NCBI GenBank assembly: GCA_026936335.1
Contig: JAPMXV010000048.1
Span: 3,584 to 67,583, forward strand
Length of the DNA: 64,000 nucleotides
Direction: 5' to 3'
Origin: Mantamonas sphyraenae STR306
Taxonomy: Eukaryota; Protista; CRuMs
The position numbers were made by a program, and so were the translations under genes. Under the pieces are notes generated by a model. The model did no database searches and had not been told where the DNA came from. It worked only from the letters and a program-made list of their open reading frames with translations. Within the stretch, counting starts at the first letter, position 1. Each line of letters opens with the position of its first letter. This document shows, piece by piece, positions 1-64,000 of the stretch.

Positions 1-76
1 GATGGTGTGGTGTGCTGGCGACCGATGACCAGAGCGAGTGGTGCAGGGTGGTGCGGTGGATCGGAAAATCATCCTA

Positions 77-3000
77 CTAGATATCGGCATAGTCATTCCA
101 GGGGTCTGTCGGCATGGGCGGATGCCTGTTTGTGGCCAGCAGTCCTGTTCTGTTGGATGCGTCGTGTTTGTGGACACGGAGGCGCTCTTGTTGCGCAGAA
201 AAAGCTGGATCATCGACGGGAGGAGTTTGTCGGTGACCGTGTCCCAGCGCTCGCGGCAGTCAATCAAATCGTCGTCGTCGTCCGAATAGGAAGGAGGGAC
301 CCAAGGGAAGGGGAGATCTTTCAGGCGGGAACGGAGGGCACGGTAGTCTGCGGTGCAGCGAGAGTACTCACGATCAAAGAGAACCGAGCCGAGCTCCACC
401 ACGTGGCCTCGTACGGAAACAGCTTGGTTGCGTCGATGGTGTCTTTGCCTTCCAAAACGGACAAGTACTTGACTTCTCTGGGCACGCGAGTTTTGGAACG
501 CGAACGGTTTGCGTTGTTTGACGCGCGGCTCTTTGTGAGTGCTTTGAGAGTGCTGTGGTCGATGAGGTTTGCAAAAACGTGCGGGAGGTTGATGATCTCC
601 CATTCGTGGAGCACTGTCCCTTGCACGCGTGTGGAGGGCCAGGAGTCCTTGCGGAGTTGCTGCAGGTGATCCAAGGGTCCATTGGATTCTGTGTTGCCAG
701 CGGAGCCATGGCGGTCTTCCTCGTCGGACGAGTCCTCACTGACCTGCGGATGGGGGGAAAGATTCTGCAGCCGCCAGTGCAAGAGCCAGGCAAGTTTGAG
801 TGCGAAGCGTGGGTACACGTAGTGGTTGCGCACAGTCCAGGCCCTCTTCATACGAGCACGCCATTGTCGTGGTTCCATGATGAGGACAGATTCTTTGGCT
901 GTGTCATAGGTGAGCAGGGAAAGGCGTTCTGAGCCATCAGGGCGGCGTCGAGATTGGCTGCAACAGGGCAGGTGGCCGGACAGAAGGGTTGTTGGCCATC
1001 CACGCAAAGGCGCAGGGTGCTCGCTGTTGTTCAAAGAGGAGCTTGAAGCGCGACCCGATGGCTTTGGATCCCACAGAAGAAGGCCGGCGTCGCTGTCGAA
1101 GCAGTGGATCCAAAGGAGTGGGGCGACAGATGCTTGTGTGTTCGGTTGCCGTCGATGTCTTGTGCATGTTGCTGCTGAGATAGGCACGTGGCGACATCCA
1201 GGCGGTCGCCGCAAAGCGGTACACGGCATGTGCAGCCAACTTGGCGACTTGCTTCTTCTGAGCGATGTGGTGGACCCATGAAACATGTGATAGCTCGGGC
1301 AATCGGCACGCCGTGGTGGGGGCTGCTCGGTCCGATCGAATCAGGCACTGTACACAATAGTCTGAGGTGACACTGTAGCCGTTCATGGCTTTGACATTGT
1401 GTTCCCACGCGTCGTGCTGTCGTTCGAGCAAGCCAACCAAGGAGTTCCGCCAGGCCTTGCGCAGCACTGTTCGCTCGCAGTCGTTCGTGTTGGCGGCTGC
1501 AGCGTCCTGATCTTGCTGAAAAGCGTGTGCATGAAGTTCATGGGCACGATGTAGCTCAGTTTCCAACAGAATTTGGAGCGGTAGGGGGTAATCGTGGAAG
1601 GGTTCGATGGACTCGAGCTTGTCGAAAACGGGCACGAGGACGTGTTCTTCCACGTCTTTGTACCAAGCGCCAAGTTTGCACAGCGGGACTACACCCACAA
1701 ATGCCAAGCACGTGAGTATGGCCAATTCGTCCTCAGACGCGCTGTCGCTCCTCGCCTGGGAACGAATTTCATCCGCAAACTGGCGAGCCTTTGTCAGGTT
1801 CTCCTGGTGCTCAGCAGTCACCCGCTGGGCAAGCAGAGCCGCCTTGCAGAGGGTCTGTGGATTGGTGGTGGCAATCAGACTCGAGCGCATCGACGGGAAC
1901 TCGCGAAACCGTGTTGCGTTGGCACCGTGTTTGGGGTCCATCCAGAAGCAGATTAGTGTCTCCACAATATCGACCCTCTCCTGACTGTTGTTCTCAAGAA
2001 ACGTTTGACAGTATTTGTTGATGACACTCTCTGGCTCAGAGGTGAGTTTGCAGCTCGAACCATGAACCCACAGCGGCTCCTTTTTGTTGCCTCCACGCTG
2101 GTGTAAAAGCTCTTCAATGGACGACATCCAGTTCTCTGCGAGCGCTTCCAGTGTCTCTCTTTCCTGCTCATTCTCTTTGTCCAGCGAGAGCAGCTTGGCC
2201 TGAACAAGGGTGGCTGCCTCCAGCTCCACGCTCATCAAACGTCGCTCGTCAACTTCCAAAGCCGGTGTGCTGTCAATGCGAACATCCGTGAGGTGGAATG
2301 CAGGTCGAATGATATTGCGATTCATACCTCCATAGTAGGTCCAGGAGTGGCACCCAGTGTGTTCCCAGAGCACTGTGAGCGGGATCAGCCCCGAGAAACT
2401 TGCATAGACCACCAAATCCCACTGGGCTGAAGACATGTTTGATGTACACACATATGCACTGTTGACAAATTGCCTCAATTTCTCGTAGGAGGTAAGCAGG
2501 GGCTCGGGAGGCGGGAGGTCCAGTGATGCTGAGGCGGCCGCCCACACGAGCGCTTTCACTTGACCAGGGGTTACCTCGCCGCCTTGATACTGTTGAAAAG
2601 CGGCAACTAGGTTGCTCTTGGGGTGCTTAGCATTGGGTCCTAGGTGTGTGAGCTCGTTCTTGTTGATATCTTCGATCAGCTCCAAGGTGATGCTCTCGTA
2701 TGTGTGCTTGTCAGGCAGCTGGTGCTTTGAAGGTGAAGCAGGGGCCTGTTGGTCACCATTGGGCTGCAAGTAGTGGCGACGGGCACAGGATGTCCACACA
2801 TGCGCGCATTCGGTACGTGTGAGTGCATGACCTGGGCCGGGATGGAGGTTGCAAGAGGGGAAACCCACCGTGCCGTTTGGGTCTCGGAGCTGGAGCTGGA
2901 GCTGGAGCTCGAAGATGCAGATGGGGTAGACTCTACCCGGGACCGCTTAGGTGCGTGGTCAGTTACAGGGTCAATGCTCTGCGGCTCCTCTTCTTGCTCT

Positions 3001-3179
3001 TGTTCTTGGTCCCCGAGCCGGATGGGCACTTGCTGCGCAGCCACCTGGACGCCAAATCGGCCACCCCCCTTGCGTCGCTGGTGCTTGGCGGACCTCTTGC
3101 GTTTACGTGATGCTGCAGGTCTATCTCTACGATGTGTGGCTCCCCAAACATTGCCCTCCTGTTGCTCACTGTTCTCCAT
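77..3179 (-). CDS. Large orphan protein, left copy (split by probable sequencing indels)
   Basis: ORF pieces 2676-3287, 937-2868 and 321-1286 together match the 57048-59966 ORF; first ATG (MENSEQQEG) at 3179. Confidence 0.65.
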
Positions 3180-3344
3180 GGAGCAGAACAAAGGGCGGCT
3201 TTGGTGGGTTCTGCGCAACTTGCTTGGCCCCTTTGTCCTCTTGCTCAACGTAATCAACGTATCGACGACGGAGCCCACAGCGCCCACGACTTGTGTGGTT
3301 CACAAGGAGGTGTACACCTTTCACCCAATCAAGGTGGTGGGCCT

Positions 3345-3660
3345 GGTTGGACCTCGCCCGGGACCACTCTCATCGTCGGGTTCGTGTCGTTTCGCTCACC
3401 GCTTTCGATATCAGTGAGTCCTGGACCAAGTCCTGGGAGGACAGTTCCGCACATGTACCAACACACTCTTTGGTCACACACACTGTGGATTGTGATTGGT
3501 TTTGCGATGAAGCCTGGGCCCGGACCAGGTCCGGACCCACTGGTCATCGTAAAATCGGGTGTATTTTGATTTTTTGGCTTTTCATTTCACCTCATCAATT
3601 CGTGTGACTGGAGGTTTCGATGAAGGTCCAGTCCGGACCAAGTCCGGGACCACGAAACAA
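3345..3660. promoter_or_regulatory. Divergent intergenic region with GGACC/GGTCCGGACC motif hairpins
   Basis: TTTTGCGATGA...GGTCCGGACC...TCATCGTAAAA (3500-3554), GTTTCGATGAAG...GTCCGGACC...CGAAAC (3614-3658), weaker copies at ~3346 and ~3417; lies between divergent genes. Confidence 0.55.
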
Positions 3661-3882
3661 ACCACAAACAGGGACCATACATGGACTACTGGTTGACAGA
3701 TGGATGTGTCGACCTGTGTGGGCATGGAGGAAGCTCTGAGGGGCGTGGGAGCATCACTGTGGCCCTGTCGGTCCAACTTGGTCTGCAGCTCGTGGTTGCC
3801 CCGTCTGAGGCAACTCAACGCGATTGCACTTTGCACGTCACAGTAATCCGCTCGATCACTCACAAGACGCAAACAAGCAATC

Positions 3883-6509
3883 ATGGACATCGATATCCCG
3901 GAAATCGACCCTGTCGATGAGAGTGTTGGTGACATTGTCCTGGCAGACGAAACGAGCCAGCCCGATGCAGGTTCACAGCCCCACGACGAAGAAGGGCGCA
4001 AACGTGCACGTTCAGCAAGTATTGAGGAGTCGTACCAGGAGGACGAGTGGATTTCGACAGTTGCAGCGGCACTGCCCCAGCCAAAGAAACAGGCTCGCAT
4101 TGACCTTGGTACGTGCCCCCCAAACGTCCACACACGGTTCCAAATTACGTGGTTGGTAAAACATAAAACACCTCTACAACAATAACTAACCCCCACGGGC
4201 ATGGCGCATGGACGAAGTAGACGCGAGCGCCGTTTCAGACTCGACGCAGCACCTGGATCAGCCTTGCTCGTCATCCGCATCGGCTGGAGATGTTTGCAGA
4301 GCAACAGAGAGGCCATTGAGCAGGGATCAGAGGGAGCTTGTCGATTTGATAGTGGCCGCGACGCGAAAGAAGGACGCGGTGGGGCTTGTGATTGAGGCAG
4401 TGCCGGGTGCGGGCAAGTCGACTGTGATCAGGGTTATTGTGAAGGAAGTCCTCAGAGAAGAGGGTGGAGAGAATCGGTGGACGACCGACCGAGCTCTGTA
4501 TGTGCTGGTGTTCAACCGCGCCAACGCGAACGATTTGAAGGAGGCACTCGAGCGAGCTGGAGTCAAGGTGGCGGCAAAGCGGAGTGACGATGGTGTGCAC
4601 GTGTGCACTTTCCATTCCAAGGCCATGAGCGATTTGGGCAGTCATGCAAAGGGAGCGGTGACGTTTGATTCGAGCTCTTCGAGCTCGGTTCTTCCGAGAT
4701 ACTTTGTGCAGGTACTGTGCAGAGCGAGCGCTGACATGCAACAGGGCATGAAGATCGACGATGAGCGCATTGACTCGTACCTATGCGAAAACGTGACCAA
4801 GCTTACGAACGAATTTGTCAAACGAGCCGACGCGTCCAAGGCAAGCACCAACAACCAGGAAATTCGGGACATGTGTCAGAGACACTACCAAAACATTGTA
4901 AAGTTTGCCAAGCCTGTGTTGACACAGTGCTGTCAGCAGTATGCGCCGCTGGTCAGGAGCGTCGAGCAAAAGGTGCTGCGAACGCTGGTTGAGTTCTACA
5001 GCCAGGCTTGCATGCAGATGAACATTGGCAACGACAAGAGTGAAGTATACCACATGATCAACACGGAACGCAATCTGCGCACTCACTCTGGACTGGAAAA
5101 AAAGGCGCTTGGGGCAGAGTTTGAGCGGGGCGTGCTGACCGAGCTCGTGTGCCTGGTGCTGAAGCCAGCCGAGCTGTTTGCCAACAACATGACAAGCATT
5201 GTGTCAATGCCAGATGCGGTGTACGTGGCAAACATCACAGGCGCAGATTCCTTGCCGCAGAAGCACATGGTGGCCCCTCTGCTCATTGTGGACGAAGCAC
5301 AGGACTGCACTCCCGCCATGATCGAATTTGCCCGCCGCATGACGGAAAAGAAGGGCAGCATACTTGCAGTGTTTGGCGACAAGCGCCAGGCCATCAACCT
5401 GTCACTAGGAGCGGCACCAACGGCGCTTGCCACTCTGAAAGAGGAAGCCTCGAACCAGGGGATGCGAACGAACACCCTGGAGCTGAAACTCACACGTCGC
5501 GTGTTTTCCAAGATGGCACCAGTGCTGGAGACGTTGGGCACCCCAATCGAGTTTGACAAGGACGTCGTTGCGCAAGGTACGTTTGGGCCGCGCGAGGAGC
5601 TGCCCCGAGCGACCACGGCAGAAAACGATGACCTATTGATCGTACGCAACAACCAGGAGCAGTGTGTGTTGCTGGCTGTGTACGACCAATTCTTCCTTGC
5701 AGACAATCGCGGCCACGAGTACGCCCAAGTTTGCACTGAGCTCCAGTGTCGGTGGAGCAAACACGGGGGCTCAGAAGAACATACGAATGTGGAAGAGTGG
5801 CGATCTACCGCGCAGGGGTTCGTCGAACGCGAGTTGCAGGTGATGCTCGACCCGAAGAAGTTGCCGACACGGAGGGCGTTGGCCGCACAGCCGTGGTCGG
5901 TCGCTTCGACACTCGCCAGGACGTCCAGCAGTTCTTCAGGAGCATCAGAGGTGCGAACCGCAGGGTGTCGATGATGTTGCGAACTGTGGCTCTTGTGCGA
6001 GGGTGGCGGTACTTGCAGCGGGATGATCTCGTTCATGAGCAGGGGGTACACGAACTCCAGCAGCGCTTCAACGACTTTATGCACGCTCCAGCAGACGCCA
6101 TGGATGGCAACGGACTCTTCAAGATCCAGATCTCGACGGTACACAAAGCTAAGGGGCCGATCGCGGGAATGTGCACATCCTCGGACTCGTTGACCTGTTT
6201 GCCAGCACGCAAGGTAACGCGGACGAGTCGTTGAACCTCGTTTACGTTGCTTTGACTCGCTGCAAGCGTGGGTTGTTTCTCTACCCGTTGCTGGATGTCG
6301 ACGAAACTGACGATGAAGACAAGCTCTGCGAGACGCTGAGCAAACAGACCAACGTGAGAATGTTGAAGGCCCTGGATTTACTCATGCAAGGATCCAAGGC
6401 GGTTGAAAACGAAGGCTATATTGGGCCCACCACAAAGACGTTTGTGGCTGCACTCCGCAAGGCCATCTCTCACAGAGAAAAACAAAGCGCGGAGATGATT
6501 GTCGAATGA
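3883..6509 (+). CDS. UvrD/REP-like SF1 helicase, left copy (one intron; two probable sequencing frameshifts at ~5850 and ~6155)
   Basis: Same sequence as the intact copy at 53824-56451; exon 1 3883-4108, intron from GTACGT (4109) with CTAAC branch to AG at 4217 or 4220, in frame. Confidence 0.85.
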
Positions 6510-6608
6510 ACGTGCCTCTGCTCTAGTGTATTGTAGACGATGCCAAACACCGCATTGTGGCTCCATGGCTTCAGACACTGTGAGCCAGCCCATGAGCGTT
6601 CGACCAAC

Positions 6609-6965
6609 TGGTTTTCACGATGAAGCTCAGGTCCGGACCCCGGGTCATCGTCAGGAACCACCCAAGGTCGTGTGGCGAAAAAAAAAAGTTGTATATATAT
6701 ACCATCCTATGAATTTTTTTTTTTTTGGAGAGGTGGGGTGGTCTTGCCTCGGCTGGGTGAGAAGTGTGGTTTTCACGATGAAGCTCAGGTCCGGACCCCG
6801 GGTCATCGTCAGGAACCACCCAAGGTCGTGTGGCGAAAAAAAAAAGTTGTATATATATACCATCCTATGTTTTTTTTTTTTGAGAGGTGGGGTCGGCTGG
6901 GTGAGAAGTGTGGTTTTCACGATGAAGCTCGAGTCCGGACCCCGGGTCATCGTCAGGAACCACCC
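6609..6965. repeat. Tandem array of three ~55 bp palindromic boxes with AT-rich spacers; candidate replication origin
   Basis: TGGTTTTCACGATGAAGCTC(AG/GA)GTCCGGACCCCGGGTCATCGTCAGGAACCACCC at 6609, 6767 and 6911 (periods 158 and 144); spacers contain A11, GTTGTATATATATACC and a T12-13 tract. Confidence 0.9.
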
Positions 6966-7127
6966 ATCGGTGAAGATGTCCAAGGTCATGTGAACAAAAA
7001 CTGTCTGTATCGTATTGTTGTGGTGTTGTATTGTACTTTGGTAACGTTAAACCAATTGGTAGTCTCGCGAGCAGATGTGCCTCGCAATGCTCCAGCTGTG
7101 CCAAGATAACGTTGTGTAGTTCGCCAA

Positions 7128-7736
7128 ATGACCCATCAGTCAATTAAAGGTGATTCTGAAAACAAGTGCTCTGGTTCGATGCCGAGTGGTGCAATCGGTT
7201 CGTTGAACACACCAACGATGAACGATGGCGATGATGACCACAACATTGTTGTCGATGACAACGATGCAGACTACCGCAGCGGGTACGAACTGGAAGAAGG
7301 AATAGATGATGAGGCCGAGGAAGATAGGGGTGAAACCATCAGTGGAGTAGGGGGGTACGGGTTCCGTTTTATTGATGACGAATTTGAGGAGGAGGAGATT
7401 ATGGACTCGGAGGAGGAGGAGGAGATGAGGCAGTTTATTGCGGATGACGACGAGTTTTTGGAGTGCATTGAGCTTACAAGCAGTGACGAGGAGGACGAGA
7501 ACCGTTGGACGAGTGAGGAAGATGAGGACGATCAGTGGTACTACAACGAGGGGTCTGATGAGGAGGACAACTACGGCTATGCCAACTGGAGTGACTTGGA
7601 TGTGGATGTTGACGATTTAAACAGCTCATGCTACTCCGGAAGCGATGTGGACGACTCTGGAGATGACGATGACGAGATAATTCTCCCCCGCCGGCGCAAC
7701 CGACGTTCCATCCCAGACGATGAAGCAGAAGCATAA
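7128..7736 (+). CDS. Small highly acidic (D/E-rich) protein with basic C-terminal tail
   Basis: 202 aa ORF intact in both copies; long D/E runs, ends ILPRRRNRRSIPDDEAEA. Start may be a downstream ATG. Confidence 0.7.
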   Translation: MTHQSIKGDSENKCSGSMPSGAIGSLNTPTMNDGDDDHNIVVDDNDADYRSGYELEEGIDDEAEEDRGETISGVGGYGFRFIDDEFEEEEIMDSEEEEEMRQFIADDDEFLECIELTSSDEEDENRWTSEEDEDDQWYYNEGSDEEDNYGYANWSDLDVDVDDLNSSCYSGSDVDDSGDDDDEIILPRRRNRRSIPDDEAEA

Positions 7737-7990
7737 AAAGAAGGTGGGCTTTATAATTTCCTTGTTCTTGACACAGTGATGCTAAACAGTACGGGCACCA
7801 GCTCGCAAAAGTCAGCCTAGCTGGCGTATGTGTGTGTGTGATGAGTTGGTACCTCCTGGTTGATGAAGCAGCGTGCAGGACCAGGTCCGGACACCAGCGG
7901 CATCGGTTGGAGCACTCGATAGGCGAGTATGTTTTCCTGTTCGTGATGCGCCGTCACCCCCAACCAATCAAGATTTCGCTCAGTGGGGAT

Positions 7991-10900
7991 ATGCAGGGGT
8001 CTGACAGCCGGTCTGAAGCCAAGAATGAGGCTACAGTCGATGGCATGGAGCTGGAAACTGACACTGGACTGCCGTCGGCCGAGAGCACCCTCGCTGTGCA
8101 CAACCATCCGGCCACACAAGTGGAGCCTGTGAGGGGTAGCAACGAGCCTGTGAGGGGTAGCAACGAGGCTGTGAATGAGATTGTAGTCGATGTAGACAAC
8201 ACTACAGTCAAAGTTGGGATTGGGGAAGACGCTGAAGAGCCGTCGAGCACAGCGCAAAGAAAAGGCAAGGGTAAACTCGGCACGGGCTTTGGTATGTTCG
8301 AACGCAGGTACAGGAAAAGAGGTGGCCCCGTGTACGTACAAATCGGCGAAGAGACGGCGCGCATGGGTATTGGCAACATGGAGTACCCCGGGTACTGTGA
8401 GAAAATGCTGCGATGGTACCAGGAGCATGCAGCGGAGAACGTCGTGCCTCTGGCTGAGGCCACGTATGCCCAAGACATGGATCACAAACTGGTAGTTCAC
8501 TTCCGGTATGATGGCGATGAAGAGAACGACGGCGTTTACGTGACGCATACCAAGAAAGTGGTGCTCGAGTTTCTCCAAAAGCTGGTCGGCGAATACGAGG
8601 ACGAGGACATCGAGTTCATGAGCGTTATGTACACCATCATGGTCCGTCGCTCTGCTGACAAAGACGATCCATCTGTGTGCGTCCAGCTGGTTGTGGATTT
8701 GCGTGTGGATCGGGACACCGCAGAGCGCACGCTGGGGATCCTGAAGGAAATTGAGAAGAAGCTAGGTGGCGTCATGGTGTGCTCTGAAATGCTTCTTCCC
8801 GAACGACACTCACCTTCCATGTGTGGCTTGAACAGCGACCACCCTGTGACTGTCCTTCAGAGATTCAAGGGGACAGTGCAGCAAAAGGCTTGGAACAAGT
8901 CGGTGCGGAAATTGGTGATGAGCGAGGATTACAGCAAGCTACTGACAGCGTACAGTTCCACCAGTGCTCTGTGGCCGTACACCATGCAAGCTGAACAAAC
9001 GTGTCCTCCTGTGCTGGCAAACTGGCTGCTGCACAGGCTCGACACGTCCGACGAGCAGAGCACAATGTCCCTGGACAAGTACGTGTCCACGTTTCTCACC
9101 CAGCATGCTCAACACGAAGGTTTGCGCTATTTGGGGAGGATCTTGGAGGAGACTGCGCGTCTGATACCAACTCGCCTTCCGAGCGACTCTTGCAACACTC
9201 AGACAGCCACAGACACGATGAACACAGACGAAAGCGGAGCTTTTGACAAGACCTGGGAGGAAGCAGATGTACAGGTGCGCCGCTCGGCGTTTGGCAACGG
9301 TGCGGTGCGGCTAATCATCACCGACCAAGAGGAGCGGACACAAATCCGCGTCACCTCTCTCTCGTTTGCCAAAGGTGTACGTGTATGTACGGAAAGACGA
9401 AAACTGGGCTGTGTGTGGAGGGAATCCTCGGCACAAGGTGTCCCAGGTACCAAAGTCGCCCGATCTGTGCAACTTGGACCTGGACACGCTGCTTGTGCTC
9501 ATGAGCGCCATCCTGTACAACATACAATCACAGCCCGCCCGAACGATGGCGTCGGACTTGGAGAAAGAAAGGGCTGAGAAGGATTGGCTGGATGGTCTCA
9601 AGGAGAAGATCCATCAGCAGGATGTGTTTGTCCATGCCGGTCGCGCAGACGACAAGGAGGTGTGGGCCAAAATCTCGCAAGACATGGATCATCTGCGCCG
9701 TGACTACGAAGGGCAGGACGATATCGAGATTGAGGATGCAGAAGGCAATTTGCCGATGCTTGTTTATTTTGTGTGCGCACCAACGGCTCTGGGTAAGTCG
9801 CTTCTCCTCGCCCGTCTGCACTCCGATTACCTTATGCATGCCACAGATGGAGACGACAAAGAATCGGCCTTTTTGCAGTCCTCGCTGAGCATCATCTACC
9901 GGACTGCCTTGCTGCCAAGCCTGATGGACAACCTCCCGGGCGTCGTCTCGTACGATGACATCCGCAACGGCAAGCGCAGAAAGGAAGATGTGCAACACGT
10001 CGTCTCAACAATGGAGAGCATGCTGCGCCATGTGTACCACGAAAACATGGAGCCTGAGTTTGTCAATCTCGACGAGATCGCGCGGCTACCGAGCAAGCTC
10101 CTGGAACAAACGTTGGCACACAACGCACCGGTTAATGCGACCCTCGGCTGTATTTTGCGCACATTCATCACAGCCAAGATGCTGTACTTTGCCTCGGCGG
10201 AGTTGACGCCGGAGACGGTGTCGTTTGGGGTTTCCACCATCCGCAGGCTGGTTCCCAACCGCAATCTGCGTTTCCGTGTCATCGTAGTCGGACGAGAAAA
10301 AGCCACGTGGCATGGACGTGGTCATCCACCGCTCACAGGAGACGTTTCTGCAGCGCATGATCGCCGAATGGCAGCACCGTCCACAGGCTGACCTGGAGTT
10401 TCTCCGCGACTACCGCATCTTCTCTGCAGTGGATGACCTTGAACGCTGCTGCGAGCTCTACACCGAAAACCAAGCCGCTGTGACAGACCGCAAACCCACC
10501 GTGTACTTGGTAAAGGGCAAGGGAGTGGACAAAACGGAACAGGACCGGAGCGTCCGCAACCTGAACGCCATGAGCAAGAGTACATTCAAGCGGATTCCGC
10601 TGACCGATTTTCACAAGGCACAAAGCGAGAGAAAGCAAGGGCTTTTCCGCAATATGGCCAGGAGCCAATCGGCAAAAGGTTGCGCAGATCACGACGCGAC
10701 GTTTGTGACGAGCAAAATCGTTGAAGGAGTGAGCGTCGAGCCCACGGCGTTCGATTCATTCTCTTTTCTGCGGAAACCCGACTTAACATCACCCATGATG
10801 GTTGTGCAGATGGTAAACCGTGTGCGAAACGTCCCGAACGATGTGAACGAGGCGTTCTTGCGCTCGCAGATGAACTTGGTCTCCGTCGGACGGCACAAAG

Positions 10901-11497
10901 ATTACGTCGCGAATCTGGAGCTTCTTTTCAAGCACAAAAAGGACTTTGACCAGTACGCCAAGCGTCAGCATGCCAAGGATAGGTTGAGCAACAAGAGACT
11001 GTTTGGAAGTCCCCATAACGCCCAGCGGGACATGCACATGGGATCCTCAGACCCGTGCGATGTAGCATTCATGGTAGAGTTGCTGGCGAAATGGAGCGCA
11101 GCAGAAAGCTCTTCGTTTGATGCTCAGCAACTTGAGCGAGGCCTAGCGCACAACGGGCAGAACGTGTACTATTTCGACGCCCCAATCCCCCTGAGGGACA
11201 CAGATGTTGATGGTCATGCTCGCATCGTCCTGGAACCATACGAAAGCAACGTCCATGTCTGGACTGTGGACGGTGAAGTCACCCTACCCCAGCTACCAGT
11301 GTACGACGTCAACGTGCCGTACGGGCCGTCAAACTCGCAGGACGAGTTGAACGCCACAGATCGACCTTCCAAGCGTGATCGAAGCGATGAAGACGCCCGA
11401 GGGGTGAGTTTGATGACAACGAGAACCCCGTCGCAAAACACCAGCGGGTTGAGAAGGATCAGGGGGAGCCAGACAGCAGTGAGGAGTTCAATGACCT

Positions 11498-11533
<36 letters not shown>

Positions 11534-12866
11534 CAGTAGCAGTAGCAGCTCGGGACACAAGCTCGACACAACATCAGATCTGTGGCGCTTGTACGTATCC
11601 ACCGTCAAGCTTCGGTGCCAACGATATACACCGCCCACTTCAAAAGCGGAAAACAATGTACGGTGGTACGAGAAAAGGCGCCGCGGGGTCCAGCGGTTGG
11701 AGAAGGTCAACGAGAAGCTCCTGCGCCAGGTCGCGCAAAAGGTGGAGGAGTATCGTACCAACGACAAGTCAGAGGAGAAGTACAAGGAAGAATTGCAAAA
11801 GAACATGAAAACAGCCGAAGAAGGGGATGATGAGTACAGCGGACCGCAACCGGACATGGTGGACTTGTACTGCGGGATGTCACCTGCAGAACAACTGGGT
11901 ATCTGGGAAGCGATCCCCTACCGTGAGTTCGTGGCTTTGTTGGACTCTCCCAAGGAGCACTTATCATCCAGTGGCTGGTATTCAATCCAAGACAACCGTT
12001 GCAAACGCCTTCAGAACCTTGCCCTTCTGACATGCTCACAGAAAACGCTTCAATCTGCAGAGAAACTGAGCAGGAGAACTGTCAGGGAGACCTCGAAGCA
12101 CACAAATGCGCTCACGTCGCGCACAAACACGTCACCACCGCACTATAGCGACGACAAGGAAGTTCTGGACCGCATTCTGGGTTTTCTGGGAATACCAACA
12201 ACCGACGAGCTCCGGCAACTGGAGAAGGCGCCGGAAGACATTGTGTTATGTGCGTACAACACACCGAACACGAACGACGACGATCACGACGACGACGACG
12301 ACGACGACGACGACTCGACGGACAGGCAAGTGGTCTCGGCAGAAACCCTGGCCGAGATCCGTGACGTTGTCAACACACATGTTGACTCGGCCTCAGATGG
12401 CTGCTTGCTGGCCACCAAGAAGGTGGACAAAGAATTCACACTGTCTGCTGTGAAAACACTTCTATCGAAAGCTGGTGTGCCCATCATGAAGAGATCGAAG
12501 AAAGATGGTGACGGTGCACAGCCAAAATACGCCACGTACATACTGGCAGGTAAGCAACTGTTCGGCTGGGCCCAAGCGGCCAAGAATCTGCGGCGCCACT
12601 GGAAATGCACGCAGCAGGACAATAGTCAGTATTCCTCTGGCCGGGGAGAGGCGAGCGCCCAAGGTCAATGTCCGTGTAGCTTCCACGAGCTGGACCTTGC
12701 CAAGAAGTTTCGCCGCGGTGCGCACAGGTCAAACGATATCTACCTGGAAAATCCAACCGCCGACGATGAAACACAAGTGTGGAGTGAGAAGCAGCAGGCA
12801 CAACTGGATAGGCAGCAGCACATGAGTTCGAGCAACTTGACAGGCTTTGAAATGATAGAGACATGA
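7991..12866 (+). CDS. UL9-like origin-binding SF2 helicase, left copy (probable sequencing frameshifts at ~9360, ~10297, ~11400)
   Basis: ORF pieces 7832-9577, 9366-10391, 10312-11808 and 11589-12866 correspond to the single 1678 aa ORF of the right copy. Confidence 0.8.
8123..8167 (+). repeat. 21 bp in-frame tandem duplication (EPVRGSN x2)
   Basis: GAGCCTGTGAGGGGTAGCAAC repeated twice. Confidence 0.9.
11499..11549 (+). repeat. (AGC/AGT)n microsatellite encoding poly-Ser
   Basis: Seen directly; poly-S in the intact right-copy frame. Confidence 0.9.
12274..12313 (+). repeat. (GAC)n microsatellite encoding poly-Asp
   Basis: Seen directly; the right copy has one more GAC unit. Confidence 0.9.
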
Positions 12867-13010
12867 GCCCAGCGCCTTGATTGGAGCGCTCGACGAACCC
12901 GCACCGTAGTCAAGGAGCAGCAGCAACCACAATAACAAAACATAAAGAATCTTTCGCAACCGCTTGCTTTTTGTTGGATACCGTCAGGTGTGCAGTCGCT
13001 GTCCCACATC

Positions 13011-14378
13011 TCACTGCAGCAAATGAAGGAGACAGAGCCAAGTGAGGAGGAGCAGGATCAAATGAACATGGTTGTGAGTTGCGTCGCTGGAAGTGGGTGC
13101 TGCCGTTGGAGTTGGGGTTGGGGTCGAGCTGTCCGGTGTGGGCGACGACGGCTCACTCTTGCCAACCACCGAGAGCGAGCAGTACCGGGTCGACGTGCTC
13201 GCATCCATGGTAAAGCCAAACACCACGATGGAGTCACCTGCAAGTGTCATGCCAGACACGTAGTGGTCTGGAGCCCAGGTTTTCCACCACTGGAACGAGC
13301 CGGTCGCGTCGTACCGCAGCACGGCCGAGATGGGCGTGGTTGTCGTGCCCTGCAGATACCAGGTTGCGTAGTACACTCCCGTGGAATCTACATCGACCAT
13401 TGCAGGTCGGGGGAACTGGTTGTCGATCGACGCATTGGTACGATGCCAGTTCAGTGTTCCAGCAAAATCTGTTTGGTACAGCGTGGCGCGCCACCCAGAG
13501 TTCTCGGCCTTGTAGGCGACAGTGTACAGCTTGCTAGACGCACTGTCTACAGCGATGCTCTGGGCGTCGTAGTCTACCATCGTTGCCCCTCCTGTGGGCG
13601 AAGACGAAGGGTAGGCCACGCTCTGGAGCACACCTGCAGACGACACTCGTGCCACAAACATCCGCGTCGCAAATCCAGACGGTTTCGGGTACCCTGGTAT
13701 GTTGGTGGATGCACCGCCCGCTGCAAAGATGTCTCCAGAGCTCGCATCGACGCCCACCTCGCGCACTTGGTCTTTGCTGTCGCCACTTCCAAACACCGTG
13801 GTCCACTTTACCGTGCCGTTCGACGCACGCCGTTGCACATACATCGTTACCGTGTTGGCTGTTGTGTTGGCGATGTGTCCAACCAGAACCAGGTCTGACG
13901 CTCCCCACGAAGCCATGCGCAGCCCACTCTGGCTCATGTCCGAATCCGCCATCTTCCACACCACCGTGCCGTTGGGCATGACGCGACTGAGTTCTGTCTG
14001 CCCGCTCGTCAGGGATGGGTTGGTGGAGATGCGACCAAGCACAAACACAGAGCCGTCCTGCAGCACCACGTCTGACCCGAATGACCGGAAGCGAACGCTC
14101 CACTCCGTCGTGCCGTTCAGGGCCATCTTGGCCAGGAAGCCGCGCGCAACTCCTGGTCCCGAGTATGAAAGCTGGTTGGCAAGCGTGGTGTATGCTGTGT
14201 CTACAACATACAGCGCCTGCGCACTGGCGTCCCAACGCACGCCCGAGCGTGTCACCGGAGACGAAGCAAGCCCAGAAAAGTGGTCGTTGCACCCGGGAAA
14301 GGTGTACGTCTGTACAGCCAGTGTGGGTGTCGCACACAGAAGCGTAATGGTCAAGATGAGAAGGAAGAAACGCGGCAT
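13011..14378 (-). CDS. Secreted beta-propeller (SBBP-like) surface protein 1, probable GPI anchor
   Basis: Signal peptide MPRFFLLILTITLLCATPTLA; repeated NGTxxW blades; P/T/S linker; hydrophobic C-terminal tail; intronless. Confidence 0.8.
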   Translation of the reverse strand: MPRFFLLILTITLLCATPTLAVQTYTFPGCNDHFSGLASSPVTRSGVRWDASAQALYVVDTAYTTLANQLSYSGPGVARGFLAKMALNGTTEWSVRFRSFGSDVVLQDGSVFVLGRISTNPSLTSGQTELSRVMPNGTVVWKMADSDMSQSGLRMASWGASDLVLVGHIANTTANTVTMYVQRRASNGTVKWTTVFGSGDSKDQVREVGVDASSGDIFAAGGASTNIPGYPKPSGFATRMFVARVSSAGVLQSVAYPSSSPTGGATMVDYDAQSIAVDSASSKLYTVAYKAENSGWRATLYQTDFAGTLNWHRTNASIDNQFPRPAMVDVDSTGVYYATWYLQGTTTTPISAVLRYDATGSFQWWKTWAPDHYVSGMTLAGDSIVVFGFTMDASTSTRYCSLSVVGKSEPSSPTPDSSTPTPTPTAAPTSSDATHNHVHLILLLLTWLCLLHLLQ

Positions 14379-15663
14379 CGCGGACGGGGTGGTTTTTTCG
14401 TGCTTGAAATTGCTGCGAGTTGCGCACGAGTCGTTCACGTCGCTTTCTACCCCTCTGACAGGGTGGCAATCGCCTCTTTGTTCCGTCCGTAGGTGCATGC
14501 TCTGCATGGTTGTGTTGGACATCCGTCTGTGGCCCTGTGTCCGGCTTGTCACGCAGTCGCAGGAGAAGCGGCTTGGTGTCAGGGCTTGCGCGGGTTTTGC
14601 CCTCCCAGGTCGCGTTGGAAGCCTGTTGCGCGGCGTTTCTGACCCGAAGATCGGTTAGAGGTTGGATCGAACACCTACAAGCAGCTTTCAGGTGTCACAG
14701 GTGTCTCTGATGGCCTACGGTGGAGCTTGGCAAGGTAGGGTCAATCTCCGACCAGTGCGATCTGGATGTGCAGGGTGCATCAGGCAAGATCCGCTGTGGC
14801 CGACTCCTTGGCTGCTCTTCCATGCCTGGTGTGAACTCTATTGGAGCGCACAGTTGTTAGCATTGGGAGCAGAGTTGGAGTCGACCGATCGATTCACGGT
14901 AGACGTGGTCCAATCGAGCCATGCGCAGTCCGGGTCGCGTTTGCTCATCTCAGGTTTCTCGTTTCGCCACCACCTCAGCTGTGCGGTCTACTTCAAGAAA
15001 TGGTATGGACAGCATTGGCTCCACAGGCGCCGGAGGTTGGTGCGTGAGGACCAACTTCGCCCAGTCGGCTCTTCTGGTGCAGGAGGCTCACCCATCCAAA
15101 GAACGATCCTTGGGATCTCCCAAACCCATGGGTTGCTTCATACAGACGGTGGTATGGACCGTGACCATTTGAGGGACAGGCTCGGTGGGCACGTTTGATT
15201 GCCGTTGTGCAAAAGGGAATCTGACCAGGCTGGGATGGTGTGAGGATGTCGCTTTGCTCTGCCCACCGAAAACCGTGCAATGCAGAAGCTACAACTGTCG
15301 TTGCACCCACAGCAAAGTGAGATCCATCTGGAGAGGGTATCCAAAGCAAGGGCACAGCCGACACACGATGACGAATCACTTGCCGAAACAACCCCTCCAA
15401 GGAGCCCAGACAGCACTTTGAGAGTCGCAGACAACGGCTGCACTGTGCTCACAATCATTCTATCACTCCAGTCACTCCTGGTGTTACTCCAGGTCACACA
15501 TTCTGCGCACAGCTTGGAGGTGGATATTGTACGATATTGCGCGATTTTGTACAAACCCATCCTTCTTGGGATACTCTCGTTTTCTCGTTTTGCGTATACC
15601 GACTGGATATCTCAGAGGACGAGGGATCAAAGTGGACAGGGTAAGCAACGATTTTACGTGTCT

Positions 15664-17086
15664 TTACCACGTGCCTTGCATGTGGGCAAGCGCCGCAGAG
15701 GCCATCAGCATGACGAGCAGCGCACCGGCCGTTGGGCCACTCGCATTCTGGGACGAAGCGCTCGCACTGGGAGAGGTTGTGGCTGTGGGCGTCGGGGTCG
15801 GTGTGGCAGATGCACCAGGAGTCGGAGATGCGGACGGACTGGGACTGGGCGCATACTCAGTCGTAAACATGTCGCTTTTGCCAGCGCTCTGGAATCCAAC
15901 TGCAATGAACTGATCCACCTTGCCTGTCACCATCAGCGCCCCGTCGGACAGGAATCGAGTGTTGTAAGGAGTCGGTGTAGTGTCCCATCGGGATGCCAAG
16001 ATCACGGTCCCGTTGGGATCCATCTCGATCAGCGCGCGTTTGAAGGGAAGGTTGTTGTCTGGGATGGTTCCTGCATAGTACAGCTTGCCATGGTGGGCAA
16101 CCAGGTTAGTGTCTGCTTGGATGACCCCGTTCACTTGAGTGGATGACACAAACGTGCCATTCGTGTGGTGGCGCATCAACAAGGGTTTGGACACGGGACT
16201 GCCCTGGTTGCCAATCGTGTACAACAGACCATCCGAGAGAAGCACCATGCCTCTGGGAAGTACAGGTGTCGTGTAGTTGCTCTGCCACACCCACTCGCGG
16301 TTGCCTTGCGGGTCAAGCTTCATCAGAAAGCCGTGGTTGGCGTTGCTGTACGTTCTGTTCTGGTTCGTGATGTCTCCGCTGGTGCGTCCGCCTACGTAGA
16401 TTGCGTTGTTGATGATCTCCATCGTCCACACGCTCTCACTCTGGCTGTTGCCCATGTAGGGGGTGCTGTAGAACTGCCTGGACCACAGGATCTCCCCGTT
16501 CTGGTCCAGTTTTCACCACCAACACGTCTTGCAGGTTAGGATTGCCACTTGTCATGTTCATGAACGAACCAAACACGCTGCCAGCAACGTAGATGTTGCC
16601 CGAGGCGTCCATCGCTGCGACGTCTGCGTAGTCCGTTGCTTCGACTCCGAACTGCTTGTTCCACAGAATGGTGCCCGTCGGAGAGAGCTTGCTCACCACC
16701 AAGTCTCGATCGCCTTTTAGCGTGAAGCCAGGCAAGGAGCCTCGTGTTTGGCCAAACACATACAGGTTGTCTTGCGAATCTACCACTGCACTGACGAGCT
16801 CATCTTCTCTGTCAGTGCCCCACTGCCTGCTCCACACACGTGTCCCGTTACGGAACATGCGTGTCACGTAAAAGTCGGCGTCGCCAGCATTTGTGTAGCC
16901 ATCCAGGCTGCTTTTGGTCCAGCCCGAGATGAACACGCTTCCGTCGCTTGCTTCGTTCACACAACGAGCGTAGTCGTCCTCAGGTCCGCCCCATTGAGCG
17001 TTTGTCACTGTCTGACGGGATGGTCCAGCAAGTAGGATGAGAGTCGCTGCCAGAGACACGATAGAGAGTAGAGATGCCTTGGTCAT
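15664..17086 (-). CDS. Secreted SBBP beta-propeller surface protein 2, left copy (probable sequencing frameshift ~16510)
   Basis: Two ORFs here correspond to the single ORF 43247-44668. Confidence 0.8.
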
Positions 17087-18101
17087 CGTGCGCGGTGTGT
17101 TTTGAAAATTGCCCAACCCGGCGCACTGAGGCCAATCAACATGCATGTGGATACATGGCATAGTATGCAGTGATCTGGTATTCTCTCACCGATAACCACG
17201 TTGGACCGTCGCTGTGGCCACAGCGCTGTGGTCTTTCGATCCCGTCAAGCTGGTTTTACCCTCTTTCCAGGTTGGCGTATGCTCGTTCTGCACTGTTAAA
17301 CACGCTGGGAGTGGTTGATATCTCCATTTGGTCTCCTAGCAGACGGTTCGAAGAGTCAGCCAGTACAGAGCGAGAGGTTGACCCGGTGTTGTTCACCAAA
17401 TGCTCCCAAGCGGCGTTGCAACTTGGTGACGCATCCGAGACGGATATCCATCGGTGCAAACACTTCCAGCAACGTCGTTTCTGCACCTACACACTATTGA
17501 ACCTGTGAGCTGGCTGGCTTCACAATTTCTGCTGCTGCGTGCATTCGAATCTCTGCCAGCGGGCTGGACACACTAAACACAGGCCGGAGTGAGGTGAGTG
17601 GTGAGTTTCCCATCACAACACGCATCGGCCGAGTACATGTCAACGGAGAAGGTGCGGTTGCGGAACACCATGCAATGTGGTCCCAAAGTGTTGCTGGTGA
17701 CGTGGGCGCTTCATTTTTTGAGGTCGGGAAATTGGTCACCCCAAAGGGTGACTGTCGCTACGGGTGGCTTCAACGCAGACATCTCGCCATATGTTTGGTG
17801 TTTGATGGCTCCGATGGAACCGGTGAGTTGTGCTGTAGTTCTTGTTGCGTTTCTCAGGTGTGTCGTTCCTCGCACACGATCAGCCCACTGTGCTCTCATG
17901 GCATGTGCTTTCTATGGATTGAGAGGGTGAGCACAGCCCATACAAGGCAGAATCACCATCGAAAACGGGGTTTGGGTGTGGCCATTTCTTCCTCCAAATC
18001 AATGGGTGGGCAGACTCGTGCATTTGGATAAAATCGTAGAATTGTGTTCAAACACCACGAGGAACACCTTTCGAAAGAAACTTCGTCAGCCATGCTGCCG
18101 A

Positions 18102-19019
18102 TCATGGGTCCTTGGACACTGAGATGGATTCGTGCGCACTCTGTGTACACTCTTGGACCAGCTCATCCCACAGACTCATCACCAGGTTGATGTGCAGCGT
18201 GTACGCCGTTGACTTCTGCACAGCCTCCGTGTGCGTCAGCGCAATGTTTACCACTTCCTGCAGAACCTGTGTGTCCACAAACTCTATCTTGGCCAGATGT
18301 GTCGCCATCACACGACCCAGTTGATCCGAGGCGACCACAATTCCAACCGACACCACCTCCTGCAGAAGAGCACGCATCAGATCGATTGCCGACGTCCCTT
18401 CATGCACTGTGATCGCGGTAGACAGGGACACAGCCAGCCATCCTTGCAGCGTTTCATCCACCGTTGGCGTCACGACAACCTCCACATCCATCGTGTCGAG
18501 GCTGGACGTTTCGGCTGCCACGCAAAGTGTGTCCGATACACCTTCCCATGTGCACGGGCGCGGTGCGTTGCTTCGAGCAAAAGCCGCCATCTCCTGGAGA
18601 AGAAGCCCTGCGCCGTCTTGGTTGGCTTGCGTGATGGCGCCAAAATCGAGGATGCGTCTGACGAACGACTTTACGCGTTCACGCGGCTCTGTGTGGCTCC
18701 ACACCATCTCTCGTTCAGGTGAGATAGTCCAAGTATGTCGTGAGCGAGACGCAAACGTGCAATGGAATGCAGGAGGGCGTGGTACCACGGTGTACATGTG
18801 GTTCATGAGCTCCTCCCGTGTTTCCTCATCCACTCCCGGATTGCTCAGGTACTCCACCAGGTGCTCCATCTGGTCATCCAGGATGAACTGAAAGATGGGT
18901 TCATCCTGCACACGCGAGCGCTTGAGAGGCTGTCTTTCCTGGGCGTGTGCGGACGGCTGATCTTGCGTTGCTTCTGCATCGTCCAGGTCGCGCTTGCCGT
19001 GTGAGCCTTGCCGCGACAT
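18102..19019 (-). CDS. Hypothetical protein (~305 aa) with N-terminal NLS-like motif
   Basis: ORF intact in both copies; MSRQGSHGKR...PLKRSRVQ followed by a globular-looking region. Confidence 0.65.
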   Translation of the reverse strand: MSRQGSHGKRDLDDAEATQDQPSAHAQERQPLKRSRVQDEPIFQFILDDQMEHLVEYLSNPGVDEETREELMNHMYTVVPRPPAFHCTFASRSRHTWTISPEREMVWSHTEPRERVKSFVRRILDFGAITQANQDGAGLLLQEMAAFARSNAPRPCTWEGVSDTLCVAAETSSLDTMDVEVVVTPTVDETLQGWLAVSLSTAITVHEGTSAIDLMRALLQEVVSVGIVVASDQLGRVMATHLAKIEFVDTQVLQEVVNIALTHTEAVQKSTAYTLHINLVMSLWDELVQECTQSAHESISVSKDP

Positions 19020-19068
19020 CTTGAAATACCACCGTTGTTGTGTTGCATGCACAAGCGCTGCTGGTCCC

Positions 19069-20683
19069 TCACCTGTCGCTCGTCATTGTGTGAAGATGTG
19101 CTGTGGTCCGTGTGGTCGAGTGAACTTCCAGTTCCCACACCCTGCGTGAGCCCACCGTGTCGTGTGGGGAGCCAAGATCCGAGTAAAAATGGCACTGTGG
19201 CGTGAGGCTGTGTACCACCAGACACACAATCCCCTTGTACGTCAGGCCCATTGCTGCCGTGACGACTTGGGTGTAGTTGACACGTCCTTTGGGTGCGTGT
19301 GCACACACGAGGTACATCGTTGGGGCGGCAATGGCGGTTGATGTCTCAGATTCCTTCAGAAGCTCGGCGGCGGTGGAGAGTACGCAGCAGTGCCCCTCAT
19401 ACCGCTTGGTGAGGAAGCAGGCCAGCGATTCAAACAAACGAACGTGTGTTTTGGAACTCACCACCAGCAATCGCTTGGCCATGCGGCTTTCGTACAATGC
19501 AGCCAGTTGAAGTGTCACGTAGGATCCCAAGCGAGTCAGGTGGACCTGCTCCAGCCGTTGAGTGTGAGGGGCGTCCCCGATGTCCTGTTCGCCAGACGTG
19601 TCGCCCTCGCAGTAGTCCCAGGTCAACTCTTCGCCAGCAGCGATGTCGCGCTGTGTCACTAGCCACCCTTCGCCGTCCTGCTCGATCATCGCGCAGTTGG
19701 GGGCTGCGCTGCTGTTCAGGAACGGAGCCAAACCCGGAACTGGACGGACCACATCGCCGCTCTCTCTCAATGTGAGCAGCAGCAGCGGTTTGTCTTGGTT
19801 CTTTGATACTTGTTCATCATCGTCCAGCGCAGCCACCTGCTCGTCGGACAACACGTGCCCTCGGTACGGCATCAGCGTTGTCCCTTGGACGAGTGCGTGT
19901 GCTGCCAACACATGCAGTCCCTTTGTTCGTGTGTAGGCCAGTGCCAGGTGTTTCCTCACCGACTGGCACACACCCAACCACGTCGTGTCGCTGTCGTCCT
20001 CACTGCACTGTGCGGTGCGGAGCGGGACAATTGTTGGCTCTTCCAGCAGGCCCAGCACCTGCGTCTGGCACGTAAACACATCCACCCCTTCTTCACGTAG
20101 AGCGTCATACACAATTCTGAGTCGGAGGGTGATTTGACGGGCACGGGCGGCTCCCACACGGTCTTGCAACCAGGCTAGAAACCAAGTCAACGCGGCAGGC
20201 GAGGCCAAGCAGGGAAACGGAGCCAGTCTGACGCCTCCGTACACCCAACACGCCCACAAACATCTCTGCTGCAGACTTGCTGGATAGTAAAGGGATAGAG
20301 TGGGTCGCAGAGAGCCGAGCAAGGTCATCGTGGGTGTCGAGGAGGGTGGCAAGTGCTGCAGTTGTGTTGGACACGCGCGACCATGCGAAACGTGCAAGGT
20401 GGCTGCACACTGCGTCTATGCTCAGGTGTCCATGCACAGCGAGGGTCACCAACGACGTCACAAGGTGTCCGACATACAAGGTGCCTGCCAAGAACTCGCG
20501 CTTTTGGTACGCGCGCGCGCGGAGTGAGTTCACACCACGCGTCAGCTCGGGTAGGTACTCGACACGCTGCCGTTTGATGGCAGGTGAGGTAGGAGTAGAT
20601 GTCGACCCCCTGCGGCGTTTGGCATGGGACATGAGTTGGCGGATGAGGCGCACAGTGCTACTTGCTACTTGGGAGGGCGACAT
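19069..20683 (-). CDS. SET-domain protein, left copy (probable sequencing frameshift ~20255)
   Basis: Same as 39653-41266. Confidence 0.8.
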
Positions 20684-21071
20684 GTCAGTGTTTGAGCGAA
20701 ATGGGGGGTTTGCGTACAAACGAAACCGTCTCTTGCACGGCTTGCTCAGACGAAACAGGCACCCTGGTTGGGGAGAAGTTTGCACAAATCCGGGTGAGTT
20801 CGGGACTGCCTGTTTGGATGAAGTTGGCAGTGTTCATCGATCCACCCACGGACACAGAGATCTTGTTCACCGATCGCTCGAGCGAGGATGCCTGGATAGG
20901 AGGGTGTCCAGAAACAGTGCCAGATAGATGCAGAGTACTAAAACACTGGTCACTTGAACCAATGGGCCCAGGTTGTTGTCTCTTGGCTTGTTTGGGTGGG
21001 GTGGGATCTGGCGAACAAAATGGCGCAATTTTGGTGTTTTGCCAGGCCGCGAGCGTCCAAGCAAACCGACA

Positions 21072-23925
21072 ATGTCTGTGCGTGACACCGTGTCAACCAT
21101 AGAGTCGTCAGAGAGTTTGGGCATGGACTCGTTCAACGGAGAGGTCACCGTCGCCTCACCTTTGCAAAGAGTCACGCGGCTCCAACGCAAGCGGACCCTC
21201 TCGACCAGCTCAGACGGCTCCAGTGCAAGCAGCGCAAGCAGCGAGACGCAGACGAGCTCGCGCACTCGCACATCGCATGAAACACATGCAGAGAAGCGGC
21301 AGCGTGTGGAGTCAACAACGTTGGGGGGAGAGGGAGAGGAAGAGCAGGAAGAGCAGGAAGAAGTGGTCGAAAGTGGGTTGCGTTTTGTGCTGATCACCCT
21401 TTGTTTTCGGGCGTCGACGCTGACACCTGGTCGCACAAAGGCACACCTACCGTTGCTGTGAGTCAGGACGATACCCAGACTGGTGCAACACATGATGCGC
21501 TCACCGAACAGGCAGTTGAGGAAGCAGGGGAAGAGGTGTCGGCGAGCACGATGGACGTTGAGGAGATGGCGAAGAGCGACGGCGGTGGAGACAAAGGGGG
21601 CGCCGTCCAGCACTCGTCGGTACAGACACCTTCTACAACTGGATCACAGGAGGAGGGTAGAGGTGTTACGTCTCCCACTGTGTTCACCGTAGAGGATGAG
21701 GAGGAGGAGGAAGGGGACGTGACCCCCTCGCAAACAAGCGCAGGCTCCATGGCGGTCGGTAAGTTCTGCCCAAAAGGGGTAGGGGGCAGCGGTATAAAGG
21801 CCTGACGCGGATGCTTTTGGGTACAGAGCCAGCAAGCGAGCCAAACCTGAGCTCTGACGCTGCAGAGACTCTGGACGAGGTGAGCCCTTTGGACGCCTTG
21901 TCCGACGTTGATGAGGACGACGGGGGCGACGAGGATGTGGAAGTGAGAGCACGGATTGCACACATCAGGCAAAGAAGAGCCACGGGAGAGGAATCTCCCT
22001 TTGAGCGAGTTCGTCAGCGGTTTGCCGAGATCAAAAAGGCGCTGAACGCAGATCGACAGCGTTGGAGGACAGCGGCCGGTCGTCAGGACAGCCAGGTCCA
22101 CGCAGAGGCAACAAAAGGTACAGTGGACTTGCTCAAGCAACTGGCTCCAGTGTCCATTGACCGAGACGAAGTGTGGCGCTTCGCCATCGGACAAGAACAA
22201 GCGGTGGACATCTGGCACTACGAATGGTACACCACGACAAACCCGTACGCTATGAGCAACCTAAAAGACCTCTGGTGCGTGTTTGTGCTGGGTGCAACCG
22301 AGGAGGAGCTGCAGGCAGTGCCCGAGGCTCAATGGCGCGACATGGTGGCCAAAACGGACAACCTGGATACAGTGTTGGGCCTGTACTTGCGCACAGAGTG
22401 TGTAGCTCCATCAGAAACACCCCTGCGACGCGTAGCCACCAAAGCCCTGGGATTGAACACGACGTACAGCCTGGCCGAGTTTGTCATCAAGCAGAGGTTG
22501 GCGCGTGGTCAAGGGGTGGCGGGAGGAGGAGACGAGACACAGTACGATGATTCTGAGGGAGGTGGCAGACGAGGGAGTCGTCGATCGGGACAGGCATCGG
22601 AACGAGAACAACGTGGCGAAAGTTCCGAGTCACTCGAGTTTTCTGATTTGCACATGCGCTTCATCGACCAATGGGGCGCTGACGATATGGCACGGATGAT
22701 TCGTCACATGTCGTTTAATCATGTCTGTACGCACTACAAGGGAGACACTGCGAGGCACAACACCGTGGCGGGAAGTCCGGTCCAGATGATTCGGCGTTTC
22801 GTCTTGGGGTTCAAGACACCCCAGATCAAGCAGCTGTACGCCACTGGGTTTGGCAAGCGCACCAAGGGGTCGCCGTCCTTTGCCATGGTCTCATCGTCGT
22901 CGTCGTCGTCGTCGAGCTCAGCAGTCGATCGTCTGGACGCCCACATCTCTGCGGTGCAGTTGCTCATGGAGGCCATGTGGCACTGTATGGGTTTTTGGAC
23001 AGAGCTGTGCAGCATGGTTCATTCTCTGGCTGCGCCCAATTCCAACCCACAGTCGCCTTTTCGTCTGCTGGCCCAGAACGTGGCCCGCGATATCGTTTAC
23101 ATGGACGAGGACAACCGCCGACACATCACAAACCACAAAGCCGTCATTTTGCAGTTTGTGCACCTGTGGCTGCCCGTGGAGGAGTACCCTCTTTTTCTCG
23201 AGTTTCACCGACTCGGTGCGCTGACGCTGATCCACGAGGGTGTTTCCTACCGCGCGTACGGTGATTTGCTCGAGCTGGCTCGAATCAACACCAAGGATGA
23301 CTTTGCGGCAAAGATGGACATGCTGGTGGGCAGAGTGACCGTCAAGCGCTGTGTCGGAGTGCAGTATGGAGGGGGTGAGTCAGACTTGGTCGAGCTGGGA
23401 GGTGACGATGACATCAACCAGGCTATCAAAGACATCAAACAAGCCAAATCCTTTCCGGGGGCACAGGTCACTCACGAGGGTGCCATGGCGTTGCATCCCC
23501 TGGGCAACTGCGTGTTCAATCGGGCAGTCAAGACGGATCTGTGGGCGGTCGAGGAGAACGGGCTCAGCTGGGAGCAAAAGGTCGTGTTTGGGTATGTGCG
23601 CAATAGGCTTCGTGCTGCTGGGTTTCCGGTGGAGGAGCTGAGGAACGAGGAGAACGATGAAGAAGACCTCAAGGACTATGCGTGGTGGCTGGAACGAGCG
23701 GGGGAACCAAAGTGGGCAGACCTGCCGAATGGGTGCAAGAGAACGCTCAAGGGGTGGTTGATGGCATGCAATCGGCTGGTGGAGGGTGATATGGTCCATA
23801 GGGAGGCGGGTGAGGTGGTTCAGAGGATCGGGTGGGACGCCGTGCACCAAACCTACGCCCCACTGCTCTGGTTCGTTGTCAATGCGGTGGGGTGTCAGCA
23901 AGCGCGCGCGTGGGTAGCAGGGTGA
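21072..23925 (+). CDS. Orphan ~905 aa protein, three exons (21072-21372, 21441-21758, 21827-23925)
   Basis: Two 68 nt phase-1 introns (GTGGGT..CTGAC..AAG; GTAAGT..CTGAC..CAG) join the 162, 134 and 704 aa ORFs in frame; acidic disordered N-terminus with RKR and KRQRVE. Confidence 0.75.
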
Positions 23926-24757
23926 GGGGGTGCTATTTGTGTGACATCATCAAGGAAAGAGCACAAACCAGGACGACTGTTTACACACCGCCTTGCTCTT
24001 GTCGTGTACCCAGGTGCCGCTCTTGGCTGCAGTATGCAGTGCACATGTGCTTGCACCACACCCGCCCCATTCTGGGTCGCTGCCAACACCCACCATCCAG
24101 CAGTATTACCCATATGCTCAAAACTGTCCATTCTCAGCACCATCGCACTCCGTCGCACCGCCACCGCTTCTTCGACTAGCCTTTGCGCACAACGTTATCC
24201 TGCTTGTAATTTGGCCTTCGTCACGCGCGACTACGACGACCACCTCACCACCACCACGATGGACACGTGCTGGAGCAGCAACTCTCCCAGTGACGAGCGT
24301 GGCAGCTGCACGGCGCGGGAGTTCCAGACGCTGCTGGCACTCATCAAAGCACGCACCCTGGCCGTCACCATGCACACGAACACCAAGCAATGCGTGAGCT
24401 GATCAACAACAGTGACCTGATGTCCCTGCTGGGGAAGACACGAAAGAGCAGAGGCAGTCATACACAACACATTGGCAGCGGCAGATGCAACACACGACCA
24501 CGGAAGAGCACAAGCAGGCATGAACAAAAGCATGGGTGGTGGGGGTGGCAAGGAGCGCATTGGCCCTGGCATCACCCTGTGGTTTGCATTGTGCAATGAA
24601 CGGGATTTTCGATGCTTGACGAGTCCATGGTTGCGGGTGGCAACTAGCCACACACACACGGGTGCCCAGTAAACAACCCAACGCCTTCGCCTGACACTAG
24701 GGAAGCATGTTGTCGCATCCCGTTTTGAAAAGACGACACACTCTACACTCTTCACCT

Positions 24758-27700
24758 CTAAAAGCGTTTGAAACGCTTGGCAATCCGCTCGAGATGCCTC
24801 TTCGCCGCTGACATGTTTTCCTTCCACTGTGGATTATTGCCCTCTTGCGCGTTTGCGTACTCACAGCACGTGTAGTGGTCGATGCTACGCAGGTCCCGGT
24901 TCCAGCCCCGTTCTTGTGGAGACCTTGAATGGCCAGGCCTGGAGGGCATCTCCACGTGCCATGCACGCCCCACAGGGCACGCACGTTGATGCATCGCGTC
25001 TTGGACAGTCCTGCAGTGCACTTGACGTTCACAATACACGTCAGGTGGTTGCACCCGCTTCGCTCCAAACCCGAAATGCCGTGACCACTGGGGCAGTTGA
25101 CCCAGCCGCCAGCGTGCAGAGCGTGATTCCACTTGAACCACTTGCTCGGCGGCAAGCCTTGCACATAGTTGGACTTTCCGCACCTAGCATCCTTGATGCA
25201 ATTGAGCCCAGTGCATCCATACGTGGTCACGCCGCTAGCAATCGTCGACGTCGGGCACTCGGCCTTGCCAGCCTTGCTCATGTGGTGGTGCCAGTGGACG
25301 GTACTTGCCACTACCAGTGCCTTTGGATCTTCAGGCTTCTCCGTGTACTTGCAGCACTTGTAGTGGTCCACCATGCCCAGGTTGCCCGTGGACACGGGTC
25401 CCGCACGATGGATGGCTTGCAGACCCCATCCCACCGGACACCCGTGTTCGCCCTTCTTCTTCAGGTCCACACGCACAAGCTTGCACTCCTCCGACAGGCC
25501 GTACGTGCACCGTGCCTTCTGAATGCAATCCAACGTATGGCAGTGGTAGCGCTGGAACCCAGACACGCCATAGCCCTTGGGACAGGTTGCCCATCCACCA
25601 GCACGCAGGTACTCCCACCACCACAACCACACCTGCTTCGGGTTCTGTTGCCTGCGGTTCTTCTCACACACAGCTCCCTTGATCTCCCGCAGGTTCGTGC
25701 CACCAGACGTTGTCAGAGACTGGACAATGTACCCGCTCTTGCACTTGGCTTGCGTACTGATCGTCTTGCCCATTGTGTTGCCCCAGTCTGCCCTGCTTGT
25801 CGCAAATGCTTCTTGATGTTTCGCCTCGGCTGCGAAATCCTTGGCTTCTTGCGCGTTTGCGTACTCACAGCACGAGTAATGGTCGATGCTACGCAGGTCC
25901 CCGGTTCCAGCCCCGTTCTTGTGGAGACCTTGAATGGCCAGGCCTGGAGGGCATCTCCACGTGCCATGCACGCCCCACAGGGCACGCACGTTGATGCATC
26001 GCGTCTTGGACAGTCCTGCAGTGCATTTAACGTTCGTAATGCATGTCAGGTGGTTGCACCCGCTTCGCTCCAAACCCGAAATGCCGTGACCACTGGGGCA
26101 GTTGACCCAGCCGCCAGCGTGCAGAGCGTGATTCCACTGGAACCACTTGCTCTTCGGCAACTCCTTTGCGTAGTTGGACTTTCCGCACCTAGCATCCACG
26201 ATGCAATTGAGTCCCTTGCATCCATGCGTGGTCACGCCGCTAGCAATCGTCGACGTCGGGCACTCGGCCTTGCCAGCCTTGCTCATGTGGTGGTGCCAGT
26301 GGACGGTACTTGCCACTACCAGTGCCTTTGGATCTTCAGGCTTCTCCGTGTACTTGCAGCACTTGTAGTGGTCCACCATGCCCAGGTTGCCCGTGGACAC
26401 GGGTCCCGCACGATGGATGGCTTGCAGACCCCATCCCACCGGACACCCGTGTTCGCCCTTCTTCTTCAGGTCCACACGCACAAGCTTGCACTCCTCCGAC
26501 AGGCCGTACGTGCACCGTGCCTTCTGAATGCAATCCAACGTATGGCAGTGGTAGCGCTGGAACCCAGACACGCCATAGCCCTTGGGACAGGTTGCCCATC
26601 CACCAGCACGCAGGTACTCCCACCACCACAACCACACCTGCTTCGGGTTCTGTTGCCTGCGGTTCTTCTCACACACAGCTCCCTTGATCTCCCGCAGGTT
26701 CGTGCCACCAGACGTTGTCAGAGACTGGACAATGTACCCGCTCTTGCACTTGGCTTGCGTACTGATCGTCTTGCCCATTGTGTTGCCCCAGTCTGCTGCG
26801 AACGAAAGGGTCGTGGGTTTTTCCACAGTTTCGGCAATATACCTACAGCACTTCAATTTCGTGAGGTCACCCAGATGACCATCCGCTCCGTCGTTGTGCC
26901 TGTAGAAGCCATTGATACCGAAACCGGCGGGACAACTGTGCGTACCGCGCTTCCCCAAGCCGTGCTCGAGGTTGACAACTTCACAATCGTCCTTGTACGT
27001 GTTCAGTGTGCACTTTAGCATCTCAATCCCGGTCAGCGAGTGGCTGTTGCCGCGCTGCAAGCCGGACACACTGTAGCCTGCTGGGCAGCTCTTCCATCCC
27101 TTGACGCTCATCTTGCTGTGGACTTCCACAAATGCGTCCAGGTCGTTCTTGATGTTGCGCGTGCAACAATTGGCCCGTTCCAGGTTGACCAAGGCGCCTC
27201 CTGTCGTCTCCAACGAGTGCACAGACGTGCCTGCGGGACAGGATGACATGCCGGCGCGATCGAAAGAGCTGTACCAGTTGCCCACTTGGCACGACACGGC
27301 GCCCTCAGGCGGACCGACGTCACGGAGCTCGCAGCACTTGATGTGATCCACAGTGTCCAACTCTCCATGGTGCGAGCGGTTGGTGCGATGCAGCGCCTGC
27401 AACCCGTAGCCAAACGGGCACGAAACGCTGCGGCTTGCCTGGCCAATCCTCAACTTGATGACGATGCACTTGCCTATGTCAAGTCCGTCTACACACTGCA
27501 GTCCCTCCAGACACATCACGCCGTGGCAGCCGCCTTGTTTGCGCAGAAAGCCTGCAATGCCGTACCCGACGCGATGGCAGTGGAACCAGTGCTCATTGAA
27601 TGATCCACGGAAAGTAATCTCCCTGCTGGCATGTGCGTGAGTGCAGCAATCAGCGCCGTTCAGAGTTCCCAGGCCCATGCCGTGGCCCTTCAACAGGCCG

Positions 27701-30700
27701 GTGATGATCGCTCCACGCGGGCATCGCACATGGGCTCCAGCAGCAAGATGCCACTTGTGCTCACTGCATCGCTTCAGTGATTTGACTGTGAGTTCGCGCT
27801 CGGCGTCGAGCCGCTGTGTGGGGCTGTGCACCTTGAGCACACCGTCAACGGGCGCCTGGACGTTCTTCTCTTGCGCTTTCCTCACCACCTTTTGCAGTTC
27901 CTCCCAATACTCGTCCAAAATCACACGTGTCTTGATCAGAATTGATCTCACGAGGCCGAGCATTTGCTGTCGGCGAGCCTTGCTCACGTGCAGGTCTTTC
28001 AGACGGCGCAGATCAGCAATGGCCAATCCTCGGTCACGGAGTGCCTTGCGTGCTTCCTTGCGCAGGTTGCGCATCTCAGGCGTGTTGAACATACCCACCA
28101 TGGCCTTCTTGATGTCCGACTTACCCTTCAACTTACCGCGCTCGTCGGCGATGGTCGTGCACAGCTGCAGCTGTAAGCGATCGTCGTTCTCCTTCATCAT
28201 CGTTTCGGTCATCCGTCTGCCACTCTCTGCAGCTTTTTTCTCTGCAGCCTGGGCCTTTTCGGTCTTTCTCTTCAGAATCGGTGAAGCCATTTCGATGAAA
28301 TGTGGTATCAGCTTGGGATCCTGTTTCAGAAGCTCCTTGCGGTGATAGTCGACCGATGCAAACGTCCGTATGCTCAAATCAGTGTACTCCTTGACTTCGT
28401 AACCCAACACCGCCACCGCCTGAGAGTAGCCCTTCATTCGGCTCTGCGTGGTTTTGCGCATGTGCTCAAACGCCGCCACGGGCATCATCTTCAGATCCAG
28501 CAGACGTACTGCTTCGGCGGCGCCCAGAGCACTGATACGATGGTTCATCATCGAGACGAAGCGAGACTTCAGAACGCCATCGGGCTCAGTGGTCAATGCA
28601 TGGTCCATCAGCTTGCGCGAGATGATCAGGCGCAAACGCTTTTGGAACAGCTCTTTGCGCTTCGTGATACGTTCGTTCTTCATGTGCGCAGACCCAATGG
28701 CCTTCGTGATCACGGGCTCGCCCTCTTCTGTGAACGCGTTGTACCTGATACCTTTCCTCTCAGCCTCATCAAAATTGGCGTCAACGCCTTTTTGATGCGT
28801 GAACACATGTTTCAGCGCATGCTCGATCACCTTCTCGTCCACTTCTACACCGGTGTCTTTCTCCAATTGAGCCCATCGGTAATGCATTCCACCCTTGACA
28901 CTCTTCCGATACTCCTTGGCGTTTTCGAACGAATGGAACACAAAGGGGTTAACGTGAACGAGTGCCTCTGGTACAATCAGCTTGGAGGGATCATATGGAT
29001 TGACCAATCGATTCGTCGTTGCTTGTCGTCGATGTAATAATACACTCATAGCAAGGTCCTCGACGAGCTGCTCGTCTTCTTTGTCCGCTTGATGCATGCT
29101 TCGTTGCGCCATCGCGGACATTGGTTCGGCTGAAGCCCACCCGAGCACGTCGGACGAGTCTCGGGTGGAAGGCAGCATGGCCAAAATGTCCGTCGGGATC
29201 TGTTGGACGAGCGAGAAACGCTTTTTGGCCTCATCGCCATAGCTGTCCCTGTCCGCCACGTTCTTCGCGTTTACCATAGCGCTTATCTGGTCCCCGGAGG
29301 GCAGCTTCCACTCAAAGTTAGCCAGCTCCTTCTTGAACTCGGTGATCTGAATTGTTTTGTCGACCAAATCGATGCCGAAAATCGAGATTTTAGCGCCGAC
29401 CAAAGGTCGCAGGCCAGCGCTCAATGTCAGCGTGTTCCTGTTGGCCACACCTTGGTTGTGTACCTTCTCCGCTTCTGTAGGCTCTTTCAGCTCATACTTG
29501 CTGTTGTCGACCGCAATACACTTCGCAGCGCCCTGCGGCTCAAATTCGGCCAGTGCGAAGATTTGGAGCGCAAACGAAGGTCCCGAAACGGAGTACAGAA
29601 GGGCACTGATCTTTGGCGTCAGGGTAATTTCCAGCGAAATCGTAGCGCACGGTCGGAATCCATGGGGGCCTTTTCGCGTTACCTCGATCGACTTTTCGAA
29701 GATAGGGCTCAAGTCCAGCTTGCCGTTCACAAACTTGGCTTCCAGACCCAGCCTCAGTGTAGCCGTAAGGGTTGCCTCGAAGTTGAATTGGAATCCTGCC
29801 TGTAGAGCAAGGGATGCACCCAAGTTCAGTTCTCCCTCGACCAGAATGACCACCGGCACCGGGCCAATCTGAAAGTTGAACGTCACGATGGGCTTCTTCA
29901 ACACCTCCTTTTCCTTTGACCAATCGAGCCTGCCAGACACCTGGGCAAACAGGTCGACCTTGGTTGTGAGTTGGGCACCCAGAGCAAACTTGATGCGCTT
30001 TGGCTTGTACTTGTCAATCCTGATTGCCAGTGTGAACGTCGGCGCCACCTGCGCCTTGGCCTCCAGAATACGAAGTACGATGTCCAGAGAAACGGAGACT
30101 TTGGTCTTACTGCCATTCCTCTCTTTCTCCCTTTCATGTCCAATTTTGGCGTTCAGATCAACCTCTTTGACCTGGAACCCCACACCGGGAAACTGCTCGT
30201 CGATGTTCAGCTCGGCTGTTCCACCGTTGAGCATGTCCCATGCAAACTTGGCCATTTGGCCCACCATCTTTCCCACCTGCACCAATGCAGCGCCGATGCT
30301 TTGGGCCACGTTTGCGACAACAGAGGCGACCGCCGTGGCCACCTGGATGGCTGTGGCAGCGATTGCCTTTGCCTTTGCAATCATATTGTTGGCAAACGTG
30401 GTCAGTTTGGTCAGCAGCTTCTTCGTGAGGGCAGTCGCTGCTGCCACGAGTGAGTGCAGAGCATTCTTGAGGTCGTTCAGTTTCTCTGTGATGAAGGTTA
30501 CGAGGTTGTTGAACGTCTCTGTCATTCTGTCCCACGCTTGCCTCAAATGTGCGTCGAGAGATGTGAACGCGCGGCCGATCTCACCGGCTAGTTGACCGAG
30601 GACACCTCCGACCGAAAGAGCATCTTCCACCTCCTCATCTGCCTCGTCACCCTCCTCGTCATCGTCGGCAATGTCAAGCGCCAAACTCTCACCGTCGATT

Positions 30701-32390
30701 GGGAACTCTTCATGCAGCTCATCATCAAGCCCAGCGTCGGCAAGCTCCTCAACTGAGGAGTCCACGTCCTCGCTCTCGGAAGTGAACCCAAACTCGGCGT
30801 CATCGATGTCTGTGCCCGCTGCTTTGGCCTCCGCCAGACCATGGGCAACCAAACGTGCTGCCTCCACAACGTACTCGCGGTGCTTGTCAAAGTACTCGCG
30901 GGCAGCTCCGGAAAGCTTTTCGCCGTACTCATGGCTCAGGGCCTGCAGTTGCGTCGAGGACGGGTCCTGGTCAGAGATGCGACGCACAGCCTCCGAGACC
31001 TTTTGCAAGGCTTCGTGTGCGGCTTCGTCGTGCTTGTTTGCTGTTGCAACAGCCGCATGATCCTTGACCATGTCGCGCAGGATCTGCACCTGCTCGTTGC
31101 GGCGAGCGGCCACACTTCGGTCCTGGACTTTGCCGGTTTCCACGTCCTTGATCAGGTCAGACACGTCGGTGACCTCCACGTGAACGGTGGCATCCTTCAC
31201 TGCGTCTTCAAGGTCTGCGTTTTTCACACGCAAGTGGTACGGCAAGGAATCCTTGTTGCACTGCGGCAGTTGGCCAGGCGACCAAGCTTTGGCTCCGCTC
31301 GGGCTGTTGATGGCCGTGATCTTGTACAGACCTGTGGCAATGCCAAACACGGAGCCGACCTTGATCGACTTGCTGTGGCGGTGCATAAACACGCAGGTGG
31401 CGGTGAAAACACCGTCACGCGCATCTCCACCCTCTGGAATTAGGCCTTGCTTGGCAAGGTCTTGCATGCTCCCAGAGTGCTTCAGAAATGTGTACTCGTC
31501 GACATCGCTGAGAAGGCCGTGGGACTCATGAAAGGGCAGATCGGCATCGTCCACGTCTTCAACATCCTCAGCCGAAGACTGCACCGAATCAACATCGAAC
31601 GTGTACTCTCCGTTTGCTGCTTGAGCACGGTGAAAGTTCTCGCTCATGTGCTTGGAGATCAGGGTCAACGCACCGGTGCGAGACAATGCGTTCAAGGGCT
31701 TGGCCACGTGGCTCAGGTGCGAGTCCAACCCCGCTTCGATCTCGAAAAAGTCCGGGTGCGTGTTCACCTCTCCACGAAGAAAGGTCCGCACGAGCGATTT
31801 GCCACGCAGGGATGCGTTCAAAGGGTACTGCTTGTAGACACGGTGCGTGGCATCCGAGATGGATTCGTCGCTCAGCCCCAAGTCTTTCTTGTACAGCTCC
31901 AAGGAGAAAAAGTCGTCCTCGGAAATGTCTTTTTCGTTCACCACGTGTGCGGCATCACCGTACACCGTGGTTCCTTTGTCGAACCGTTCATGAAGCTCCC
32001 CCTGGGACAGCCCAGCATCTGTTTGCCGACGATGGGTAGTGATGTTCAAGCGTTGGTGAACATGTGTCAGTCGGAAAAGTTGAGCTTCAACAACGAGAGG
32101 GAAAAAGGAACGCGGACCGAACCCTCCAGAAAAGACAACGTGTCCCACAGCAAGAACTCACACCGAGAACCGGCTCCACGCTCGCCTAAAGTCGGGGAAA
32201 GTGCACGTGCCACATCTGTGGATGTAGGGTGGGCCCAGTTTTGCCCCAGAGTGAGTACAGACGCGCGGAAAGGATGAAAGAATGCATGAAGACCACCCAT
32301 CCTTCCATTCGGGAAAAACTCACCGGAGATGCAGGCGAACACAAGGACAATTGCTAAAAATTTGGCCCATCCATGGCGTTGCATCATCAT
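24758..32390 (-). CDS. Very large secreted protein (~2,450 aa): acidic region, amphipathic helices, beta-rich domain, basic coiled region, C-terminal Cys-rich repeats
   Basis: Signal-peptide exon 32390-32324, exon 32215-32162, main exon from 32018 (GTGAGT..CAG introns of 108 and 143 nt, phase 1). A missing C at ~24897 shifts the last repeat; the true stop is likely 24758. Confidence 0.8.
24843..26796. repeat. Intragenic ~1005 bp tandem duplication (24843-25791 / 25847-26796)
   Basis: Identical ORFs at offset 1005; protein block ADWGNTMGK...CCEYANAQE occurs twice with few substitutions. Confidence 0.95.
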
Positions 32391-33039
32391 CGGATGGGGA
32401 TTGACTGCTGATAACATCGAGTGAGTTTGTTCCAGCAGAATTGAAATGCATCAGCTACAGCGATCACTCCGCGGAATTCTCCTCTACGTAGTTGGACGAC
32501 CCTTCTCCCATTCTCGTTCGTTCGTCGGCCTGGTTACAGTAGTCGAGGCCACTCAAACCGCCTCTCTTTCCTCTCATGCAGCTCCCTTGCGCCGTCACAC
32601 TCCAATGATGCTGTAACTTGCAACTTCTCTTTCTCGGCTTCTGCAACCTTTTCCTTCTCTCTTCTCTTCTTCCCTTCATGTCACCGATTTCGATCTTGCC
32701 TGCATCGGCGTCCTCCACTGGCTGACGGCTGTGACACATGCGCTGAACTCAATGGATGACGTCGAACTGAGGCTTCGGTGCATCTGGCATGGGCGGTGCA
32801 CTCCATGCAATGCCAATTTCCTTGCAGTTCGCCCTGCGTTCTTCCTGTCACGGCCCTAGCGTTCCCACTGCCCCCCAATGCGACTTCCACTCGACCTTCA
32901 TTCAGATTGGAGGATTTGGTCGTGACTGTTGGCATCATCCTTGCTCTTCTCGCCTTGTCCGCTCTGGTTTGGAGGGCACGCATGCGGTCAAGGTGGCGGA
33001 TGAACGTAGTCAACACACCATGTTGATGAGAGTTCAGAC

Positions 33040-34179
33040 TCACACCACCTGCACCTGCACCAGTGCTTGCCTTGTGGGCATCAAGTGGATTTCATAGACC
33101 CATTTCTGCGAGAAATAATGAAAACAACGCGGCTGAGCCACTGGCACCTCGCTGCACACATCTTCGAGTGCGGTGCGGTACTGGTTGCACCAATGTTTTC
33201 GGCGAAAGAAGATGCCCCAGAGAGTCGGCACAAACACAACCACAGCACCCACGATTAGAACACCCATTCCTGTGTCTAAAAGCGCCAACACCCACCATTC
33301 CGTCAGAGAGGCGAACAGGATGAGGAGCACAGCGAGCACAGCAGCTGCCCCCATCATCCACAATCCAACTCGTGCCACCCGAAGAACACGATTAAGCTCC
33401 CCCGTGTGCTCTTCAACCACCTCGTTGAACCGTCTGGTTCCATTGTCGATCAGCTCGTCCAGTTCTCGCTTGTCCAGTTCCAGATCGGACGGTGCGTCTG
33501 CGAAGATGTCAAATCGTGACTCTCGATCTTCACCCGCAAACGCGTGCCACAAGCTCACCCACACACCGTCCACCTGCTGGCGAGGTGCATTTGGATGCAG
33601 AGGGGTGGGCGTGGATCCGTCCGAAGTGTGGTGAAAGACAAACGACTGCACATTGTCGGTGCGCTTGGCATCAATGTCCTCAAAGTCCACGCGTAGGTGA
33701 GCCCTTGCATATGAGGGATTGGCGTTGTGCCGAACGCACAGCTCTCTTGCTGCCTCCACCCAGGCTGACTGGATAAACGACGAAACTACGATAGAGGTAA
33801 TCAGCAGCAAAATCCCCAGTCCATACAGACTACCCATCACAACAAACACGGTGGCGTTGCAATCGTCATCCACGAAGAACAAAGGCAAGATGGAGAGCAT
33901 CCCCAGACACAAGGGAACGTACGAAGCTGACACCAAGCGGAGCTGGACACCCCTAAGGTGATGTGTGCGCTGAAAAGCCACCATGGCGTCGTCTATGGGA
34001 GCATTGAGATCGTGCAGATCAAGGAACTGTGGTTGTGGTTTGTCCAAAAGCGGAAATGAGCAAACTCTGGCAACTGCCGCCAAACTCCATCGCGCCCAAA
34101 CTCCACCTGCGATGCACACCCCGCTCACTCGCACCAACCGCAAGAGAGTGTGGTCTCTGAGTTCCTGGTCGTTTTGCAT
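33040..34179 (-). CDS. Membrane protein with two pairs of TM helices
   Basis: 379 aa ORF with hydrophobic hairpins (YVPLCLGMLSILPLFFV/VFVVMGSLYGLGILLLITSIVV and GLWMMGAAAVLAVLLILFA/GMGVLIVGAVVVFVPTLWGIFF). 5' structure uncertain. Confidence 0.6.
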   Translation of the reverse strand: MQNDQELRDHTLLRLVRVSGVCIAGGVWARWSLAAVARVCSFPLLDKPQPQFLDLHDLNAPIDDAMVAFQRTHHLRGVQLRLVSASYVPLCLGMLSILPLFFVDDDCNATVFVVMGSLYGLGILLLITSIVVSSFIQSAWVEAARELCVRHNANPSYARAHLRVDFEDIDAKRTDNVQSFVFHHTSDGSTPTPLHPNAPRQQVDGVWVSLWHAFAGEDRESRFDIFADAPSDLELDKRELDELIDNGTRRFNEVVEEHTGELNRVLRVARVGLWMMGAAAVLAVLLILFASLTEWWVLALLDTGMGVLIVGAVVVFVPTLWGIFFRRKHWCNQYRTALEDVCSEVPVAQPRCFHYFSQKWVYEIHLMPTRQALVQVQVV

Positions 34180-34585
34180 GTGTGTGCTCTCCCTTGCAAA
34201 GGCCCATCACAGAGCAAGAGCGGGTGAAAGTGCTGGTGCAGAAATTGGCTGGAACTCACTTGCGCAAGCTCTGCAGGCACATCGTTCCAGCGCTGGAAGG
34301 ATGCAAAGCGATCGTTGGGAGTGCTATGGTGTCTGCTGAACCATGATTTCTGGAACGACATGCAGATTGGAGTGAATTAGTTGGAGCGGCCCGGGGGGGT
34401 TCTGGAAGACACTGAGCCAACAATCAGCACGGCCACTGCATTTGAGGACTTGCGTGTGTTGGATATCCATTTCATGGATGCTGTTACCCGCTGAGTGCCT
34501 GTGCCCCTTCAGTGTTCATCGCACCGGCACCTGGTTCTCGACGGTTGCTTTTCTACCTCAAAGCACGCATGTGTTGACAATCAGG

Positions 34586-35300
34586 TCAATTACAGCTTGG
34601 TTGACAATATTCACAAGCACATTTGCCCTTGCAGCTCTCTGGACTGGCACACATGGCGGTGGGCTCGGTGCTGAAGCGAAAGTTGATCTGGAAGGGGCTG
34701 AAGGGGCCACGTTCGCCCATGAAGGACAGGAAAGCCATGGCATCGGGCCACTCCTTTTCTACAACGACTCCCCCACCGAATGGTACCAGTGTGCAGGAAT
34801 CATATAGGCCGTTGGCAAAGTCTGGGCAGACGGTGAACTCGACGACCTGGACTTGGCCGTCGGCTGCGTGTTGAGTGACCTTGACAAAGTCTTGTTGGAG
34901 CGGGTTGCACGTAAAGGAGCACCAGAGGGTGTGGATGTTGTTAATGCACGATTGGCAGTCGGCAAAGACGTTGTCCACAACGTTTTTGAACTGGTTGTAG
35001 ATGACTTTGGTCTGGTTCACGGTGCAGCAGTGGGATTGGTTGAAGGCTCCGCAGTCGACGAGGTTAGAAGTCTGGAAGAGGGTGAGCAGCGTGGAGGCCG
35101 GGATAAGGTGAAAAAGAGGCAGAGAGGGTGAGCATGAGCAGAGGGCGAAGCGTACACGCCGGTAAGACAACAGCAGCAGGACATACATTCAAAGGTGCAG
35201 AGTTAGGATACGTGTAGGGCGGGTTGCCGTGCATGACACAGTTTGCATGGACCATGGTGACAGCGGCCACGAGAAGGACAAAGGGAATGGTCCAGCGCAT
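34586..35300 (-). CDS. Stand-alone secreted NPC1 N-terminal (sterol-binding) domain protein, ~199 aa
   Basis: Signal peptide exon 35300-35187, 115 nt GTATGT..CAG intron, exon 35071-34586. Cys pattern CC..Q...CxSCxxN..xxWCxFTCxPxQxxF...FANxLYDSC...PFxINF...CxCxxCxxSC is typical of NPC1_N. Confidence 0.85.
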
Positions 35301-35675
35301 GGTTTTGGTTGCGCGGAGAGGAGCGAGGGTGTTGGGAGCAGTCATGCAAGGTGGATCGTTGGAGGGAGTGAGAGGTAGGGAGATGTGATACGTACAAGAT
35401 TCGGATTGGAGCTTGCGGAACAGGCCACACTTTGGTGTATTCGTAGTGACCGAGCATAGTTCGTTTGATGAGACGCTGCAAGGAGACAGAAACCATTCTA
35501 CCAATGCCCAAGTGATAGGATAAACACCCGTCAGATGCTCCCGAACGTGCAACAGGCCATTGTCGTGGACGCGTTTCCCACCGTTGCAACTATTTGAATG
35601 TTTGGTCTTTTTGAACATTTCTGGAATCTCTGGGGAAGTGACGTGGAAAGCAGGGTGCGGCGTGCACGGTTTTTT

Positions 35676-36238
35676 ATGAAGGAACAAGTGGTAGGTGCAC
35701 AAGGCAGTGGGCTTGGTTGAGAATTTGGAAGCGCAAACTCATTCCCACGCCACGCGTCACACTGTCCGACTCAACAGCTGGTTGAATTTGTGGCCCTCGT
35801 CGTTGATATATGGGCTTTTGGGAACTGGTTGTATGGTGCTACGGCCCTGGGTAAGCAGTGTGTCTAACTACAACCCTCTTGTTCGAAGCTGACACTTCAC
35901 ATCGACTTGTTGCAGCGAATGCACTCTGTGTCGTCCTGTGCAGTGCTTGTGCTTGTAGTTGCTGTACCAGAGACCCTCGCCAACTATATCGTGCATACCA
36001 GCTGAGTGAGTCTGCTGTATGCGTTTCTGTTCTTTCCAACCTCATCCTCGCTCTGGCGACGATGTTCGAGACCGAGTTTCCGATGCGCCTTCTTATGGCG
36101 AGCATCTTCAGTCTGTTTCGTATCGCTGTCATGGTTCCTATTCTCTCTGGGATGCGTGGGCTGAAGACGCAGATGGAGCTGGAGGAGCAGTTGGATACTG
36201 CAGAGCTCGCAGTGCCTGAGGATGCAGCCAAACTGTGA
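35676..36238 (+). CDS. Small multi-pass membrane protein (~136 aa), three exons
   Basis: Exons 35676-35690, 35778-35850 and 35916-36238 joined in frame by GTAGGT..CAG (87 nt) and GTAAGC..CTGAC..CAG (65 nt) introns; several hydrophobic segments. Confidence 0.6.
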
Positions 36239-36410
36239 CGACTCGACCCGGAAGACACCTTCAATGAACAATCCGAGACATACCAAAAGTGTACAGCCAA
36301 CACCTCAGGTGCACAGCGACGGTAGTCCAGACCCATGGCACAACCACATCCTCCAGGCGCTGGACGACGATGCATAAGAATAGACAGGCATGTCTGCAAA
36401 ATCATATTCC

Positions 36411-39264
36411 TTACCTCGCTACCCACGCGCGCGCTTGCTGACACCCCACCGCATTGACAACGAACCAGAGCAGTGGGGCGTAGGTTTGGTGCACGGCGTC
36501 CCACCCGATCCTCTGAACCACCTCACCCGCCTCCCTATGGACCATATCACCCTCCACCAGCCGATTGCATGCCATCAACCACCCCTTGAGCGTTCTCTTG
36601 CACCCATTCGGCAGGTCTGCCCACTTTGGTTCCCCCGCTCGTTCCAGCCACCACGCATAGTCCTTGAGGTCTTCTTCATCGTTCTCCTCGTTCCTCAGCT
36701 CCTCCACCGGAAACCCAGCAGCACGAAGCCTATTGCGCACATACCCAAACACGACCTTTTGCTCCCAGCTGAGCCCGTTCTCCTCGACCGCCCACAGATC
36801 CGTCTTGACTGCCCGATTGAACACGCAGTTGCCCAGGGGATGCAACGCCATGGCACCCTCGTGAGTGACCTGTGCCCCCGGAAAGGATTTGGCTTGTTTG
36901 ATGTCTTTGATAGCCTGGTTGATGTCATCGTCACCTCCCAGCTCGACCAAGTCTGACTCACCCCCTCCATACTGCACTCCGACACAGCGCTTGACGGTCA
37001 CTCTGCCCACCAGCATGTCCATCTTTGCCGCAAAGTCATCCTTGGTGTTGATTCGAGCCAGCTCGAGCAAATCACCGTACGCGCGGTAGGAAACACCCTC
37101 GTGGATCAGCGTCAGCGCACCGAGTCGGTGAAACTCGAGAAAAAGAGGGTACTCCTCCACGGGCAGCCACAGGTGCACAAACTGCAAAATGACGGCTTTG
37201 TGGTTTGTGATGTGTCGGCGGTTGTCCTCGTCCATGTAAACGATATCGCGGGCCACGTTCTGGGCCAGCAGACGAAAAGGCGACTGTGGGTTGGAATTGG
37301 GCGCAGCCAGAGAATGAACCATGCTGCACAGCTCTGTCCAAAAACCCATACAGTGCCACATGGCCTCCATGAGCAACTGCACCGCAGAGATGTGGGCGTC
37401 CAGACGATCGACTGCTGAGCTCGACGACGACGACGACGACGATGAGACCATGGCAAAGGACGGCGACCCCTTGGTGCGCTTGCCAAACCCAGTGGCGTAC
37501 AGCTGCTTGATCTGGGGTGTCTTGAACCCCAAGACGAAACGCCGAATCATCTGGACCGGACTTCCCGCCACGGTGTTGTGCCTCGCAGTGTCTCCCTTGT
37601 AGTGCGTACAGACATGATTAAACGACATGTGACGAATCATCCGTGCCATATCGTCAGCGCCCCATTGGTCGATGAAGCGCATGTGCAAATCAGAAAACTC
37701 GAGTGACTCGGAACTTTCGCCACGTTGTTCTCGTTCCGATGCCTGTCCCGATCGACGACTCCCTCGTCTGCCACCTCCCTCAGAATCATCGTACTGTGTC
37801 TCGTCTCCTCCTCCCGCCACCCCTTGACCACGCGCCAACCTCTGCTTGATGACAAACTCGGCCAGGCTGTACGTCGTGTTCAATCCCAGGGCTTTGGTGG
37901 CTACGCGTCGCAGGGGTGTTTCTGATGGAGCTACACACTCTGTGCGCAAGTACAGGCCCAACACTGTATCCAGGTTGTCCGTTTTGGCCACCATGTCGCG
38001 CCATTGAGCCTCGGGCACTGCCTGCAGCTCCTCCTCGGTTGCACCCAGCACAAACACGCACCAGAGGTCTTTTAGGTTGCTCATAGCGTACGGGTTTGTC
38101 GTGGTGTACCATTCGTAGTGCCAGATGTCCACCGCTTGTTCTTGTCCGATGGCGAAGCGCCACACTTCGTCTCGGTCAATGGACACTGGAGCCAGTTGCT
38201 TGAGCAAGTCCACTGTACCTTTTGTTGCCTCTGCGTGGACCTGGCTGTCCTGACGACCGGCCGCTGTCCTCCAACGCTGTCGATCTGCGTTCAGCGCCTT
38301 TTTGATCTCGGCAAACCGCTGACGAACTCGCTCAAAGGGAGATTCCTCTCCCGTGGCTCTTCTTTGCCTGATGTGTGCAATCCGTGCTCTCACTTCCACA
38401 TCCTCGTCGCCCCCGTCGTCCTCATCAACGTCGGACAAGGCGTCCAAAGGGCTCACCTCGTCCAGAGTCTCTGCAGCGTCAGAGCTCAGGTTTGGCTCGC
38501 TTGCTGGCTCTGTACCCAAAAGCATCCGCGTCAGGCCTTTATACCGCTGCCCCCTACCCCTTTTGGGCAGAACTTACCGACCGCCATGGAGCCTGCGCTT
38601 GTTTGCGAGGGGGTCACGTCCCCTTCCTCCTCCTCCTCATCCTCTACGGTGAACACAGTGGGAGACGTAACACCTCTACCCTCCTCCTGTGATCCAGTTG
38701 TAGAAGGTGTCTGTACCGACGAGTGCTGGACGGCGCCCCCTTTGTCTCCACCGCCGTCGCTCTTCGCCATCTCCTCAACGTCCATCGTGCTCGCCGACAC
38801 CTCTTCCCCTGCTTCCTCAACTGCCTGTTCGGTGAGCGCATCATGTGTTGCACCAGTCTGGGTATCGTCCTGACTCACAGCAACGGTAGGTGTGCCTTTG
38901 TGCGACCAGGTGTCAGCGTCGACGCCCGAAAACAAAGGGTGATCAGCACAAAACGCAACCCACTTTCGACCACTTCTTCCTGCTCTTCCTGCTCTTCCTC
39001 TCCCTCTCCCCCCAACGTTGTTGACTCCACACGCTGCCGCTTCTCTGCATGTGTTTCATGCGATGTGCGAGTGCGCGAGCTCGTCTGCGTCTCGCTGCTT
39101 GCGCTGCTTGCACTGGAGCCGTCTGAGCTGGTCGAGAGGGTCCGCTTGCGTTGGAGCCGCGTGACTCTTTGCAAAGGTGAGGCGACGGTGACCTCTCCGT
39201 TGAACGAGTCCATGCCCAAACTCTCTGACGACTCTATGGTTGACACGGTGTCACGCACAGACAT
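36411..39264 (-). CDS. Orphan ~905 aa three-exon protein, right copy
   Basis: Mirror of 21072-23925; ends VAR* instead of VAG*. Confidence 0.75.
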
Positions 39265-39652
39265 TGTCGGTTTGCTTGGACGCTCGCGGCCTGGCAAAAC
39301 ACCAAAATTGCGCCATTTTGTTCGCCAGATCCCACCCCACCCAAACAAGCCAAGAGACAACAACCTGGGCCCATTGGTTCAAGTGACCAGTGTTTTAGTA
39401 CTCTGCATCTATCTGGCACTGTTTCTGGACACCCTCCTATCCAGGCATCCTCGCTCGAGCGATCGGTGAACAAGATCTCTGTGTCCGTGGGTGGATCGAT
39501 GAACACTGCCAACTTCATCCAAACAGGCAGTCCCGAACTCACCCGGATTTGTGCAAACTTCTCCCCAACCAGGGTGCCTGTTTCGTCTGAGCAAGCCGTG
39601 CAAGAGACGGTTTCGTTTGTACGCAAACCCCCCATTTCGCTCAAACACTGAC

Positions 39653-41266
39653 ATGTCGCCCTCCCAAGTAGCAAGTAGCACTGTGCGCCTCATCCGCCAA
39701 CTCATGTCCCATGCCAAACGCCGCAGGGGGTCGACATCTACTCCTACCTCACCTGCCATCAAACGGCAGCGTGTCGAGTACCTACCCGAGCTGACGCGTG
39801 GTGTGAACTCACTCCGCGCGCGCGCGTACCAAAAGCGCGAGTTCTTGGCAGGCACCTTGTATGTCGGACACCTTGTGACGTCGTTGGTGACCCTCGCTGT
39901 GCATGGACACCTGAGCATAGACGCAGTGTGCAGCCACCTTGCACGTTTCGCATGGTCGCGCGTGTCCAACACAACTGCAGCACTTGCCACCCTCCTCGAC
40001 ACCCACGATGACCTTGCTCGGCTCTCTGCGACCCACTCTATCCCTTTACTATCCAGCAAGTCTGCAGCAGAGATGTTTGTGGCGTGTTGGGTGTACGGAG
40101 GCGTCAGACTGGCTCCGTTTCCCTGCTTGGCCTCGCCTGCCGCGTTGACTTGGTTTCTAGCCTGGTTGCAAGACCGTGTGGGAGCCGCCCGTGCCCGTCA
40201 AATCACCCTCCGACTCAGAATTGTGTATGACGCTCTACGTGAAGAAGGGGTGGATGTGTTTACGTGCCAGACGCAGGTGCTGGGCCTGCTGGAAGAGCCA
40301 ACAATTGTCCCGCTCCGCACCGCACAGTGCAGTGAGGACGACAGCGACACGACGTGGTTGGGTGTGTGCCAGTCGGTGAGGAAACACCTGGCACTGGCCT
40401 ACACACGAACAAAGGGACTGCATGTGTTGGCAGCACACGCACTCGTCCAAGGGACAACGCTGATGCCGTACCGAGGGCACGTGTTGTCCGACGAGCAGGT
40501 GGCTGCGCTGGACGATGATGAACAAGTATCAAAGAACCAAGACAAACCGCTGCTGCTGCTCACATTGAGAGAGAGCGGCGATGTGGTCCGTCCAGTTCCG
40601 GGTTTGGCTCCGTTCCTGAACAGCAGCGCAGCCCCCAACTGCGCGATGATCGAGCAGGACGGCGAAGGGTGGCTAGTGACACAGCGCGACATCGCTGCTG
40701 GCGAAGAGTTGACCTGGGACTACTGCGAGGGCGACACGTCTGGCGAACAGGACATCGGGGACGCCCCTCACACTCAACGGCTGGAGCAGGTCCACCTGAC
40801 TCGCTTGGGATCCTACGTGACACTTCAACTGGCTGCATTGTACGAAAGCCGCATGGCCAAGCGATTGCTGGTGGTGAGTTCCAAAACACACGTTCGTTTG
40901 TTTGAATCGCTGGCCTGCTTCCTCACCAAGCGGTATGAGGGGCACTGCTGCGTACTCTCCACCGCCGCCGAGCTTCTGAAGGAATCTGAGACATCAACCG
41001 CCATTGCCGCCCCAACGATGTACCTCGTGTGTGCACACGCACCCAAAGGACGTGTCAACTACACCCAAGTCGTCACGGCAGCAATGGGCCTGACGTACAA
41101 GGGGATTGTGTGTCTGGTGGTACACAGCCTCACGCCACAGTGCCATTTTTACTCGGATCTTGGCTCCCCACACGACACGGTGGGCTCACGCAGGGTGTGG
41201 GAACTGGAAGTTCACTCGACCACACGGACCACAGCACATCTTCACACAATGACGAGCGACAGGTGA
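39653..41266 (+). CDS. SET-domain protein (putative lysine methyltransferase, ~537 aa)
   Basis: KGLHVLA...PYRG...FLNSSAAPNC...RDIAAGEELTWDY matches SET motifs (GxGxxA, YxG, NHSCxPN, DIxxGEELTxDY); NLS-like AKRRR and KRQRVE. Confidence 0.85.
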   Translation: MSPSQVASSTVRLIRQLMSHAKRRRGSTSTPTSPAIKRQRVEYLPELTRGVNSLRARAYQKREFLAGTLYVGHLVTSLVTLAVHGHLSIDAVCSHLARFAWSRVSNTTAALATLLDTHDDLARLSATHSIPLLSSKSAAEMFVACWVYGGVRLAPFPCLASPAALTWFLAWLQDRVGAARARQITLRLRIVYDALREEGVDVFTCQTQVLGLLEEPTIVPLRTAQCSEDDSDTTWLGVCQSVRKHLALAYTRTKGLHVLAAHALVQGTTLMPYRGHVLSDEQVAALDDDEQVSKNQDKPLLLLTLRESGDVVRPVPGLAPFLNSSAAPNCAMIEQDGEGWLVTQRDIAAGEELTWDYCEGDTSGEQDIGDAPHTQRLEQVHLTRLGSYVTLQLAALYESRMAKRLLVVSSKTHVRLFESLACFLTKRYEGHCCVLSTAAELLKESETSTAIAAPTMYLVCAHAPKGRVNYTQVVTAAMGLTYKGIVCLVVHSLTPQCHFYSDLGSPHDTVGSRRVWELEVHSTTRTTAHLHTMTSDR

Positions 41267-41315
41267 GGGACCAGCAGCGCTTGTGCATGCAACACAACAA
41301 CGGTGGTATTTCAAG

Positions 41316-42233
41316 ATGTCGCGGCAAGGCTCACACGGCAAGCGCGACCTGGACGATGCAGAAGCAACGCAAGATCAGCCGTCCGCACACGCCCAGGAAA
41401 GACAGCCTCTCAAGCGCTCGCGTGTGCAGGATGAACCCATCTTTCAGTTCATCCTGGATGACCAGATGGAGCACCTGGTGGAGTACCTGAGCAATCCGGG
41501 AGTGGATGAGGAAACACGGGAGGAGCTCATGAACCACATGTACACCGTGGTACCACGCCCTCCTGCATTCCATTGCACGTTTGCGTCTCGCTCACGACAT
41601 ACTTGGACTATCTCACCTGAACGAGAGATGGTGTGGAGCCACACAGAGCCGCGTGAACGCGTAAAGTCGTTCGTCAGACGCATCCTCGATTTTGGCGCCA
41701 TCACGCAAGCCAACCAAGACGGCGCAGGGCTTCTTCTCCAGGAGATGGCGGCTTTTGCTCGAAGCAACGCACCGCGCCCGTGCACATGGGAAGGTGTATC
41801 GGACACACTTTGCGTGGCAGCCGAAACGTCCAGCCTCGACACGATGGATGTGGAGGTTGTCGTGACGCCAACGGTGGATGAAACGCTGCAAGGATGGCTG
41901 GCTGTGTCCCTGTCTACCGCGATCACAGTGCATGAAGGGACGTCGGCAATCGATCTGATGCGTGCTCTTCTGCAGGAGGTGGTGTCGGTTGGAATTGTGG
42001 TCGCCTCGGATCAACTGGGTCGTGTGATGGCGACACATCTGGCCAAGATAGAGTTTGTGGACACACAGGTTCTGCAGGAAGTGGTAAACATTGCGCTGAC
42101 GCACACGGAGGCTGTGCAGAAGTCAACGGCGTACACGCTGCACATCAACCTGGTGATGAGTCTGTGGGATGAGCTGGTCCAAGAGTGTACACAGAGTGCG
42201 CACGAATCCATCTCAGTGTCCAAGGACCCATGA
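41316..42233 (+). CDS. Hypothetical protein (~305 aa), right copy
   Basis: Mirror of 18102-19019. Confidence 0.65.
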   Translation: MSRQGSHGKRDLDDAEATQDQPSAHAQERQPLKRSRVQDEPIFQFILDDQMEHLVEYLSNPGVDEETREELMNHMYTVVPRPPAFHCTFASRSRHTWTISPEREMVWSHTEPRERVKSFVRRILDFGAITQANQDGAGLLLQEMAAFARSNAPRPCTWEGVSDTLCVAAETSSLDTMDVEVVVTPTVDETLQGWLAVSLSTAITVHEGTSAIDLMRALLQEVVSVGIVVASDQLGRVMATHLAKIEFVDTQVLQEVVNIALTHTEAVQKSTAYTLHINLVMSLWDELVQECTQSAHESISVSKDP

Positions 42234-43246
42234 TCGGCAGCATGGCTGACGAAGTTTCTTTCGAAAGGTGTTCCTCGTGGTGTTTGAACACAATTCTACG
42301 ATTTTATCCAAATGCACGAGTCTGCCCACCCATTGATTTGGAGGAAGAAATGGCCACACCCAAACCCCGTTTTCGATGGTGATTCTGCCTTGTATGGGCT
42401 GTGCTCACCCTCTCAATCCATAGAAAGCACATGCCATGAGAGCACAGTGGGCTGATCGTGTGCGAGGAACGACACACCTGAGAAACGCAACAAGAACTAC
42501 AGCACAACTCACCGGTTCCATCGGAGCCATCAAACACCAAACATATGGCGAGATGTCTGCGTTGAAGCCACCCGTAGCGACAGTCACCCTTTGGGGTGAC
42601 CAATTTCCCGACCTCAAAAAATGAAGCGCCCACGTCACCAGCAACACTTTGGGACCACATTGCATGGTGTTCCGCAACCGCACCTTCTCCGTTGACATGT
42701 ACTCGGCCGATGCGTGTTGTGATGGGAAACTCACCACTCACCTCACTCCGGCCTGTGTTTAGTGTGTCCAGCCCGCTGGCAGAGATTCGAATGCACGCAG
42801 CAGCAGAAATTGTGAAGCCAGCCAGCTCACAGGTTCAATAGTGTGTAGGTGCAGAAACGACGTTGCTGGAAGTGTTTGCACCGATGGATATCCGTCTCGG
42901 ATGCGTCACCAAGTTGCAACGCCGCTTGGGAGCATTTGGTGAACAACACCGGGTCAACCTCTCGCTCTGTACTGGCTGACTCTTCGAACCGTCTGCTAGG
43001 AGACCAAATGGAGATATCAACCACTCCCAGCGTGTTTAACAGTGCAGAACGAGCATACGCCAACCTGGAAAGAGGGTAAAACCAGCTTGACGGGATCGAA
43101 AGACCACAGCGCTGTGGCCACAGCGACGGTCCAACGTGGTTATCGGTGAGAGAATACCAGATCACTGCATACTATGCCATGTATCCACATGCATGTTGAT
43201 TGGCCTCAGTGCGCCGGGTTGGGCAATTTTCAAAACACCGCGCACG

Positions 43247-44668
43247 ATGACCAAGGCATCTCTACTCTCTATCGTGTCTCTGGCAGCGACTCTCATCCTA
43301 CTTGCTGGACCATCCCGTCAGACAGTGACAAACGCTCAATGGGGCGGACCTGAGGACGACTACGCTCGTTGTGTGAACGAAGCAAGCGACGGAAGCGTGT
43401 TCATCTCGGGCTGGACCAAAAGCAGCCTGGATGGCTACACAAATGCTGGCGACGCCGACTTTTACGTGACACGCATGTTCCGTAACGGGACACGTGTGTG
43501 GAGCAGGCAGTGGGGCACTGACAGAGAAGATGAGCTCGTCAGTGCAGTGGTAGATTCGCAAGACAACCTGTATGTGTTTGGCCAAACACGAGGCTCCTTG
43601 CCTGGCTTCACGCTAAAAGGCGATCGAGACTTGGTGGTGAGCAAGCTCTCTCCGACGGGCACCATTCTGTGGAACAAGCAGTTCGGAGTCGAAGCAACGG
43701 ACTACGCAGACGTCGCAGCGATGGACGCCTCGGGCAACATCTACGTTGCTGGCAGCGTGTTTGGTTCGTTCATGAACATGACAAGTGGCAATCCTAACCT
43801 GCAAGACGTGTTGGTGGTGAAACTGGACCAGAACGGGGAGATCCTGTGGTCCAGGCAGTTCTACAGCACCCCCTACATGGGCAACAGCCAGAGTGAGAGC
43901 GTGTGGACGATGGAGATCATCAACAACGCAATCTACGTAGGCGGACGCACCAGCGGAGACATCACGAACCAGAACAGAACGTACAGCAACGCCAACCACG
44001 GCTTTCTGATGAAGCTTGACCCGCAAGGCAACCGCGAGTGGGTGTGGCAGAGCAACTACACGACACCTGTACTTCCCAGAGGCATGGTGCTTCTCTCGGA
44101 TGGTCTGTTGTACACGATTGGCAACCAGGGCAGTCCCGTGTCCAAACCCTTGTTGATGCGCCACCACACGAATGGCACGTTTGTGTCATCCACTCAAGTG
44201 AACGGGGTCATCCAAGCAGACACTAACCTGGTTGCCCACCATGGCAAGCTGTACTATGCAGGAACCATCCCAGACAACAACCTTCCCTTCAAACGCGCGC
44301 TGATCGAGATGGATCCCAACGGGACCGTGATCTTGGCATCCCGATGGGACACTACACCGACTCCTTACAACACTCGATTCCTGTCCGACGGGGCGCTGAT
44401 GGTGACAGGCAAGGTGGATCAGTTCATTGCAGTTGGATTCCAGAGCGCTGGCAAAAGCGACATGTTTACGACTGAGTATGCGCCCAGTCCCAGTCCGTCC
44501 GCATCTCCGACTCCTGGTGCATCTGCCACACCGACCCCGACGCCCACAGCCACAACCTCTCCCAGTGCGAGCGCTTCGTCCCAGAATGCGAGTGGCCCAA
44601 CGGCCGGTGCGCTGCTCGTCATGCTGATGGCCTCTGCGGCGCTTGCCCACATGCAAGGCACGTGGTAA
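43247..44668 (+). CDS. Secreted SBBP beta-propeller surface protein 2 (~473 aa), probable GPI anchor
   Basis: Signal peptide MTKASLLSIVSLAATLILLAG; repeats WSRQWGT..D....VDSQDNLYVFGQT.GS...GDRDLVVSKLSPTG..LW; PT-rich linker; hydrophobic tail. Confidence 0.85.
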   Translation: MTKASLLSIVSLAATLILLAGPSRQTVTNAQWGGPEDDYARCVNEASDGSVFISGWTKSSLDGYTNAGDADFYVTRMFRNGTRVWSRQWGTDREDELVSAVVDSQDNLYVFGQTRGSLPGFTLKGDRDLVVSKLSPTGTILWNKQFGVEATDYADVAAMDASGNIYVAGSVFGSFMNMTSGNPNLQDVLVVKLDQNGEILWSRQFYSTPYMGNSQSESVWTMEIINNAIYVGGRTSGDITNQNRTYSNANHGFLMKLDPQGNREWVWQSNYTTPVLPRGMVLLSDGLLYTIGNQGSPVSKPLLMRHHTNGTFVSSTQVNGVIQADTNLVAHHGKLYYAGTIPDNNLPFKRALIEMDPNGTVILASRWDTTPTPYNTRFLSDGALMVTGKVDQFIAVGFQSAGKSDMFTTEYAPSPSPSASPTPGASATPTPTPTATTSPSASASSQNASGPTAGALLVMLMASAALAHMQGTW

Positions 44669-45953
44669 AGACACGTAAAATCGTTGCTTACCCTGTCCAC
44701 TTTGATCCCTCGTCCTCTGAGATATCCAGTCGGTATACGCAAAACGAGAAAACGAGAGTATCCCAAGAAGGATGGGTTTGTACAAAATCGCGCAATATCG
44801 TACAATATCCACCTCCAAGCTGTGCGCAGAATGTGTGACCTGGAGTAACACCAGGAGTGACTGGAGTGATAGAATGATTGTGAGCACAGTGCAGCCGTTG
44901 TCTGCGACTCTCAAAGTGCTGTCTGGGCTCCTTGGAGGGGTTGTTTCGGCAAGTGATTCGTCATCGTGTGTCGGCTGTGCCCTTGCTTTGGATACCCTCT
45001 CCAGATGGATCTCACTTTGCTGTGGGTGCAACGACAGTTGTAGCTTCTGCATTGCACGGTTTTCGGTGGGCAGAGCAAAGCGACATCCTCACACCATCCC
45101 AGCCTGGTCAGATTCCCTTTTGCACAACGGCAATCAAACGTGCCCACCGAGCCTGTCCCTCAAATGGTCACGGTCCATACCACCGTCTGTATGAAGCAAC
45201 CCATGGGTTTGGGAGATCCCAAGGATCGTTCTTTGGATGGGTGAGCCTCCTGCACCAGAAGAGCCGACTGGGCGAAGTTGGTCCTCACGCACCAACCTCC
45301 GGCGCCTGTGGAGCCAATGCTGTCCATACCATTTCTTGAAGTAGACCGCACAGCTGAGGTGGTGGCGAAACGAGAAACCTGAGATGAGCAAACGCGACCC
45401 GGACTGCGCATGGCTCGATTGGACCACGTCTACCGTGAATCGATCGGTCGACTCCAACTCTGCTCCCAATGCTAACAACTGTGCGCTCCAATAGAGTTCA
45501 CACCAGGCATGGAAGAGCAGCCAAGGAGTCGGCCACAGCGGATCTTGCCTGATGCACCCTGCACATCCAGATCGCACTGGTCGGAGATTGACCCTACCTT
45601 GCCAAGCTCCACCGTAGGCCATCAGAGACACCTGTGACACCTGAAAGCTGCTTGTAGGTGTTCGATCCAACCTCTAACCGATCTTCGGGTCAGAAACGCC
45701 GCGCAACAGGCTTCCAACGCGACCTGGGAGGGCAAAACCCGCGCAAGCCCTGACACCAAGCCGCTTCTCCTGCGACTGCGTGACAAGCCGGACACAGGGC
45801 CACAGACGGATGTCCAACACAACCATGCAGAGCATGCACCTACGGACGGAACAAAGAGGCGATTGCCACCCTGTCAGAGGGGTAGAAAGCGACGTGAACG
45901 ACTCGTGCGCAACTCGCAGCAATTTCAAGCACGAAAAAACCACCCCGTCCGCG

Positions 45954-47321
45954 ATGCCGCGTTTCTTCCTTCTCATCTTGACCATTACGCTTCTGTGTGC
46001 GACACCCACACTGGCTGTACAGACGTACACCTTTCCCGGGTGCAACGACCACTTTTCTGGGCTTGCTTCGTCTCCGGTGACACGCTCGGGCGTGCGTTGG
46101 GACGCCAGTGCGCAGGCGCTGTATGTTGTAGACACAGCATACACCACGCTTGCCAACCAGCTTTCATACTCGGGACCAGGAGTTGCGCGCGGCTTCCTGG
46201 CCAAGATGGCCCTGAACGGCACGACGGAGTGGAGCGTTCGCTTCCGGTCATTCGGGTCAGACGTGGTGCTGCAGGACGGCTCTGTGTTTGTGCTTGGTCG
46301 CATCTCCACCAACCCATCCCTGACGAGCGGGCAGACAGAACTCAGTCGCGTCATGCCCAACGGCACGGTGGTGTGGAAGATGGCGGATTCGGACATGAGC
46401 CAGAGTGGGCTGCGCATGGCTTCGTGGGGAGCGTCAGACCTGGTTCTGGTTGGACACATCGCCAACACAACAGCCAACACGGTAACGATGTATGTGCAAC
46501 GGCGTGCGTCGAACGGCACGGTAAAGTGGACCACGGTGTTTGGAAGTGGCGACAGCAAAGACCAAGTGCGCGAGGTGGGCGTCGATGCGAGCTCTGGAGA
46601 CATCTTTGCAGCGGGCGGTGCATCCACCAACATACCAGGGTACCCGAAACCGTCTGGATTTGCGACGCGGATGTTTGTGGCACGAGTGTCGTCTGCAGGT
46701 GTGCTCCAGAGCGTGGCCTACCCTTCGTCTTCGCCCACAGGAGGGGCAACGATGGTAGACTACGACGCCCAGAGCATCGCTGTAGACAGTGCGTCTAGCA
46801 AGCTGTACACTGTCGCCTACAAGGCCGAGAACTCTGGGTGGCGCGCCACGCTGTACCAAACAGATTTTGCTGGAACACTGAACTGGCATCGTACCAATGC
46901 GTCGATCGACAACCAGTTCCCCCGACCTGCAATGGTCGATGTAGATTCCACGGGAGTGTACTACGCAACCTGGTATCTGCAGGGCACGACAACCACGCCC
47001 ATCTCGGCCGTGCTGCGGTACGACGCGACCGGCTCGTTCCAGTGGTGGAAAACCTGGGCTCCAGACCACTACGTGTCTGGCATGACACTTGCAGGTGACT
47101 CCATCGTGGTGTTTGGCTTTACCATGGATGCGAGCACGTCGACCCGGTACTGCTCGCTCTCGGTGGTTGGCAAGAGTGAGCCGTCGTCGCCCACACCGGA
47201 CAGCTCGACCCCAACCCCAACTCCAACGGCAGCACCCACTTCCAGCGACGCAACTCACAACCATGTTCATTTGATCCTGCTCCTCCTCACTTGGCTCTGT
47301 CTCCTTCATTTGCTGCAGTGA
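45954..47321 (+). CDS. Secreted beta-propeller surface protein 1 (~455 aa), right copy
   Basis: Mirror of 13011-14378. Confidence 0.8.
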   Translation: MPRFFLLILTITLLCATPTLAVQTYTFPGCNDHFSGLASSPVTRSGVRWDASAQALYVVDTAYTTLANQLSYSGPGVARGFLAKMALNGTTEWSVRFRSFGSDVVLQDGSVFVLGRISTNPSLTSGQTELSRVMPNGTVVWKMADSDMSQSGLRMASWGASDLVLVGHIANTTANTVTMYVQRRASNGTVKWTTVFGSGDSKDQVREVGVDASSGDIFAAGGASTNIPGYPKPSGFATRMFVARVSSAGVLQSVAYPSSSPTGGATMVDYDAQSIAVDSASSKLYTVAYKAENSGWRATLYQTDFAGTLNWHRTNASIDNQFPRPAMVDVDSTGVYYATWYLQGTTTTPISAVLRYDATGSFQWWKTWAPDHYVSGMTLAGDSIVVFGFTMDASTSTRYCSLSVVGKSEPSSPTPDSSTPTPTPTAAPTSSDATHNHVHLILLLLTWLCLLHLLQ

Positions 47322-47465
47322 GATGTGGGACAGCGACTGCACACCTGACGGTATCCAACAAAAAGCAAGCGGTTGCGAAAGATTCTTTATGTTTTGTTAT
47401 TGTGGTTGCTGCTGCTCCTTGACTACGGTGCGGGTTCGTCGAGCGCTCCAATCAAGGCGCTGGGC

Positions 47466-48017
47466 TCATGTCTCTATCATTTCAAAGCCTGTCAAGTTGC
47501 TCGAACTCATGTGCTGCTGCCTATCCAGTTGTGCCTGCTGCTTCTCACTCCACACTTGTGTTTCATCGTCGGCGGTTGGATTTTCCAGGTAGATATCGTT
47601 TGACCTGTGCGCACCGCGGCGAAACTTCTTGGCAAGGTCCAGCTCGTGGAAGCTACACGGACATTGACCTTGGGCGCTCGCCTCTCCCCGGCCAGAGGAA
47701 TACTGACTATTGTCCTGCTGCGTGCATTTCCAGTGGCGCCGCAGATTCTTGGCCGCTTGGGCCCAGCCGAACAGTTGCTTACCTGCCAGTATGTACGTGG
47801 CGTATTTTGGCTGTGCACCGTCACCATCTTTCTTCGATCTCTTCATGATGGGCACACCAGCTTTCGATAGAAGTGTTTTCACAGCAGACAGTGTGAATTC
47901 TTTGTCCACCTTCTTGGTGGCCAGCAAGCAGCCATCTGAGGCCGAGTCAACATGTGTGTTGACAACGTCACGGATCTCGGCCAGGGTTTCTGCCGAGACC
48001 ACTTGCCTGTCCGTCGA

Positions 48018-48049
<32 letters not shown>

Positions 48050-48801
48050 GATCGTCGTCGTTCGTGTTCGGTGTGTTGTACGCACATAACACAATGTCTT
48101 CCGGCGCCTTCTCCAGTTGCCGGAGCTCGTCGGTTGTTGGTATTCCCAGAAAACCCAGAATGCGGTCCAGAACTTCCTTGTCGTCGCTATAGTGCGGTGG
48201 TGACGTGTTTGTGCGCGACGTGAGCGCATTTGTGTGCTTCGAGGTCTCCCTGACAGTTCTCCTGCTCAGTTTCTCTGCAGATTGAAGCGTTTTCTGTGAG
48301 CATGTCAGAAGGGCAAGGTTCTGAAGGCGTTTGCAACGGTTGTCTTGGATTGAATACCAGCCACTGGATGATAAGTGCTCCTTGGGAGAGTCCAACAAAG
48401 CCACGAACTCACGGTAGGGGATCGCTTCCCAGATACCCAGTTGTTCTGCAGGTGACATCCCGCAGTACAAGTCCACCATGTCCGGTTGCGGTCCGCTGTA
48501 CTCATCATCCCCTTCTTCGGCTGTTTTCATGTTCTTTTGCAATTCTTCCTTGTACTTCTCCTCTGACTTGTCGTTGGTACGATACTCCTCCACCTTTTGC
48601 GCGACCTGGCGCAGGAGCTTCTCGTTGACCTTCTCCAACCGCTGGACCCCGCGGCGCCTTTTCTCGTACCACCGTACATTGTTTTCCGCTTTTGAAGTGG
48701 GCGGTGTATATCGTTGGCACCGAAGCTTGACGGTGGATACGTACAAGCGCCACAGATCTGATGTTGTGTCGAGCTTGTGTCCCGAGCTGCTACTGCTACT
48801 G

Positions 48802-48837
<36 letters not shown>

Positions 48838-51800
48838 AGGTCATTGAACTCCTCACTGCTGTCTGGCTCCCCCTGATCCTTCTCAACCCGCTGGTGTTTT
48901 GCGACGGGGTTCTCGTTGTCATCAAACTCACCCCCTCGGGCGTCTTCATCGCTTCGATCACGCTTGGAAGGTCGATCTGTGGCGTTCAACTCGTCCTGCG
49001 AGTTTGACGGCCCGTACGGCACGTTGACGTCGTACACTGGTAGCTGGGGTAGGGTGACTTCACCGTCCACAGTCCAGACATGGACGTTGCTTTCGTATGG
49101 TTCCAGGACGATGCGAGCATGACCATCAACATCTGTGTCCCTCAGGGGGATTGGGGCGTCGAAATAGTACACGTTCTGCCCGTTGTGCGCTAGGCCTCGC
49201 TCAAGTTGCTGAGCATCAAACGAAGAGCTTTCTGCTGCGCTCCATTTCGCCAGCAACTCTACCATGAATGCTACATCGCACGGGTCTGAGGATCCCATGT
49301 GCATGTCCCGCTGGGCGTTATGGGGACTTCCAAACAGTCTCTTGTTGCTCAACCTATCCTTGGCATGCTGACGCTTGGCGTACTGGTCAAAGTCCTTTTT
49401 GTGCTTGAAAAGAAGCTCCAGATTCGCGACGTAATCTTTGTGCCGTCCGACGGAGACCAAGTTCATCTGCGAGCGCAAGAACGCCTCGTTCACATCGTTC
49501 GGGACGTTTCGCACACGGTTTACCATCTGCACAACCATCATGGGTGATGTTAAGTCGGGTTTCCGCAGAAAAGAGAATGAATCGAACGCCGTGGGCTCGA
49601 CGCTCACTCCTTCAACGATTTTGCTCGTCACAAACGTCGCGTCGTGATCTGCGCAACCTTTTGCCGATTGGCTCCTGGCCATATTGCGGAAAAGCCCTTG
49701 CTTTCTCTCGCTTTGTGCCTTGTGAAAATCGGTCAGCGGAATCCGCTTGAATGTACTCTTGCTCATGGCGTTCAGGTTGCGGACGCTCCGGTCCTGTTCC
49801 GTTTTGTCCACTCCCTTGCCCTTTACCAAGTACACGGTGGGTTTGCGGTCTGTCACAGCGGCTTGGTTTTCGGTGTAGAGCTCGCAGCAGCGTTCAAGGT
49901 CATCCACTGCAGAGAAGATGCGGTAGTCGCGGAGAAACTCCAGGTCAGCCTGTGGACGGTGCTGCCATTCGGCGATCATGCGCTGCAGAAACGTCTCCTG
50001 TGAGCGGTGGATGACCACGTCCATGCCACGTGGCTTTTCTCGTCCGACTACGATGACACGGAAACGCAGATTGCGGTTGGGAACCAGCCTGCGGATGGTG
50101 GAAACCCAAAACGACACCGTCTCCGGCGTCAACTCCGCCGAGGCAAAGTACAGCATCTTGGCTGTGATGAATGTGCGCAAAATACAGCCGAGGGTCGCAT
50201 TAACCGGTGCGTTGTGTGCCAACGTTTGTTCCAGGAGCTTGCTCGGTAGCCGCGCGATCTCGTCGAGATTGACAAACTCAGGCTCCATGTTTTCGTGGTA
50301 CACATGGCGCAGCATGCTCTCCATTGTTGAGACGACGTGTTGCACATCTTCCTTTCTGCGCTTGCCGTTGCGGATGTCATCGTACGAGACGACGCCCGGG
50401 AGGTTGTCCATCAGGCTTGGCAGCAAGGCAGTCCGGTAGATGATGCTCAGCGAGGACTGCAAAAAGGCCGATTCTTTGTCGTCTCCATCTGTGGCATGCA
50501 TAAGGTAATCGGAGTGCAGACGGGCGAGGAGAAGCGACTTACCCAGAGCCGTTGGTGCGCACACAAAATAAACAAGCATCGGCAAATTGCCTTCTGCATC
50601 CTCAATCTCGATATCGTCCTGCCCTTCGTAGTCACGGCGCAGATGATCCATGTCTTGCGAGATTTTGGCCCACACCTCCTTGTCGTCTGCGCGACCGGCA
50701 TGGACAAACACATCCTGCTGATGGATCTTCTCCTTGAGACCATCCAGCCAATCCTTCTCAGCCCTTTCTTTCTCCAAGTCCGACGCCATCGTTCGGGCGG
50801 GCTGTGATTGTATGTTGTACAGGATGGCGCTCATGAGCACAAGCAGCGTGTCCAGGTCCAAGTTGCACAGATCGGGCGACTTTGGTACCTGGGACACCTT
50901 GTGCCGAGGATTCCCTCCACACACAGCCCAGTTTTCGTCTTTCCGTACATACACGTACACCTTTGGCAAACGAGAGAGGGTGACGCGGATTTGTGTCCGC
51001 TCCTCTTGGTCGGTGATGATTAGCCGCACCGCACCGTTGCCAAACGCCGAGCGGCGCACCTGTACATCTGCTTCCTCCCAGGTCTTGTCAAAAGCTCCGC
51101 TTTCGTCTGTGTTCATCGTGTCTGTGGCTGTCTGAGTGTTGCAAGAGTCGCTCGGAAGGCGAGTTGGTATCAGACGCGCAGTCTCCTCCAAGATCCTCCC
51201 CAAATAGCGCAAACCTTCGTGTTGAGCATGCTGGGTGAGAAACGTGGACACGTACTTGTCCAGGGACATTGTGCTCTGCTCGTCGGACGTGTCGAGCCTG
51301 TGCAGCAGCCAGTTTGCCAGCACAGGAGGACACGTTTGTTCAGCTTGCATGGTGTACGGCCACAGAGCACTGGTGGAACTGTACGCTGTCAGTAGCTTGC
51401 TGTAATCCTCGCTCATCACCAATTTCCGCACCGACTTGTTCCAAGCCTTTTGCTGCACTGTCCCCTTGAATCTCTGAAGGACAGTCACAGGGTGGTCGCT
51501 GTTCAAGCCACACATGGAAGGTGAGTGTCGTTCGGGAAGAAGCATTTCAGAGCACACCATGACGCCACCTAGCTTCTTCTCAATTTCCTTCAGGATCCCC
51601 AGCGTGCGCTCTGCGGTGTCCCGATCCACACGCAAATCCACAACCAGCTGGACGCACACAGATGGATCGTCTTTGTCAGCAGAGCGACGGACCATGATGG
51701 TGTACATAACGCTCATGAACTCGATGTCCTCGTCCTCGTATTCGCCGACCAGCTTTTGGAGAAACTCGAGCACCACTTTCTTGGTATGCGTCACGTAAAC

Positions 51801-52343
51801 GCCGTCGTTCTCTTCATCGCCATCATACCGGAAGTGAACTACCAGTTTGTGATCCATGTCTTGGGCATACGTGGCCTCAGCCAGAGGCACGACGTTCTCC
51901 GCTGCATGCTCCTGGTACCATCGCAGCATTTTCTCACAGTACCCGGGGTACTCCATGTTGCCAATACCCATGCGCGCCGTCTCTTCGCCGATTTGTACGT
52001 ACACGGGGCCACCTCTTTTCCTGTACCTGCGTTCGAACATACCAAAGCCCGTGCCGAGTTTACCCTTGCCTTTTCTTTGCGCTGTGCTCGACGGCTCTTC
52101 AGCGTCTTCCCCAATCCCAACTTTGACTGTAGTGTTGTCTACATCGACTACAATCTCATTCACAGCCTCGTTGCTACCCCTCACAGGCTCGTTGCTACCC
52201 CTCACAGGCTCCACTTGTGTGGCCGGATGGTTGTGCACAGCGAGGGTGCTCTCGGCCGACGGCAGTCCAGTGTCAGTTTCCAGCTCCATGCCATCGACTG
52301 TAGCCTCATTCTTGGCTTCAGACCGGCTGTCAGACCCCTGCAT
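47466..52343 (-). CDS. UL9-like replication origin-binding SF2 helicase (~1625 aa from ATG 52343; ORF open to 52502)
   Basis: Motifs in order: CAPTALGKS (I), IYRTALL (Ia), STMESMLRH (Ib), VNLDEI (II), FASAEL (III), VTSKIVEGVSV (V), MVVQMVNRVR (VI). These parallel HSV UL9 RAPMGSGKT, SCRRSF, QVESLHRV, LDEV, MDAT, YTTVVTVGLSF, VYQSLGRVR (recalled from memory). Confidence 0.8.
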
Positions 52344-52597
52344 ATCCCCACTGAGCGAAATCTTGATTGGTTGGGGGTGACGGCGCATCACGAACAGGAA
52401 AACATACTCGCCTATCGAGTGCTCCAACCGATGCCGCTGGTGTCCGGACCTGGTCCTGCACGCTGCTTCATCAACCAGGAGGTACCAACTCATCACACAC
52501 ACACATACGCCAGCTAGGCTGACTTTTGCGAGCTGGTGCCCGTACTGTTTAGCATCACTGTGTCAAGAACAAGGAAATTATAAAGCCCACCTTCTTT

Positions 52598-53206
52598 TTA
52601 TGCTTCTGCTTCATCGTCTGGGATGGAACGTCGGTTGCGCCGGCGGGGGAGAATTATCTCGTCATCGTCATCTCCAGAGTCGTCCACATCGCTTCCGGAG
52701 TAGCATGAGCTGTTTAAATCGTCAACATCCACATCCAAGTCACTCCAGTTGGCATAGCCGTAGTTGTCCTCCTCATCAGACCCCTCGTTGTAGTACCACT
52801 GATCGTCCTCATCTTCCTCACTCGTCCAACGGTTCTCGTCCTCCTCGTCACTGCTTGTAAGCTCAATGCACTCCAAAAACTCGTCGTCATCCGCAATAAA
52901 CTGCCTCATCTCCTCCTCCTCCTCCGAGTCCATAATCTCCTCCTCCTCAAATTCGTCATCAATAAAACGGAACCCGTACCCCCCTACTCCACTGATGGTT
53001 TCACCCCTATCTTCCTCGGCCTCATCATCTATTCCTTCTTCCAGTTCGTACCCGCTGCGGTAGTCTGCATCGTTGTCATCGACAACAATGTTGTGGTCAT
53101 CATCGCCATCGTTCATCGTTGGTGTGTTCAACGAACCGATTGCACCACTCGGCATCGAACCAGAGCACTTGTTTTCAGAATCACCTTTAATTGACTGATG
53201 GGTCAT
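52598..53206 (-). CDS. Small highly acidic protein, right copy
   Basis: Mirror of 7128-7736. Confidence 0.7.
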   Translation of the reverse strand: MTHQSIKGDSENKCSGSMPSGAIGSLNTPTMNDGDDDHNIVVDDNDADYRSGYELEEGIDDEAEEDRGETISGVGGYGFRFIDDEFEEEEIMDSEEEEEMRQFIADDDEFLECIELTSSDEEDENRWTSEEDEDDQWYYNEGSDEEDNYGYANWSDLDVDVDDLNSSCYSGSDVDDSGDDDDEIILPRRRNRRSIPDDEAEA

Positions 53207-53368
53207 TTGGCGAACTACACAACGTTATCTTGGCACAGCTGGAGCATTGCGAGGCACATCTGCTCGCGAGACTACCAATTGGTTTAACGTTACCAAAGTA
53301 CAATACAACACCACAACAATACGATACAGACAGTTTTTGTTCACATGACCTTGGACATCTTCACCGAT

Positions 53369-53724
53369 GGGTGGTTCCTGACGATGACCCGGGGTCCGGA
53401 CTCGAGCTTCATCGTGAAAACCACACTTCTCACCCAGCCGACCCCACCTCTCAAAAAAAAAAATCATAGGATGGTATATATATACAACTTTTTTTTTTCG
53501 CCACACGACCTTGGGTGGTTCCTGACGATGACCCGGGGTCCGGACCTGAGCTTCATCGTGAAAACCACACTTCTCACCCAGCCGAGGCAAGACCACCCCA
53601 CCTCTCCAAAAAAAAAAAATTCATAGGATGGTATATATATACAACTTTTTTTTTTCGCCACACGACCTTGGGTGGTTCCTGACGATGACCCGGGGTCCGG
53701 ACCTGAGCTTCATCGTGAAAACCA
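53369..53724. repeat. Palindromic-box/AT-rich array, right copy (candidate origin)
   Basis: Reverse complement of 6609-6965; differs only in and next to the homopolymer tracts. Confidence 0.9.
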
Positions 53725-53823
53725 GTTGGTCGAACGCTCATGGGCTGGCTCACAGTGTCTGAAGCCATGGAGCCACAATGCGGTGTTTGGCATCGTCTAC
53801 AATACACTAGAGCAGAGGCACGT

Positions 53824-56451
53824 TCATTCGACAATCATCTCCGCGCTTTGTTTTTCTCTGTGAGAGATGGCCTTGCGGAGTGCAGCCACAAACGTCTTTG
53901 TGGTGGGCCCAATATAGCCTTCGTTTTCAACCGCCTTGGATCCTTGCATGAGTAAATCCAGGGCCTTCAACATTCTCACGTTGGTCTGTTTGCTCAGCGT
54001 CTCGCAGAGCTTGTCTTCATCGTCAGTTTCGTCGACATCCAGCAACGGGTAGAGAAACAACCCACGCTTGCAGCGAGTCAAAGCAACGTAAACGAGGTTC
54101 AACGACTCGTCCGCGTTACCTTGCGTGCTGGCAAACAGGTCAACGAGTCCGAGGATGTGCACATTCCCGCGATCGGCCCCCTTAGCTTTGTGTACCGTCG
54201 AGATCTGGATCTTGAAGAGTCCGTTGCCATCCATGGCGTCTGCTGGAGCGTGCATAAAGTCGTTGAAGCGCTGCTGGAGTTCGTGTACCCCCTGCTCATG
54301 AACGAGATCATCCCGCTGCAAGTACCGCCACCCTCGCACAAGAGCCACAGTTCGCAACATCATCGACACCCTGCGGTTCGCACCTCTGATGCTCCTGAAG
54401 AACTGCTGGACGTCCTGGCGAGTGTCGAAGCGACCGACCACGGCTGTGCGGCCAACGCCCTCCGTGTCGGCAACTTCTTCGGGTCCGAGCATCACCTGCA
54501 ACTCGCGTTCGACGAACCCCTGCGCGGTAGATCGCCACTCTTCCACATTCGTATGTTCTTCTGAGCCCCCGTGTTTGCTCCACCGACACTGGAGCTCAGT
54601 GCAAACTTGGGCGTACTCGTGGCCGCGATTGTCTGCAAGGAAGAATTGGTCGTACACAGCCAGCAACACACACTGCTCCTGGTTGTTGCGTACGATCAAT
54701 AGGTCATCGTTTTCTGCCGTGGTCGCTCGGGGCAGCTCCTCGCGCGGCCCAAACGTACCTTGCGCAACGACGTCCTTGTCAAACTCGATTGGGGTGCCCA
54801 ACGTCTCCAGCACTGGTGCCATCTTGGAAAACACGCGACGTGTGAGTTTCAGCTCCAGGGTGTTCGTTCGCATCCCCTGGTTCGAGGCTTCCTCTTTCAG
54901 AGTGGCAAGCGCCGTTGGTGCCGCTCCTAGTGACAGGTTGATGGCCTGGCGCTTGTCGCCAAACACTGCAAGTATGCTGCCCTTCTTTTCCGTCATGCGG
55001 CGGGCAAATTCGATCATGGCGGGAGTGCAGTCCTGTGCTTCGTCCACAATGAGCAGAGGGGCCACCATGTGCTTCTGCGGCAAGGAATCTGCGCCTGTGA
55101 TGTTTGCCACGTACACCGCATCTGGCATTGACACAATGCTTGTCATGTTGTTGGCAAACAGCTCGGCTGGCTTCAGCACCAGGCACACGAGCTCGGTCAG
55201 CACGCCCCGCTCAAACTCTGCCCCAAGCGCCTTTTTTTCCAGTCCAGAGTGAGTGCGCAGATTGCGTTCCGTGTTGATCATGTGGTATACTTCACTCTTG
55301 TCGTTGCCAATGTTCATCTGCATGCAAGCCTGGCTGTAGAACTCAACCAGCGTTCGCAGCACCTTTTGCTCGACGCTCCTGACCAGCGGCGCATACTGCT
55401 GACAGCACTGTGTCAACACAGGCTTGGCAAACTTTACAATGTTTTGGTAGTGTCTCTGACACATGTCCCGAATTTCCTGGTTGTTGGTGCTTGCCTTGGA
55501 CGCGTCGGCTCGTTTGACAAATTCGTTCGTAAGCTTGGTCACGTTTTCGCATAGGTACGAGTCAATGCGCTCATCGTCGATCTTCATGCCCTGTTGCATG
55601 TCAGCGCTCGCTCTGCACAGTACCTGCACAAAGTATCTCGGAAGAACCGAGCTCGAAGAGCTCGAATCAAACGTCACCGCTCCCTTTGCATGACTGCCCA
55701 AATCGCTCATGGCCTTGGAATGGAAAGTGCACACGTGCACACCATCGTCACTCCGCTTTGCCGCCACCTTGACTCCAGCTCGCTCGAGTGCCTCCTTCAA
55801 ATCGTTCGCGTTGGCGCGGTTGAACACCAGCACATACAGAGCTCGGTCGGTCGTCCACCGATTCTCTCCACCCTCTTCTCTGAGGACTTCCTTCACAATA
55901 ACCCTGATCACAGTCGACTTGCCCGCACCCGGCACTGCCTCAATCACAAGCCCCACCGCGTCCTTCTTTCGCGTCGCGGCCACTATCAAATCGACAAGCT
56001 CCCTCTGATCCCTGCTCAATGGCCTCTCTGTTGCTCTGCAAACATCTCCAGCCGATGCGGATGACGAGCAAGGCTGATCCAGGTGCTGCGTCGAGTCTGA
56101 AACGGCGCTCGCGTCTACTTCGTCCATGCGCCATGCCCGTGGGGGTTAGTTATTGTTGTAGAGGTGTTTATGTTTTACCAACCACGTAATTTGGAACCGT
56201 GTGTGGACGTTTGGGGGGCACGTACCAAGGTCAATGCGAGCCTGTTTCTTTGGCTGGGGCAGTGCCGCTGCAACTGTCGAAATCCACTCGTCCTCCTGGT
56301 ACGACTCCTCAATACTTGCTGAACGTGCACGTTTGCGCCCTTCTTCGTCGTGGGGCTGTGAACCTGCATCGGGCTGGCTCGTTTCGTCTGCCAGGACAAT
56401 GTCACCAACACTCTCATCGACAGGGTCGATTTCCGGGATATCGATGTCCAT
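53824..56451 (-). CDS. UvrD/REP-like SF1A helicase (~840 aa with upstream exon)
   Basis: LSRDQ (Q), EAVPGAGKST (I), VFNR (Ia), TFHS, IVDEAQD (II), GDKRQAI (III), TRR (IV), STVHKAKG (V), YVALTRCK (VI); exon 1 56451-56226. Confidence 0.92.
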
Positions 56452-56675
56452 GATTGCTTGTTTGCGTCTTGTGAGTGATCGAGCGGATTACTGTGACGTG
56501 CAAAGTGCAATCGCGTTGAGTTGCCTCAGACGGGGCAACCACGAGCTGCAGACCAAGTTGGACCGACAGGGCCACAGTGATGCTCCCACGCCCCTCAGAG
56601 CTTCCTCCATGCCCACACAGGTCGACACATCCATCTGTCAACCAGTAGTCCATGTATGGTCCCTGTTTGTGGTTT

Positions 56676-56990
56676 GTTTCGTGGTCCCGGACTTGGTCCG
56701 GACTGGACCTTCATCGAAACCTCCAGTCACACGAATTGATGAGGTGAAATGAAAAGCCAAAAAAATCAAAATACACCCGATTTTACGATGACCAGTGGGT
56801 CCGGACCTGGTCCGGGCCCAGGCTTCATCGCAAAACCAATCACAATCCACAGTGTGTGTGACCAAAGAGTGTGTTGGTACATGTGCGGAACTGTCCTCCC
56901 AGGACTTGGTCCAGGACTCACTGATATCGAAAGCGGTGAGCGAAACGACACGAACCCGACGATGAGAGTGGTCCCGGGCGAGGTCCAACC
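56676..56990. promoter_or_regulatory. Divergent intergenic region with GGTCCGGACC hairpins, right copy
   Basis: Mirror of 3345-3660. Confidence 0.55.
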
Positions 56991-57155
56991 AGGCCCACCA
57001 CCTTGATTGGGTGAAAGGTGTACACCTCCTTGTGAACCACACAAGTCGTGGGCGCTGTGGGCTCCGTCGTCGATACGTTGATTACGTTGAGCAAGAGGAC
57101 AAAGGGGCCAAGCAAGTTGCGCAGAACCCACCAAAGCCGCCCTTTGTTCTGCTCC

Positions 57156-60100
57156 ATGGAGAACAGTGAGCAACAGGAGGGCAATGTTTGGGGAGCCACA
57201 CATCGTAGAGATAGACCTGCAGCATCACGTAAACGCAAGAGGTCCGCCAAGCACCAGCGACGCAAGGGGGGTGGCCGATTTGGCGTCCAGGTGGCTGCGC
57301 AGCAAGTGCCCATCCGGCTCGGGGACCAAGAACAAGAGCAAGAAGAGGAGCCGCAGAGCATTGACCCTGTAACTGACCACGCACCTAAGCGGTCCCGGGT
57401 AGAGTCTACCCCATCTGCATCTTCGAGCTCCAGCTCCAGCTCCAGCTCCGAGACCCCAAACGGCACGGTGGGTTTCCCCTCTTGCAACCTCCATCCCGGC
57501 CCAGGTCATGCACTCACACGTACCGAATGCGCGCATGTGTGGACATCCTGTGCCCGTCGCCACTACTTGCAGCCCAATGGTGACCAACAGGCCCCTGCTT
57601 CACCTTCAAAGCACCAGCTGCCTGACAAGCACACATACGAGAGCATCACCTTGGAGCTGATCGAAGATATCAACAAGAACGAGCTCACACACCTAGGACC
57701 CAATGCTAAGCACCCCAAGAGCAACCTAGTTGCCGCTTTTCAACAGTATCAAGGCGGCGAGGTAACCCCTGGTCAAGTGAAAGCGCTCGTGTGGGCGGCC
57801 GCCTCAGCATCACTGGACCTCCCGCCTCCCGAGCCCCTGCTTACCTCCTACGAGAAATTGAGGCAATTTGTCAACAGTGCATATGTGTGTACATCAAACA
57901 TGTCTTCAGCCCAGTGGGATTTGGTGGTCTATGCAAGTTTCTCGGGGCTGATCCCGCTCACAGTGCTCTGGGAACACACTGGGTGCCACTCCTGGACCTA
58001 CTATGGAGGTATGAATCGCAATATCATTCGACCTGCATTCCACCTCACGGATGTTCGCATTGACAGCACACCGGCTTTGGAAGTTGACGAGCGACGTTTG
58101 ATGAGCGTGGAGCTGGAGGCAGCCACCCTTGTTCAGGCCAAGCTGCTCTCGCTGGACAAAGAGAATGAGCAGGAAAGAGAGACACTGGAAGCGCTCGCAG
58201 AGAACTGGATGTCGTCCATTGAAGAGCTTTTACACCAGCGTGGAGGCAACAAAAAGGAGCCGCTGTGGGTTCATGGTTCGAGCTGCAAACTCACCTCTGA
58301 GCCAGAGAGTGTCATCAACAAATACTGTCAAACGTTTCTTGAGAACAACAGTCAGGAGAGGGTCGATATTGTGGAGACACTAATCTGCTTCTGGATGGAC
58401 CCCAAACACGGTGCCAACGCAACACGGTTTCGCGAGTTCCCGTCGATGCGCTCGAGTCTGATTGCCACCACCAATCCACAGACCCTCTGCAAGGCGGCTC
58501 TGCTTGCCCAGCGGGTGACTGCTGAGCACCAGGAGAACCTGACAAAGGCTCGCCAGTTTGCGGATGAAATTCGTTCCCAGGCGAGGAGCGACAGCGCGTC
58601 TGAGGACGAATTGGCCATACTCACGTGCTTGGCATTTGTGGGTGTAGTCCCGCTGTGCAAACTTGGCGCTTGGTACAAAGACGTGGAAGAACACGTCCTC
58701 GTGCCCGTTTTCGACAAGCTCGAGTCCATCGAACCCTTCCACGATTACCCCCTACCGCTCCAAATTCTGTTGGAAACTGAGCTACATCGTGCCCATGAAC
58801 TTCATGCACACGCTTTTCAGCAAGATCAGGACGCTGCAGCCGCCAACACGAACGACTGCGAGCGAACAGTGCTGCGCAAGGCCTGGCGGAACTCCTTGGT
58901 TGGCTTGCTCGAACGACAGCACGACGCGTGGGAACACAATGTCAAAGCCATGAACGGCTACAGTGTCACCTCAGACTATTGTGTACAGTGCCTGATTCGA
59001 TCGGACCGAGCAGCCCCCCACCACGGCGTGCCGATTGCCCGAGCTATCACATGTTCATGGGTCCACCACATCGCTCAGAAGAAGCAAGTCGCCAAGTTGG
59101 CTGCACATGCCGTGTACCGCTTTGCGGCGACCGCCTGGATGTCGCCACGTGCCTATCTCAGCAGCAACATGCACAAGACATCGACGGCAACCGAACACAC
59201 AAGCATCTGTCGCCCACTCCTTTGGATCCACTGCTTCGACAGCGACGCCGGCCTTCTTCTGTGGGATCCAAAGCCATCGGGTCGCGCTTCAAGCTCCTCT
59301 TTGAACAACAGCGAGCACCCTGGCGCCTTTGCGTGGATGGCCAAACAACCCTTCTGTCCGGCCACCTGCCCTGTTGCAGCCAATCTCGACGCCGCCCTGA
59401 TGGCTCAGAACGCCTTTCCCTGCCTCACCTATGACACAGCCAAAGAATCTGTCCCTCTCATGGAACCACGACAATGGCGTGCTCGTATGAAGAGGGCCTG
59501 GACTGTGCGCAACCACTACGTGTACCCACGCTTCGCACTCAAACTTGCCTGGCTCTTGCACTGGCGGCTGCAGAATCTTTCCCCCCATCCGCAGGTCAGT
59601 GAGGACTCGTCCGACGAGGAAGACCGCCATGGCTCCGCTGGCAACACAGAATCCAATGGACCCTTGGATCACCTGCAGCAACTCCGCAAGGACTCCTGGC
59701 CCTCCACACGCGTGCAAGGGACAGTGCTCCACGAATGGGAGATCATCAACCTCCCGCACGTTTTTGCAAACCTCATCGACCACAGCACTCTCAAAGCACT
59801 CACAAAGAGCCGCGCGTCAAACAACGCAAACCGTTCGCGTTCCAAAACTCGCGTGCCCAGAGAAGTCAAGTACTTGTCCGTTTTGGAAGGCAAAGACACC
59901 ATCGACGCAAACCAAGCTGTTTCCGTACGAGGCCACGTGGTGGGAGCTCGGCTCGGTTCTCTTTGATCGTGAGTACTCTCGCTGCACCGCAGACTACCGT
60001 GCCCTCCGTTCCCGCCTGAAAGATCTCCCCTTCCCTTGGGTCCCTCCTTCCTATTCGGACGACGACGACGATTTGATTGACTGCCGCGAGCGCTGGGACA

Positions 60101-60264
60101 CGGTCACCGACAAACTCCTCCCGTCGATGATCCAGCTTTTTCTGCGCAACAAGAGCGCCTCCGTGTCCACAAACACGACGCATCCAACAGAACAGGACTG
60201 CTGGCCACAAACAGGCATCCGGCCCATGCCGACAGACCCCTGGAATGACTATGCCGATATCTAG
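57156..60264 (+). CDS. Large orphan protein (>=1000 aa) with internal duplicated helical domain; 3' part frameshifted, may extend to ~61100
   Basis: 972 aa ORF continued in overlapping frames (59545-60264, 60245-60442, 60270-61091); N-terminal RKRKRSAKHQRRK and KRSRVE. Confidence 0.65.
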
Positions 60265-62914
60265 TAGGGATGATTTTCCGATCCACCGCAACCAACCCTG
60301 CACCACTGCGCCTCTGGTCATCGGTCGCCAGCAACCCACACCCATCCACACACAGTCAAGGTTTTCCATGCTGGCGGGATATAGAGACGTGGATTGCAAT
60401 CCTGCACTGCGCCGGCTGGTCCAAAACAACAACGACAAATGACGCGGAGAACCAGTTACCCCCTGACATGCAGACCCTCCTGGTCGAGATTATCAGGTGG
60501 CTCCAGCTCGCAGGTGATCTCACCTACATCACACCCTGCACCTCGCACATGGACATCGAGTCCCTGCCTTCAGCGCGCAACAACAGCACCACAAATGGAT
60601 CTCGAGAAACACCTCGTCAGCAGAAACTCTCCACCGCAACAGGACAAGCGACATCCCTCTCCGCTGCAAGATCGCAGCATAGACGACCCATACGATTGCT
60701 CGTGGTCCTCTGGAGACCTCCTTCAAGAGGACGAGGGCCCGCCGCACAGAAAAAGGCGCAGACACGCTCGGTGAGATGCAGTCCAGAGGAGGAGGCAAGA
60801 GACACCCAAACTCGAACGGCGCTGGGGTCTGCATGCGGAACCCCGCAAGCACAGGTTGCACCGCGTGACAGCGTGCCTGATAGTGCAGGCCCCTTCTCAG
60901 CGAAGGCTCGTTTTCTGCTCAAAGCTACCGATTGTCGAGGGAGCCGAAGCAGGCAAGAAAGCACATGGCCGACGTTGGCGTCTACCCATCACAGAATGAC
61001 CATGGCTGCACGGGGACGGGGTATATGGACTGCTCACGTTCCGGATTTTCGTCGCCCCTGCACGCGAGACGGCACCAACCTGGGAAAGTGACCAACAAAC
61101 GCGTGAATGAAACAAGTGTATATGTGTGTGTGTGGTTGTGTGGTGTGTTTCCATGCATCGATGTGTCGGCGCGTCGTTGTAGGTGAGTGTGACGGAAAAA
61201 AATTTGTGATGAGGTGATGTCTTCCGGCGAGATGGTTGGTTGCGCTGTGAGCAAGACGCAGTCTCCTGTATAGGATAAGGGTGTGGGATTCATGTACGGT
61301 TGCAAAGAGGGAAGGGGTGATTGGCTGCTTTGTGGAACGGAAAAAAGTAGGAGATGGTGGAGAGAAGGGAAAGTGCTTGGTAGGCCCCGTGGGAGTCGCG
61401 TCTATTTTGCAGTACATGGGTCACCTTGCTGGAAACAGGATGTACTCGAGGTGTGAACGAGCGCGGAGGTATCTGGTGATTGGGGTGGCTTGTGTCGCTA
61501 AGTTTCCTGTTTCGATTCGTTGCACACCAGATGGTTGTTCCCCTGTGGGTTCAATGTGGGAGGAGGACAAAGTTTACAGTGGTACAATTGGTGGAGGAAG
61601 GGCCATGGGAGGGGGTGGTGTCTCCACTCATTGTGGGATGTGGGCGTGGTGACTATCATTTTCAGAGTGTCCACGGTGGTGTGGATGGAAGTCTCGAGGG
61701 GTGCCATCGATGCGTGTGATGTCTCACAACGACGGTGCAATTGTGCTCTGGGGTGATGTGTGGTGGGATGTGAGGGAGATGCGTGGCAATGCGAATACCC
61801 GGTTTGACGACATAAGCACCAATTTCGTACAAACAGTGCCCTAGTGCTCATCACAAACGGAAAAGAGTGTTCCCATCGTCGATCCAGGTCGTTAACAGGA
61901 CCGCCCATGTGGATGTAGGGGTTGGAAAGGGTGTAATAAGAGTGTCCAGTGAGGTGAGCACACTGGGGGAGGTCAGTGTTAGTTGCGGCAGCTCCAGGAG
62001 AATCTGTGCATTTTTTTCGAAGCTTGTACACGGAGGGTCGAAGATCGGTGCACCCACACCACAGTGGCATCAAATCGCCCATGGTGGAGCTTTTTTCGTG
62101 CGCGTAGTCTCGTCCACACCATCACTGAACCGCGGGTCAAGGATACAGCGCGGCAGACAAAACGCATGGTAGCCATCGACATGAGCAAACAGGGAAGACT
62201 GGGAGCGCAGCCGAGGCTCTGGTGGAGAGAGAGAGCAAGCGTACGACCTGAGACGTGTCACGCAAACCTGCTGCTGCACACGACGCACGCCGCAGTCGCT
62301 CCGCTGCTGCGTTCGCGTGCGACACAGTTGCACATTGGAGCTCGGCGAGAACGAACTGGGACGTGGCGGCGTGATATCCATGCCAGCGCCCTGTGTGCTT
62401 CAACACCACCCTCTGTGTGGTGCATCTGGAGGCAAAACAGCCTGGTGTGACGGTGCACGCGCATGGACGGATGTTGGGGAAAAGAACAACACGCTGGACA
62501 TGCCTGTATCTGGGCAACCATGATTTGGGGGACAGCGTATGGAAAAACTGGGTGATAGGGCTGATGGAATCCGCGGTGTGCAGAGTGCTGGGTCTGGAGA
62601 CAACGACATCGGATACCGTGGCGTTGTATGTGCTGGCGCAGTCCTTGTGGAAAACACACGGCTGCCACACAGTGAACCTGACGAAAACAACATGGGCGAC
62701 TTCTGCGCATGCTACTCGCGACGCACTCGTTGCACAACCACACGTGCAGCGCTGGACCGAGCAACAACGCGTGGGCGACGAACGGACTGGACAGGCTGGG
62801 CAAGGCGCTGTAGGCGGCAACACAGGACGGTAGTGGTACCTGGGCCACAAGCCAGGGAAGAAGCTGCTGCAACGTGCGACGGGAGTGAGGGAAAACAGGT
62901 GAATGGTATAGACA

Positions 62915-63379
62915 ATGCTGGAAATGGTGGACAGAGGAGACGCAGTGGCGGTGGCCTGGGCGGTCAGCGAGCTGAACGTGTCGGTGAACGCGTTCTTTGA
63001 AGACAGAACCACACCGTTGATGCGCGCGGTGCAGCGAGGCGACGTCAGGATGGCCAACATGCTGCGGAGACTAGGGGCAGACGCGGATTTGACCGCAGAG
63101 GGGTGGCTGGACGCATATTCGGCGCGGACAATGGCCACTGCCAGAGCGTGGAGACCAGCGTGGCATTGGTTGTGGAGTGAAGACGTGGACGACGCTGTCG
63201 AGACGGTGTTGGTCATGGAGGCAGTGGGAGGAGGAGCAGGAGGAGGAGGAGCAGGGTGGGTGCGCGTGGGTGAGATGGAGGTGCTGCAGCGCGTGTGCGG
63301 TTGGGTCGCACAGTTCGTCGAGGGCTGTGAGAGACGTGCAAAGGGACGTGGGGGCGGAACAAGACACACAGGGGTGTGA
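62915..63379 (+). CDS. Ankyrin-repeat-containing ORF, possibly the 3' part of a larger fragmented gene
   Basis: VNAFFEDRTTPLMRAVQRGDVRMANMLRRLGADADL fits the ankyrin consensus; upstream ORFs at 61983-62833 may belong to it. Confidence 0.55.
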   Translation: MLEMVDRGDAVAVAWAVSELNVSVNAFFEDRTTPLMRAVQRGDVRMANMLRRLGADADLTAEGWLDAYSARTMATARAWRPAWHWLWSEDVDDAVETVLVMEAVGGGAGGGGAGWVRVGEMEVLQRVCGWVAQFVEGCERRAKGRGGGTRHTGV

Positions 63380-64000
63380 GGGGGAGCGGGAGGACCAGGG
63401 CAGAGTGGGAGGGAAGCGGCAGCGTGTGGGAGAGTGAAGGAGGGGAGTTGTGCAGAAGAAACGGTGCGTGACATGACAAAGGGCGGCCCACTACGGTGAA
63501 GATTACAGCATGGAAACAGATTCATTCCCGCTTACCGTCTCCGCGGTTGGAACTTTTGCTTTGTTGCACACAATACAACCGTATCTGTTCAGCCGACAAC
63601 TGTTTTCCGTGATGAGCCGACTGATGCATGACATTGTGCAAATTCACAAAGATATGAAACAGCTTGGACTGCAAATAAGGAACGCCTACGAGTGTGTGGC
63701 TGAAACCTCGCTGCTTCTCCACGCGCGGCTCCAGGACCTTCAGATACTGAAATCGAGGACCCTTTCATGTGAACGGAACGAACAGGCTGGCAGTGGTCCG
63801 TTGCGTGTTAGCGCACCGTCCGGAAAGAAAGAGAAGGGTGTCGCTGGGCGGCGTGGAAGAAAGCGCGCTCGCCAGGTCGCCTCGTTGGACGCTGAAAACG
63901 ACCACATGTGTGTATCATTGAAACGGCAACGCGTGGAGTTGCATATAACTCCAGGCATGCATGTCATGATGTGCTTGATGCTGATTTCTGGTGTAGAGAG

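Follow-up and report, generated by a model that had tools for sequence, protein, structure and literature searches.

Why does the inner boundary of a large inverted repeat fall within the last codons of a gene, and how do both flanks come to supply a stop codon at the same position? This question is raised by a 64,000-bp stretch of Mantamonas sphyraenae DNA (hereafter the window), for which a first-pass annotation had proposed target-site preference, microhomology-guided insertion or a third intron. Our results show that the feature is real, and wear at the inner edge of a large palindrome is its most likely origin. In the form that we favor, with a probability of roughly 0.4, the nine bases past the boundary are the eroded edge of a palindrome whose arms are kept identical by arm-to-arm conversion, and erosion has stalled at the first coding sequence.

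The palindrome consists of three parts:

4-23918, no strand: left arm, which reaches the start of the window
23919-36417, no strand: spacer of 12,499 bp with host-type, intron-bearing eukaryotic genes
36418-64000, no strand: right arm, with its mirror image in the left arm as far as 60342

Aligned with each other (4-23918 against 36418-60342), the arms show 99.83% identity over 23,944 columns with 30 gap openings. Hence, they are long, inverted and more than 99% identical, as the arms of a palindrome should be. The gap openings crowd toward base 1, and the open reading frames that they break are mainly those of the left arm, a pattern to be expected of assembly errors near what we presume to be a contig end. 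Perfect identity of the arms ends at base 23918, mirrored at 36418, with the terminal sequence TGGGTAGC (23911-23918). The repeat finder places the arm ends at 23927 and 36409, because it was carried through a partial match.

Read evidence was obtained from four runs of one study (X1-X4), and no data set from any other study was found to contain the stretch. Of the four runs, X1 and X2 are possibly source data and none is independent. An X1/X2 contig of 11,629 nt shows no differences from the arm over the part compared (20500-23918) and ends exactly at 23918. A single contig of 12,432 nt spans 53800-64000 and a further 2,158 nt, at a depth of 264 in X1 and 189 in X2. Because this arm-depth contig runs past 64000, the arm must be at least 29.7 kb long. 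Its outer end was not found within the window, as the right arm keeps the same depth to 64000 and over the 2,158 nt beyond, and no copy of the inner end was found near 59000-64000. The stretch from 60290 to 63630, which starts where the mirror of the left arm ends, is error-rich and unpolished (>100 gaps and 36 substitutions relative to the read contigs), and its open reading frames are unreliable. Furthermore, an X1 contig of 6,720 nt at depth 55 contains two 20-mers of the arm (56443-56462 and 58104-58124), by chance or as a diverged relative from another place in the genome.

The left-junction contigs of X1 and X2 have depths of 108 and 91, with 30 nt on the arm side, compared to 264 and 190 for the arm, and X4 bridges this junction to 23966. 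In one X1 contig, arm sequence gives way after 23918 to the 30 letters of the right flank. A long-read hairpin artefact was rejected on this read-contig evidence. In the part of the spacer that was covered, its initial 800-900 bp, depth was 108-131 in X1 and 91-102 in X2. This gives an arm-to-spacer ratio of 1.9-2.4 for these 800-900 bp, and hence a spacer at about half the depth of the arms. Relative to unrelated contigs collected from chance matches (seven in X1 with a median depth of 55, five in X2 with a median of 39), the depth of the arm is 4.8-4.9-fold and that of the spacer 2.0-2.6-fold, although depth is not copy number and a heterozygous diploid baseline could give the same ratios. 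The raised depth may reflect an episome, an amplified chromosome or a diploid baseline.

The spacer contains genes for an NPC1-N protein, a protein of >2,300 aa, a protein of 379 aa and a small predicted membrane protein. Three of its features are needed below:

24270-24430, no strand: left-flank relic of a family with very high copy number, at a distance of 350 bp from the junction
24758-32400, minus strand: gene of the giant protein (>2,300 aa) with Cys-rich repeats
35676-36238, plus strand: predicted three-exon membrane-protein gene of 136 aa (hand-made gene model)

The relic has a summed depth of ~30,000 from many short matches at 90-99%, and is very high in all four runs. The giant-protein gene carries an internal duplication of 1 kb (24837-26796, 97%), and a probable assembly frameshift near 24895 masks its stop at 24758. 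The 136-aa predicted gene stands tail to tail with the gene at the right boundary, with 172 bp between their stops.

This boundary gene, here called G, is present at both inner ends of the palindrome:

21072-23925, plus strand: left copy of gene G, 905 aa once the introns placed by X3 joints are removed
21373-21440 and 21759-21826, plus strand: the two introns of G, 68 nt each, from X3 joints
36411-39264, minus strand: gene G, right copy, its start placed by mirroring the left copy
23902-23910, no strand: (GC)n run GCGCGCGCG within the coding sequence
23919-23927, plus strand: left 9-bp edge AGGGTGAGG, containing a TGA stop
36409-36417, minus strand: right 9-bp edge GAGGTAAGG, read as the reverse complement, containing a TAA stop

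X3, which is not recorded as RNA, was taken to be RNA solely from its GT..AG joints (three skips) and its gene-limited cover. The protein encoded by G had no match in 1.84 billion protein representatives, further homologue and family searches were also blank, and its single-sequence fold reached a pLDDT of only 37.5. The two copies differ in the final residue alone. The left copy ends in GTA GCA GGG TGA (VAG*) and the right copy in GTA GCG AGG TAA (VAR*), with stops at 23923-23925 and 36413-36411, so that the two open reading frames have equal lengths. Arm identity thus stops 4 bases short of the stop codon. Beyond the left stop, the frame remains open for 156 codons and crosses the high-copy relic.

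The end of identity, the flanks, the equal lengths, the VAG*/VAR* ends and the (GC)n palindrome had all been described in the first-pass annotation, and we confirmed them from the sequence. We rejected any role of the (GC)n run, since 4.8% of random positions have an 8-bp palindrome within 20 nt.

The two edges have 6 of 9 bases in common, and each of the three differences is an A/G transition, a pattern that had escaped the first-pass annotation. The changes GCA/GCG, which leaves alanine in place, and TGA/TAA, which exchanges one stop for another, are silent, while the third turns the last residue from Gly to Arg. The first-pass annotation had called the flanks unrelated. This is doubtful over the first 9 bases; beyond +9, the likeness is insignificant (1392 of 6000 random pairs were as good). 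A match of at least 6/9 occurs in 0.5% of random spacer pairs, or in 1.7% if window length can be chosen freely, and all-transition mismatches were found in 198 of 5,236 random 6-of-9 pairs. Both properties together were found at 17 of 62,360 and 16 of 57,733 positions (~0.03%, or ~3 in 10,000 random flanks), a rate to be read with the caveat that the transition criterion was post hoc, picked after the data had been seen, and that many boundaries had been read at the first stage. Because the mismatches are all transitions and two of them are silent, the first 9 flank bases are, judged from their letters, probably related to each other rather than unrelated DNA.

Extending this homology to +29 was rejected, since the likeness past +9 was not significant. 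The 29-nt flank alignment was equalled by 105 of 6000 random pairs under one scoring scheme, by 209 and 495 of 6000 under two others, and by 208 of 4000 pairs in which both members had a stop. A longer likeness between the two spacer ends was not found, the top local match being 15 nt. The shared stop and the donor-like ends add little that is separate. Equal length of the open reading frames and the resemblance to splice donors both result from the same 9-bp match, because G+stop+G reads GTRAG. A stop at the matching codon was found in 49 of 112 or 13 of 64 flanks with a 6/9 match, and a stop at that codon is expected by chance with p = 0.022. The position of the boundary within 10 nt of a stop has a rough chance of 0.35% for a random break.

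In the frayed-edge reading, the duplication would once have run at least to +9. Gene conversion from arm to arm would keep the arms identical, yet would rarely reach their last bases. The 3' untranslated DNA would then have diverged first, and the edge would have withdrawn as far as the coding sequence, in which purifying selection would keep the copies alike. The boundary in the last codons, the equal lengths and the donor-like ends would all arise because the edge had retreated to coding sequence. This is the only host-side reading that accounts for a boundary within 10 nt of the stop. It is favored by the mostly silent, all-transition pattern with its joint rate of ~0.03%, and it is consistent with arms that are recovered in single contigs of 11.6 and 12.4 kb at ~2x spacer depth. 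Several points weigh against it. Past +9 no significant likeness remains, and to have three changes in 9 bp next to kilobases without any would require an old repeat and strong conversion. Transitions would also be tolerated by annealing (G:T) or expected from a purine-degenerate target, and the statistic is post hoc. Moreover, the fraying step is one that we infer, and the accessible portions of PMC3723533 and PMC8327919 offer no precedent for it.

Possibly, the nine bases did not wear away from an arm but primed its formation. One junction would then be native to G, and the other would stem from one fold-back or template switch (or from an arm deletion in a tighter palindrome), for which imperfect microhomology including the nine bases would have served as primer. 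The spacer of 12,499 bp lies within the ~1-70 kb range of human fold-back duplications (766-70,466 bp), which have 2-8 bp of microhomology according to the available part of PMC3907307, and secondary arm deletions enlarge spacers in yeast (PMC10766183, in the part available). If G:T wobble is allowed, the plus-strand 9-mers can form an uninterrupted run of 7 base pairs, and the right flank looks native, with 172 bp between convergent stops versus 144 bp for another pair. However, the pairing energy is modest, as 230 of 3000 random 9-mer pairs were as strong, rising to 1423 of 3000 at 22 nt, and in a separate annealing test 68% of random pairs were as strong. The break 4 nt before the stop is left unexplained, and any perfect microhomology would be concealed inside the arm. 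We consider this origin unlikely. A single blunt rearrangement with a fortuitous likeness, on which selection for a stop close by may have acted as a filter, seems improbable: taken singly, the 6/9 match (p 0.005-0.017) and the stop at that codon (p 0.022) would be compatible with chance, particularly as both 9-mers are purine-rich and many boundaries were read at the first stage, but the joint rate with the transitions and the position at a gene end are not easily reconciled with it. Errors of assembly have a smaller chance still. The spacer might be mis-joined, with the copies unlinked or allelic, or an invertible segment might have been assembled as a false palindrome; short-read contigs do break at the high-copy relic near 24310-24330, the contig evidence on the spacer ends at 24830, the window includes the unpolished stretch 60290-63630, and X1 and X2 are possibly the source data. 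Yet read contigs contain both junctions, and a contig covering 23889-24321 is unbroken. An invertible, shufflon-like segment was rejected, since the left spacer end has one upstream neighbor and the depth of the spacer is half that of the arms, not the same, as expected of an invertible one. The third intron proposed in the first-pass annotation, with GTGAGG and GTAAGG as donors and a different last exon for each copy, is the least credible of these explanations. Both donors fit GTRAG, as does the GTAAGT donor of intron 2 of G, and AG acceptors lie ~50 nt downstream on either side. In X3, however, both upstream introns have joints while 23922 has none, and the contig continues unspliced from 23922 to 23928 without a fork, a weak test as it reaches only 10 nt into the flank. 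In addition, GTRAG is frequent (138 in 80 kb of strand).

An alternative explanation of another kind involves the contents of the arms, which include a predicted replication module:

47466-52493, minus strand: predicted UL9-like (Herpes_ori_bp) superfamily-2 helicase of 1675 aa, from language-model features
53824-56505, minus strand: UvrD-type helicase gene with one 111-nt intron (PF00580, E 6e-15; X3 joint)
52429-56830, no strand: 45-bp dyads (GATGA-N11-GGACCWGGTCC) at scattered sites, with an AT-rich tandem repeat of 157 bp

The 1675-aa open reading frame has a feature score of 0.96 to mostly viral clusters in which 11-88% of the members carry PF02399. Profile and homologue searches found no alignment-based match for it, and the single-sequence fold of its helicase core had a pLDDT of 33.0. 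Homologue searches with the UvrD protein were blank; X3 contigs cover its gene and the adjoining gene. The dyads have 10 matches over both arms versus 0.16 expected, and together with the AT-rich tandem they may be origin-like. The whole module (47466-56830) is mirrored at about 3500-12870. Other arm genes encode SET, beta-propeller and ankyrin proteins, and the arm genes have host-type introns. A large Cys/His-rich gene on the plus strand (57142-61034) is covered by X3 contigs at a depth of ~270.

With such contents, the arms could belong to a giant virus-like mobile element whose last gene lacks its own stop and which was inserted twice, in opposite directions and in an att-like manner, at stop-supplying RRGGTRAGG sites. 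This is possible, though rather unlikely. The predicted UL9-like helicase, the UvrD helicase and the origin-like dyads would suit such an element, as would the identity of the copies, the intergenic nature of both flanks and a purine-degenerate consensus that fits both. The position at the gene end would also be accounted for. GGTRAGG-N8-TTTG occurs at these two sites only in the window, a motif that was defined from them, and endogenous viruses of protists, as described in the available part of PMC10120064, carry primase-helicases with a tyrosine recombinase or an rve integrase. Conversely, the open reading frames scanned in the visible 27.6 kb of arm yielded no recognized integrase family, no tyrosine-recombinase pattern turned up when the right arm was searched with crude motifs, and HxxR was not found in G. 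No capsid or packaging families were recognized among the 20, 13, 9 and 7 proteins scanned, where remote capsids can escape. Base composition is equal in arm and spacer, the introns in the arm genes are of host type, and the arm extends over at least 29.7 kb, its end lying out of view. The earlier suggestion of target preference or microhomology was right in that the likeness is non-random, but its consensus rests on two sites: the read-contig matches listed contain at least two junction types, 12.5 kb apart, and no third flank type. The 23-nt junction pattern was not found in metagenomes, homologue searches found no relative or other strain and hence no outgroup, and no tRNA was found, nor any Rfam family in bases 20000-64000. 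A fuller version, in which the arms are a giant protist virus-like replicon with a UL9-like initiator helicase, UvrD and a dyad origin, RRGGTRAGG sites complete the terminal gene, 12.5 kb of host genes were captured at the palindrome center and there are ~2.4 copies per ordinary locus, appears doubtful.

If the frayed-edge reading is true, the locus is a small, clear-cut case of a palindrome edge retreating to the first coding sequence, and its interest is modest. Of more value is what surrounds it: a module that is expressed, bears introns and comprises two helicases along with origin-like dyads, within a palindrome of raised depth. If the element replicates itself or inserts site-specifically, microbial eukaryotes would gain a new kind of large mobile DNA.

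Boundaries of the inverted repeats of plastids and herpesviruses can fall in or beside gene ends, and their arms are homogenized by recombination. Our boundary, which is close to a stop codon, may be of a similar kind, but differs in that the genes here are of nuclear type with spliceosomal introns. Fold-back and ODIRA duplications likewise place an inverted copy beside a single-copy spacer of kilobases with a short inverted likeness at the spacer ends, in the available text of PMC3907307 and PMC10766183. In contrast to these, the likeness here is imperfect and lies inside the spacer, and the spacer is at 2-2.6x the depth of unrelated contigs. Virus-like helicases, introns in virus-like genes and raised coverage are shared with endogenous polinton-like viruses and mirusvirus episomes, as far as the accessible parts of these sources go (PMC10120064; PMC12606086; PMC12768974), and an episomal virus of Aurantiochytrium has 9:1 coverage (PMC12606086, same part). 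Unlike those viruses, capsid, packaging ATPase, DNA polymerase and integrase were not recognized in the sequence in view, and there is no GC shift. In architecture, the locus resembles gene-converted palindromes on the X and Y chromosomes of primates (P6 among them), with long inverted arms >99.8% alike, a single-copy spacer and arm coverage of ~2x, in the portions available of PMC3723533 and PMC8327919. In the human Y palindromes, the arms are >99.9% alike by conversion and coverage of the arms is ~2x that of the single-copy spacer (PMC3723533, in part), and palindrome centers are where structural change concentrates (PMC8327919, in part). The present case differs from primate palindromes in its setting in a gene-dense microbial eukaryote, in a boundary in the last codons of a gene and in the virus-like helicases of its arms, and conversion is here something we infer. 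The palindrome itself is an ordinary kind of structure, although a predicted virus-like replication module is encoded in its arms.

Follow-up and report, generated by a model that had tools for sequence, protein, structure and literature searches.

The window (the whole 64,000-nucleotide stretch of Mantamonas sphyraenae DNA analysed here) contains a 9-kb block in which co-oriented minus-strand genes encode an SF1 helicase, a highly acidic protein and a UL9-like helicase together with an array of palindromic sites; all of these components, claimed in the original prediction, were found (Table 1). The best explanation, which is put forward tentatively, is that the block, lying in both arms of a larger DNA molecule, holds an embedded initiator of viral origin that has sites of its own and would open an origin at the array of three sites, for use by host polymerases. 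The observed part of this model comprises the helicase family, the ATPase motifs, the SF1 gene, the clustered sites, the A/T tracts and the embedding. The other part, a mechanism of five steps, is inferred by analogy with HSV-1 UL9/oriS and the cyanobacterial CyRepA1 plasmid initiators.

Known UL9-family initiators belong to herpesviruses, giant viruses, phages and cyanobacterial plasmids. The literature searched (titles, openings of abstracts and text passages) contained no case of a eukaryotic nuclear genome carrying a UL9-family gene together with sites of its own. An intact UL9-family initiator in a eukaryotic nucleus, with its own site array and next to a second helicase gene that is spliced, would represent a viral-type origin at work amid host genes.

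Table 1. Features of the block and of the surrounding inverted repeat (window positions)
Feature	Position	Strand	Remark
Left arm	1-23921		Cut by window start; second block copy at 3883-12866
Spacer	23922-36413		Single-copy; half arm depth; intron-bearing host-like genes (NPC1 N-terminal domain, 2316-aa repeat protein)
Right arm	36414-60346		Main ORFs intact
Large ORF, 1675 aa	47466-52493	-	True start possibly a later Met (codon 51 or 69)
SF2 helicase core, ~aa 638-1000	49494-50582	-	
Predicted palm fold (beta-alpha-beta-beta-alpha-beta), aa 215-318	51540-51851	-	Probable AEP-derived domain
Double site	52430-52472		Octamer-like cores (two, 11 bp apart) flanked by GATG and CATC arms; 5' end of large ORF
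Highly acidic ORF, 202 aa	52598-53206	-	No family match
Three-unit palindromic site array	53368-53724		Candidate origin
Three single sites, 31 bp each, in the array	53383, 53527, 53684		GATGA-n-GTCCGGAC-n-TCATC
UvrD-type ORF	53824-56127	-	
UvrD/Rep-type SF1 helicase, main exon	53824-56114	-	Pfam, PHROG
Intron, 111 nt, GT..AG	56115-56225	-	One contig
101-aa ORF	56146-56451	-	
Probable first exon of SF1 gene	56226-56451	-	Acidic, basic cluster RKRAR
Two clear double sites	56673-56716, 56787-56829		Divergent intergenic region, 5' of SF1 gene
Two degenerate double sites	near 56900 and 56960 (region 56673-56990)		Same region, 5' of SF1 gene

Proteins encoded in the block

The large protein consists, in order, of a probable worn AEP primase fold, a linker, a UL9-family SF2 helicase, a low-complexity stretch and a C-terminal part; its length, previously given as 1678 aa, is corrected to 1675 aa, and a contig of run X4 spans 48846-52327 of its ORF. 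Language-model and profile scores assign the middle of the protein to the UL9-family SF2 helicases, in agreement with the UL9-like identity originally proposed, and set it apart from ordinary cellular ones: the best matches were to the UL9 family rather than to DEAD, RecQ or ResIII helicases. In the language-model search, the top three matches are Herpes_ori_bp clusters (score 0.97, 221/256 features), of which 53%, 20% and 31% of the members carry this family, and ResIII/DEAD clusters come next at 0.95, which is a small margin. A profile built from 15 phage and plasmid initiator domains gives the large protein 22.9 bits, compared with 2.9 for the best of 200 shuffles, and 13 of these domains, used as a profile, recover the HSV-1 UL9 chains (E 4e-20; next chain 5e-5). 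A profile from 98 viral and metagenomic domains of the giant-virus type gives 32.6 bits (best shuffle 4.7). With the large protein, a CyRepA1-dominated profile (120 domains) gave 4.8 bits, under the best shuffle, a full-length one of 39 proteins only 5.3 bits, and C-terminal profiles (viral and prokaryotic relatives) and linker profiles gave nothing above shuffles. Profile-profile comparison with 10 full-length viral proteins was weak (probability 7%).

Motifs I, II and VI are intact in the two RecA-like domains of the large protein: K652 of Walker A, D744-E745 of Walker B and Q989/R993/R995 of motif VI align to invariant or near-invariant columns (65-68 rows), and 10 of the 12 invariant columns of the prokaryotic alignment are kept. 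The motif III Asp of the family (66/66 rows) is S785 in the large protein. In the structural comparison that had been suggested, the alignment-driven model best matched HSV-1 UL9 among solved structures (Z 18.9, rmsd 4.1, 384 aligned; next 16.6) and also matched giant-virus origin-binding proteins over 909-997 columns, a ranking that is circular because the rows of the model's alignment are UL9-family homologues. Pfam Herpes_ori_bp (PF02399) itself was not matched at the Pfam cut-off, and folding from the single sequence gave no fold (pLDDT 34).

Relatives at the level of whole proteins were sought widely. Comparison of the large protein with 1.84 billion representative proteins gave no match, and no relative was found by word search or among viral contigs, metagenome contigs, phages, plasmids, solved structures, PHROGs and NCBIfam; relative searches with the SF1 protein found none, and exact look-up matched none of 10 window proteins. 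In a quick tree of 58 rows, which included one third of the 98 viral domains, the large protein was unplaced on a branch of 3.5. The large gene, which encodes a highly diverged member of the family, is likely of giant-virus origin; no donor is claimed.

The N-terminus of the large protein is probably a worn AEP primase fold, as in giant-virus primase-helicases. Its best language-model matches are AEP_C962R/UL52 clusters, with a score of 0.88 that serves as a lead only (10 of 10 matches agreeing), and the alignment-driven model shows palm topology in a block with pLDDT of 54-79. An AEP was not recognised by sequence in HMM, hhalign and block tests or with later AEP profiles, none of which rose above shuffles. 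The motif II His (38/38 rows) aligns to Q282 and is absent; D224-x-D226 may be motif I, to which one alignment assigns D224/D226 and two further ones assign H220/R222. The complete AEP catalytic set (motif I DxD/E, motif II His, motif III Asp) was not found.

The SF1 helicase claimed originally is confirmed as UvrD/Rep-type by Pfam domains above cut-off (UvrD-helicase, E 6e-15; UvrD_C, E 3e-9), and the protein also matches PHROG 1967 (E 2e-30). One contig of run X4 skips the 111-nt intron, and the join is in frame, giving 838 aa. The UvrD-type gene is probably spliced, and the 101-aa ORF, which is present as described, is on the basis of this GT..AG join probably its exon 1. Among 28 neighbouring P-loop proteins encoded at related viral and metagenomic loci, two (on one contig) are RecD-like SF1 helicases and none is UvrD, so that the UL9-type/UvrD gene pair is not conserved at those loci. 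The 202-aa acidic protein is a candidate DNA-mimic or adaptor.

Palindromic sites and the candidate origin

The window has 12 copies of the octamer GTCCGGAC, compared with 1.35 expected, and none of 100 shuffles reaches this count. Sites centred on it number six per arm and are restricted to the 5' ends of the three genes; all six copies in the non-duplicated 40 kb fall within 52442-56806, and the 5' ends of all other genes in the 40 kb, as well as the 3' edge of the block, are devoid of a site. The palindromic sites first noticed in the array are present, but they are not confined to it, further sites lying at 52430-52472 and 56673-56990. Within the array, the single sites are spaced by 144 and 157 bp, and between them lie two A-tract/TATATATA/T-tract stretches with 72-73% A+T. 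An Rfam scan of the 40 kb, array included, gave no match. GC skew changes sign near 56-60 kb, but tracks gene direction. Because no related locus was found, the linkage of the genes with the sites has been seen once. The site pattern also matched 18 viral contigs, once each, none of which encodes a relative, and these matches were taken as chance.

By analogy with the viral and plasmid systems, the three-site array is a candidate origin. A dimer of the large protein would bind the two-fold symmetric GTCCGGAC-centred sites via its C-terminal part, and binding on both sides of an A/T tract, combined with ATP hydrolysis, would melt the tract. The SF1 helicase would then widen the unwound DNA, and host primase and polymerases would complete replication; these host enzymes would be needed because the primase fold of the large protein looks damaged and no polymerase family was matched in the window. 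The initiator might also control its own expression through the sites at the 5' end of each gene, and the unit would serve the larger DNA molecule around it rather than a free 9-kb element. The large protein and the 31-bp site constitute a precise, testable protein-site pair.

The location of all site clusters at gene 5' ends fits promoters or operators equally. The block might consist of domesticated or residual viral genes. In that case the three genes would be co-regulated through the GTCCGGAC sites, acting as operators or as sites for a transcription factor, the A/T tracts would be promoter DNA free of nucleosomes, the helicases would be engaged in repair or recombination, and there would be no origin; we regard this as somewhat unlikely. 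It is favoured by the sites, in that clusters occur exclusively at the 5' ends of these genes and the block's 3' edge is free of them, by the codon use of both helicases, which resembles that of the neighbours (correlation of the large ORF with seven long ORFs, 0.71-0.86), by the apparent splicing of the SF1 gene and by a depth equal to that of the flanks; also, eukaryotes retaining giant-virus genes are on record (PMC5294986). However, other genes in the 40 kb have no such site at their 5' ends, and a long two-fold symmetric site around A/T tracts beside an initiator-family gene is the known layout of viral and plasmid origins. Even if the sites are promoter elements and the large gene is simply domesticated, this gene would still represent a very diverged UL9-family branch with no relative among the 1.84 billion representatives.

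The inverted repeat around the block

The second copy of the block reported at 3883-12866 is present, but it is not independent because it is part of an inverted repeat (1-23921 / 36414-60346) of 24 kb or more, which carries host-like genes as well. The arms are 99.84% identical (4 mismatches, 34 gaps), and in the left-arm copy of the block the large ORF is frameshifted, with 12 differences in the block, 10 of which are gap columns. Contigs of runs X1-X3 have no differing letter in the right arm before 60913, and assembly errors increase toward both outer ends. As an arm-depth contig runs ~2.1 kb beyond the window end, the arms are probably 29 kb or longer. Arm and spacer contigs differ in depth by 2:1 (264-281 vs 128-138 in X1; 189-194 vs 93-101 in X2), and other contigs touching the window are mostly shallower than the spacer (31-69 and one of 111 in X1; 24-43 and one of 89 in X2); contig depth does not equal copy number, and runs X1-X3 come from one study and may be the source of the assembly. 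The spacer carries genes that have paralogues in other parts of the run, and a repeat of high copy number.

The differences between the arms are almost only small gaps, as would be expected if the duplication were a long-read fold-back artefact, but in the contigs of three runs the arm is about twice as deep as the spacer, and an arm contig stops at the repeat boundary (36418). To the extent that contigs can tell, the artefact is refuted, and the probability left to it is minimal.

The block was originally regarded as a self-contained, separately copied or mobile 9-kb element, and its compact co-oriented genes with their own sites would suit a mobile or episomal element inserted twice. This is unsupported because the depth of the block is that of its flanks, contigs of 11.6 kb and 12.4 kb cross its left and right edges, respectively, at equal depth, no joint closing it into a circle occurs among the contigs (which drop rare forms), and neither terminal repeats nor further copies of the block in other flanks were found. 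In addition, the second copy has 24 kb of flanks in common. As stated originally, no PolB, capsid or integrase is present among the matches of 29 window ORFs in Pfam; the scan gave no capsid, packaging ATPase, polymerase, integrase, transposase or HUH family. Diverged capsids can escape such a scan, and several of the arm proteins match no family. The 9-kb element is already largely refuted and is considered highly improbable.

Adding to the embedded initiator, which is the preferred reading, the claim that the molecule is free leads to a further proposal. The whole inverted repeat with its spacer (at least ~72 kb) would then be a nuclear plasmid or minichromosome, in the form of an extrachromosomal circle or linear palindrome, with captured host genes and two origins, one per arm, which we judge unlikely. 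The corresponding replicon, with a capsid-less relative of giant viruses as its ancestor, would represent a third kind of nuclear plasmid or minichromosome in eukaryotes, with mirror-image origins and its own UL9-family initiator and UvrD helicase, bypassing host origin recognition; this is equally doubtful. The 2:1 depth of arm and spacer, the lower depth of most other contigs, the climb of assembly errors at the outer ends, as at contig ends, and the many arm proteins lacking a family are consistent with a free molecule. Nevertheless, ploidy can explain the depth ratio of the spacer because the comparison contigs are few, unselected and possibly single alleles, and the reservations on contig depth and on the single study of X1-X3 apply here as well. 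The high-copy repeat and paralogous genes of the spacer also argue against a free molecule, and the window includes neither a telomere array nor a closing joint.

Comparison with known systems

The large protein is no more similar to herpes UL9 than to giant-virus primase-helicases. In the AEP plus SF2 primase-helicases of giant viruses (mimivirus R8, ASFV pF1055L, mriyavirus SF2_hel and the SmDNAV primase-helicase), a UL9-type helicase likewise follows a probable AEP fold, colinear over ~900 aa. Mriyaviruses and ariadnaviruses lack their own DNA polymerase, and SmDNAV encodes an SF1 helicase (10.1101/2024.02.29.582850, 10.64898/2026.08.29.747986). Compared with these proteins, the large protein is ~600 aa longer, lacks the motif II His and is 13-20% identical to the helicase-bearing rows; unlike giant viruses, the window has no capsid or packaging family match, and the block lies among intron-bearing host-like genes.

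HSV-1 UL9 (PDB 9hgi, 9hgj) likewise has an SF2 core with a DExx Walker B, and an SF1 helicase is part of both systems. At oriS, boxes are arranged around an A+T-rich spacer (PMC13483431), a layout that the array parallels. Differences from HSV-1 include motif II, which is DEIA in the large protein instead of the DEVM/DEIM of Herpes_ori_bp proper, the UvrD/Rep-like type of the SF1 gene, dimerisation and SAP domains, which are undetected in the large protein, and ICP8, the primase complex and polymerase, which are absent here; the HSV box motif is likewise absent.

The CyRepA1 plasmid initiators and the phage T5 origin-binding protein T5.108 belong to the same helicase family, and in these systems, too, one initiator gene lies next to a region with regulatory or origin function and depends on host enzymes. 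CyRepA1 proteins are plasmid replication proteins among the UL9-family relatives (10.1101/2023.10.09.561360). In contrast to the large protein, these initiators are prokaryotic and have other N-terminal domains, and the CyRepA1-dominated profile does not recognise the large protein.

Eukaryotic nuclear plasmids comprise two families, yeast 2-micron and Dictyostelium Ddp (PMC11962162), and inverted amplicons occur in Leishmania (PMC4028189). These molecules likewise have an inverted-repeat architecture and possible extra copies. None of them is known to encode a UL9-family initiator. The repeat molecule described here is far larger than 2-micron or Ddp, and its free state is a proposal; if the palindrome is free, it would be an addition to the two nuclear plasmid families of PMC11962162 and would offer a portable origin for protist vectors.

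Helicase genes and symmetric sites of the block

The large helicase, acidic protein, palindromic-site array and SF1 helicase of the original prediction are all found, co-oriented on the minus strand (Table). The units of the array are spaced by 144 and 157 bp, and each contains the 31-bp site GATGA-n-GTCCGGAC-n-TCATC, with two stretches of 72-73% A+T between the sites. The octamer GTCCGGAC occurs 12 times in the window against 1.35 expected, a number reached in 0 of 100 shuffles, and all six exact copies in the non-duplicated 40 kb lie inside 52442-56806. Outside the array, sites take a double form with a core spacing of 11 bp; these double sites are located upstream of the second helicase as well as at the 5' end of the large ORF. 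Folding of the array beats 100 of 100 shuffles (z -2.9), as expected of any such repeat, and the array matches no Rfam family.

Features discussed and their positions in the window
Feature	Position	Strand	Basis
Left arm of inverted repeat	1-23921
Second copy of the block	3883-12866
High-copy repeat family near left arm boundary	24171-24804
2316-aa ORF	24697-31647	-
Intron-bearing gene	33040-35618	-
Right arm of inverted repeat	36414-60346
K[RH]xRV protein	39653-41266
K[RH]xRV protein	41316-42233
Beta-propeller-like protein	43193-44668	+
Beta-propeller-like protein	45810-47321	+
Large ORF, 1675 aa (K[RH]xRV)	47466-52493	-	ORF reading
Acidic ORF, 202 aa	within block	-	ORF reading
Three-unit array	53368-53724		repeat analysis
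767-aa ORF, UvrD-type	within block	-	ORF reading
101-aa ORF	within block	-	ORF reading
K[RH]xRV protein	57156-59966
Ankyrin fragment	62915-63379
K[RH]xRV protein	63510-63998

Direct searches with the large protein (Pfam, PHROGs, solved structures, word search and 1.84 billion representative proteins) give no match. In a language-model search with residues 630-1150, the top three matches are Herpes_ori_bp (PF02399) clusters (0.97, 0.96 and 0.96), followed by ResIII/DEAD clusters at 0.95. The family set used for profiles comprises the phage T5 origin-binding protein T5.108, which matches PF02399, its relatives, CyRepA1 proteins (cyanobacterial plasmid initiators) and proteins found by scanning viral and metagenomic contigs for motifs, 7 of 10 tested among the last matching PF02399. 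A profile of 15 prokaryotic domains scores 22.9 bits against the large protein (best of 200 shuffles, 2.9), and 13 of these domains as a profile find HSV-1 UL9 with E 4e-20; a profile built from 98 non-redundant domains of viral and metagenomic origin reaches 32.6 bits (best shuffle, 4.7). A CyRepA1-dominated profile, a full-length profile (5.3 bits) and hhalign are weak against the protein. Walker A, Walker B and motif VI residues are retained, and the motif III Asp is changed to Ser. The structural model (mean pLDDT 62; first RecA domain mostly 80-93) is closest to HSV-1 UL9 in the PDB and to giant-virus origin-binding proteins among viral models, a ranking that is partly circular because the model is built on 77 homologue rows. 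The language-model score and profile scores far above shuffles support the UL9-like SF2 helicase originally proposed.

The UvrD assignment of the SF1 gene is likewise borne out, by Pfam UvrD-helicase and UvrD_C, both above cut-offs, and by Rep as the top NCBIfam and PDB match; sequence searches gave no close relative. Both helicase genes are covered by contigs of X4, a public sequencing run that is labelled, with a question mark, as DNA and which we infer to be RNA because it skips GT..AG segments retained in runs X1-X3. One X4 contig fuses the 101-aa ORF in frame to the UvrD ORF.

Terminal parts of the large protein

Residues 170-600 best match AEP_C962R and Herpes_UL52 clusters in the language-model search (0.88, a lead only); in the model a palm is formed at residues 215-318, and AEP-PriCT-SF2 proteins (AEP, a primase fold) align colinearly with the large protein. 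Four sequence tests for an N-terminal AEP give nothing above shuffles, motif II His is missing from every alignment, and motif I may be D224/D226 (one alignment) or lost (two others). The N-terminus is probably a worn AEP; an active primase is considerably less probable. DNA binding by UL9 lies in its C-terminal part (PMC13483431), and C-terminal profiles of viral and prokaryotic relatives assign no domain to the last 450 residues of the large protein. As the tree does not place the large protein, a giant-virus origin would rest on profile score and architecture.

At several viral and metagenomic loci, a helicase-methyltransferase fusion (Helicase_C + MTS) adjoins UL9-family genes (L160:6854-9883, L168:6443-10705, L185:8523-12305, L254:7877-11428, L272:5604-8747). 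At three others (L123, L128, L142), the N-terminus of the UL9-family helicase does not show the AEP motif III pattern seen in the rest and by eye is of another primase-polymerase type, suggesting that this family can exchange its N-terminal module.

The inverted repeat and the status of the block

The two arms are reverse complements at 99.84% identity, and the predicted second copy of the block is present as part of this repeat, not as a separate insertion. The repeat also carries a SET-domain gene, two beta-propeller-like genes and several orphans. The block is present in four public runs of one study, three of which may be the assembly source. Contig depth is 264-281 (X1) and 189-194 (X2) in the arms against 128-138 and 93-101 in the single-copy spacer between them, and an arm contig stops at 36418, the repeat boundary; the inverted repeat is therefore real. 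Before 60913, contigs carry only right-arm letters, so that assembly error is the probable cause of the frameshifts in the left copy. One arm-depth contig extends ~2.1 kb beyond the window end, putting the probable arm length above 29 kb.

Assembly errors are concentrated at both outer ends (60347-64000, with >100 gaps against contigs; 1-1320, where 19 of the 38 differences between the arms fall), and ORFs there, including the ankyrin fragment, are consequently unreliable. The two beta-propeller-like proteins directly adjoining the block are secreted and probably membrane-anchored, with Pro/Thr-rich stalks. The K[RH]xRV motif resembles a nuclear localisation signal; it is common to five proteins of the arms or tail, of which those of 305, 936 and 163 aa have no assigned family. 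In the spacer, the high-copy repeat is matched by many contigs (summed depth >8000 in X1 vs ~130 nearby); the 2316-aa ORF, without clear family, has a coiled-coil region, Cys-rich repeats, an internal duplication of ~1 kb (97% identical) and a diverged paralogue in the same runs; and the intron-bearing gene encodes a Niemann-Pick C1 N-terminal domain (E 2.5e-23), with several paralogous contigs in the runs.

For most other contigs touching the window, depth is lower than in the spacer (X1, 31-69, one at 111; X2, 24-43, one at 89), and the error rate climbs toward both outer ends. Both observations fit a free multi-copy palindromic replicon made of the inverted repeat and spacer, but the same picture would arise from allele splitting or uneven ploidy, and such a replicon is considered quite improbable. 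Among nuclear plasmids, PMC11962162 names just two families as characterised.

The interpretation of the block as a self-contained element is not supported by these data, whereas its UL9-type initiator-family and SF1 helicases stand. Contig depth in the block equals that of its flanks, giving no sign of extra copies; contigs cross its left (11,629 nt) and right (12,432 nt) edges, and no terminal repeat common to both edges was found. No run contig joins the two edges, as a circular form would, although contigs lose rare forms; several contigs cover the block, none at full length, because simple repeats and the array interrupt them. GC content and codon use resemble those of the neighbours, as does CpG content, with a slightly higher value (0.97 vs 0.80-0.89).

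A putative initiation system and its relatives

The block combines an intact helicase of the initiator family, a second helicase of the SF1 type and its own symmetric sites around A/T tracts, and it is embedded, together with host-like genes, in an inverted repeat that is itself real. The large protein might bind the sites as a dimer and melt the A/T tract; the SF1 helicase and host polymerases would then take over from it, and the 5' sites would let it regulate its own genes; taken jointly, these steps form a tentative proposal with slightly less than even chances. The main alternative, in which domesticated genes use the sites purely as promoter elements, is rather unlikely.

The helicase family is already known, and titles, abstracts and selected passages of the literature yielded no precedent for the setting of the large protein on this DNA. 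Giant-virus genes are common in eukaryotic genomes (PMC5294986), which makes the gene alone less surprising. The AEP plus UL9-type SF2 architecture is known from mimivirus R8, ASFV pF1055L, mriyaviruses and SmDNAV, and its primase is inactive in orthoherpesviruses (10.1101/2024.02.29.582850, 10.64898/2026.08.29.747986). CyRepA1, a relative of the large protein, drives plasmid replication (10.1101/2023.10.09.561360), indicating that this family is able to run a replicon on host enzymes.
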